This document shows, one piece after another, positions 1-64,000 of a stretch of 64,000 nucleotides of DNA (its first letter is position 1; the number at the start of each line of letters is the position of its first letter). The stretch is taken from assembly GCA_050084985.1 (NCBI GenBank), contig JBITNC010000001.1, forward strand, positions 163,556,001 to 163,620,000, given 5' to 3'. The position numbers and the translations under genes were made by a program. The notes under the pieces are model-generated. The model did not search any database and was not told the DNA's origin. It saw nothing but the letters and a program-made list of their open reading frames with translations. The DNA comes from Nageia nagi. Its lineage: Eukaryota > Plantae > Pinophyta.

Positions 1-559
1 GAGACACTGATAGCTCAGGATAAGATAATTGAGGCCAAATATGAATAAATAGCTTCCCTATAATAATAACTTGAGGTTCAAAAATAAGTGATCCAAGATA
101 TGATAACCACCCTAGATGTTGATAAAAGAAGTGCTATGTTATGCATGATATAGGAGATCCAAAAGTATGAAAAAGAGAATTAAGATCTTGTTATACACAA
201 TGTATACTCAAAGAATCAATAATGTATATTAGAATGTGACACAAGTGCAAGATTCCCAAGTCTCTCTATGATGGAAAAAGAGAGCTCATAGAGAATAAAG
301 TATGCATGGGGAGAGTAAAAGCTCCTAAACATGCTAATTGTAATTTTTAAACCACTTTTGACATATTAATATGAACATGCTCTTTATGGTTTCAAAATTT
401 GTGTTATGTGCATGATGTAGTTTTTTAATATTTTGATATTTTTCAAATATTTTTGCAATATTTTTATATTTTACTAATGCATAAAGTACAAAAAATGAAA
501 TAAAGGAAAAGTTAAGAAAAAATGATAAGCACAATGCTTGTAAGCAAACATACCTTTTT

Positions 560-3066
560 TGCATGCCTTTTTGAATCCATCAATGAAGTTGATTGATGTA
601 TCTAGATGTTTAACTTTTATAAACTAAGGGAAGGGCTTTTTGAAGATCCCTAAATTTATATTTTTTCATATTGAGACCCATTCATATTCACTTAAAATTT
701 TACCAATATCCCCTAAGTCTTGTGTTTTGTTCTTTAGTACATAAAAACCTTTTATGAGATATCCTCTATGTTCATGATAGTTGCAGAAATGATCATATCT
801 AACATTAGGACCAAACTTTGGATCTTTGGTGGCTAGAGGAGGCAATGCCATAAGCTTCTTTTTGACCAAGAGTTATGATACTTCATCAATATTATCATAT
901 ATAGATATGAAATTTATTTCTTATTTCTTAGGGCCTTGGGTGAACTCTATTATTTTCTTTGCAACAACTACAATGGGAATTTTAGGCTGATATTTTTATT
1001 TCTTTGTTGTAGGTGGAGTTTTATTCCTTTTATCATTTTGAAACTCTCCACAACTTATCAAGAATATTTCTATTTCAATGATTGAATGAAGAAATGTATG
1101 CAATGGCTTCTTATGATAATTGAAATATAATACCTTATATTTTTATTTTAGTAATTGAATGAATGACTGAAGTTTGTGTTTTTCATCAATGGTAAGTCTA
1201 TTGATAATTTTGTTCCAATTCTTGATAAAGGATTCAATTGTTTGACCTTCCCTTTTATTTAAGTACATTAAATTAGTAAACAAATTTTCTTATGTAATAA
1301 ATACCTTGAAAGCATCAATGAATGATATTCTAAGTTAGGTAAACTCTTGAATGTTATCATGAGGTAGCTTGTTAAACCATTTGAGAGCACCCCCTTTCAA
1401 TGTGAGAGGAAATAATTTGGCATGAAAATATCTATCCAATGTGATAACTGAAACTTCATCCTCATAAATTTGTATATGCAATTATGGATATTCATGACCT
1501 TCATATTTTGTGAATTTCAAGCTCTTATTGGTATCCATAATAGCTTCTCTTTTTCTTTGGAAAAATGGATTTCTATCTTCCTTCTTCTTTGTGATTGTTT
1601 ACCATAGGAAATTAAGAGCTCTTGAAATTGCTTATGTAACTCATTCATATCTAGAATAGGAGAAGTTTAAGATATATGGATTACCTGATATTGTTGAACA
1701 TATCTTTCAAGAGTATGAAGGAATTGAAAATATATTTTCTTGTTATTTATATCATTAATGATCTTGTGAAGAACTTACACAAATCATCCATCTAAATTAT
1801 CTGAAGATAACTTATTCATATCCTCTTTATTATGGTTGAGAAATATGGAATTCTTTATGTCATTCTATTATTGTGATCAACCAATGAAATGATTTAAGAC
1901 TTTTTAAAGAAAACACTGATATTGAATTCTCCATTCATCCTTAGGATCAAGATCATAAGAAACTATTAATGGTGTTTTATCTTTTGTTACATATATTCCC
2001 ATTTTTTATCCTGATATTTATGTAAATTGGTCAAGAATTATTTGAAAAATCTTATTTTCCTTTAATAAGAAAATTATCAAAATAAGCAATTTGTCAAGTG
2101 CTTGAATACTGACTCTTGATTTGATTCTCTTGATTCATGCAATGAGGATATGGTTTGAAAGCTTAAAGAGGAATAATATGGAGTTTTGGATTATATAATA
2201 TTGAGTTTGCATACCTAATAAATCATTGGGATTAAATTCATCATACATACTAAATCCTTTGAGTTTTAGAGCATGAATAAGAGCATCCTCTTTCTCTATC
2301 ATATTGCCTATGGTAATTGGAGGCCTAACACTAGTGTTGGGCTACTTCAAACCTTATGGAGATTTTATGGTGGCCTTTGATACAACATTATTAATGAATT
2401 TTTTTGTTTCAACACCATTGTCTTGAATCATATTAGCATTAATGTTTCCCTCAATGTAAGCACTAGGGTTATGATAAATTGGAGGAGGAAGCAAAGGTTG
2501 ATCAATATATTTTGGTGAAGAGCATTTGTTTTAAAATATTTTTATCGCATTTTAAGGAACCACTTCTATTGATATATATTTGGTGATTTTAAGATTTAGT
2601 AGGTTAACAATGGATCTCTTTTATTTGGTAGGGCTTCTTCTACGTGGATGGAATCTTCTTAGGGGTATTCTAATTAAATAAAACTATTCGAACTAATCTT
2701 GGTGTGTGAAATCCTTCATCTTGGGATTCACTATTCTTTTGAACATTTAGGTATATGGTTTGGAAAGGTGACACTGTTGTGGAGTTTTCTATACCAAATA
2801 TATCTTGATCATTTTCCCCTTATGAGAAGCTTTTGGATTTCTATTTTTGAGCTATAATATTGTACTTATTTGTATAGGGAAAAGCTTGTTTCTCTTTCTC
2901 ATGCATGCATTATTAGTATCCTCACAAAATACATTTATCATTTCTTTTCCAAAATCATGGTAAGGAAAAAGGAAAATAAAGAAAAGGGTTATTTTGTAAT
3001 AATTATAATATTTTTATCAAACCTAACTTGAAGATTCATAAAAATAAAAATATGTTGGGTTCACTA
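560..3066 (-). mobile_element. Degenerate Ty3/gypsy (Tat/Ogre-like) gag region with decayed PBS
   Basis: Minus strand gives a retrotransposon gag motif (HAKLFPLTLKGGALKWFNKLP, ~1360-1425) and an Ogre-type knuckle (FCNYHEHRG..LKNKTQDL, ORF 666-869). 3051-3066 (tatgttgggttcacta) resembles a CpG-decayed tRNA-Trp-type PBS next to TGTAG at 3070. Confidence 0.7.
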
Positions 3067-3069
3067 ATA

Positions 3070-3900
3070 TGTAGATGATAAAATGCAACCTTAAAATGTA
3101 GTAAAGGATGAAGTAATTATTTCTACTTAATTAACATACAAAGATGCCTAAATTCCTATGATCACTTAGTAACTAATAAAAATAGATCAAGATAATAACA
3201 ATGATAGAATTAAAATAATAAAATACCCTAACCTATGAGATAATGTATTTATAGATGTGTATTTGTTACTTATTTGGATGATGAATATGCACTTTAAGAG
3301 ATATGAATAAATATGAGGACTCAAATACATGGTCTTGGAATGATATCTCATATTTGACTAAGCATTGGTACTAGGGATCTTGAGGGTGCAGATTGCTCAC
3401 TTCAACACTGATGTTATTCGCTCTCCTCCAAGGTAATGAAAAATTAAAGGATAGTTCTTAAGTATAACAAATTCCAATCTTGATAGGTGGTGTTTAAGAA
3501 CACATACAAGTTTATGAGAGATATGCACATTCCTATCGAGATAAAGTATTAATGGTATTCCCATGTATATAATTCTTAATTTATAGGTCTAATAATATAG
3601 ATGAATGCACTTTTGCATGTTAGTATCAACTTTGGTGGTCCAACTTACATCATAAGAGAATTACACATGAGAAGTAACTTAGGTAGATTATAAGCAATAA
3701 GGAAAATATAACATTACATCATATTCATCCAAAACATAGTGATGGTTATGTGACATGTAGTTTGGCCCTAAAAAGGTGCCAAATTATTAGTGTTTTCTTC
3801 AAAAAGTCTTAAATCATTTCATTGGTTGGCCAAAAAAATAGAAACTCTCTCAATTCTTGATTTTGTAGCCTTGATTTGTAATTAATTTACCTCTCTATAA
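3070..3900 (-). repeat. Probable 5' LTR of the preceding gypsy relic (right boundary uncertain)
   Basis: TG start at 3070 directly abutting the PBS-like sequence; non-coding LTR-like composition. Confidence 0.4.
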
Positions 3901-6289
3901 GTGATCTTCAAGCATTGATTAATAGTAAATATTATTATTTTTCATTTTATATAAACAATATCTCCTTATGAGTGGGTTGTATGGTACACTCTTTCCATAT
4001 AAGACCATACTCTTAGTACTTAGAAATTTTTTTAAAGAAATAATACTAATAGCATTTTGATTATTGTTATCACTATATTTAATTTAAACATTACCTCCTT
4101 CATTATTCTCTTGCAAAATTATGGTTTATGATGATATTCTCATTGAAAATAGTAACTCGATATCCATTACTAATTATGATATTATTTCTAATTTTTTAAT
4201 TGGTATAAATTTCAATAAAAAATGAAGATGTATAAATATCATTAATAGTCATGTTTATAAAATACAATATAAATATGTGATAATTTCTCACTTATCAATT
4301 ATGCTAATAAATAATTCATAGTATTAATTATCTTCTAAGATATAGTTCATTTGATGGTTAAGGAAATAATTCTTAAATACTTACAAATATTGGTTTGAAG
4401 ATACTAAGGATGAAGGTGACTTCTTGCTATCATTATCATTGCCAAATATGATTATTTTTATTTTCAATGAGATTTTGCAGTTAATTATTTAGGTGTAACC
4501 ATATTTTTATTTCATGTTCTTTGATGATGTGAAACTTACAAAATTTTACTATAATTGTATTAATATTAAACACTTCTATGAAAATATAAAATAAGTCTAA
4601 GTTAAAGATAATCAAAAATTATTTAATTAATCAATTATTTTATAATAAATTTAAGCCTTTCATTAAAATTTATGAAATTTCTTGATCCTTGTAAGAGCAA
4701 TTATTTTTTATTCATTCGCAACCATATTTGACATATTGTTGGTCTCATTTTTAAATTTATCCCTAGTTCATAAATCAATTTTAAAGGAAAATTTATAGTT
4801 ATTAGAAGGGATTTGTTAGGCTTGTAGTAAAAGATTTTCCCCATGTAAATATTCATGATAAATTTTACTAAATATATTACTTCTATCAGGAGACATATGT
4901 TTTTAGTTATGCTTGTGTATAAGCATGGAAACTTTTGCAAATATCTATATTGATGTAATAGTATTAAATCATGATTAATTTTTATCTAAATTCTATTATA
5001 AATTAACTCAATGGTTATTATTATTATTTATTTTTTCTTAGTATGTAATTGAGAAAGTATTAGATTTTTATGTTAATCATGAAGTGGTCCATAAAGAGGC
5101 CTATAAGGGAAGAAAGTTGAAGACTATATTTTTTAATTATTATTTATAGAACCATAAAAGTATATAACTAAAATAATTCCTTAAACTATCTTGATTTGAA
5201 ATGATCATGATCTAAAATGTTAATGCATAATTTTTTTAACTATTGATTATGGTGAGTTACACTTCCTTATTAGTAAAGGTTCAAATTTTTAGGATTTTGA
5301 GGCAAAAGTAAATAAGATAGTGAAGGATGTTATGCTCAATGAAGAGTTCATAAATGAAAAATAAGGATTAGAGTTTAATATCATCTTCATTATATTTTAG
5401 AGTTTATGTTTAACTTTATCCTTCTGTTATTAATGTTGGATTTATATCTATTAAAGTGCAGGCATCATCTAAGAAAGTTCAAGATTTTAAAATATAGGAC
5501 AAATTAGGGTTATAGGAGGAATAAAAGAAACATAATGCATGCTTGTTATAGGATAATAAAACATAAGAGAGAAAATAATAAAAACAAGTGTTTAATATCA
5601 TATATAAATAAGAGGATGAAAAATAAATGGGATTGAAATTATTATAGTAAAAATAAAAGCATATGGGATAAGAAGAGTCAAAGGAATGATAAAATTAGGT
5701 TTACAAATGACTATATCACATTCTAGTCTCATTATTAGAATGATTGAAGTGGCCACTCCATAGAGAAAAGTATATGAAGTAGAGGTTGAAGAGATTAAGA
5801 AGATAAAGAAGCATAGGAAAGAGCTTGTTCAATTATAGAAATGGGTTTTGAATTTTTTTTTTAAAAAGAAAAAAAAATGAATGAGAACTAATAGGCTTGT
5901 GTTTGAGTGAAACCTCTTTATTGAGTAATAAGAAGTATTTGAAATGATTTAGGATATTGCAAAAGGTAATTATTAACCTCCTTATGGAAATCATAATTAT
6001 AAACAACTTGAAGATTAGTATAGATAAAATAAAATTATATTAATAATAAATATGTTTATATATTTACATGATGTTAATATAAATATGACTAATGATAGAG
6101 GACCTAGAATGCAATATGATAATTTTTACTAAACCATGGAATGAGGGATTTGATAATCAAAGCAACATAAACCTAAATCTAATATGTATATTAAATTGAA
6201 ATAAGGCATGCTATACTTGTGCACCTATTTGATGATATTCTAACCCTAGAAGTTGAGCTTTTAAGTCCTTCATAAAATATACTTAAAAA

Positions 6290-7040
6290 CTCAATGGTTT
6301 TCAAGGTATTGATGGTTATCACAAATTTTATAAGGATTAGAATCAATCTCAATAATGATTAAATCCTCCCTATTTATTAGAAATCAAAATACAAATCAAA
6401 ATAGAATATGAACTTGAAATGTACATGAATTTACCTATTCCAAAGAAATGAAGGATCTATGAGGCTCAAGGATTAAATAAGGCAATATAGATAACTTCAT
6501 GTTGATATCTAATAAGAATAAGGTCATTGGTAGCCTGTTATCTTGAAATATTGATGGCCCTATTTAAAGGGGTTTTTATTATTTATAATTGAAATTATGG
6601 GGGTTGTTTGATGATTTTAGGATCCATGTCCTTCATTCAAATTTTTTATCTTGCCAATAATTTATCATTTTTTTCCAAAATTCTCTCCAATTTTCCTTAA
6701 TAATTTGTAATGATTTTCTTGATGTCTTAGCTTTGTAATGATGATAATTATATACTTCAAAATACGAAAAAAGAGAGAGATCTTGAGTCTTTTCAAAGCA
6801 TATTCTTGATTTTAAAATTGTGTGATAGCCTAATCATCAATGAGATTGATATCTTGAAATGATTTTCTAGTCTTCTTTTATACCTTTTAAAATAAAATAA
6901 AAGAATCACATTAGCCAATTTTCCCTATAAATAAGGATAAAATTTATTGAAATTCTCTTTATTAATGTAATTTATTTTAGACACCTAAACAATAATTTTA
7001 AATAAATCAAAATTATATGTCTATAGTTTTCCCCCTTCGA
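6290..7040 (-). repeat. Gypsy-type LTR (minus strand) with polypurine tract
   Basis: Colinear homology with 24320-25085 (e.g. aatatgaacttgaaatg..atgaatttacctatt; aaaataaaataaaagaa.cacat.agccaa). Ends tgtctata followed by gttttcccccttc, the reverse complement of a PPT. Confidence 0.65.
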
Positions 7041-7539
7041 AGATGTGGTGGTAGGAACCAAAACTATATTTCCAAAGTAAGAAAAGAAAAATACATTACC
7101 CATTCTAATGATACTTCCATAAAATATTGACTTGATGAATATCATAAGTTTACTCTTCTATATTTTTTACCTTAATTATGCCTCTTATTTATTTGGGTTG
7201 CTTGCAAACCTTATGTAAGCCAAGGGGTTTAAATAATTAGAAATAAACTTGCTAAAATAAAATAGGGAAAAAGGGGTCTTTTAAGGGGATTCAAATGTAC
7301 AAAGGTTAGTACAGTGGGTGGGGAAGTATGTAACTCACATGATGCACATGAGTGATGGATGACATGCTCGAAAGAGCACATGTAAGGATTTGACATGTCC
7401 TTTATCTATAACAAGGCCACGGATCGAGTAGTGGATGGTTGTAGATGGTAAAGATAGATGGAGGGTCTTGATTTATAGCCAAAGGTGGTAGCATGGAAAT
7501 TATAATAAGGAGCACCCATAGTCATTTCAAATTCTGGCT

Positions 7540-8904
7540 ACATGCATAGAGGATGATGAGCTAGAAGAGGCTAGAACTAGCTATGAGAGAAGATATCAGA
7601 CATGACCAAATCATTTGGCATATTTTATGCAATGGGGGCATATATGGGTTTTATGGATGCTCTAAATGAACATAATCCCAATTGGTCAAGACAAGTGGCC
7701 ACAACATGGACTGGTAGCAATGTGGTGGTAGAAGGGAACCATTTTTCAATTAGCCTTGAATTGATTAAAGTGGCCATGGGTATGGCCAATTATGGTAGTA
7801 GACACAATAGGGAGATACAAACATCAGTATCTGAAGTGTAGGCTTTCTATGGGTAGGGGTGCCTCTCCTAAAGATAAGGAAATCAACCTACCAAATGGAC
7901 TTAATCTGATACTCTTAGAATGAGGTGGAAAAGGTAATTATGTAGTTGTTTACTATGGAAGGTAGATATTTGGAACTCTTTGGGGTCCATTTTATTCTAT
8001 TGAATCATTTCATAGGATTGTATAGAATTATTCTTTCCTAATTTCTATACAATTCATTAGATTTATACATTAGTAAGCATAGGAAACTAGTTCCAATTCA
8101 TCAAGGACTAATCAAAACTATGGTGGATTATGAGAATACTAGTCCAAGAAGGATGATACCTTTGATTCAATAGATGCTAAAACCCCCTCTAGTAGACTCA
8201 GCAACCATGGAGTCTTCTAATAGTAGCTCAATGCTACTGCTTCTCCCAATTGGGGAGCCTATCACATACCTAATTATTGTTGTCTCTTCAAACCTAGAGG
8301 ACTCAATTTTAGATGATGGTGATAATGCTACTATGTCAATTAGAAGGGGAAAATTTATGATGGGTTCTAAATATGAAAAAGAAGAGATGGAGGGAGAAGT
8401 ATTCCCCCTCAAAAACAAAAGCAATGGTCTCCTCTAGCTATAGGGGATATGGAGGCGGATGATAATCCCCTATGAGAGGCCAAATTTAGCATAATGGGGA
8501 AGCTAATGAAGATCTTTAGGCTCCTCTAGAGGAACAAGAAGAAAAGTTGCAATCTCCTCCAGCTATAGGGGATTTAGATTTGGATGATAGACCCACTATG
8601 AGATCTCATAGCCAGCAAAAAGAGTTTGCTAATGAAGATATTTAGGATCCCTAAAAGGTTAGCTTTAGGAAGGACCATACTAGCCCAAGCAAGTTGCAAA
8701 TTCTTATCCCTAAGATGAAATTCAAGAAAATATATGAGAAATGAAGGCATTTTGAAGAATGGGGATGAATTGGAAGGAGAGGAAGAGAATAGAGGCAAGT
8801 TTGACTAGTTAGAAGGGAAATTAAGGCTATATAATACTCATGGTACAATAAGCAAAAGCTAGGTAGGGACCATTAGAAAGTAACTTTGGATTCCATCAAG
8901 CAAT
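7540..8904 (+). pseudogene. Degenerate accessory ORF of a gymnosperm-type gypsy element (putative plant transposon protein), interrupted by the copia insertion
   Basis: Frameshifted translation IWHILCNGGIYGFMDALNEHNPNWSRQVATTW..FSISLELIKVAMGM, then EVEKVIM*LFTMEGRYLELFGVHFILLNHF..PIHQGLI. This resembles, from recall, the extra ORF of conifer gypsy elements. Confidence 0.55.
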
Positions 8905-9692
8905 TGTTAGAATTTGTAATGAAATATTGTGAATATCTAAACCCCTTGTAAATTCAATTAATCACTTAAAGGATATTTAGATACCTTAAGGGATTAATTG
9001 AATTCTTTATTATGTAAACTTTGACCTTACCAAGTGGTTAGTTGGTAGGTTAAAGTTAGGTAATATATTTATTGTAACCCTAACCTTACCCTTGGGTTAA
9101 AGGGAGGTTAGGGAGGTGCTCTCATGCTATAAATAGAGGGCCTCTCCTCTTGTAATATCACTTAGATTTTGAGTAAGATTACTCTACTAGTTTGTGTAGG
9201 AGAGAAAGGAATTTGTAATGAAATATTGTGAATATCTAAACTCCTTGTAAATTCAATTAATCACTTAAAGGATATTTAGATACCTTAAGGGATTAATTGA
9301 ATTCTTTATTATGTAAACTTTGACCTTACCAAGTGGTTAGTTGGTAGGTTAAAGTTAGGTAATATATTTATTGTAACCTTAACCTTACCCTTGGGTTAAA
9401 GGGAGGTTAGGGAAGTGCTCTCATGCTATAAATAGAGGGCCTCTCCTCTTGTAATATCACTTAGATTTTGAGTAAGATTACTCTAATAGTTTGTGTAGGA
9501 GAGAAAGGAATTGTTGTAAGAGGGTGCATAGTTTGAGAATTGAGATCTAGTTGTGGATGTACTCCCAAGGAGGGAGGAACCACTTATATTGGTGTTATCT
9601 TGTGTGAATGGTGTTATTAGCTTGTAGATGTTGAATGATTAAGTTTCATATAGTATTGGACCTTGAGGATTAGTGTAGGTCTAATTCCTTCA
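8905..9692 (+). repeat. 5' LTR (788 bp; contains a 299-bp tandem duplication)
   Basis: Starts TGTTAGAATTTG and ends CCTTCA. 8910-9208 is repeated at 9209-9507; TATA-like ctataaata is present twice. Confidence 0.95.
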
Positions 9693-9694
9693 AT

Positions 9695-9706
9695 TGGTAT
9701 CAGAGC
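9695..9706 (+). promoter_or_regulatory. Primer binding site (tRNA-iMet)
   Basis: TGGTATCAGAGC 2 nt after the LTR-terminal CA. Confidence 0.95.
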
Positions 9707-12700
9707 TTGGTGTGGAAGCTCCTTCAACATTCTTTGAAACTTCTTCAATTTGGAGGTCTCCATTTCTCATCTTCTTACATTGTTGAGGTAAAACATAATA
9801 GAAGGTATACATTTTTTACCTTCTTGGTTAATTATTGAATAATTGTATTTTACTACTAACATATTGTGTGCTATATGTTGACTATTGTTGAGCTAAATAT
9901 GATTAACAATTTTTGATACTAACCTCTTTTGTGAATAGCGTTTTTTTGCAAATTGCTTATTTGCTCATTATTTAAGAGGATAGTATACAAAAATTAAGTT
10001 AAAGAATTTCTTTCAATTTTATTTGTGAGAAATAACTTCTTTTACTAGCACAAAGTAAAAAGGAGAGATACTATTATCTCAAATGTTTATTTTTTTTTAA
10101 ATTATGTTGGTAAATTTATTTTGCAATTTATTGTACACCTTACAATATATCAAAAAAGGGGAGGGAGATTTATGATTACTAAGCTAATACCTTCACTTGA
10201 AATACATTATTATCTAAAACTTTATTTACAATAATTTGAAAACCTACTGCTGAAAAATTTGGATTTTACAGAGGGCAGAATAACGTTGCCATCTTCGAAT
10301 GGAGAAAAGGGAGATGGACTTCTGGGAGAGGTTTGTCTGCTCCTTGGTGTGACTAATGCCGAACTAGATGCAGATCTCATTAGAAAAGAACTACTCCATG
10401 CATTACTCTGAATCTCCCCTAGCCCCTGTTTCGGCTTCCCATCCTCTTCCTTACCTGACAACTCATATCCGATTTCATCGATGTGCTCCGAACCCACACT
10501 CAAATCGCATTCTCGATATCGGATGCCCTCTAGATGCTAATAAATCCCATTCGATTGAAGATCTGCAAGCTTAAGTTTTGCCCATTAAGACCAAGTGAAT
10601 GTCAAAGCCATATCCAATACAATCATCTTCAAAGCTCAGGTTTAAGAAGAGGGGGTGGGTATGGAGAAGGTAAAAGAGATGGAGTTGGAGATGGAGAGGG
10701 ATGACGATAATGTTGGGAATGCTGGAAACATTTTTTATCTTGGATTGGTGGGTGTTATCACATTTATAGGACATGGATGTTAAAAATGTTGGTGATGATC
10801 ATTGCCACAACAAGTCCCAATCCAATTGGTTGCAGCCAAATGCTACCTCTACCGTCACCGCTCCACAACCAAATGCTATTTGTAGCTTCACCTCCTCTCT
10901 CACTATAACTTTACACACCTAGGAGAATCCCTTATCTCTCCTCCCTCGCCAGTTAGGGTCAATGATCATCCCACCTATGAATTCCAAACTTGTGGTGAAG
11001 GCCTGGGAGCGTTCTAACGGATCCCTTCTCCCTCCTCCCTCGTCGGTTGCATCATCTCCCTCCACTCGCATTGCTTGGCCTCCTTCCCTTCATGGCCCTC
11101 TACCTACACCTCCTAACCTCCTTCATGTTGCGTGATCTTCTCTCACTTTTTTTAAGATGGAGGCCCTTTCTTGTTTGTGCATTTAATTTTTTGTTGACTA
11201 CTTGCATATTCTTAAATGCACATGCAAAGCAATGTTTACTCCTTCTTGGTAAGGGAAGGGTAGCCATCATTATTTTACCTAAAAGCATTTATTTTTTTGA
11301 CTTGGAGTATTTTTTTGTTTACTTGGAGTGTTTGAGGTAAAAGTAGCATTAACTATACATAGGTCTCCTTTCTTTTTCATTAATACTTGCAAGCTTCCAA
11401 GAAGCAAATGTATACTTTTTGGTAGGCATTTAATATTTTTTGCTTGCAAGTCATTTGTTCCTATTAAATGCACTTAGAAGTACTTATACTCCAACTTTAA
11501 GCATTGTCATGATGAATATAATACTTTAAAGTAAGTAGATACATCATTACTCTTCAATGCTATCCAATTTTTTAGAAAAATGTGGCAAATAAAGTTAATT
11601 CTTTAGGAGTATTTTTTTATTTGCCTTAAATACTTTTAAGTTTGGCAATTTACTTAGGTAAATGATAAATATTAGTGTAAAATTAACACTTTAAGGGATT
11701 TTTTTTACCTAAGTATTTTTTGTTAATGATTTCATGTTTCCTAAAAGGGAAACCTATGCTATTTTTTAAGTAAACAAGGGAAATTTTTTACTTAAAATAT
11801 AAATGCATACTTAAAAGACAATTTTTTAGCATACAAGTTTTAGGGATAAAAATTTAAGTAAAAAAAGGGGGGAATTTGTATAGTTTTTTACTTAAAACTT
11901 TATCTAGATCTTGCATGCTAAATTTGTAATGCATGCCTCTTAATCTTGTGTAGGAATAAAGCATGCTTAGTACTTAAAATTTTTAAGTTAAATAATGCAT
12001 TTTTAATAAGATAAATGATGCATGTTTATTACTTAATTTTTAAGTTATGGAATAATGCATGTTTAATTTTTTAAGTTATGGATTAATGCTAAGTAGGACT
12101 TAGCCTTTTAAAATTCATTAAAGTGTTGAATGAATTTATGAACTTGAGCAAGTATGCAAAATGTAAAAATGTCCTTTAGGGGTTAGTACAAAACCCATTG
12201 GACTCTTATATTTCAAGTTCTTGTGGATGATGTATTTTTAATACTTTACTTTATATTTTTGCATAATTGCTTTATACTTGCAAAAATGCAAAATATTGAA
12301 AGTAACCCCTAAAATGAACACATCCGCATGTACTTTTCCACAACATGACTTGTTTGGGGAGCCACGAGGGGAGGACAGGGTAGACTGGAGCCTTTTTAGT
12401 CCAAAGAACCAAGTGGTGGTAAATTCATCTTAATTACCCCTAAGACCTCTGTTGGATTAGACATAACTCTATAAAGTGGACAAACATGTGTGTAGTGATA
12501 CCACATGTCCGCACATCCATTCAGGGATTATCCTGATAACCTAGGAGGAAAACTTGAAAACCTTAAACAAGATAATTAAAATGGTCAGTCCAAGATACGT
12601 CGAATCCTTGGAAAATAGTTGGTACTTCTCCTTGAGAGAGTATATTACTGACCAAGATGAACTGGTTGAGGACTAGTAGTACTTGGGCTCCACTTTGTGA

Positions 12701-12877
12701 ACATCCAGGTGAAGGCCTAATTCTATACAAGAAAACAACCTCAACTTTATCCTTCTACGGATCTTGGTTTATAAGTTTGCACATGTGGGACATGTTTACT
12801 TATCAATGTTTGATTTGTATAGATGGTAAATTGTAGAAATTTATTCATTCTTCTTGCTTATTTACTTTTGTGTAGCA

Positions 12878-15800
12878 ATGGTTGAAACCTTCATACCCAA
12901 GCATATACTCGACAGTTCCAACTTCGGCATATGGGAACCTCATATGAAAGTTGAGTTACAAGCAATAAAGCTGTGGTAGACAGTTAATGAAGACTTGGTC
13001 GCTCCTACAGATGAGAAGGCTCTTGAAATCTACAACTCAAAGAATGAGTTAGCAACTTCAATGATTTATCATGCTATTTCAGATGACGTACTTCTCATGA
13101 TCTCTTCTTCAACATCAGTAAAGGAAGCTTGGGATAGGCTGAAGAAAATTTACCTTGGGTCAAAATTTTCAAGGAGGTTCACTATTTTACAAAAGTTGTT
13201 GCAATATCGTCAAGGTGAAGATGAAAGTGCTTCTATTTACTTGACCAAAATCATTGACCTCAGGACACAACTAGTTGGCTGTGGGTGCAACTTGATCAAT
13301 GATGATTTCATGGTCTTCATCATTCTTCAAAGCCTTTCTATAAAGTTCAGTAACTTTGTCATGGTTATGGAAACTAGGATCGATAATGAAGAAGATGTGA
13401 TCTCTCTTGATAACCTTTCTAGACTCCTTCTGAAGCATGAGGAAACTTTAAATAAGAAAATGTTGAACTTTTCTCCAAAGGACAAAAGCATTGCTCTAGG
13501 AGCAACCAAAACTCCTTTCAAGAAGAAGTTCAAACATTATAAATTCAAAGATAACAAATCCTCATCTACCTTCAGGAAGCTTGAGAAAAAGGGCAACAAT
13601 AATGGCAAATTCAAGCAAAGGAATGACAAAACTGGATCATGCAATCCAAAACCTAAGGAAAAGTTTGATGGAAATTGTAACTTTTGTGGCATATTTGGTC
13701 ACAAAGAGTATGATTGTCGTAAAAAGAAATTTGCAAAAAAAGGCAAGGGAAATGCAAATGTGAAAAATTTCAATAATAAAAAGAAGAACAAGCATGCTGC
13801 TATGTTGCCTACTACTCAGTGACTCAAACTATTTCAAATGATTGGATTGTTGATTCAGGATGCACTAATCACATGTGTTATGAAAAGGATAAGTTTGAAA
13901 ACTTTCATAAGTACAAGAAGGATGCAGTTGTGATAGGTGATAATTCAGTCCTTGATGTTCAAGGAATAGGGAGTGTGAAGATTCATGGAAAGGTTCTTGA
14001 TAATGTCTTTTATGTGCCTAAACTAAGGATGAATCTTATCTCCGTAATTCAGATTACAAGGAAAGGATACTCATTTGAGTTTACCTCACACTCCTAGTAT
14101 GTTAAGAAAGGACTTACCACCTTGATGAAAGGATCAGTAAAGGATGACCTTTATATTGTGGATCAAGTTCCTTCAAAAATGTGTCTTGCTACAAATGTTT
14201 GTTCAAAGGGTAATCTTTGGCATCAACGATTAGGGCACCTTAACCACAAGAGTATTCAAGATATGAAAAATCAAGAACTTGTGGAAGGTTTACCTAATAT
14301 TTCACCCATAATTGGTATTTGTGAAAGGTGTATTCTAGGAAAGATGAATAGGCAAAAGTTTGAAAAAGATAAGGCAACTCAGGCTACTCATCCTCTTCAG
14401 CTTGTGCATTCAGATTTGATGGGTCTATTTCAGACTAAGTCTCTAGGGGGAGCTTCTTATGTTCTGACCTTCATTGATGACTTTAGCATGATGACATTTG
14501 GTTATCTACTTGAGCACAAGGATCAAACTTTTGATAGGTTTAAAGACTTCAAGGCTCTTGTTGAAAATCAAATTGATTTTAAGATCAAGATGCTGAGATC
14601 TGATAATGGGGGTGAGTATAATAGCAATGAGTTTAATGACTATTGTGTTAAACATAGGATCAAGCGAAAATTCATAATCCCTTACACCCCTCAACAAAAT
14701 GGAGTTGTTGAAAGGAAGAATCGAACCATTATGGAAATGGCAAGGTGCATGTTGGGTAACCTTCCTAGTTTCTTATGGGGTGAAGATGTTCACACTGCTA
14801 TTCACACCCTAAATAGGTGTCCTACTAAAGCAGTTGAAGGTAAAACTCCATATGAAGCATGGATAGGAAAGAAACCTAACATCTCACACTTTAGGGTCTT
14901 CGGTTGTGATGCATTTGCCTTCATTATCTCAAAGAAAATAAAGAAATTAGATAAAAGATCAGAAAAATGCATCTTTGTGGGGTATGATAATCAGCATAGA
15001 GGTTATAGGCTCTACTCCTCATCCCATAAAATAATCTTTATTTTTAGGGATGTCAAGTTCAATGAACTTCCTAAGGATATGACTTCTCATGCTGAGGTGT
15101 TTGATTCAGATGATTCTTTTCCTACACCTAACTGGTTGGATGATAATGTAGGGAAGTCACCACAAGAGCAAAATTCTCCAGCTCAGAGAATTACAAGGAG
15201 TATGACCTTGAATAAATCTTTATTTGCCAAAATTGATAATACGAATGAGCCATCAACCTTCAAAGAAGCTTCCAAGCAAGAGTGTTGGATGGAAGCTATG
15301 AAAGTTGAGTATGAGGCGCTCATGAAAAATGAAACTTGGGATTTGGTTCCTTATCCCAATGAGAAAAATGTGATTGGAAATAAATGGATATACAAGGTCA
15401 AGTACAATTCTGATGGAGAAATTGAAAAATACAAAGCAAGGTTAGTGGCCAAAGGATTCGCTTAGAAATATGGTATTGATTATGAGGAAACCTTTGCTCC
15501 TATGGCCAAGATGCCTACTGTCAGGATAATCCTTGCTCTTTCTGTAGCTCAAGGATGGAAAGTTTTTCAACTTGATGTCAAGAGTGCATTTCTCAATGGT
15601 GACTTGGATGTAGAAATCTACATGAATCAACTAGAAGGATTTATTCTAGAAGGTAAAGAGTCTTTTGTGTGCAAGCTAAAGAAGTCTTTGTATGGACTTA
15701 AGCAAGCACCTAGAGCATGGTACAAGAAAATTTTAGGATTCTTTACAGATATTGGTTTTTCCAAGTGCTTCTCTGACTCAGATCTCTATGTACTCCATCA

Positions 15801-16794
15801 AGGAAAAGACATGGTCTTAATTCTCCTTTATGTGGATGATCTTCTCATAACTGGTAGTAATATTGAAACCATCCAAGAGTGCATATCCAAACTGAAGGTA
15901 ACATTTGAAATGACTGATCTAGGTCTATTGCATTACTATCTTGGGATGCAAGTATACCAACACAAAGATTTTACTTATCTTAGTCAATCTAAGTATATAT
16001 CAAACATCTTGCAAAAGTTTGGAATGGAGGAGTGTAGATATGCTGCAATACCTATTTCTCCTAGGATCATTATATCTCTGAGTTCAAATTCTTAGTTGGC
16101 TGATGCTACAGCTTATAGGTAATTGATCGGTAGTCTTCTGTATCTGACTATCTCTCGACCTGATATTACCTTTGCAATGAATCTGATGGCATGATTCATG
16201 CAAAAACCATATGTTGAGCACCTCAATGATGTTAAGCAAATCTTGAGGTATGTGGCAGGGACAAAGGATCTTGCTCTTAAGTATTCCAAAGTGCCCTCGA
16301 TTGTTCTCTTTGGGTTCTCAGATTTTGATTATGGGGGAGATAGAGATGATAGAAAATCAACCTCTGCATATGTGTTTAGCATTGGTTCAAGTGCTATCTC
16401 TTGGGATTCTAAGAAGTAACCTACTGTGACTCTTTCTACCACCGAATTTGAATATCAAGCCATGTCTGTTGCCACCTAGGAAGCTATTTGGTTGAGGCAT
16501 CTTCTGAACGAAATTGGGTATGAGCAAAATGGCCCATCTCTTATTTCTTCAGATAATCAATCAGCTATCTCTTTGGCTAAGAATCCTGTGTTCCATTAGA
16601 GAACCAAACATGTGGAAATCCAAGCCCATTTTATCAGGGAGAAGGTTCTAGATGACATCATACAGTTGGAGTATTGTCCATCTACTGTAAACTCTGTTGA
16701 TTTATTCACCAAGCCCCTTCCTGAAGCTCAGTTCAACAAGCTTAGGGATTCTCTCGGGTTGGTGAAGTTGCCCTCAAGGGGGAGTGAAGTTTGA
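12878..16794 (+). pseudogene. Copia gag-pol polyprotein pseudogene (about 9 premature stops plus 1 frameshift)
   Basis: Gag MVETFIPKHILDSSNFGIW; CCHC knuckle CNFCGIFGHKEYDC; protease WIVDSGCTNHM; GAG-pre-integrase LWHQRLGH; integrase VHSDLMG, LRSDNGGEY, PQQNGVVERKNRT; RT QLDVKSAFLNG, LYVDDLL; RNase H FSDFDYGGDRDDRKSTS, DLFTKPL. Confidence 0.95.
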
Positions 16795-16865
16795 ACTTTT
16801 GTTAGTGATGATAACTTCACCTCTAAGAGGCTCTTTTTTTGTTGTTATATAGTGTTGATTATGAT

Positions 16866-17160
16866 ATACCTTCGTGGTAAGTTTGCTCTATGTGAGAAAC
16901 TTGTTGTACATTTTATACCTCCATGGTAAGTTTGCTCTGCATGAGAAACTTGATTGTACATTTTATACCTCCATGGTAAGTTTGATTTACGTGAGAAACT
17001 TGTTGTACATTTTATACCTCCATGGTAAGTTTGCTCTGCATGAGAAACTTGTTGTACATTTTATACCTCCGTGGTAACTTCGCTCTATGTGAGGAACTTT
17101 TTGTACATTTTATACCTCCGTGGTAAGTTTGCTCTGTGTGAGAAACTTGTTGTACAATTT
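16866..17160 (+). repeat. 49-bp minisatellite, 6 copies, in the copia 3' region
   Basis: Unit atacctcc(a/g)tggtaagtttgctctgcatgagaaacttgttgtacatttt starting at 16866, 16915, 16965, 17014, 17063 and 17112. Confidence 0.92.
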
Positions 17161-17733
17161 TTTGAGCATATAATTGATCAATCAGTTTTATTGTTCAAGT
17201 ATTCATATGAGAAGATCTGGTATGTGTCTTTAGGCATTGTACAATCATCTATATGTTATGTTGTATTAATAATCAACACATGTCTATATACAACAGGTGA
17301 CTATGAGTGATGGCTTGGCATCTCCGTGATGACTTATAGTGCACCATTGATCAATTATTTATAAGATGGCATTATTTGATTCTCTTATTAATAAAATGAA
17401 TATATGATGCATCTAACTGATTTTGTTCATGAGTTGCTTGTAGCATGTAGGATCTTCTTCAAAAATGTAGGTTACTCACCTTGTGTAAGCAAGCTCATGG
17501 AGACTCACATGTCAGCTTAAAGTTGATCGACTACTATGTACAGTGAAACCAGTTGTGGTTAATGATTGTATTGTAAACCATTTCATCAAATGGTAATGTA
17601 GTGAGTCTCAAACTAGTTCTCAAAAAGATTCTCAAATATGTAAATGTTCTCATCTTCGCTTGTATCTCTATTGAGGAGAACTCTCTCTTACTCTCTCTCT
17701 TCTCTCTTCTACGCTCTATCCCAATATTGCATT

Positions 17734-17742
17734 AAGGGGGAG
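17734..17742 (+). promoter_or_regulatory. Polypurine tract
   Basis: AAGGGGGAG immediately before the TG of the 3' LTR. Confidence 0.92.
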
Positions 17743-18231
17743 TGTTAGAATTTGTAATGAAATATTGTGAATATCTAAACTCCTTGTAAATTCAATTAAT
17801 CACTTAAAGGATATTTAGATACCTTAAGGGATTAATTGAATTCTTTATTATGTAAACTTTGACCTTATCAAGTGGTTAGTTGGTAGGTTAAAGTTAGGTA
17901 ATATATTTATTGTAACCCTAACCTTACCCTTGGGTTAAAGGGAGGTTAGGGAGGTGCTCTCAAGCTATAAATAGAGGGCCTCTCCTCTTGTAATATCACT
18001 TAGATTTTGAGTAAGATTACTCTACTAGTTTGTGTAGGAGAGAAAGGAATTATTGTAAGAGGGTGCATAGTTTGAGAATTGAGAACTAGTTGTGGATGTA
18101 CTCCCAAGGAGGGAGGAACCACTTATATTGGTGTTATCTTGTGTGAATGGTGTTATTAGCTTGTAGATGTTGAATGATTAAGTTTCCTATAGTCTTGGAC
18201 CTTGAGGATTAGTGTAGGTCTAATTCCTTCA
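17743..18231 (+). repeat. 3' LTR (489 bp)
   Basis: TGTTAGAATTTG..CCTTCA, with a single copy of the segment duplicated in the 5' LTR. Confidence 0.95.
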
Positions 18232-18802
18232 GAAATAAATCCCAATGACCATCCCAATTCAAAATTCAGGACTATCGAGTATGGAAATTGAACTTCTCTA
18301 GGATCTCTTCAACAAGAAAGACTCAAACTTTGAAGTTGATTGGAGCTTAGTGGTGTAATCAATGCATGGATGTTTTGACCAATAATCGAAGAAGAAAAAT
18401 GATAGCCTGTAGCTTATAGAATTTTGTTAAACTATAAGGAACTTTTATAATAATTTTTTATTTAAATGTAATACTATAGAATATCTATACACTCATTTTC
18501 ATACATGTTTTGGGGCCCTATTTTTTGGAAAACCCACTTTAACTTTTACCCTTATCAAAATAAAAATGTACTAAGTGGTCTATACCTATATTAGGTGTCA
18601 TGAGGGACATTAGATGATCTTGATAGCAATTAGGAAGCCCCATTATTAGTGAACATCATAAAAAGAAATATGAAATTTACATAATCAAGTGAGTGATATA
18701 CATTAAATACATGACTAATCAAATTATATACATGAAAAGTGATAATCAAGACATATAATGAAGAACTATGACAAGCATGAATAACATAATGAAATGAAGT
18801 AA

Positions 18803-18828
18803 ATATATATATATATATATATATATAT
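18803..18828. repeat. (AT)13 microsatellite
   Basis: Direct read. Confidence 0.9.
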
Positions 18829-21800
18829 AATCCATGATCATGAAAAGAGAGCTACTAATTATGAATTCTCATACTAAACATGAATCATAGTCATAATCAA
18901 AGAGATAAGAACATCTATTTGGATGATTTAATATGGTCTCACCGATCATCATGGCTCAAAGTGCATGAAGAATCTTATGTTGCTCCAAAGATAATGGGCC
19001 TTCTAAAACCCTAAAGAAAAAAGAAGGATGGTTATTCTAAAATTCCTAAAATAACTTGAAAATAATTGATATTGATCAAATTCATAATGATATAATATTG
19101 TAGCTTGAAATTCATGCCAATTATGGACTAAAATGCATAAACAAGTTAGAAACACACATGAATTCAAGTATACATCATCTTGTGATTTTCTTAATTTGAA
19201 TTTAAAAATATTTTTGATAAAGATATGTATAAAAATTCAAATGAACTTTAAATAACTTGCAAGGATGTGAAATAAACCTAAATTCATCTAATTTGGCTAG
19301 GGGAACCTCCAATTTAGGCCCCTTAAGCCAACTAAACAAGCTTGGAATGAGTTACCTCACTCCAAATAGCAATATGGACCACCTAATACCCAAATCAATG
19401 AAGAAAACAAAGTATATGATGCCTATGATGCAAAATATTATGCCTAAATGTTGATTTAAGGTTTTGAAATATGTAATTTATAAGTTTGGGTGGAATTTGC
19501 ATGCATTAATGGATAAATGTAAGATCTAATATTTCAAACCCTACTAAAGCTATAAACCTATGAAAACATAAGATCTTTAAAGATCCTTATATCTATGAGA
19601 TCCAAGGATACCCATAAGAGTAAATGTATGTTTAAACCATAAATTAACACATGTATGGATTCAAACTTAGTTTTCTATGATGGAAATAAAATTTAACATG
19701 AATTTAGCCTATCAAAAACTTTAAATGCATATTAGTCTATTTGAGGCTACAAAGATGGATCCTCCTAAGCTTTTCCATAGTAGAAGTATCTCCAATCCTA
19801 CAAAAACCTTGAGTATATAAAATATATTAAATAATAGGTTAATACAAGCATAAATTCACCATAATAATATTACCTTATATGTTTAGTACCAAGCTTGAAG
19901 AGGATTGATGACTAATTTTGGTTGAAACCCTTGATGCTTCAAAACCTTAGCTTCAAACCCTAACATACAATCTTGGAGAAATTTGATAGCAAAAATCATA
20001 AGTGTGTATGAGAAAATGAATTAGGAGAGTTAAAGAGAGAGGAATTCTATTTTTGCATTGAGTTATATACCTCCTTTGATACTTCAGTGAATAGAGCTAG
20101 ATACCCACTTTTGCACCTTTTTTGAGTTTAATTCACTTTTTTTTTTTCAAATACTTTAGCTTTTGAGAATATATTTGAACACTAAAATTATAAAAAATAA
20201 TAGATTAGAACATATCAATGTATTTAACTTGCATCATTCAAAAAGTATTATCTTTTGATATCTATATTTTGCCCCTATTAGACTAGGTCTTTTGCAAAAA
20301 TGACTTAGTTCAACAAGTGTATATAATCAGGTGTTTATTATGCAATCATTTTGAACAATTTAGACTTTGAGCAATTTAGATTTTGAACACTTGTGCTTTT
20401 TAGAATTTTGATTTTTGAGATGTTTATGCTTGTAGGCTCGTAGACCTATCCAATATTCAAACGATACTATGTAGACCAATATGTAGTTATATATGTAACT
20501 ATGTATACTTATGCAATGTTGAGGAGCAAGTGTAAAATATATCCCAATCATGAATCAATGTAGGATATGCCTTGATTTATAGTAACATGAAACAAATCAT
20601 ATGCCCTGGCTCAAAAGATTTTTATCTCTCTTACCAATATGGAATGTATTGCACGTTTCAAAACCTAGTGTGGAAGGATGCATAAATCCACCTATTTTTT
20701 AAACATGTAGAAATGAAATTATGTGATGGTCTTGAGACAACATATATGTTTTTACATGTGTCTATAAGTTGTAGGATTTAGATATTAATTCATGTAAGAT
20801 ATGTGTAAATGATTTTCCCCTCAAGCGATGGTTTGATGGATGAATAAAGCAAAATATGAAAAAGCATCCATAAACTTAGAAGGTAAGCTATCTAAAATAT
20901 AAGCATATTTTGAAAATTTTAGATTTTGAGATTTTAGCTTTTTGAAATTTTTAGATTTTGAGATTTTTAGATTTGAAATTTTGAATTTGAGCTTTTTAGA
21001 AATTTTGAACTTTTGAATTTAAGCTTTTTAGAAATTTTGAACTTTTGAGATATTTTTATTTTCAAATATTTGAAATATATTTTTATTTTTAGACATTTTG
21101 AAGATATTTATATTTTGATCAATATTTGTATGATAACACTCAACGATATTTTACTAACCAAGAATGGTTTATGAATGTAGGTATGTAACCTACCAAAATG
21201 TTGGGAGATAAATGTGGAATGCTTTCAAAGATAAGATCAATGCTAAATGATCCAATTTATGATAATATTTGAAATATTTGACTTATAACACTCCATAATT
21301 CAATAATATGGTCATGATGGATTGTAAATAAATGTGCTCCTTACTCCATGTTGAATAGATGGTGAGGAGGATAAAGCCCATGGTATGACCAAAATACTAG
21401 GATGATAACTTTGCCCCATGTTAAATGGAAAATAAAGGATTATGCTTAAGGATAATGTTAAAGCCAATGGGTATGATATACTGCCAATATGTTAGGATAT
21501 GGTGTTACTGATCTTAATTTTGAGATAATTAATACCTCACCTCTCAAACAATGGAATATGAATGAATAAGATGTAGGTTAGTAAAACATAATTATTCATT
21601 TATAAGTGCTCATTGATCATGCTATGTTCTTATATTTAAAGCTTTTATTTAGTTAATATGCCAAATTAGCTCTTCGCTTTCTTTCTAGTCAATTCATTTG
21701 CTCAAATTTTGTTCTCTTTTTATTTTTTTATTTTACACCTGAAGGACAACACCATCGTTATACACAAGATCACAAGGGATATAATGAGTATATACAATGG

Positions 21801-22299
21801 ATACATAATATCTATATACAATGATATACATAATAGCTATATATAATGATATACATAATGGCTATATATAACAAACTATGTACAAAATTATGATACAATG
21901 ACTATGGCAAGATCATGTATAATAAAGATAAATAGAAATTTGAATGAATAAAAAATCATTTTAGTTGGATTCTTCAATTCAATAATACAATTAACTCATC
22001 AATTAAAAAAGAAAAATACATTCAATTACCTGCACATCCTCTACAGTTTATGCCAATGATTTCAACTAACAATGAGCAATTTTTGGAGGTGGAGTATTTT
22101 GCAGGCAATAAAAAGCCTCATAGTATAATGCAAGCAAATAATTACAACTAGACAAGTATACATTTTGAGAGCTTGATATTTGTATAGTGGAAATATCATA
22201 TTTTATCCTATTTGAAATGTAAGAGCTCCAATCATTTTTTTTATGCTCAATACATTGCAAAATGTAATAAAGACCCCAAAACGGAATATCCATAGCTCT

Positions 22300-22950
22300 A
22301 CCCTCTAGAACAATTCTAGCCTAAAATAACTCTATGATAGCCTTTAAAAAAGGGTTCTAAACATCTTGCATACTGAGGCCCCTTCTTGAGGGATTATGGC
22401 TAATTGTAAAAACTCAAACTACATCATAAACTATGTTATAACACTAAGGCAAATTACAAAATATACATAAAAAATTAAGAGTATTTATTAAAATCTCAAT
22501 AAATTAAAAGAAGACTTAACAAACTAAAATTCCTTTCACTTGTCAAACATTCCATAGGGATACCATACTTTGTTTTTAGATGTATTTTATCTTTATCATT
22601 TAAAAGAGCTACCTTCATATTGATAGGCTCCTCAACATCCTTATACAATAGCCTTGTCAACCTATGTACATTAGTAGGTTTAATAGAGAATGAAATAGGT
22701 TTACCATGGACCATCATTACAACAGTCAAGTTTTTATTATTGAATGAGTTGACAATCATATCTAGAAGAGGAATATCATTTGAAAATGTGCCCATTGAAA
22801 CCAATAGTATAAGGATAGATTCTTGCAACCAACTGAAGTCATATCTAGGAGTGGTAAGGATATCTAAAATTTGGGGGTAGATAAGATTCTTATAAGTGTA
22901 CAATGTTAGTTGAGTTGGGGTGACAACATTAGATGTCTACATGGTGGTCC
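22300..22950 (-). pseudogene. Degenerate retrotransposon accessory ORF, plant-mobile-domain-like
   Basis: ORF 22496-22903 (LLDMIVNSFNNKNLTVVM..ISFSIKPTNVHRLTRL) has the spacing of the PMD ALxERWxxxTxTF..TITLEDVxRILGLP motif; TE context. Confidence 0.4.
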
Positions 22951-23204
22951 TAAGTAGTGAAAATTCAAGGAGATGGAGGATTTGTAATGTAGGAGGGTAA
23001 GGAAGGATTTGTAAAGTTGCAAGGGGAAAGGAGGGGCAAGGGGGAACAAAGGGAACTATAGACCCAAGGAAACAGAACATTGAAATGAGGTGAAAATGAC
23101 CTATGAAAGATCTTTTATAATACTTGACATTTGTTAGCACTTATTATGTACGATCGTATTTAATGCCTTTTTCAATGAGTCATTTTATTTGGAACATAGA
23201 TGAT

Positions 23205-23425
23205 TGAAAATACAAATATCTGATGATCGTATGCATAAAAGTGCATACAATCGTATGTATAAAAGTACATATGATCATCTCTAGAAATGTGTAGATGATC
23301 ATCTTCCCTTTTATTTAGATGATCATCTGCACCAATCTATAGATGATTGTCTGCACTTTTTTTGCATATGATCATGTGCACTTTTATGCAGTTGATCATC
23401 TTTGTGAAAGAGTATACGATCATCA
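23205..23425. repeat. ~24-bp periodic array with palindromic ACGATCGT-derived cores; right half inverted relative to left
   Basis: gatcgtatgcataaaagtgcatac repeats (23225 onward) mirrored by catatgatcatgtgcacttttatgca (~23366-23391). Confidence 0.7.
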
Positions 23426-24319
23426 CCACAAATGGGAGACGAATCATCTATCTTTAAGAAAGGATCACCATAATTTCATAAAACTAAAAATAATATATAT
23501 CACCAAAAATTTACAACTTTTTTTAAAAAATTGATTTTGCCACTTACCCTACATGACTTTTGAAAACTTTTTAGCATGACTTCGAATTGCGTTTACCAAA
23601 ATTTGTATTTTTTTCACCATCATTAGTTATGCATAACATTGAGTCCAAGTTTTTTTGAAGCTATTGAGATCATTTCTAGAGGCTATCATCACAAATTTAG
23701 AAGCCTTATAGTCACTACATTAGTGCTTGGTATTTTAATACATCTTATTACATCATTTGAACAAGGTAGTATTTTGTATAGAGTTTTGAGCTTTGTATGA
23801 CAAAAGAAAACTCATGATTGTACTCATTTGAATATTAATATAAATTTCTTGATTTGTTTGGTCATATTCTTATTGAAGAATGTATTTTTTGTTAATGATT
23901 GTATTACATTATTTGAATATGATCATTACATAATTCTTTCACTATCTTTCTTGATAATTTAAGTTGCATTATTTAAATGTAGATTATCAAAATAGTTCTT
24001 TCTTCTCCCTTTCTTTTTATTTTTATGAAATTGTATTCCTAATTTCTCAAATGGATAATGGATAAGGAACTAATCTCTTACTAGGGTTTTCTGTAAGAAC
24101 TTAGATCATATTCTTTAAAAAATATTTTGATTTCTTGAGTTAATTTGTATACTTAACATCATTTAAACTCAACTTTGTCATTTGGTAAAAGTACTTAATG
24201 GAATTCTAAATTCATTAACTTGTCTAGGGTTTCCTTACCTTATTTTCCTTATCATAGTCCAATCTTAAAAAGTTAAAAAGGTGAATTTACTAGAGCTCAC
24301 AATGTTGGTTGGGAATTAA

Positions 24320-25085
24320 AAGTTTTCTTAAAATCATGATAGATCTTAAGGGTTTAGGAAAATCCCAAAAAATTAGAAACCAAAATCTAAATTGAAATAA
24401 AATATGAACTTGAAATGCATATGAATTTACCTATTTTAGAGAAATAAAAAAATTGGGAGGCTCAAAGATTGAACCAAATAATACATGAAACTTTAGAATG
24501 TTGATAATTGATAGGAATAAGAACATTAGTGGTCTTTTAGCTTGAAACAAGGATGCTAGCAACCTTATTTTAATTTTTTTTTTGCAATAATTCTGAGGGT
24601 TATCTGATCCTTACCCTCCATTTTTGAGGTTTCAAGATCCCTACCCTCCACTAAATTGAGATTTCAAGATTCTTACCATCTAGTTTTGAGACTTCAAGAT
24701 CCCTACCCTCCAATTTGGTTTCTCTAATTTTGCCTAATCATTTTTACCCAAAATGCTCTCTCCAATTTAACTCAACGATTTTCTTGATCTCTTGGGTTTA
24801 CAATGATAATTTTCAAATGCTTAAAGACATGGCAAAGAGAGAGACATTAAATCTTTTGAAGTGTATTCTTTATTTCTAAAGTGTGTGATAGTTTGATCAT
24901 CAAAGAGATTGATGATTTGAAATTCTTTTGAAGTCTTATTTTATACCTTGCAAAATAAAATAAAAGAAGCACATAAGCCAACTTTTCCTTTAATTAAAAT
25001 AAAATTCATCAATTTTTTTATTAATTTAATTCATTTTTAGATAGCTCAATTATGATTTTTAATAAATTAAAATTTGGTGTCTACA
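24320..25085 (-). repeat. Gypsy-type LTR homologous to 6290-7025
   Basis: Ends ggtgtctaca (minus-strand TGTAGACACC); colinear similarity to 6290-7025. Confidence 0.65.
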
Positions 25086-27714
25086 ATTATGTTGTGCTTT
25101 GCATTTTTTATTATCATTATGAAAATGATTATATTTCTTATTATTTTCTTGATCATCAATTTCTATGCAATTATTTTTATATTCTTCTTCAACATATTTT
25201 TCTTTAAGATTAAGTAAATCTCTTTGAGATTCCACTTTAGTTCTTAGTCTAGCACTTCAAATAGAAACATGCTATCTAGGTTTTTTAGTTATTCAAACAT
25301 AAAGCAATTAGGTTTTTTCAAAGAATAATTTTAAGTGAAAATCACACACAAGCTTTTAATATAATAAATATAAAGAAATGAAAAATTAATCTATAATTTT
25401 AAAAAGAGTTGAACAAGTCAAGTCCACTAGAATATATGATTGTAAAAGTTGACAAAGTTAATACAACTAGGTAAATAATACAACATACTATGATAATGAT
25501 AATATTAGATGAAGCAACAAATTACTAGTAAAGAGTATAGTAAATGATAAATAAGGCTAGGAATATAAAATAATATGAAAGGAAATACTAATATTGATCT
25601 AGTATGATCTTACATGAAAATTGTTGTAAGTATATATGTAGATTGAGAATCATTATAGTAGTTATCAAAATTGTTGTAATCATCTTCTCTCAATGATATG
25701 AGACTTTCTAGAACCTAGATTTTAGAATATGTAAGATGATAACTTAAGTGTGGTGTTAAATTTAGTAGCTCTAGGGTGTCCTTCAATTGGTATGACTCCT
25801 CACTAGTAGTTAGACCTTATCAATAGTAAACAAAGTGTTACACCATTTTGGACAAGAGGATAATGTTATGCAACATATCAATGTTGTAGTCTTATACAAT
25901 TTATGAAGCACAAAGTGATAAACAAAAAGATCAATTTCTTTAAATATGATTTAAGTAGTATGTAATTTCAATATATTCTAGAATATAATGACTAAACAAG
26001 ACTAAGCAATAAGATATTTGGTTAATAAATAAAATTTAATTAATATTTTTAAAATTTTGAATAAATCATAAAAGAATCTTATAATAATTTCAAGACTTCT
26101 ATAACATTATGTAAGGTATAAAATTTAAAATTTAAAATGAGAATCTCAATTTACATGATCTCTCAAATATGGGACGTTCAGGTTCAAAATTCTCTACCTC
26201 TAAAAATTGAAAGATACCAAAAATCCTATCGAATTGATGATAGATACAAACAAAACTAAGATTGTACATTAGATAAATTTTGACGAAACAGATATCAATT
26301 GTAATTCTAAACTTAAACAAATAAAAAATTTATATGATAAATATCAATAAAAAAAACTTAACCTTATATAAAAAATATAAATAATAGGATAAGAGATATT
26401 GGTACGTGACTATAATATTACTTTAGATGTCTATAAAAATAACGACAATCAATGCTTTAACTTTATGTGAATCATAAGAGATGGTGGTCATCCATGGAGA
26501 GGAAGCATCCACAGTGATGCCTTCCATGTATGGAATTTGATGGCCCCTCCTTTCAAAACCAAAAGATTGGAAAGTGGTCTCCAAAATTGGGTTAGCAGGT
26601 CTGACAACTACTCATTAATTCACATGGACGCAAGCTAGTTAGTCAGGTTCGAACACATGTAATCCACTTTGGAAGGATAGTTGTTGGGTGAGAGCCTAAG
26701 GTACTCTTACCTGTTCCTCTGATTTTTGTTTATCCACTTTGTTATCAACTCCTAGGTAGGTCGGAATTTTAGTAATTGACCATTGGAGACATTGTATAAT
26801 TTCTCGGATTTGGTGTTACTTCCTCAGTTTATTGGTAGTAGTTCCCTTAAACCAAGAACATAAGATATTTGGATATAAAACAATTAAATTTTTGTGAAAA
26901 TAAGTTGAACTACCTGCAGCATGAAATTTCCTTGGAAGAGAAATAGGACAACGAACCAATCTAGAAAGTTATTACTCAATATCACGGAGTTTTTATCGTT
27001 GGAAGGTTTGAGATAGGTCCCGACTCCCAAATACTTAAAAACATTCAAAGCTTGAATGTTAGTTTCTGGTTATATGACACAAGCCTTGTGGACCTAAACC
27101 ATTTTTATAAGTATATCCAAGATTAGCTCTCCACCTTGCCAAAAACACATTGATTGTGATAGTTTGCTTACCCATGCAATACACGTTAAACCAATCAAAC
27201 AAAATTGCTTGTCAAACACACAATGTATATTTTTTGTTAAAGGATCCATTTCCCAACCAAGGTAAAAGCTGATTTTGTTATTTTTTTAAGTAAGTTCTTT
27301 AAGATGAGGCAGAGTTGTATCTAATATATTCTCCCAAGAAAACACAATCATAAGGAATAATGTGCATATTTGAAAAGAGCATTAAAAGTTCAATGCAAGA
27401 GGATTGGAAGTTTATGACCCCATGCTTAGTAGATTACACTAAGTTTTACTATATGCTTTGTACAAAGTGCCTGCAATGCACGCTGAGGAGGCCCATTCTG
27501 CAATGAATCTCTACACCTAAATTTAAAATAAGAGACATATCATTAGCAGGCCACTTGACAGTTATCAAGTTGTAAAACGTACATTAGAATTGAATCTATT
27601 GAATAATAAGAACAGCATTTATACATTCCTGTCAAGATCATAATAAAAGTGAAGAAAGTATTGTATTTTGAGAACATCCGGCCTCTACACTCTGAATGCA
27701 TTTATTTACAGGAG

Positions 27715-28327
27715 GTAAGTAAGTAGGGCTGCAGGGCATCTTTTCTTCAACTATTTCTTTATTTCGGAAGTCAAAAGTCAGAGAGCAGTGTCATAATAAC
27801 TCATAGTTGGCATTTCTCTATAGTCTCGTAATATATTGAATTGAATTGCAGATCAGTCAGTGCGCAACAAGATTTTGAAGTTGATAAATTGCTTACTCTG
27901 TCCTTGTTTGATCATATCCAACTTCAGCTGTAGAAAAGGCTATTGGTAGCTATCAAATCTAGAGTGGTATTCTATTTTCTTGTCGAAGTTGCAAAGCAAC
28001 ATTTCTTGTCACCTTGGAAAGCTCCTATACAAAGTTTGTGGGCATCAATTTGTTGACAAATTTAGCTTGGTATTTTGAATTTGCAGAACTTCATGTTTTT
28101 GTCTATGAAGTTGTTATATTATACAATGAATGATTGTGATTAGACATGAAATCTTCTTTTCATGTTGTATGGTCCTTCCATTCTATTGGCTTACTTTCTT
28201 TTAATAGGTCTAGACAAACTTGATTCGCAGGTATGTTGAATATTTCATCTTAATCTCCATTGGGATTGAGCAAGATGTATGTACAGGCTGAAAAGTACTG
28301 ATATCTGTTCTCTGTGCTTTTTGGTAG
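27715..28327 (+). other. Predicted 5' UTR introns (27715-28207 and 28231-28327) flanking a 23-nt UTR exon
   Basis: Strong donors GAG|GTAAGT (27715) and CAG|GTATGT (28231). Pyrimidine-rich acceptors ttttaatAG (28207) and tttttggtAG (28327), the latter 8 nt before the ATG. Confidence 0.55.
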
Positions 28328-28335
28328 AAATCAAA

Positions 28336-30663
28336 ATGGCTCCAAAACATCAATATACATCAGATAATGGAAGTTCAATAATGTCTAGGCCTCTGGGTCA
28401 GTCTGAAGAGAATTGGGCAAGGATAACTGACCAGGGCACTGGCATTACTGCCTCTGGAATTGCTTTGAGGAGGCATGTAGAAGAAAATCAGATCACCATG
28501 GCCGTGCAGGACCTTATGGATAATTATGCCATTGCAAGAGCAACAATTATAGAGAACAACAAAGGTAAGCTCTATCTCCAAGTGAACGATAGTCCAGCGA
28601 AACCAATCGTAAAGGAGAAGGCATGGCCTAGTATAGAGGAACATTCCTATTTAGGTCTTCAAGGGGTCTTGGAAATCCATCATGATGATGAAAACCATTC
28701 TTTAAGCTTAGCACTGCACCAGGTTGTCCGCAATGAGCTTAATATTCCATTCCTGAATTCAGAAAAGATGGCAGCTCCTCCTCTGGATGTGTTGGAGGTT
28801 CATTTTTACAAGAATCCATCAGTGCCACAAACAATTGTCGTGATTAAAATCCACAGTGGTGCTTGTGATAGGCCATCCTGTTTTCTTGTGGTGGAGCATT
28901 TTCTTAGTGCTTTGAATGCTGTGGTTGAAGGAAGAAAGACCCAATTTCCTGATGCTCCTGGAAAGAATGAACTACTGTCTTCAATGGAGGATATCGTACC
29001 TAAAGGCAAAGCAGATAAAGGCTTTTTCACCAAAGGTCTAGATATCTTAGGATATGCCTTAGACTCCAAGAAGTACTCTCTGCTACCATTTAGTCCAGAG
29101 TTCACCAAGATGTCCATCAAGGCTGGCTTCATGTCCGACATTATCACATATAGTCTTGGAAGAGAAGGTAACTTATCTGGACATTTTTAACAGCTATTAT
29201 CCTTGTTCAATCTGGTTAGTTCTCTAACTGTTTTTGCCTTAGGAAAGAGCACAAAGAATAAGATGGGTTTGAAGTGATCTCTCTGAAGTGATTAAACATC
29301 TATGAACACAAAATGTTTAGCAGATTTTAATGTTTTCAAATGAAACTGTTAGTTTCAAAAGTATCGGAATTAAACAACATAGGAAGATGTATTTGAGCTT
29401 TTCATGTTATGAAATTATTAGCATGCCAAAAAATTGACCTACATAGAAAGTTTTATGTGTTCTCCATCCTTGGGTTGATGAGATGATTGATTAAGATCAT
29501 ATGAGTTGGGATTTCAATGAAAGTGATTCAAAGTTTACGTGGACACGTTATTTAGCAGATTTTAAGATTTCCTTGAGATGAAATTATTAGTTTTCCACAA
29601 CATTGACATTAAGCTACATGAGAATTTGTGTTTGCTCTTGATCCTTAAGTTGTTGAGTACATTGATTATTGATTATGATGATATAAACTGAAAATGTATT
29701 TGTACTTGATCCTTGAATTGTTTTAATTATATTGATTGTGATGATACGAATTGAAATTGTGTTTGCTCTTTATCTTTGAGTTGCTGAATGCATTGATTAT
29801 GTTGTTATGTATTCATGTACATGACAGGAACTAGTGCTCTCTTTTCTGCATGCAAGCAAGCGAACACAACTCATGCTGCAGCCCTTGCTTCTGCATACTT
29901 GCGAACAGCTGCCAACAACAAAGAATTGAAAGACAAGAAATTGAACCAGTTTTGCTTCACAGGGTAAAGTCCCTTCCTTTTCATCCAAGAAATTGGAATA
30001 TCTTTTCTTCTTTATGAGCAAAGTATAACAGTCAGTCCAATCCTTTCGTGTATGACAGTGTGTTAGACTGTAGACCTTATTTCGAACCTCCCTTACCACA
30101 AGGTGTCTTAGGAAACTACTCTGCAGGCGTATTACAAGGAGCAAAAGTAAACGATGACATATCGTTTTGGGATCTAGCTCGCCTAATTTCATCCAAAACA
30201 GAAACAGAAATCAACAAACATAAACACTTTTCGGAGCTACCAGTGCTTGCCATGCTTGTAGGACAGGTGATAATCAGGTCTCTTGAATTCCATACATCTT
30301 GCATATTCATTTTTTTGTAATTAAGAAGGGAGTTTAAATTGGTGGATGCAGGTGATGAAACGTCCAAGCCTGACACCCAGCTCATCCAAGAGATCTGGGT
30401 TGTTCACAATGTTCTTAGGAGAGCCTCCCAAGGCCGAGTTGAAGAATGTGGACTCTCTCAATGTGGCAGGGATTTTGGGACCTTTAGCAAGCATGCATGC
30501 AGTGGGTCCTTGCTTCTGTGCTTGTGAATCTTTGAGGGAAGGCCCTGACCTTTGCATCTCCTTGACATATGCAACTCCTGTCTTCACAAGGGATCAAATG
30601 CACTCCTTCGCATCCTGTGTGTTGGAATTGTTGGCCTCGGAGACATCATCAAAACGTCACTAA
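28336..30663 (+). CDS. Condensation-domain / CoA-dependent acyltransferase-fold protein (PapA5/alcohol-acetyltransferase-like, At3g52610-like family), 495 aa; exons 28336-29167, 29828-29963, 30059-30266, 30352-30663
   Basis: GT-AG introns of 660, 95 and 85 bp join 832+136+208+312 = 1488 nt in frame with no stops. Family motifs recognised from recall: RPLGQSEENW..GTGI, IHSGACDR, MEDIVPKGKADKGFFTKGLDILGYAL, LDCRPYFEPPL, FWDLAR, PSLTPSSSKRS, ASMHAVGP, YATPVFTRDQM. Confidence 0.88.
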
Positions 30664-31407
30664 AATCAGAATCTGCTAGTGTTGTGCGAACTTATTTGTT
30701 TGTTCAGTTATAATTTCCTTTGTACTTCCATTGATTCGCTAGAAATTAAGTTAAATTATCTGCCTTATACTGGCTGTCAAGTTGTTTTCTTACTATTGAT
30801 TTTGAATTAAATAGCATCTTTTCAAGGAAGTTTTAATTATCAATATCTCTTTCTGCAAAAGAAAGTAGTATATTTGAACCCAACTTTTCAGTCTTCACTT
30901 ACAAACACCGCCCGAGGAACTTCAAACTTGCAATGAACATTGAAGCATGATTTTAGACTCGTCTTCCCAATTTGATTCCTTGTGTAAAGGAAACATAAAA
31001 CAAATGGCAAAGAATTGCATGTAATGGTGATGGTGTAATGGTATAGACGTCTTTCAACCTTAGTAAGTTGCTTGAGCATGTGAAAAAGATGATTTGTTGG
31101 TTGACAAAAAAGTTACAGAATCCTTAACTTAGAAGGCTATTTTATATTTATTTCTCACATGGTCTCCACAAAATCCTTTAGTTGCAAGATCTATAAGTTT
31201 TGGTTATGGTCAAGCATAGTCATTTCATATTAATCTCGAAATGAATATTAGTTCATTTGTAAATAATCAATTATACATCTTGTAGTGTTATGATAAGAGG
31301 AGATGATCTAGTAGTTGTGCACTTCAATTTTATGCCTCTTAAAACTCGATATAATATTTGAATCACTCTAAATTTTTATAACTTCTTTCTTGTTTAGTTG
31401 TCTGTTT

Positions 31408-31610
31408 ATAATTAAGGTTTCGAATCGTCATCATCACATTTGATAGGTTAATTACGTGTAGTTGTAGAAACTATCCAAAACAACACTTTTCTAAGCTCAT
31501 ACCTAGCGGAGTCAATTACAACCCCTATCGTTAATTACACTTGCACTAATAGTTGAACGCTAATAACTAACCTATCAAATTTAATGATGACAACTCGAAG
31601 CCTTAATTAT
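31408..31610. mobile_element. 203-bp foldback / MITE-like element with ~47-bp terminal inverted repeats
   Basis: ataattaaggtttcgaatcgtcatcatcacatttgataggttaatta (from 31408) matches the reverse complement of 31564-31610 with 6 mismatches. TA or TTAA is available as a TSD at both ends. Confidence 0.7.
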
Positions 31611-33168
31611 CCTCTCCCCTAACTATCTTCTTGTTGTTTGATTTATCTATGATTTTGTTTAGTTAAAGTTTTCAATTATATTTTTCTAAGATACTACTTT
31701 TTTTTGTCATATGATATCAAAGTTTTCGTCACCTTTTATCTCAAAAGCAACTAAATAAGATTCCTTATTAAATTCTATTTTTCTTGAAGAAAAAATGATA
31801 AAAGTTATAGGCTCAAATTATAAAGTTCATAATAGATTATACATCTTGTTTGGATGTTACATACATTATGTCATTAAGAATTATTAATTATAAATACATT
31901 ATGTCATTGAAAATTATTAATTATAAAGTTAAAAGAGTAAAATTAACAAATTTTGGAATCTTGATCATAAAATTCATGGGGTATGATGGGGAAAATTAAC
32001 TTCAACTAGAATCAATTTAGAGTTTATCTAGAATCAATTTACCCTTTGTATGATATTATTTTGTCATTTTTTAAATTTGAGATATGTATCTTTTCCAAAA
32101 AATTACATATGTTTAGTTGTTTACTTATGCCATGCTTGACATGGGGGCATTGCCACTTTTGGATTATCTTGATACTTTAGAATAATTTATCATTTATTGC
32201 ATCGTTTTTAGTGTCGAAATATGATAGACTTTAAGATACATTTTTGACATAATATTATGAAAATAAATTTATCCACGTGATTAACCTTGAAATATAAATG
32301 TTTATTGTAACATGAATTAATTATATGTTATCTTAATTTTTTTTATAATATATTTTTCCTCTAAGTTTAAGGGGGGCATGTTGTAGTATTCTATATGACA
32401 TAGTAAAGGGAATATACTAACTTTCAAACTTTCTAAGACATGTTTGCTTATATGATGATTCTTTTTAGTTACAAGAATTTATTTTTCCAATATTAGAAGA
32501 ACTTGTGATATAACGAACATTTTTTGAAAAATGATGGTTATCATCAAAATAAATTTATCAAACAAGGGTTTAATAACATATAATTATATTGCAAATATAG
32601 AATGCAATTTACAAAAGGATATGCTTACCCCCTTCATAAAATCTTTAACTCCATCTATTGGTACAATTTACACTAAAAAAGGTCTTTAAGAGAGGTTTCA
32701 AATTTCCCTTAAAGATCTTTAATGGTAGTTATCCAACCATCATCTATGATGGTGTCGTAAAAACATTAGCACCCTACAATGAAAGATAAAAATCACCTCA
32801 AAAAATTATTAATGTTTATTATATGAAGGTGGTTTAAAACAATCACCTCATGGACCATAATGATTGTAGGGTATGCATAGAATGGTTTTCATGTACTGTA
32901 ATGATCACATGATATGCATAGAATATGTATGGTTTGGAGGCCCTCCGCATATATCTATCTCTTATAATATTGTATTCAAAAGAAATCCTTACAGTAGGGA
33001 AAGTGTATCCATACTCTCATTCTTAATTACAATCACCTAAGATTCAAGGAAGATGAATTTTTGCACAATACCCTTCTCCAAATGTATGTCAAGTGTGATA
33101 GGCTCATCAATGCTTATGGCATTTTTGATAGAATGATTAAGAAAGATGTAGTTTCTTGGAATGCAATG

Positions 33169-33640
33169 AAGTAATGTTGTACTAGATGAATCCATACTTG
33201 CTCTATATTTTTTCAATATTGGCCAACTTAGGGTCTCTAGAAGAGGGCATTGATATCCATTAAAAAATAATTAGAAGTGGTTTCCACTTAAATGTCATTT
33301 TGATAAATGTTATCATCCATGAGAATATGTTTTCTCTATTATTTTATCAAACAATATGCAGACTTTGTGCATATTTCCAAACTCAACAAACACACAGATA
33401 TATATAAAGTGATGTTGTACTAGATGAATCCATACTTGTCTATATTTTTTCAATATTGGCCAACTTAGGATCTCTAGAAGAGGGCATTGATATCCATTGA
33501 AAAATAATTAGAAGTGGTTTACACTTGAATGTCATTTTGATAAATGTTATCATCCATGAGAATATGTTTTCTCTATTATTTTATCAAACAGTATGCGGGC
33601 TTTGTGCATATTGCCAAACTTAAGATACACACACACACAC
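33169..33640 (+). repeat. Tandem duplication of a ~238-bp unit (sense PPR L-motif plus antisense PPR segment)
   Basis: aagt(a/g)atgttgtactagatgaatcc at 33169 and 33407; tccatgagaatatgttttc at 33316 and 33553. Confidence 0.9.
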
Positions 33641-33726
33641 ATATTTGTGTGTTTGTTGAGTTTGGGAATATGCACAAAGCCCGCATACTATTTGATAAAA
33701 TAATAGAGAAAACATATTCTAATGGA
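33553..33726. ncRNA. Candidate PPR-derived hairpin RNA / proto-MIRNA (inverted duplication)
   Basis: 33553-33640 is the reverse complement of ~33646-33726, with 3 mismatches in the outer 68 bp and a short loop around ATATTT. The structure is directly visible; expression is unproven. Confidence 0.5.
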
Positions 33727-34049
33727 CTACATTAAATGTAAGGTATGTGCAAATTGGGTTTCTTAATGAAATTGTGAAACTTTTTTATGGAAATGCCTCA
33801 AAGAGAAACAATCTCATGAAATGCAATGATAATAGGATATGCATAAAATAGGCATGGTTTATAGGCTCTAAAGTATTTTAAAAAAATGCAATTGATTCAT
33901 TTTAGACAAGATTGAATAGCCATTGCAAGTATTCTAGTCATATATGCAACTTTTACAACTTTAAAATGGGGGCATGGACATTCATGGTCAAACAATTAGA
34001 TGTGGGTTTGTTTTGCATGTAATTGCAATAACAACCCTAGTAGACAAGG

Positions 34050-34813
34050 GTTTTGTTTAGAAATATGCATTATGAATGAATAATTTTATAGATTGCAAGC
34101 AAAATATTATATAAAGAAGTCAAGCTAACCTCTCAGATCCAACATTAATGTGTCGAATTTGAACAAATTTACCACATAAAAAATTCTCAATGTTCAACTC
34201 AAACATTAACAATAACCTTGATAAAATTATTGTATACTCAACATATAACCAATAGGAGCATAAACACAACAAGAGTTTAACTCTCCCAAGATCTTAACTT
34301 GGCATTATCCATGTAAATGAAAGAACCAATGAACAACTATGGAGCTATACTCATACATAAATGAAGCAATAATTGAATGCTTGAAGTAAAACACTCTATT
34401 ATGCACCCACAAATGATAAGAAAAATTACAACATACTCTTTATGTATTCTGATAGAATACTACACTTTGCAACTAAGATCTCATAGAGCTATTTACTTTA
34501 CAATATGGAGTTCTCATCTATGAGAATCTACATGAATCTATATGCTCTACTACAATAAATAATCCATTATATAGATATCCTAGGCTACTACAATCCAACA
34601 TAGAAATCAACATAACATTGATCTTGTGATAAAATATGAAAGTTTCACAAAGTTAAACAACCTAACAAACTACTGAAAACTATGCAAACATGTAAAAAAA
34701 TAAATAAATATAGAAACTAACAAAATTCATCCACATAGTGTGGACACCCTAAAAATAGACATGCTATGGTGTGGCTATTATGGCTTTGAGAGAAATACAA
34801 CATTCTCCCCCTT
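34050..34813 (-). mobile_element. LTR (minus strand) with PPT, truncating the PPR pseudogene
   Basis: tacaaca (34802) followed by ttctccccctt reads AAGGGGGAGAA-TGTTG on the minus strand. PPR homology stops abruptly at ~34048. Confidence 0.6.
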
Positions 34814-35049
34814 GATGTTGAAAGAACTCAAGTTCAAAAGCATAAAAAATTGGTTGATTGATGTCGTCTTACCTTTCTTCTAGTTTTTAAGTAGAAAATT
34901 CAAAAACACAAAAAGGTTTTTACATTGGCACTCCTTTCTCTCTCTATGTGGACTATTCTCCATCAACTTTGCTTCTTCCTACAAATACACATTGAGTACC
35001 TTTTGATGATAAAATCCCCCTTCATAAAAAAACTCTTCAAATGATATTC

Positions 35050-37350
35050 CAACTATTGAAACTTAATCTTGGTCCACCTTAGGTGGTTTCATTAAGTGTT
35101 TTATTATGTTGATCTTATATCATGTTATTGGTGCTTTCTTGATCCTTTATCATGCAATCTTATCATTTATTATGTTAGGTACCCCAACATTGATGCTTGT
35201 ATTCCTAAGAGAAAATTGGAGGATATCTTGCATATATAAGGGTAAGTATGATTGCAAGGGGGAGTTATCAAGATTTCATCTCGATAGTCAGTACCTAAAC
35301 TATTAGGTGTTTCTCAATGCCACCTATTAAGATTGGGATCTTATTATCATATGAGCATATTTGTTAATTAATTTTTCATAATTATATGTTAGGGTCTACT
35401 TTTAGATCATTTGCTATGCATTAGATTTTGGTTGCAAACTCCATTTTTTTTGGATACCTAGCATCCATGCTACTATATACATTAGCTTTACTTTTTGGGG
35501 CTAAATGTTTGCACTCTTGTGGATGTTCGTGCTGCTATTCTAGCATACTATACTCTATGGGGATTTGCACATCAAGATCACTATCTTTGATAAGCTTCTA
35601 TTTGCATATAATCTTTATCATTAGGTAAGGTTTACAAGTATTTATCTTTCACTTGATTCTAGTCTCAATAACATATTTTATTATCTTGATCCAATAATAT
35701 AAGATTTGTTATTCACTATCATATTTACATACATTTAAATGATTATTATTATTACCATTTATATTTGTTTATCTTGGTGTAAAGAATACATCATCTACAT
35801 GTGAATGTTTAATGTAGTTTTTACTTAGCTCATACTAGGGTCACTAAAAATACATTTCTATATATAATGGATATAAATGTCATTTACAAAAATACAATTG
35901 ATCATTTGAAATGTATATGTGGGTCAGGAATCATGTGTTTCTTTATCAAAACTATTTTAAAATAATAAATTCTTGTTTGGCGTATGACAACCCTATGGGT
36001 TGGGGATTTAACATCTTGTTTTGGAATATGAAAACCCTATGGGTTGGGAATTTAGCATCTTGTTTGACTTTATGATTGTTATATATATTTACTGGGAAGA
36101 CATTGAAAAATTCCCATATTTTGGTATATTAAAATCCTTTTGGTTGGTCATTTAGCATCTTCTTGTTGGTTATATGACAACCCTTTAGGTTGGGCATTTG
36201 GCATCTTCTCTTTGGTAATATAAAAATCCTTTGGGTTGGGCATTTAGCACCTCCTCTTTGGTAATATGGAAACCATTTGGATTAGGCTTTGAGTAATCAA
36301 TATCTTTATTGGATGGGTTTAAACTAACTATCACTATGATTAATCTTTACAATTATATGTGTGCATCCATGAATGAGGTACTAGGTATTACTATGTCGAT
36401 TTTTATCTATGAATGGGATATTTGATGCTATCATGATGATGTATAAATATTATATTAATTTCATCCTTCCTCTTTATTGATATATCTTTTGAGATGAAAT
36501 GTTTGTGTATGAGTCCATGAATGGGATGCTTGGTTCTATTGTGATTATGTATATCCATGAATAGGGAATTAAGTGTTATCATGATGATATGATGCACTTA
36601 TGGTGATTATTTCTCTCATTACCATTACTATATCTTTAAGAGTTTTTATTATATATATATATATTTGAAAAGTGGTATTTTTTTCTCTCTTTTTTAGGTT
36701 ATTATTTTCTCTTGGTTATTCTTATTTATAACTATTCCATTTCATAATAAGGCAAAGAGGGGGTAGAAAATATCATCAACCTCTAATGATTGTATGAATT
36801 CACAAAAAAAACAAGTGTAAAATTTTTCTTTCCTTATTTTTTTTACTTCCTTAGCAAACATAATTACATTTCAAATTTCATTTCAATTCATTATATTTGG
36901 AAAGGGGGTATCTGTTGACACTTTATGGTCCACCCTTGGTACATCCTTATTAAGTGTTTCATTATGTTAACAAAATATTATATCATGCATGTTATATTAG
37001 TCCTTTCTCATGTAATCTCATCCTTTATAATGCTAGGTATCCCAACATCGATGCTTGCCTTCCTAAGTAGAAATGGGTAATTTCTCTTGCATATATAAAT
37101 GTAAGTATGATTACAAGGGAAGGCATCAAGATTTCATCTTGATAACTAGTACCTAAACTATCAGGTGTTTCTCAATGCTACCTATTGAGTTTGGGATCTT
37201 GTTATCACATGAGCATATATGTTATTCCATATTCTACAATTATATGTTTGGATCAACTTATCGATCTTCTTCTTTACATTAGATCTTGGTTGTGAACTCC
37301 ATTCATTGGGATACCTAGCATCCGTGTTGTTGTACATATCAACATTACTA
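35050..37350. repeat. Retroelement-derived duplicated blocks including a ~44-bp tandem repeat (35973-36290)
   Basis: Block ttaggtaccccaacat.gatgctt..cttgcatatataag occurs at ~35175, ~37035 and ~43310. Unit tatgacaaccctatgggttgggcatttagcatcttgtttgg is repeated. Confidence 0.7.
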
Positions 37351-37399
37351 TTCAATGTTACTAATATTTTCCTAGCCAATATATGAAGATATAAATGAG

Positions 37400-40300
37400 G
37401 TGGTTAAGGCCTTGTTTAAAAGGAATATAATTGAAAACCCACCAAAACATCAAATTCATCCTTCTTTCAAAGGAGGAATTCCAAGTGAGTGTAAATCAGA
37501 TCAATTATGTGAATATCATTAGTAGCATAGGCATATAACTAAGTATTGCATACCATTACTTCATAAGATCTAAGATTTGATTGATCAAGGAAAAGTGTCT
37601 TTTCCTCCACCAAATGAAAAGAAGTATCCAAAGACTAAAAAGGAAGCAAAGGATAAGTTAAAGATGTTACAAGGACTTCAACATGAATATAATAGTAATA
37701 TGGGGATCTTCATAAATACTTTTGTAGAGTTTGTTAAGGAAAAAGATAAAGAATCAACCATCAAATTTGTAAGTGGTTTTCAATATAAGAAACAAAAAGA
37801 TAAAAATATTCCAAATGTTGTTATTACTCTTATCATCGTTAAAAAATTGTGTTCTTTGGTTTATTTGTTTATTTTCATTTTCCTGGTGTTGGCGTTAGCC
37901 ATAACATCCATGCTAGGGTTTCTTTTTTGTTATTATGTTCTTTGATTATTTTTAGTAATATTATATACTTTTTTGTTTGTTGGTTTTATTATCCTTATTG
38001 CTTGTATGTGTCATCCTAGTGTTAGTGATATCCTTAGCATTTGTGCTAGCCTTTTTACCCTTATTTGAAAAATGATTAGTTTGTTGATATTGAAATCACA
38101 TGAATGATCTTGATTCTTTGCATCTTATATAGTTTTGACATTCTTTATTAAGAAAAACTTATTATTATAGGTTTTGATAACTTTTTTTGATCGGTTGAAC
38201 ATAAATTTTCTACCTTATGGATTTTATTTTTTTCTCATATTTTTGGAGAATGCAATATTTGGTGTTAGGAGCATATTGCCTTGTTTCTTTTAGGTATATC
38301 ATGCCAACATTGGTGTTGGTATCATTAGATTATTTCTTACATAGTATTAGCTTTATAAGTTATGTATGGTCAATTGGATATATTCAGTATGAAATAATGA
38401 AACTTAGGCATGTTTGATCATTCTTTGCATTTAGGTCCAAATGTGATGAAATTTGGTTTGCTTGAATAACTTAAGTGTATTTGTCAAAATTTCATAATTA
38501 TTGGGATTTACTTGCATTCCTCAATCTATGGGTTAAAAAGTTTACTGCCTTATATATTCATAAAACCAATGTTGTAACTGGTCTTTGTTAGGATTTTTTT
38601 TTAAATGTGACTTGTGTTATATTTGAGTGTATAATTGCAATTCATTTGCTATTAATTACCATTAGGCATACACAATTAAATTTCATTTATACCTAAGAGT
38701 TATTATCAAATATATAAAAATAAACATGCATTATTGAATTCTAAAAAGGAATACTTATATTAATATGTAAAAAAATGTACAATGTCATATGTATCCATAG
38801 TCATAAAATAAGTACAAAAGGATGATCATTCTTTCCTAACACTAGCATGGCTAGTGGTCCCCTTATCACTCCTAAATGACCTAGATCTTGACCTAGTCAT
38901 GGATAGGCTAGGCCTCTTTAGTATAATATGCTCCTTTAATACCACAAAATATGATTGTAGATATCCCTTTTCATTGAGAATCCCTTGAATTTGCTTGCTA
39001 TGATCTAATACCCTATCCATCATGCCAAGAAATTATTTGTTTCCTTGCGTCTCTTGCATTTATTTGATTGTTTATTATGATTGCTCCAAAGTAGTCAATC
39101 TTATCTTCAACTCTTTTAATTATTTATCTTTTATTTATACCATAATCATAAGTTTTATGATTTCATCTTCTTTATTTCTTTTCTCTACTTTTTTTGCTTC
39201 CAAATCTAATTTCATTTGAGCTATGATAAAAGTAAAAAAAATGTTAGTATGGTTGCATGGATACATTGTGAAACTAACTTGCAGGTATAAGTGTGTGTCT
39301 TACCAAGTTCATTCTTTAGCTATTGATGAGTCTATCAGATAAGGATAGTAATAGGTGGCTCATTGGTGCCATCCTCTTCTTCATTCCCCTGGTCCATCTC
39401 CACTTGTGTGTCTAATGGTAGTTATTGAAGTTATTCTTCATCATCATTAGGTATGTAAACATAGGGTGGATCATCCCTTATTCCTCCTCACCTTCTTCTT
39501 CTTCATCCCCTTCACTCCCACCTTCAAAAACCTCTAGTAGGTCCTACAGGGTGTATTTACCATTTTCCTCTGGCCTATATCCTACCCACTAATCTATGTA
39601 GTCATGCTTAAACTATGGTCCATCATTTGTATCACTGGCCTCCTCATCACTATCTCTACCCAACCCATCATCATATGGTGGCTCCTAATCTTCTTTCCAT
39701 TTGGTTAATACTTAATAAATCATGGGGTAATGTGTCCTATGCCTCCTTGTGTGTACCACTAACCTACATATGAGTACCACTACTTGTCTCTTGGTAAATT
39801 TTACCATCATACAATCAGGTCTATATGGATCTATGAAGGTCTTCCTTGTTTCAAGATAACATGGTACTCTTTTCCATCCTAACTCTCCTATTGGTTCATT
39901 ATCCCAATAGGGTAGGGATGCATAGGGTCTATAGATAATGTCACTTGCAAAAATTTCAAATATTATATGTTAGTTCATGATTTGATATTAGATACATTTA
40001 AAAAAAATAACTAACTATTTGTAAGTAACTCATACCATCCTCTAGGTTATCCACCACCTTTAGCCATGTATTTACCCCTTTGTGCTGATAAGTGAGCTTT
40101 CCATTATTGTCCCATATGAACCATAGGATAAGCTAAAACCCTTAGTATTAATAGCTCTTTAGGTTTAAATACAAAAATATGTTTATAATATTTACACTAT
40201 AATACAAAATAATGTGCCACTCTCTTTCCATCATTTTGAATCATTATGAAGTTGTGTAAGTCATGGTATAGTTATTCTAGAATGTAGGGTTCACATGCAA

Positions 40301-41300
40301 ACCTCCCATCCAAACACATCTCATGGACCACATGAATGAACCCAATCGGAAATATCTTATGGTTTTTGTATGGGTACATAATACTATCAATGTAGGCTAC
40401 TATGATAAGTCAAACTCACCTTTTCCTATTTAACTTCCTTTGAAATGATCGATGAAGTTAGGCCCCTTCTTACCTTCATGATACTCATCGATCCCCATGA
40501 GCCATGTAGGTAATTCACCCTTTAATATTTGGGTCATACCCTCTTGAATGAATTTTGTTATCCCTTTCATTGAAATATGAATAATCTTTTGAATACCCTT
40601 TGTAATAACGATCACCTCTCATGTAGGGAAAAGGAATGTATTGGTGGTTTCAGAACACCTCTCCATCAGGGCCATAAGCATGTATCTATACACCCATACA
40701 TATGGGCCTTGTAGAAGGTACCTCATACCCACATGATTAAGGAGGCCAATCTCTTCCATGGTCATCTTGGTATACCAACTCTAGGCCTTTATCCAACTCT
40801 TTGATTTGAGCTTCGGATCCATGAGAAACTTGCGATACTGCAACAACACAAAAGTAGGTATGTGTTAATTTCATATTATGTAATTTTGTAAATTTAAAAA
40901 GAAATTTTTTTTGTTTGAAATTATACAAACACATGTGACATATTATACCCATGAAAAATACCATATTGCACATGTCTTTTGTTTGCTACATTAGCTCTAC
41001 CACATATGCTAGTGCCTACGTGGGGCTCTTTTAGTCCCTTCCCCTTAAAAATTGTGGGAAACTAATGAAAAATTTAAATAAAAAAAATTATGCTATTAAC
41101 AAACAACCATCACATATGACATAAAAAATATAATTACCTAGCTCCTATTACTAAAACCCTAAGGTTGCAAAATAAAAATATAGGCAAATTATTACAACTA
41201 TATGGTTATATCTCTCAAAACATAAATATACAAGCTTAGGGGACTTACAACATATGTAGACACCTTGTTTTTGTGGAGAAGGTAGACACAATGGATGTAG
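37400..41300 (+). mobile_element. Internally deleted Ogre/Tat-like element: gag knuckle fragment, 3' region, antisense PMD ORF, LTR start near 41256
   Basis: CEYH**HRHITKYCIPLLHKI*DLIDQGKVSF at ~37500-37605; TGTAGACACC at 41256. Confidence 0.55.
39300..40830 (-). pseudogene. Plant mobile domain (aminotransferase-like PMD) accessory ORF, degenerate
   Basis: Minus strand ALMERCSETTNTFLFPT*EVIVITKGIQKIIHISMKG (~40565-40675) and FACEPYILE*LYHDLH (~40255-40300) match PMD motifs; acidic low-complexity tail. Confidence 0.75.
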
Positions 41301-42194
41301 TTACTAGTGATCTTAATATTGGTATAACTAAAATGATCTCAATAACTATTGAGGGAAATCAAAAATTGAATGACACCATAAATTTACCAAGTGCACCTCC
41401 AACAGTTACTCAAACCTTAAAACTACAACTCTTCCTCTCTTGGACTAGAGCATAGATTGATACATTTGAATGTGGTAAATGAACCATGGTTTTCCATATT
41501 TATGATGAAATTAGGACATAATTTTTTAGACTATATAAAAAATTTATGGATAACATTGACAAAAATATTAAAGTCCTTAGAACTCAAAATATACATTATA
41601 ATAGAAACCTATTGTATGAATATACAAAGTGCATTTATAGTAAAACTTTGTATGAATGTTCTAGGTAGCATCAATGTTGATGCCAACATCAATGGACATC
41701 TATGCTAGCATTCATGAGTTATTTTTTAGACATGGGTTTTAGATTGGTATTGCTTGAGATGAGAATGATTTGAAAAATATTATAAAATGAGATATAGGAT
41801 AATCATCATATGTTGGTAATAGGGAACTAGAATTTCAATTTCAAAGTAAGGTCATTTAGGGAATGTTTTAGAATTATATGGTTGAGTTATCAGTTCAAAA
41901 TATTATACAAACAACAAATGGAATGATTTCAGTTAAAAATGTTCAGTTCCAACATGATTGAGAATAAGATGAGAAGTGCTAGTGTGGAAGGAAGCACCAA
42001 TGTTAGGGCATATATTTAATTGTCATCTTTGAATCACTTTAATTGGACTTGGGGGCATGCCCTCACACATATATCAAGAAAATTAATCTTTTATGAATTT
42101 GATTTTCCCTACGTGTACATTGATATGAACATGATATATTTAAAAAAGTGCTTATTTATTTGAGAAATTTGAAATCATTTGATATTTGAAAATA

Positions 42195-43930
42195 TAAAAT
42201 TCTTATTTGGAATATGACAACCCTATGGGTTGGGTATTAAGCATCTTGTTTGGGAATATGAAAACCATATGGGTTAGGTATTTATCATCTTTTTTAGGAA
42301 TATGACAACCCTATGGGTTGGGCATTTAGCATCTTGTTTGGCTTTATGATTGTTGTATGTCTTTAGTAGGAAGATATTGATAAAATTTCATATTTTGGTA
42401 TATTATAACACTTTAGGCTAGGCATTTAGCCTTCTCTTTGGTAATATGATAAAACTTTGGGTTAGGAATTTAATCACTTTATCTTATGATACATCCATGA
42501 ATGGGGCATCTTTTTCTACCATGATGATGTACACCTATGAATAGGGAAACTTTTTTCTTCCATGATGGTGTGACCTTAATTTTCTTTCATTATCTTTTTT
42601 GGTTAGGTTTGAACTAACCATCACTCTTATTACTCTTTATGATTATATGTGTGCATACATGAATGAGGTGTTATGTATTACTATGATGATTTTTATCTAT
42701 GATTAGGATATTTGGTACTATCATGATGATGTATACATATTATATTAATTTCATCCTTGCTCCTTATTGCTTTGAGATGAAATATTTGTGTATGAGTCCA
42801 TGAATGGAATTATTGGTTCTATTGTGATGATTTATATCCATGTATAGTGAATTGAGTATTACCATGATATCAAGCACGTATGGTGATTATTGTTCTCATT
42901 ATCATAGCTATATCTTTAAGAGTTTTTATCACATATATGTTTGGAAGGCGCTTTTCTTTATCTCTCTTTTTCAGGTTATTCTTGATTCTTGGTTGTTTTC
43001 ATTCCATGAGAACCATTCCATTTCATAATCAAGGAAAAGAGAGGCCAACAAATATCATCAACCTTTGATGATCGGATGGCTTAAAAATAAAATCAGGGAA
43101 GTATCAATTTTTTTCTTTCCTTATTTTTTATGTTTCCTTTACAAACACAATTACATTTCAATTCATTATATTTTCAAATGGGGGGATTTTTTGATACTTA
43201 ATTTTGATCCACCTTAGATGGTATCATTAAATATTTTATTATACTAATATTATATAAAATTATTGGTGCTTTCTTGGTTCTTTCTCATGCAATATTATCT
43301 TTTATTGTGTTAGGTACCCTAACATCGATGCTTATATTCCTAACAGGAAATTGGAGGATATGTTGCATATATAAGGGTAAGTATGATTGCATGGTAAATT
43401 TATCAAGATTTCATTTCTATATTCGATACCTAAACTATTATGTGTTTATCAATACCACCTATTGAGATTAGGATCTTGTTATCACATGAGCATATATGTT
43501 ATTTCATCTTCCATAATTATATGTTTGGCTCAACTTATCAATCATATATTGTGTATTGTATCTTGGTTGTGAACTCCACTTATTTGGATGCCTAATGTCC
43601 ACACTATCGTATGTATTATCATTATTGTTCGAGTCTTAGCATCCATGCTCTTATGGGTGTTTGCACCACTATTCCAAACTGATATGCTTTGTAGGGATTT
43701 GCACATCAATATCACTATCTTCAATAAGTTCCTATCTATATATAATATTTTTCATTATGTAAATTTTATAGGTATTTATCTTTTACTTGATCCTATTCTT
43801 AATAGCACATTTTTTTATCTTAATCCAATAATATAAAATCTATTATTCACTCTCATATTTATTTACATTTTGATTATTGTTGATGTTACTATAGTTTCTA
43901 CTTAGCTCATGGTATGGATCACTAAAAATA
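42195..43930. repeat. Second copy of the 35050-37350 blocks, including the ~44-bp tandem repeat (42201-42470)
   Basis: Colinear similarity: 42195-43600 to 35960-37350, and 43180-43930 to 35050-35850. Confidence 0.75.
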
Positions 43931-46339
43931 TTCAACAACAACAATGTCAAAGGTATTATTTCTCAATAATCAATCTTGCACATGATCATATTTTACAAAT
44001 TGTACTCCATAATCACTTATCCATACTCCATTTGAGGAGTATTTACTGATACTAATTATCTCACATAGATGATTATACCATACAAATATATTAGCTATCT
44101 CAACACATGTTATTACATAAAATATAGTCATGAAATGACTAATTAAATATGAAACCTTACATATATCATCACTCTTTACTATTTTTGTATATTCCTCTTT
44201 CAAAGGAATTTTAAACACATTATACAAGTAATCAACATTTTGTTTTACTTGAGTTCAAAATACCAAAGCTACCCACCATTGTGTTCACTTGTAAGATACC
44301 AATTTTTTTTTTTTTTTTTCATTTCATACATAAATAATAAGATAATAATAATAGAAAAATACATAATAATAGTTTCTACAATCAACCTATATATGCAAAG
44401 CAATGAAATGTGGCAAATTCACTCCATTGAATCTTAATGGAAGTTACTTATGAAATTTGACCTTCATCATTATCCATCATTAATGATTTAAGAGAGTAGT
44501 CCTTTCATTATCTACCAATGACCTCTTTATGGGCCTTTTAAGTCCTTCCTACATCCATGATAGGTTTAAGGATAATCATGCTCAATATATTGGTATCCCT
44601 ATGTAATATAAGATCCTCAACCTCTTCCTCCATGGTCTAAGCATTTATTTATGGTATGCTTATCCTATTCATGGCCATATTGGTTGTAAATTTTCCACTT
44701 TTCCTAAGGATTCTTAGCTTCTTATTATGAAAAATTATTTTATAGGAGAATCCTTAAGTTATGCTTCAAGATGGATCATATCAAATCTTGACAGAGACTT
44801 GTTTAACAGCTTTCCACTTAGTTATAAATCTTTATCTTTTTATAATTGATAAGTTTTAATACAATAGATATATTTACTTTCATGTCTATCTTTCAACGAA
44901 AGAATCCAATCCCTAAAGAGTTATGATTTGGATAGTTATAACTTTAACTATTCTTTCTTCTATTATATGCATAAGTTTCATATAAATTGGAGATTGGTCT
45001 TGTTCTTTTTTAAGTTGCATTTATAATGTATGTTCTCAAATAGCATATGGATAGGTCTTATGTTCCTTAATAAAATTGTAAAAGAATGCATCTTTTATGA
45101 TCATGCACTTATTTATTATAAGCATATCACACCATTTCATATAGATTATATTCTATGCATTTTTATTTGCACATGCATCCTGAGCAATATAAACACATTA
45201 CAAGTTTATGAAACTTTTTTTCTCATAGTGATTACAATATTAAGCATTTTATCTTACAATATTAGAAAAGCTTGAGTTTACAAAATTGTGTCATCCATTC
45301 ATTTTTAACTAAGGTGTGATGTGTCTCTCCTACTGTATTCATTCAACATTTATAGTTTATAATAATATTCTAACTAGTTGATTTTAACATACATTATCTT
45401 ATACATAAATTGAAATTCAGCATTCCATTTCGCATATTGTTCATTAATATGTTTCCAAAATATAATATCCAACATATCATAGTAAATAAATAGTTCTAAC
45501 ATTCATATTGAATACATAAGTCAATTATACAACAAGCTTCTCAAGATACAAATATATATGAAATGTCTTATATTGATACTAAATATCATTAAGTCAAGAT
45601 AATGATTTCATCTATCAACTATAAGTAGTAAGCCCTTTCAAAAATAACTAGTAAGTACTTTAGATAGGTGAACTACATAGTGGCTTCAAGAGGTATCTCA
45701 AAAACTCTACTAATATAGGTGTAGTAAGATATTACTTCTACTGTATTGGTACATTATTCTTGAATGATACTTATCCATAGAAATAGAAATCCTATACACA
45801 AAACTTACATCTAGATAAAATTTAGATATTTAACATTGTATAAGAAATTAGATATAAATAGACTCATTAGACTAAATTTAGAGTCAAGAAAATCTCTACA
45901 AGATAACCTAGTTTCCTCCTAACCATGAAATAGAGTGTTGATATCATTATGTACTCTCTATTCCCCTCCCTTAAAGATCAAGAAAATAGGAAAAACTCTT
46001 ATATGTATCAACCATAATGCAATGCAATTCATGCCCATAAGTGCATTAACCCATGCAATCATTCATCTTACCCACATCCTATGCATTTTATTTCACATGC
46101 ATTCATTCAATAGAAAGATGGATTTAACATGGATGATCTTTCCATGATGAAGATCAAGTTAGTTATTCTCTTTGAATATAATGTCATTTTATGTTCTCCA
46201 CATTTATCATGAGTTGTTGGATATGTTTTGAGCATTTTCATAGGTTACAAGATATTACAAGGTATTTTATGCTTCTTTTCGCAATTTGGGATCATGTTTT
46301 TTATTTCATGTGTTGATGTGGCCCGAGGAAAGCATTACC

Positions 46340-46680
46340 ATAGTTTGGGAGTTTAATTACTAACATCATCATCTTTGTGGCATGATGTTGGGTTTACTTA
46401 AGTGTGATATAATCATTGCTAACATCATTAAATTCATGATGCAACATTAGGTTTTCGATGCACAACATGCTCATTATTGACATCATTAGCTTTGTAGCCC
46501 AACATTAGGTTTTCTGGTGCATGACTTCTTGTTGTTGATTTTATCAGCTTCATGGAGAAACATAGGTTTACCAAAGTATGAATAAATCCTTTCTAATTTC
46601 ATCAACCTTACAAATCATAAATGGGTTTACTAGAGTGAAAATAACTTCTTGCTAACATTATCAACTTCAAGATGTGGCAT
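46340..46680. repeat. Degenerate ~59-bp tandem repeat, about 6 copies
   Basis: Recurring ctaacatcat..gggtttac/aggtttt spacing. Confidence 0.55.
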
Positions 46681-47707
46681 TCTAGCCTTCCATTCATGAT
46701 GCAACATTTTGACCTTGCATTCATAATGCAATTTTTTGACCTTGCATAAAGTTGAACATACATTAATATTTTTTCTCTCTACATTTTATTCTACAAGATT
46801 GTTATTATAAACCCTTTTATTTTCTATTACAAACCCACATTATCAAAAGTAGGAGGTATTAACAAGGTTCTTGTTTATAGTATTTCTAGTTTTGATTTAA
46901 ATCATCTACATCTAAACTTTGTAATGATAAAAATAGCTTATTGTCACATTTATTTTTATATGTAGATAAATTGAAATATAAATGCACCTTATACACACTA
47001 CTTGTTGCAACCAAAGAGTTTCAAAAATTGATACAATCCAAATGCCCTAATTTGAAAAACATTATAATTATTGAATATATTTATAAATGATAGATAATAC
47101 AGAGAGAAGCATGTATCTAGTGTTGTAGTAGAACTAGAATAGGATACTATTCATACCATTTGTTTATAGGGAATGGAATAACCTGGTAACAAAGTAATAT
47201 TGAACACTCTAAGATTTAGATAACCTCAACCACTTCATTCCTCTCTGACCATCACCTAAGACCTAGATGCAAGTCTCTATTTATAACATTATTCATCAAT
47301 CCTAGGAGGCCATAAAAGATAATAGGTTACCAAATATAAAAATATTTCTATTCAATTGAATGATGAAGGAACCCATACTTACTTTAAATAAACTCAAATT
47401 CCTTCCTAAATGAGGGTGCAAAGCATAAAATGAGATAATCCATATGATGAGGATCTGTGGTAGTCCTAACCATAATTTTCCCAGCTTTATAAGCCATAAT
47501 CCTTGATGATGGGGCATACTCAGCTCCTAGAAATCATTCCATGGCATCCAAACTCTCTCAAATCGACCATCATTACAAAGTGAGGGGCTCAAACCAAATA
47601 GAGGCCATGACATTATCCCTAAATTTTCCTCATAATAAGTTTCTAATATCCTAAATAAAATTGAGATTCATTCCATCATGGAGGGTGAGGATTAAGCTCT
47701 TAGCATA

Positions 47708-50700
47708 TTGTTGATATGTGTTTTGGTAAACCTAGGGTTTTGGACTAATTGAAATAACTACACATAAACATTTAAATATGTAATAAATAAGCTATTTAAC
47801 TTAAATAAACATTTATGATAATAATAAATAATGGAATAGAGTATAGCAATAGTGTAATGATATAACTAAAGTTCTATCAAATCAAGATAACAAAATGAAA
47901 ACACACACTAAAGAGATGAAATCAAGTGTAAGATAAATACCTATGTATCCTTACTTATGATGGAGGTGAGTATATATAGAATGAACTTGTCAAAGATAAG
48001 TAACCTTAATGTGTGAACCCAATGATCAATAATAGCAAGAATCTTAGTGTGAGTGTTAGGTCTCAAGAGGTCAGCATGGGTGGGCATGCAAGTGTAAAAA
48101 CTAGCAATTTAGTGGAATGAGGTTCACCACCAAATATCGGTAACAACAATGATATTGAAAAGATGAGCCAAACATATGATCATAGAAATGGATGATAGAT
48201 ATGATCAAGTGGTAATAAGATTCCAATCTTAATAGGTGGAATTTAGAAACAACTAAGAGTAGGGTACCAAATATCAAGGTGTAATCTTGATCATGCCTCT
48301 TAAGGTTAGAGATACTTACATTATATGCATATGATATTCCATCAATTGACCCCTTGTAATAAGGTTGAATTCATCCTGATTTACCTAATATAAAAATAAG
48401 AATACAACCTTAGAAGTATGCGGTAATAAGGTAAAATATGATTAAATATGTTTATAATGTTACACCTAAGTGGGGCCACCTTAGAGGGACCAAATTTAGG
48501 TGTCAATAAATGTTCCCCTTTGCAAGTGTAATTAAATAAGAAATTTTAAAATGAAATTATGCTTGCAAAGGAAGTAAAAGATAAAGAGATGAAAATTTTG
48601 ATATCTCCCTAGTTTAGTTGTAGGACTATCCTAATCATCAAGGAATCATGATCTATATTTCCACCTCTTTCCTTGGTTGTGAAGTGAAATGGCTTGCATG
48701 ATGTATAATTGACTAAGAGAAAAGAATAATAGGAAAATAAGAATAACAAAAATACCAAACTCCAAGCATATATGTGATGGTTAACTCATAAAAAATATGG
48801 GAGTGATAATAAGAGTAAAGCATCATAACATTTCATTACAAATGATATAACATGTAAGAGAAAGGATAAAATTAATATAATATGCATGAATCATCTTGAG
48901 AATAGCAAATTTCCTATTCTTAGATTCATATCATCATAGAAATACTCAATGTTTCATTCTTATATGCATACATACAAGATCATAACACAAGTGTGTTAAC
49001 ATTATCATGGGGTACATGCCCCATTCTTAGATGAAACACATGCAATCAGGATCATATATGTCAACATCATCATGAGGTACATGCCCCATTCCTACATGCA
49101 ACATATGAATAATAAAGAACTATCACAGTGATGGTTATTTTAAACCCAACCAAAAAAGGTGGTCATATACATGTGCCATACATCATCATAAGGTACATGC
49201 TCCATTCTTAGATGTAGACACTATATGGTACCATTGCATGAGGTACAAGCTTAATTCTTAGATGTATGTATGTCATGAATAATGTGATTTCTATGGCCAT
49301 TAGCATGATTATTGGTTTAGTGCTAGTCATCAAATTGACCCAAAAGATCTAGTTGGTTTAGCACTAACTAAGTATTTGATTATTGTAGTAATTAGTGTGT
49401 GGATTGGTTTAGTTCCAATCAACAAACTAACCCAAAAATATAATTATAGTACCTTTGATATTGTGACCATTATAATGATGATTGGTATGGTCCCAATTAA
49501 CTAACTAACCCAACAAATTGGTTGGTGTGGTTCCAACCAAGTAATCATAAAATAATGATGGTTATTTAATGTCTACCCAATAAGGACATGATATATCAAG
49601 CAATGTAGTGTAATCATAACTAAGCATCATCGAAGTGAATTAACATTCATGTATTCATTATGTATGGAAAGATAAGGAAATAGGAAATAATACATGTACT
49701 TACCTTTGATGAATTGTTTGATTTATTTCAAGAACGCTAGTGCAAGTGCTGATGTTGGTGTGAATGCATACGGGAGCATGAATGTTAGGTTTTATAATAT
49801 CTTTATAAGTGGAAATATTTTAAGATTGAGATACTACTATTGTGAGCTATAAGATTTATGTTTGGTATCTAGAAATAATGCTCATCATTCTAAGGCATCA
49901 CTTGTACAACTAACTAGACTTGTTCCATTGTATTAGATAAAACAACTAATTGAACTTGATTTACTATTTTCAACTAACCTAACTAACATGTTTTTGACCC
50001 TTTATGTATATAATTTATACTAAATTATAAAATGTGCCAATAATGCTAGTACAAATGCTAGGATACATGGATAATTTTACATAGAAAGCTAGCATGGATA
50101 CTAGCATAACAAAATAAAAATGGAGCTAGGAGATTGATAAGGGACCTTTGATCTAATGGCTGATTGAAGTAGAGCTACTACAAAATATGTTAAAAGATTC
50201 TCTTATGCATAAAAGGGCTTGAGGTGTTTGGAATTGGTTAAAAATTTATCCATTTTTCCCTCAAGTGTTACTAATCTATATGCTCCATTGGGGTATTTTA
50301 TTTTGATGATGTATGGACCCATCCAATTTGTTTCAAATTTACCTTTGTCTTCCTTTTCATCTTGTGATTTGTGATGGTTCTCTTTGAGTACTAAGTCACC
50401 CACTTGTAATTCCCTTAGTACAATTTTATTTCCATATGATTTCTTAACTCTTCTTTGGTAAGATTTTAGATGTTCTAGGGTATGGATTCATTTTTCATCC
50501 AATCCTTCTAAATGTCTCAATCTTGCTTTTCATTGTTGTTCCTAATCAATGGTGCCTTCTTGAGACACCCTTAGTGATGGTATTTCTATTTCTAGTGGTA
50601 TTACTATCTCATCTTCATAGACTAATGAAAATGGTGTGCATATTATGGCTGATCAGATGTTGGTCATATATGCCTAAAGTACATATATGAGTTGTGAATA

Positions 50701-52810
50701 TCAATCTTTGTGAGTTTGTTTGACTATTTTGCATAAAATGTTGATAATATTTTTGTTGGTTGCCTCTATTTTACCATTGCCTTGTGGATAGTATGTTTAT
50801 GCAAAGCTTTTATTTATTTATTTTGGATTCTTTGCAAAAATTTCTTACTTTTTTCCTTCTAAAGTTCTTTACATTATCCATGATTACATGAGATGGAACA
50901 CCAAATCCTATTATAATGTTTTCAATCATGAATTTAACAATTTGAATACCTTTAGATGATCATAATGGTAATGCTTCTATCTATTTTTTAAAGTATTTAG
51001 TGGAAACTAAAATAAATTTATATCCCTCATTAGAATTGGGTTTGATGACTCCTATCAAATCCAAAGCCCAAATAGCAAAAATGCCAAGGAGATATCATTG
51101 TGGCTAGTTCACTTGAAGGAGCTTGTCTCAAGTTAGCATGTTTTTGATATTTTTCACACTTCTTAATATGTAAAATGCTATCCTTTTCCATAGATGTCCA
51201 ATAGTATCTTGGTCATAAGAGTTTGTTAAATATATCTTTTCCATTAAAATGTACCCCACTTATGTTATCATATACTTGTTCCATAGCCTTATTTGCTTAT
51301 GTTTCATTTTAAAATCTAAGTAAAGTACTATCAAATGATATTTTGTAAATAATATCACCAATAATGACATACCTTATAGCCATGCATTTTATTCTTCATT
51401 TGAGGAACTTGGTTTGACATGAATCTAAAATATTTCCTTGTTTTAGGTAGTTGTATATGTCAGCATACCATTCATGTAGTGAAACAATGACACATATGAG
51501 TGGCTCTTTATTGAAGAACCTTTGGTAGTCATCATCATCCACAAAAGAGCAATGTCTGAGACTATTTATCTTGATGATGATCTCATCATATTCAAATAAT
51601 ATAATTATCAAAGAAGACACATTGGCCATGGATTCCACAAATATGTTATTAGTTCTTGTAGTGTTTTCAAACTAAATTTATACAAAGCCTCTTTCAATAA
51701 TCCTTGTAACTAAATCCATATATGGCTACAATTTTTTATCCTTTGTGTTGTATACATCATTGATTTGATTGAGAACAAGTTGTGAGTCACCATAAAATTA
51801 TAACTTATTGATACCAAGATTGATTGCTATCGATTTTCCTAAAACCAAAGCTTCATACTCAATCATATTGTTAGTACATTCAAAATTCAATTTGTAAGCC
51901 ATGGGAATAATACCACCTTTAGGAGATACTAATACAATCCCTACCCTAACCCCTTGTAAGCTTTTAAAATCATTGCAGAATAGTGTCCATGTTTTATTCT
52001 TAAGTTGTTCAACTAGTAACACAAGTTCATTTCTACCTTCATCTTTATTTGTAATCATGTTGTCATATGGTGCTTATTATAGCACATCAGTTATAACCTA
52101 TCCCTTAATTATCATTTTACATGTGTATAGAATGTCAAATTATTATAAATTCATTATCCATTTGGTTGGTATTCCCTATAACTATGGTTTTGATAGTAAA
52201 TATCTCAATGAATCAACTTGAGCTACAATGAAAGTAGTGTTTGTGATCATGTAATATCTTAATTTTTATGTTGTATAGACTATTACATAACACAATTTCT
52301 CAATTTATGTGTAGTTTACTTATGCATTATGTAGTATCTTGGAAAAATAATACACTATCCTCTCCTTGTTTTCTTTTTCAAGTTGTTATAGGACTATTCC
52401 TATAACATTTTTTATAGCTAAGATATATAAGTATAAATGTTTCATATGATCATTTAGCTGTAAAACAAGAGGGTTGAGCAAGTATCATTTGATGTCTTCA
52501 AATGCTTTTTGATATTCCTTAGTACATATGAACTTATTTCCTTTTTTGAGTAAATAAGAAAAGGGAGCTATTCCATTTGCTAATTATGCAATAAATCTTT
52601 TGACTGCTTATAACTTTCCTTGTAGACTTCTAATTTGTCTAATATTATTTGGTGTAGGCACATCCATTATAGCTTTAACTTTCATAGGATCAATTTCTAC
52701 ACATATTCTAGACATAATGTATCCTACAAAATTTCCACTAGATACCCCAAAAACACATTTGTTAGTATTTAAATTTATATTGAATTGTCTCATCCTCTCA
52801 AAGAATTTTG
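47708..52810 (-). mobile_element. 3' half of a Tat/Ogre gypsy element: RT end, RH, additional aRH, integrase, 3' UTR, PPT, LTR (~47708-48509)
   Basis: RT LNTNKCVFGVSSGNFVGYIMS (52608-52793); aRH WTLF..GIVLVSPKG..YKLNFECTNNMIEYEALVLG (51798-52058); integrase GPY domain VGDLVLK..KGKFETNWMGPY..HLKPFY (50203-50403); ~35-bp catcatgaggtacatgccccattcttagatg repeats at 49000-49265. Confidence 0.85.
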
Positions 52811-52959
52811 AGTTGGTCCTTGTTTGGGTCCTTGTTGCATTCCATGTTTTGGTCCTTGTTGGGCTACGATTGAGTAAACAAAAAGCACTTGAGGATCTTC
52901 ATGGTTGGACAATTAAACCATTTAATGTTGTTGGATTTGTGTAGTCTTATGAGATGATT

Positions 52960-54715
52960 TGAAGGAAGTGGAAGGATAAGTGTCTCCTAGAGATGTGGCA
53001 TGAGTTGATTCACTTGAAGACTCCTCTTATTCGAACTTTCCTCTTGTGTTTATTGGTTCTCTAGGTATCTTACCCTTCTTAGAAGTGTTATGTTGGATAT
53101 GGCTCATCTTTTATAGAGGAATTATTGTACCCCAAACCCCTACCTTGGTTTTCCCACTCATCAATGAGCAAGCCAAGGAGGTTTAAGGGCATGGGAACCC
53201 ATCTGATCTAAGGGTCTAGGAAAAGTGCCCCTAGGAAATATTTTTTCGGGATGCACTTGATATTCTCCTATTTTCACATGGCATTATGGGATTTACAAGA
53301 TTTCATCTTAGTGCAAGGATGGATGGTTTAGGCCACGTTACCTAATATCACATTGTAGTTTAGGATTGAGGGTTTTCTTATATATTTATTATAATGAGAA
53401 ATTTAAGATTGTATTCATTGTAAGAAATAATATAGAAGGAGAAGAAGCTCTTGACATGTTGGAGTAGCCCACATTGGGTGAACTAGGGTAAATCTTGTGT
53501 GTTCCTTGTATTTGTGAGATTTTTTATGTTATGGTTAATTCATTTCTACACTATACTTTCATAATAGGTTTAGATAAGACTCTTCATATGGTATCAGAGC
53601 TAACATTTTTAGCCATAGAGGGATGTCTTTATTGCTAGAGTTTAGTTCATTTGAAGAGGATCTAGGGTTTTTATGTGTTTCAAAAACCTATTTTTGAGTC
53701 GGAGCTTCATGCATAAAGATCTTGAAGAAGAAAAATATCTATAAGTAAATCAAGGATAAATATTTAAAAAATTGATGGAGAATGATTTGAGTTATGGAAG
53801 CTAAATATGGAGGATATGCTAGTGGAAAGAGATCTATGTTTTGTTATCTATGGAAAGAAACTAGATAGTACTTTCGATGAACATTGGGAGAAACTAAATT
53901 AAAAAGTAAGGAGTGTGATCTGAATAAGTCTTATTGATTAGGTGTTGATTAACATTTTTGAACAAAAGATTACAATGGATCTTAGGGATAAGTTGGGGGA
54001 TTTGTATCAAAGTAAGTCCCTTGTAAAACAAACTCTTCTTCAAGAAGAAATTGTACAATCTCTAGATGTATGAGGGAGATTCAATAGAAGATCATCTCAC
54101 TGCATTCAATACAATAGTGAGCCAACTTCAATATATTAATGTTAAGATTTTATAAAAAGATAAATGCATTGCATTACTATGCTTTCTACTAGATTTGTGG
54201 GATAATCTAGTTGTAGCAATTAGGAGTAATTCACTTGCTGTATCCATTGAATATTGTTTTCGTATTTAACATCAAAGGATTTGAGGAAAAAATACATGGA
54301 GAGCACATCAAAGGATGCCCTAATGGTAAGAGGATGTACAAAGGAAAGAGAGAAATCAATATCTAGTGATAGATCAAAATTCAGAGGTAAATTTGGTGGT
54401 AGATCTAAGTCTTGAGGTAGATATGATCCTAAATGTTGGATTGTGGCAAACTAACCACTTGAAGAGAGATTGTAGATAACAAAATGTAGATACATGGAAG
54501 ACATATAATGAATCCACTTTCTCAAAAGCCACAAAATCTAGTGATAAAGTTGGGGATGAATATTTGACATCTTGCTCCAATAGATTTGATCAAAATAATT
54601 AGGTAATTGATATGAGAGCCTCCAATCATATGACTCCTTATAGGGAGTGATTTTGTGAATATGAAGAATATGATGGAGGGTATGTTCTCTTGGGAAATAA
54701 TTGTTAGGAGAGAAT
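52960..54715 (+). mobile_element. 5' fragment of a Tnt1/Tork-like Ty1/copia: LTR 52960-53586, PBS 53589-53600, degenerate gag and protease
   Basis: TGAAG..CTTCA termini; TGGTATCAGAGC; FELWKLNMEDMLVERDL; LYQSKSLVN; CWIVAN*HLKRDC-like knuckle; ASNHMTPYRE*FCEYEEYDGGYVLLGN, then truncated. Confidence 0.85.
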
Positions 54716-55699
54716 TTCATAATGTAAATTAGTTGACTCTAATCAGTAGTTAGTGATTGAAATACTATTTATTAGTCACTTTGTCTATTTCACCCAAAAG
54801 GACATGACTCAAAAAACTACCAAATGGGTCCAATAAGAAGAGAACCAAGGGTAGAGGGAGTGTGTTAGAGCTAAGTATGTAATAACTACATGTTTATAAT
54901 TAGCTTATATTTATCAGTATTAATAAAAGGCTTAACCCTCTATTTTTTGTGATTGAATTACTTATCTTGGATTTCTATTCTTCTTTTCCATTTACCTATC
55001 CATTCTTGGTTGTAGATAAGAATCATATCAACTAATTTGATATATCAAAAGTTCTATTTCTAGGAAATTTACAAAATAGAGGATTTGATGGTTGAGTGGA
55101 ATGTAGAGTAATAATTACAAGCATGTACCTTTTCATCCTTCAAAAAAACCATTGCAAAATTGATTTTTGAAGGAATTAAAAACTTTTAGGAAGTGGATTA
55201 CTTGATGATCATGATATAGTAAAGTAAAGTCAATTGATTTGGTTCATGGAGATAGAATTTACAAGATCTTTTTTTGCAAATTTTCAAACATATTTTTGAA
55301 GTGGATAACCAAATAAAAATAATTTTAGACACACATTCTTATTCTAGAAATCGGGTGGGATAAAGAGAACTTGCTACAACTAGAAAAATCAACATAGCCT
55401 TGGATGCAAAAAATCAATGAGTGGGTACATAATACCTTAGAAACCTATACCATTGAATTCATACTTCAGGATTGGGTGTCATAGGAAGCATGAAGATATA
55501 GATTCATTAAGGGACCTAAGAAAATATTTTTAGAAAACCTTCCACATATTTGTAAAAGATATTTAATTGAGAAATGGTATACCTTAGAAACTCTATTGTA
55601 CATGTAGGGGAGAGGTGTTTGAGGGGAAAGGGGAAATATAATGGGAATAAGAATTAATTAAGAATCAGAATGAGGGAAGGAAAGGGTACAAGGAGAAAA

Positions 55700-58600
55700 T
55701 ACATGATGATTGATAGGGGGAACTTATAAAAGGAGAATATGATCAAGGAAAAAGCGATAAATTTAGGAAGAGAAAACATACAAAGATGAAGAAAAATGAG
55801 GTGACCAACTCAACTGCACTAAGAAAATTTTATGAAAACTAATTATAGGATAAACGATGAAGGGATAGAGAAGAGAAGAAGCTATAAATGGAGATAGATA
55901 GGAATAAGGAACTTAGTTCATTATTAGGACTAGACTCAAAAAATGGCCTGTCCAAAGTTTAGGAATATATTGATAACTGCATGGAAAGTGGACAACATAC
56001 CAAGGGAAGAACAACCAAGGATAGGATAAACCCTAAATTAATGGAAAATAAGGATACCATTAAGGAGATATCGACTAATGAACTACCACCACTGATAATA
56101 GTGGTGAATACTGAGGGAGATAGCATTGTATAAGTATTTGTAGTAGTAGAGAAACATACAAATGAGTATGATTATAACTTGTTTAGACCATTTGTAAGTT
56201 CACTTGAAACTCCAAAAGGATTACTTCTTTCAAAATGATTCAATAGCATATTGGATAATATGATTGAAACCTTAATCAATGAACTAAATGAGATCATCGA
56301 TAGAGATGTTGAGAACCTAATAACAATATCTAGGATAAAATAACCCATAGAAACTAATGCTATACCTAAAGCAATTGATGTCTCTGAACCCATACCTCAA
56401 TACTATGAATATCGGAGAAGGGGCAACACTATCACAACTAACTAATGCTATCTCTCAAAGAATTAGGAGAATAAAGAGGGCTATCACCATCAACTTATCA
56501 GTATTAATTTTTTTTTATGTCTCTTACCATACAATATCAACAAATACCATAAGAGAATGGGCTAGAAATAGAACATCCAGATTTACCTAGCCCAATAATA
56601 GAAGTGATATAAAATCCTAAGCAACAAATAAATGAAATGACCCTCGAAAATATAGAAAGAGATATAGTACCCTTTATCTCCTAAACAAACAACAACATGA
56701 CCCTTATAAGTATAGTTAATTGACAAAGATAATAGACTAAATACCTATTACCCCATAATTTCTCTCTACCCCTCACGCTACTAGATGATGTTGAAATATT
56801 AAGAAGTTTTTTTGGTCCCTTTAAGAGATCCAAAATACAAGGATAGTCCTTGATTCTAATTATCAAGGAAGTGTTAAAAACTCCATTTAAATATATCTTG
56901 GAGGTTATAGGAAAAAATGATTAGACCAAATACCTATTCCCCCATAATTTCTCCTTGCCTCTTATGCCATTAGATGACCTTGAAATCTTAAGTTTTTTTG
57001 CTCCCTTTAAGAGACCCAAAATTTAAGGATAGTCTGTGACTCAAATTATAGAGGAAGTGTTAGAACCTCCATTTAAAGATATGTATGAGGTTATAGGTGA
57101 AAATGATTAGACCGAATACATATTCCCCCATAATTTCTCCATGCCCCTCACACCACTAGATAATCTTAAAATCTTATGAAGTTTTTTTGCTCCCTTTAAG
57201 TGAAACAAAAATCAAGGACAATCCTTGAATTTGATTATAGAGGAAGTGTTAGAACCTCCATTTAAATATATCTTCAAGGTTATAGATGAAAATTATTTTA
57301 ATATAAAACTACAAAGTGATCAATTTAGGACTTCCAACTAACATCATCAATAGATAATATCAAACCCTCAACCAAATAGGTAATGAAAACATAACATTTT
57401 CCCATATTAATGACAACACTACCAACAACAAATGGTTGGTTCTATAAAATTACCTATCTTTCAAAAAAGATACCTACAATGATAAGGAATATTTATTTAT
57501 ACTAGAGAATGAGTGGACATAATGATATTTTATAGATGAGGGTACATTTATTATCAAATTCATAGCTACATTATAGGATGAGATATTAAAATGGTTATGA
57601 AATTTATAGATCTTCCCCAAGGGTGAATGATGAAAACATGGAATGAAATTAAAGCAACTTTTGCATCCAAATATTATTTTTCACAAGCTAGACCAAAAAA
57701 CATAAGAAAAATGCAAGAAATGATGATGGAACCTAGGGAAATAGTACATGAGTACAATAAAAGGTTTAAAGTAACTTAAAGAAGATTACAAGAACTGATG
57801 ATAGTAAAAAACAAAGTCAAATGATTCATTTTTGGACTACAACCAAAATTCAAAATATATATGGAAAAAATATACCTAATATATATTGAAGCCTTACAAG
57901 TGGTTGTTGAAATTGAATCTCAACCATGGTGAGTAAACATCATTAATGATAACTTATCAAATCAACTAATGAAACTAATCGAGAAAATCGATAAGCTATC
58001 TATGAAAGGAATTCTACAATGCTTCCACATTATTATATATTAGCAGTTCACAATACAAAAGACTGCCTAATGATCAATATTCAAAATTGAGGCATAGATG
58101 GACAAACAAGTTATCAAATATATGGATCCTAGAACCATTAGACTCACCAATGTTGAGAAAAATATTTTCTATATGACATTGAGGATGATTTACAAAGGAA
58201 CCCATGGGCATTTGCAACATAACAATATCAAGCATCAAAATTTTAGGCCATCGCATAAACTCTAGTACCATTCATTGATGAATCATGATTCACATATATC
58301 TATATCATTGCCTCTAATCAATAGTAACAACCATGATAATAATACAATACACCTAATTATTTTTATGAATAATAAGAAGGTAGTCATGGTAGAGGGAATA
58401 AATATCGAGGATGATATCAAGGTGGAAGAGGAAGTCAATGATCCCAATATTTTATTTGTGGTGATTTTTCCCACCAATAATACAAGTTTCCACATCCTCA
58501 AGAATTATTGAGGTGCCAATTATACCAAATAATAAATGACCATAGTTTTGTTGACTACCCTAAATTATTTTAGGATATGTAGGCTAGAATATCAAAAATG

Positions 58601-61600
58601 GATAACAGTAATAATTCAAATGCGAAAGCCACCCAATGGGTACCATTTGATTCTAATTATAGGATCGCTCTAGCTAAAATAAACCTTATAGATAACTTGA
58701 TATACCTAACCTTGATCTTAAGAGGAAAAACCACTCTAGATATACCATTTGCATGTATAAAAACTTGGTCAAGAGTAAAGAATATAAGATTCATCAAATT
58801 GGTAGTACAATAAATCATACCACAACCAAAGTATCTAGATCTAGAACAACATCATGATATTATTAAAAAAACTTAACAAATCATTCAAACATTATAAAAA
58901 TAAGGTTATCAAGTAACTCAATCATAAAAATATTCTCAACAATTGATAGAAGAGGAAAATACCATATTAAAAAGATTTTGTGAACTTATCAAGCAAGAAG
59001 ATCTACTTTCAAAATTGATATAGCTATCCAAATATTGGAATAAGAAACACATCAAGAAAAGAGTATGTAAAGCACTAAAAATATGGAAAAATAAACCCAT
59101 ACTAATTGAAGTTATAATTAATGGTAAACTTGCAAAGAATATTATGCTAGATTTAGGAGTTGATATAAATCTTTGCCTATTAGAACATGGAAACAATTAG
59201 GATGTCCTCCCTTAGAACCAACATAATATAATATTTCACTAGCTAATGGCTCCTTATTTCTTTCCCTAGGACTATTATGAGACATTCTAGTCTCCTTTCT
59301 TGTGATTACTTCATTGGCTACATTTTATGTGATAGATGTGGTCAATACCAAAAATTTAGAATACACAACCCTACTAGATCTGAATTGGTTTGAGGATAAT
59401 AATAATATTATAAATAATAAAATTTAATAATTGGTCCTTTCTAATGATGAATACAAAGTACACATTCTATTGAATAAAGGTATAAGTGATGCATACATGA
59501 AAGCACGAAACCAAAGCAATGATAATAGAAGCAGTGATAAAAGTGATTTGATAGGTCTAAATGATGTATACACTTTAACTATAAGAAAAGAATTAGATAG
59601 ATTCTTAAATTATATTAACCCCATGGATGATGGTTAACTAAATTTTCATAGTGGTTCCTTAGAGGCTGATTTCAAGATCATTATGATGATGTGGAATGCA
59701 GGAAACCATGGATCATATTCAAAATGAGCATACTGAACTATGTTATCACATCAAGTATGCTAAATTTCAAAAGAAGTATGTCAGGAGAAACTACCTGAGT
59801 TTGATGATACCATGAAAATAGTTCTTATCCACAAATTTTTAGAGGCCATGGTAAAAAACTTCCCTAATGAAGAAGGTATATTTAATGCACTTGAAGACAC
59901 CCTCATTGAAACCACCACAATATGGTGGGGAAAACATCGACCAAACTTAACATCATGGGATAAGATAATGTATCATATATTAGTACATTTCATCACTCCA
60001 TACGCAATCATCAATGTTATTGATAAATATTTAGGCGATACAAATCCCATAATGCACATCACATATTGTGACTCAATTGGGAAAAATTTGACCAATCTAC
60101 AACCCAACACTTGGGTACATATATTCCATTGGACATTAGGCACTTTTCCACATGCTTGGAACATACACCAAAAGCTTCAAAGAGAAACAATAGATTGTGA
60201 TATAATACAAGTAGAGTTCATCCACATGTTTAAATTTCACAATGATAATATCCCAATCCATAAATACTTACTACAAATCAAAAACTTTCTACTCATCGAA
60301 CCTACTATTGCATGAATTATTTATTTCAAAATAGCCCAACCTATAGTGACATCAATAACTACACACGCATTAGAAATGATTAAAAAATGTTGCTAAAATA
60401 AATAGATCTAGAAGAACCAAACCAAAAAATTAGAGAAACTTAAATACAAAGTTGAGGAAGGAAAAAATGAAGTAATCATAGAGAAATAGAAGAAATCAAA
60501 ATATGATGAAGAAATCAAAATAATAAAATTAAATATCGATATAGACATAGAACCAAAAATGGCTATAATAGGGGACTATTGAACTAAAAAAGAGGTAAAC
60601 AAAATTCTAAAAATATTAGTTGAATATTAAGATTTAATCTCATAAAATATGATGGAACTATGGGGAATGAATGAAGAGATCGAAACTATGAAAATAAGAT
60701 TAAAACTTGACTATAAACCATGAAAATAAAGATCATATTGGTTGAACCCAAATTATAAAATACAAGTAAAGGGAACATTAGACTAAATGTTAGAAGTATG
60801 CATCATATCACTAGTTGATAACATTGAATGGATTAACCCTATGGTGATCCAACATAAAAAGAAAGGGAACATGAGAATTTGTATAAACTTTTGGAAAGTT
60901 AATAAAACCTACAAACACAATATTTTTCCCACATTGTTCACAAAAGAAACCTTAGAAAATGTTGCTAGAAATGAAGTATAATCCTTCACTAATGGTTTTT
61001 TTGGATATCACCAATTTTAAATTGCAAAGGAAGATCATCAAAAAATAACATTCAAAACTAAATGAGGATCATTCATGTATAATGTTATGCCATTCAAGCT
61101 TTAAAATGCACCAATAATATTTTCCCAAATAATGATCCAATCCTTTAAATACTTTATTCATATCTTTCTAGAGGTATACCTTGACGATTAAATAGTATAT
61201 AAACTAATGAAAAATCATACCTAGGTATTAAGATTGATTTTTAAATGATGTCAAAAAATATGAATATCTCTTAGTTTAAAAAAATGCCTCTTTGCTACAT
61301 CATACAGAGTGCTACTAGGGAATATAACTTGTAAGGATTGATTGATGGTAGACCCAACAAAAATCATGATACTAGTGAACATACCCCTACCTAAAATAGT
61401 AAAAGAAGGATCAATAGGTTATTATAGAAACTCAAATTATCTAAAGCCCCAATACTAATAATTCCTTATTAGACTAAGGAATTTTACATGCACATAGATG
61501 TGAGTATTCAAGCAATCAGATTGTATAGGCACATCAAGGTGAAGGTGATATTGACCATCTAATTTATTTTGCTAGTTGCAAAATGGAATACATAGAGAAT

Positions 61601-63165
61601 AATTATATGATCACTAGAAATAAGAACTAGTTATGGTATATGCCCTTCAAAAATTTCATCATTATTTGTTAGCAACAACATTTATTTTTCTCACAAATCA
61701 TGAGGCTCTAAGATATTTTCTCAACAAATCATTCATTCAAGGAAGGATTTGTCAATGGTTATTCTAATTCCATGAATTTAACTTCAAATTTGTTATCAAA
61801 CTAGGAAACTTAAATTTGATCCCCAATATGTTATCAAGAATCGATTATGGTGAAATATCAAAAATTGATAATGACTTATTAGGATCTCACTTATTTTGAG
61901 TTGAAGTAGTTCTAGATGATCTAGAGGAAATAGTATCCTTTTTGACATCAAGAAAATTCTTTAATGACCTATCCTCAAAAGAGAAAATAAAACTACTCAT
62001 TAAAGCAATTTCATACACTCTTATATCAAGAAAACTCTATAAAATTGTATGGAAAAAGTAATTCGACGTGTAGCCCTCCCACACAAATGTGATGATATTC
62101 TTAGGGAGGCACATGATGGCATAGATGGTGATCATTTCAATGGATATCTAACAAGTAAAAAGGTATTACAATCTAGAATGTGGTGGCCTACTCTCCACCA
62201 TAATGCCTAATTTTATGTTAAGAGTTGCAATGTATTCCAAAGAATCGATCAATCATGAGCATAGGATGAACTCCCACTTCAACTAGTAGTACCCTTGAAA
62301 CCATTTGAAAAGTGTTTGATCAAATTTGTCGATCCTATATCACCCCTACCATGTAAATTAGGTTCAAGATATATTATTACTAAGGTAGAATATCTCACTT
62401 TATGGATAGAAGCAGAGGCATTAAAAGATTGTATAGCACTAACAATAGTCAAGTTCATATACAAAAATATAATTATAAGGTTTGGATGCCTAAAGGAAAT
62501 CGTAAGCAATCAAGGGAAACATTTTCTCAATCACACTATTAATGAGTTACTAAATTTATGATTTAGCATAATTGGTGTTCCCCATACCACCCATAAGAAA
62601 ATGGAGTCATCAAAGCGATCAACAAAATTCTTGAATGAATATTGACAAAAATTGTATCTATAATTTAGTTAGAATAGGAAGAAAAATTACCAATTGTACT
62701 ATAAGCATACATAATAACTTATAAATGCCTAAATAAGAAAATACCATTTGAATTAGTTTATGGAATTGAAGCAATGATCCTTATGTAATTCCAAGTTCTA
62801 TCATTAAGAATTGCCCTAGTAATATGACTTAATGAAAATTGATCACTACAAGAATGAATTTTTACTCTCGTCCAATTGGATGAAAATTGATAGATAGCAT
62901 TATATAACCAAATGCAAGAAAAGTATTGATAAAAAGCATGATATTATAGATATATTAAAAATAAAAAATTCAGAATCAATGACTAATTCCTTTTATATGA
63001 TAGTCAGTATAAACATCATCCTAGAAAATTATGAATTCAATGGTTTGAGCTTTACATTTTCCACCATATTAAAGGTAAAGAAATAGTATAACTATAGATG
63101 TTAAACAAACTAATTCAACCAAGTTTTGTAATTGGCCATAGACTAAAGTAGTACACTCCTTGATA
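55700..63165 (+). mobile_element. Degenerate Ty3/gypsy internal region (gag, PR, extra gag-like segment, RT, RH, IN)
   Basis: Gag ~57440-58100; protease PILIEVIINGKLAKNIMLDLGVDINL (~59095); RT WINPMVIQHKKKGNMRICINF and LEVYLDD (61177-61188); RH MVYALQKFHHYLL; integrase YKNIIIRFGCLKEIVSNQGKHF; ends GHRLK*YTP* at 63163. Confidence 0.85.
56733..57295 (+). repeat. Three in-frame 189/186-bp tandem repeats (63-aa unit) upstream of gypsy gag
   Basis: Unit starts 56733, 56922 and 57108; both periods are multiples of 3. Confidence 0.85.
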
Positions 63166-64000
63166 GGATGCATGATTCACATATTGAAATATGGAAATAA
63201 CTTTAAAAATACACTTGTATTATAGTAGTATAGATTATTTACATTAGATTTCAGATATATTCAAAATATTTATCGTTGTTTGTTTCTTTTTTCAACTTAA
63301 CAATACAAAATGCATCTCACCAAACACCTTATTAAATTGGGGAGTACATAGGGATCAAAACCAATAACATAAGTAATATCAAAATCAACCAAAACTAATA
63401 GTTCATACATTTGCAAATGATCCATAAAACCTACTTCAGTATTTAATTTGGATCTTCATACTTTGTTCATTTTAGTTCTTGCATAAATTAAAAAATGCAT
63501 ACCAAATCAAAAACACACAAAATGATGTACACACATATTTACCTTGGTTGGATTGATGTGGTCACTTTTATGATCCTTCTTTCTTCATTCTTTCATTTGT
63601 CTAAGCTGAATCACATGATCACTGTAGGCTCTCCACTAAATCCCTTTCTTGAATATGAGTACTCTCTTTTCAACAAAATTCCTTAAGCATAGTTCCACAT
63701 CTCTTGGCCCAAGATGACATATTTAGAAATATTCTTTTTATTATTCTTCTTTTTTCATCATGGCGATTATGTCATCCACTTCTTTCTCCATGGAAATAAT
63801 CTTGTCAATGTTCTTTTTCTATTTCTATGCAAACTTGAAATGTAGCTCCAATATTACTATCATGGTTTTGTTATTTTCCATAGAGTTTACAATAAAATGG
63901 AGTCTTCTACATTATTTTCAAACCTACACTAACTCCCTCTTTGGAAGAAAATCCACTAAAAAGGAATTCCATTTTTCCATACTCCTCCCTTTTATAACAT

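Follow-up and report, generated by a model that had tools for sequence, protein, structure and literature searches.

The window analysed here, the whole stretch of 64,000 nucleotides of Nageia nagi DNA, contains an apparently intact gene (28279-30663, plus strand) located 2.9 kb upstream of the hairpin described below and on the same strand. The first ORF of this gene, 303 aa in length, shares 78% identity with Ginkgo Gb_29731, 77% with Taxus chinensis and 71% with Cryptomeria; these identities place the genome among the gymnosperms. The ORF has no Pfam match of its own, and more distant homologues in ferns and liverworts carry PF16911 (PapA-type acyltransferase C-terminus). A Ty1/copia LTR retrotransposon occupies 8910-18047, with gag, integrase and RT ORFs at 12995-16095. 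Its LTR blocks of about 300 bp (8910-9209 and 9209-9508 in tandem, and 17748-18047) are 98-99% identical, and the element looks recently inserted, with two LTR blocks at its 5' end; a tandem array of 49-bp units (16853-17198) lies inside the element near the 3' LTR. Other repeats include a MITE-like small palindrome at 31405-31613 (47-nt arms, 87% complementary, 109 nt apart), a tandem array of three copies of a unit of about 186-189 bp at 56715-57364 (62-84%), and a block of about 1.6 kb that is repeated two to three times with 65-89% identity (35056-36660, 36914-37353, 42139-43892 and 48827-48977). The halves of this block are swapped in the second copy, the piece at 48827-48977 is inverted, and arrays of 44-46-bp tandem repeats are found within it (35953-36290 and 42139-42483); these are probably fragments of one repeat family.

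The hairpin itself lies within the remains of a PPR gene, of which the following features were recognised.

32800-34060, plus strand: decayed PLS-class PPR pseudogene fragment (six-frame reading, Pfam, PDB matches, tblastn)
32848-32924, plus strand: older 41-bp tandem duplication of a segment coding for SWT.MI.GYAQN (78% identity)
33169-33633, plus strand: tandem duplication with a period of 237 bp, 2.0 copies (94% matches by TRF, and alignment)
33316-33401, minus strand: distal antisense arm (copy 1), 92% complementary to the sense arm, CpG lost
33553-33640, minus strand: proximal antisense arm (copy 2), forming the 5' side of the plus-strand hairpin, with a reverse complement that reads ..YLKFGNMHKARILFDKIIEKTYSHG
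33627-33641, no strand: loop microsatellite (AC)7.5 at the symmetry centre, followed by TTTGTGTGTTTG (TRF and fold)
33641-33726, plus strand: sense arm, the original coding segment of an S motif, which reads ..VFVEFGNMHKARILFDKIIEK.. and runs collinearly into downstream PPR sequence ..SWTTLNVRYVQIGFLNEIVKLF..

Pieces of the pseudogene that are readable on the plus strand include ..SWTIMIVGYAQNGF.., ..GKCIHTLILNYNHLRFKEDEFLHNTLLQMYVKCDRLINAYGIFDRMIKKDVVSWNAM.., ..ANLGSLEEGIDIH.KIIRSGLHLNVILINVII.., ..SWTTLNVRYVQIGFLNEIVKLF.. and ..ISWNAMIIGYAQN.., interrupted by stops and frameshifts throughout 32800-34060, where the longest ORF encodes at most 63 aa. Repeats of the P, L and S types are present, as in a PLS-class PPR gene, but the intact ORF with C-terminal E/DYW that such a gene would have is absent, and the sequence was therefore classified as a pseudogene fragment. 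No recognisable N-terminus, 5' end or promoter of this fragment was found by six-frame reading and tblastn, and no E/DYW remnants were found downstream at 34149-34880. A stop-free piece of 58 aa (32998-33171) scores 25.5 bits against the Pfam PPR model (cut-off 25), and its best PDB matches are a synthetic PPR-DYW protein (E = 2.7e-26) and PLS9-PPR (1.9e-22), with P-type designer PPRs behind; because PLS-type structures outrank the P-type designs, the PLS assignment holds. The reverse complement of the left arm of the hairpin matches the S motif of PLS9-PPR (E = 1.6e-6; Pfam PPR 15.8 bits), and thus both arms represent one S motif. The original prediction, made from the bare sequence, had placed the hairpin inside a dead PLS-PPR gene, and these results agree with it. 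No other PPR-like sequence was detected in the 64-kb window by tblastn of the pseudogene pieces. The exact products of five local ORFs are absent from a collection of 15 billion proteins, and a word-based protein search with the hairpin-spanning ORF and the best PPR piece, which sees proteins of similar length only, returned no candidate. The older duplication at 32848-32924 is a second small tandem duplication in the same pseudogene and marks the locus as prone to local slippage. At 33165-33170 the PPR reading leaps from ..DVVSWNAM to MQ.S.VVLDES.., with about 20 of the expected repeat codons missing; this jump looks like a small deletion and is situated exactly where the 237-bp tandem unit starts.

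The inverted repeat has arms of 81 nt each (33553-33633 and 33646-33726) that are 93% complementary and 12 nt apart, located where the original prediction had drawn a near-perfect fold-back. The sense arm and the proximal antisense arm mismatch at 6 of 81 arm positions (7, 9, 12, 20, 44 and 75); exactly three of these fall within the outer 68 bp, as had been counted before, and the small loop said to be flanked by (AC)n/(GT)n corresponds to the (AC)7.5 microsatellite. Similarity to the downstream flank of the sense arm stops at the left junction (33552/33553). Folding of 33540-33740 as RNA, the check that had been proposed for both strands, gave a strong hairpin on each, with an MFE of -115.7 kcal/mol on the plus strand and -113.3 on the minus strand, compared to a mean of about -35 kcal/mol for dinucleotide shuffles (z = -19.6 and -21.8, respectively). 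None of 200 shuffles folded as stably as the real sequence, and a fold with DNA parameters gave -77.6 kcal/mol (z = -20). In the RNA fold the hairpin is unbranched and 174-190 nt long, and the proximal hairpin is still the MFE structure of a 631-nt context, despite the second antisense arm. These models predict that a near-perfect RNA hairpin of about 85 bp can form on either strand.

In each 237-bp unit of the tandem duplication, an antisense arm, B', comes after a PPR segment in sense orientation, A (VVLDESIL..ANLGSLEEGIDIH.KIIRSG.HLNVILINVII). Since the antisense arm is contained in the tandem duplication, there is a second antisense arm at 33316-33401; this arm and the tandem duplication are both new with respect to the original prediction. 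With the sense arm denoted B, the present order of segments is A-B'-A-B'-B-C. The codons at the end of A (N-V-I-I(-H)) are equivalent to NALID of the consensus, and those at the start of B (I-C-V-F-V-E-F-G) to IDMY.K.G. Thus, A was directly followed by B in the gene as it originally stood, and B' came to lie between the two by insertion. The PPR reading on the plus strand carries on in the flank to either side (..NVILINVII on the left, SWTTLNV.. on the right), which places the inverted copy exactly between two formerly adjacent segments. Comparison of the junctions revealed no target-site duplication at the palindrome, and established no junction microhomology beyond a few bases. An origin of the structure in place, by inverted and tandem duplication within a dead PLS-PPR fragment, is well supported.

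This anatomy bears on two other accounts of the palindrome. It could belong to a dispersed family of transposable elements, having arrived as a MITE or foldback element or as PPR sequence carried by a CACTA or Pack-type transposon. This origin is very improbable and was rejected: arms and flanks all derive collinearly from a single PPR reading, the combination of terminal inverted repeats, target-site duplication and multiple copies was not seen in the window, the fragment is enclosed neither by flanking inverted repeats nor by CACTA-type termini (matching inverted ends plus a 3-bp duplication), and the palindrome has no second copy within the 64 kb. Searches of metagenome contigs, which are weak evidence as these collections are poor in plant DNA, gave 0 matches to a degenerate 28-nt arm pattern and, in a protein-seeded scan, 126 pattern matches of which 0 were confirmed. 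Palindromes with small spacers are also a known class of artefact in long-read libraries, and a fold-back chimeric read or a mis-joined palindrome would create one during sequencing or assembly. Artefactual fold-backs, however, are identical and extend to the end of the read, whereas at this locus 6 of the 81 positions mismatch between the arms, both arms stop at defined junctions beyond which the flanks are unrelated, and 237 bp upstream there is a third copy that has diverged on its own. With diverged arms and this third copy, an artefact is extremely improbable, and it too was rejected.

The divergence of the copies was examined for indications of age and constraint. The K2P distance is 0.078 between B and arm 2, 0.079 between B and arm 1, and 0.092 between arm 1 and arm 2; the three arm copies are equidistant, giving a star-like tree. 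Little time probably separated the inverted duplication from the tandem one, or both may belong to a single complex event. For the non-arm sequence that was duplicated along with the arm in the tandem unit, K2P is 0.036-0.061 (6 differences in 149 nt), compared to 0.078-0.092 for the arms, and thus the arms are not better conserved than their neighbour. Per lineage, as derived by hand, divergence is about 2.6% for the hairpin arms (outer 68 bp) versus about 2.0% for the non-arm part, a comparison of rates that comprises 6-7 substitutions per comparison at one locus. At the gymnosperm rate of 2.2e-9 per site per year (PMC13477047, PMC10473749), a K2P of 0.078 corresponds to about 18 My; the duplications are dated to about 13-18 My at this rate, and the age of the structure is estimated overall as about 10-18 My. 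It would be young on the gymnosperm scale, yet not newborn, as the original prediction had called it. Arms diverging at the neutral rate had been named in advance as a pattern that would speak against a small-RNA function, and this is the pattern observed, within one locus and on few substitutions.

The original prediction had also pointed out that both arms keep a CpG. The observed/expected ratio of CpG is 0.16 in the window, and two of the four CpGs in 32600-34100 are those of the arms, at 33596 and 33682, so that the retention of CpG in both hairpin arms is confirmed as an observation. The distal arm (33316-33401) has GCAGAC instead, with the CpG gone. As a signal of constraint the retention was rejected: a single CpG is concerned, it is lost in the third copy, and neutral decay would be expected to leave it in place in the other two.

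The plant MIRNA criteria of Axtell and Meyers 2018 reportedly require a foldback of at most 300 nt that lacks secondary stems in the duplex region, and a miRNA/miRNA* duplex with at most 5 mismatched positions, of which at most 3 are in asymmetric bulges; they are also said to require precise processing, with most reads from one miRNA/miRNA* pair, replicated in independent libraries. The hairpin, unbranched and 174-190 nt long, has the size and shape of such a foldback, and 67 of the 68 possible 21-mer windows pass the duplex rules. Because nearly all windows pass, no particular miRNA/miRNA* pair is singled out, and the hairpin looks like an hpRNA. Its arms (81-86 nt, 92-93% complementary, z about -20) have the structure of a source of hairpin siRNAs. 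A scan of both strands against Rfam 15 found no family at its gathering threshold, in accordance with the original remark that no known miRNA family was recognised in the hairpin. The sub-threshold matches were to MIR2646 (91.6/89.5 bits versus 245), MIR7993 (59.6 versus 100) and mir-3149 (48.4 versus 100); both strands score alike, indicating a generic hairpin effect and not membership.

The range of transcripts that small RNAs from the antisense arm might reach was assessed against the PPR units present in the window, all of them decayed paralogues. One of these, the S-motif unit at 33092-33169 in the same pseudogene, has 52% nucleotide identity to the arm. Among other PPR units, the best match of any arm 21-mer has 4 mismatches on the upstream side and 5 on the downstream side, and random sites of the masked window reach the same 4-5 mismatches on either strand. 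The S motif is conserved at the protein level but not at the DNA level, which would restrict the possible targets to the parent gene and paralogues very close to it. The original expectation that many PLS-PPR transcripts might be hit is not supported by this 52% identity and these background-level 21-mer matches. As for other plants, the eudicot precedent (miR161, which targets P-class PPR genes, and TAS-derived siRNAs) involves the P class and does not extend to PLS editing factors.

Inverted duplication of target-gene sequence is a model for the birth of MIRNA genes (PMC1790633, PMC4651229), and the original prediction was right that the hairpin, both arms of which are the same S motif, is an inverted duplication of PPR coding sequence of the kind from which the model starts. 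The locus might accordingly be transcribed, by read-through from the upstream plus-strand gene or from a cryptic promoter, and its product diced to siRNAs of 21-24 nt, of which those of the antisense arm would silence the parent PPR gene and close paralogues in trans, at an early stage of the inverted-duplication pathway. The structure is that of the first stage of the model, with a hairpin shorter than 300 nt that passes the duplex rules and stays the MFE structure in its 631-nt context. There are precedents in MIR161 and MIR163 of Arabidopsis (PMC1790633) and in the long stems of MIR482q-s, derived from NB-LRR genes, in spruce (PMC4651229), where miRNAs also cleave PPR transcripts and PPR genes are PHAS loci (Norway spruce; PMC4651229). 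Set against these points, the host is a pseudogene fragment with no recognisable 5' end or promoter, the arms show no specific conservation relative to the co-duplicated flank, and their complementarity to the window's other PPR units does not exceed background. Perfect duplexes are poor substrates of DCL1, and the initial products of foldbacks of this kind are heterogeneous siRNAs (PMC1790633); by this principle the hairpin is too perfect for precise processing of the DCL1 type. Overall, an active small-RNA locus of this kind is possible but unlikely. The regulatory reading may be considered a legitimate hypothesis of a known kind, weakened with respect to both a newborn age and many targets. 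It can be extended to the genome, by supposing that this hairpin and other PPR-derived fold-backs are expressed hpRNA or proto-MIRNA loci, the antisense-arm siRNAs of which dampen recently expanded paralogues among the PLS-class RNA-editing factors. Such a system is very improbable; if it existed, organelle RNA editing would be overlaid with small-RNA regulation specific to this lineage, and MIRNA birth would be seen at its very beginning.

The explanation favoured here, with a probability of roughly two in three, is that the hairpin is the ordinary scar of a short local rearrangement within a dead gene fragment of the PLS-PPR class, one that has drifted approximately neutrally and is most likely silent or functionally neutral. 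A reversed copy of an 86-bp segment that codes for one S motif (..IDMY.EFGNMHKARILFDKIIEKNIFSW) would have been inserted directly in front of the original, where the preceding repeat stops; template switching or fold-back repair in the course of replication is the probable cause. Tandem duplication of the 237-bp block formed by the preceding sense segment and the inverted copy would have followed at about that time, and all copies would since have drifted at an approximately neutral rate for roughly 10-18 My. Any read-through transcript would be diced to heterogeneous siRNAs, in the manner of an hpRNA, and not to one defined miRNA; its trans targets would be limited to very close paralogues of the parent gene, and the locus would most likely be silent or neutral. 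Silence of the locus is assumed in this account. Near-perfect inverted repeats, once transcribed, are efficient sources of siRNA, which counts against a silent locus, as does the finding that about one quarter of the pseudogenes in the gymnosperm Platycladus show transcripts (PMC13477047). Under the inverted-duplication model, drift and death are the commonest fate of such foldbacks (PMC1790633).

As it stands, the locus shows that repeat-rich PPR pseudogenes in giant gymnosperm genomes gain small inverted and tandem duplications. If it were expressed, it would offer a clean and datable snapshot of the first stage of inverted duplication, in which the donor, the two junctions and a second, competing antisense arm can still be read. 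Its setting would then be unusual, combining a gymnosperm with the PLS class of editing factors, for which such regulation is not established.

Among known systems, the inverted-duplication MIRNA loci of Arabidopsis (Fahlgren et al. 2007, PMC1790633) resemble this locus in having arms that are sense and antisense copies of coding sequence from a large gene family, with similarity along the whole arm, the family being PPR in the present case. Those loci are transcribed and DCL-processed and have validated targets, whereas the Nageia locus is known from its sequence; its stem is still near-perfect, which would correspond to a stage before DCL1, its sequence comes from an S motif of the PLS class within a dead pseudogene, and it has no sequence or Rfam relationship to them. 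MIR482q/r/s of Norway spruce (Xia et al. 2015, PMC4651229) are likewise long gymnosperm hairpins with an arm that translates to a piece of the donor family, but they derive from NB-LRR genes and not PPR genes, yield an abundant discrete miRNA and trigger phasiRNAs. The inverted repeat of CHS pseudogenes at the soybean I locus (PMC3859349) and the Tpd1 hairpin of teosinte (PMC11390486) are comparable as gene-derived, non-coding inverted repeats, a kind of structure that could give siRNAs against its own family; both are much longer than the hairpin described here, are expressed with a demonstrated phenotype, and have arms nearly identical to their targets. The A-B'-A-B'-B-C order, the tiny spacer, the central microsatellite and the junctions in a repeat-rich gene are like those of fold-back duplications that arise by template switching or break repair and are accompanied by an adjacent tandem duplication, and it is this anatomy that points to a similar mechanism for the Nageia hairpin.
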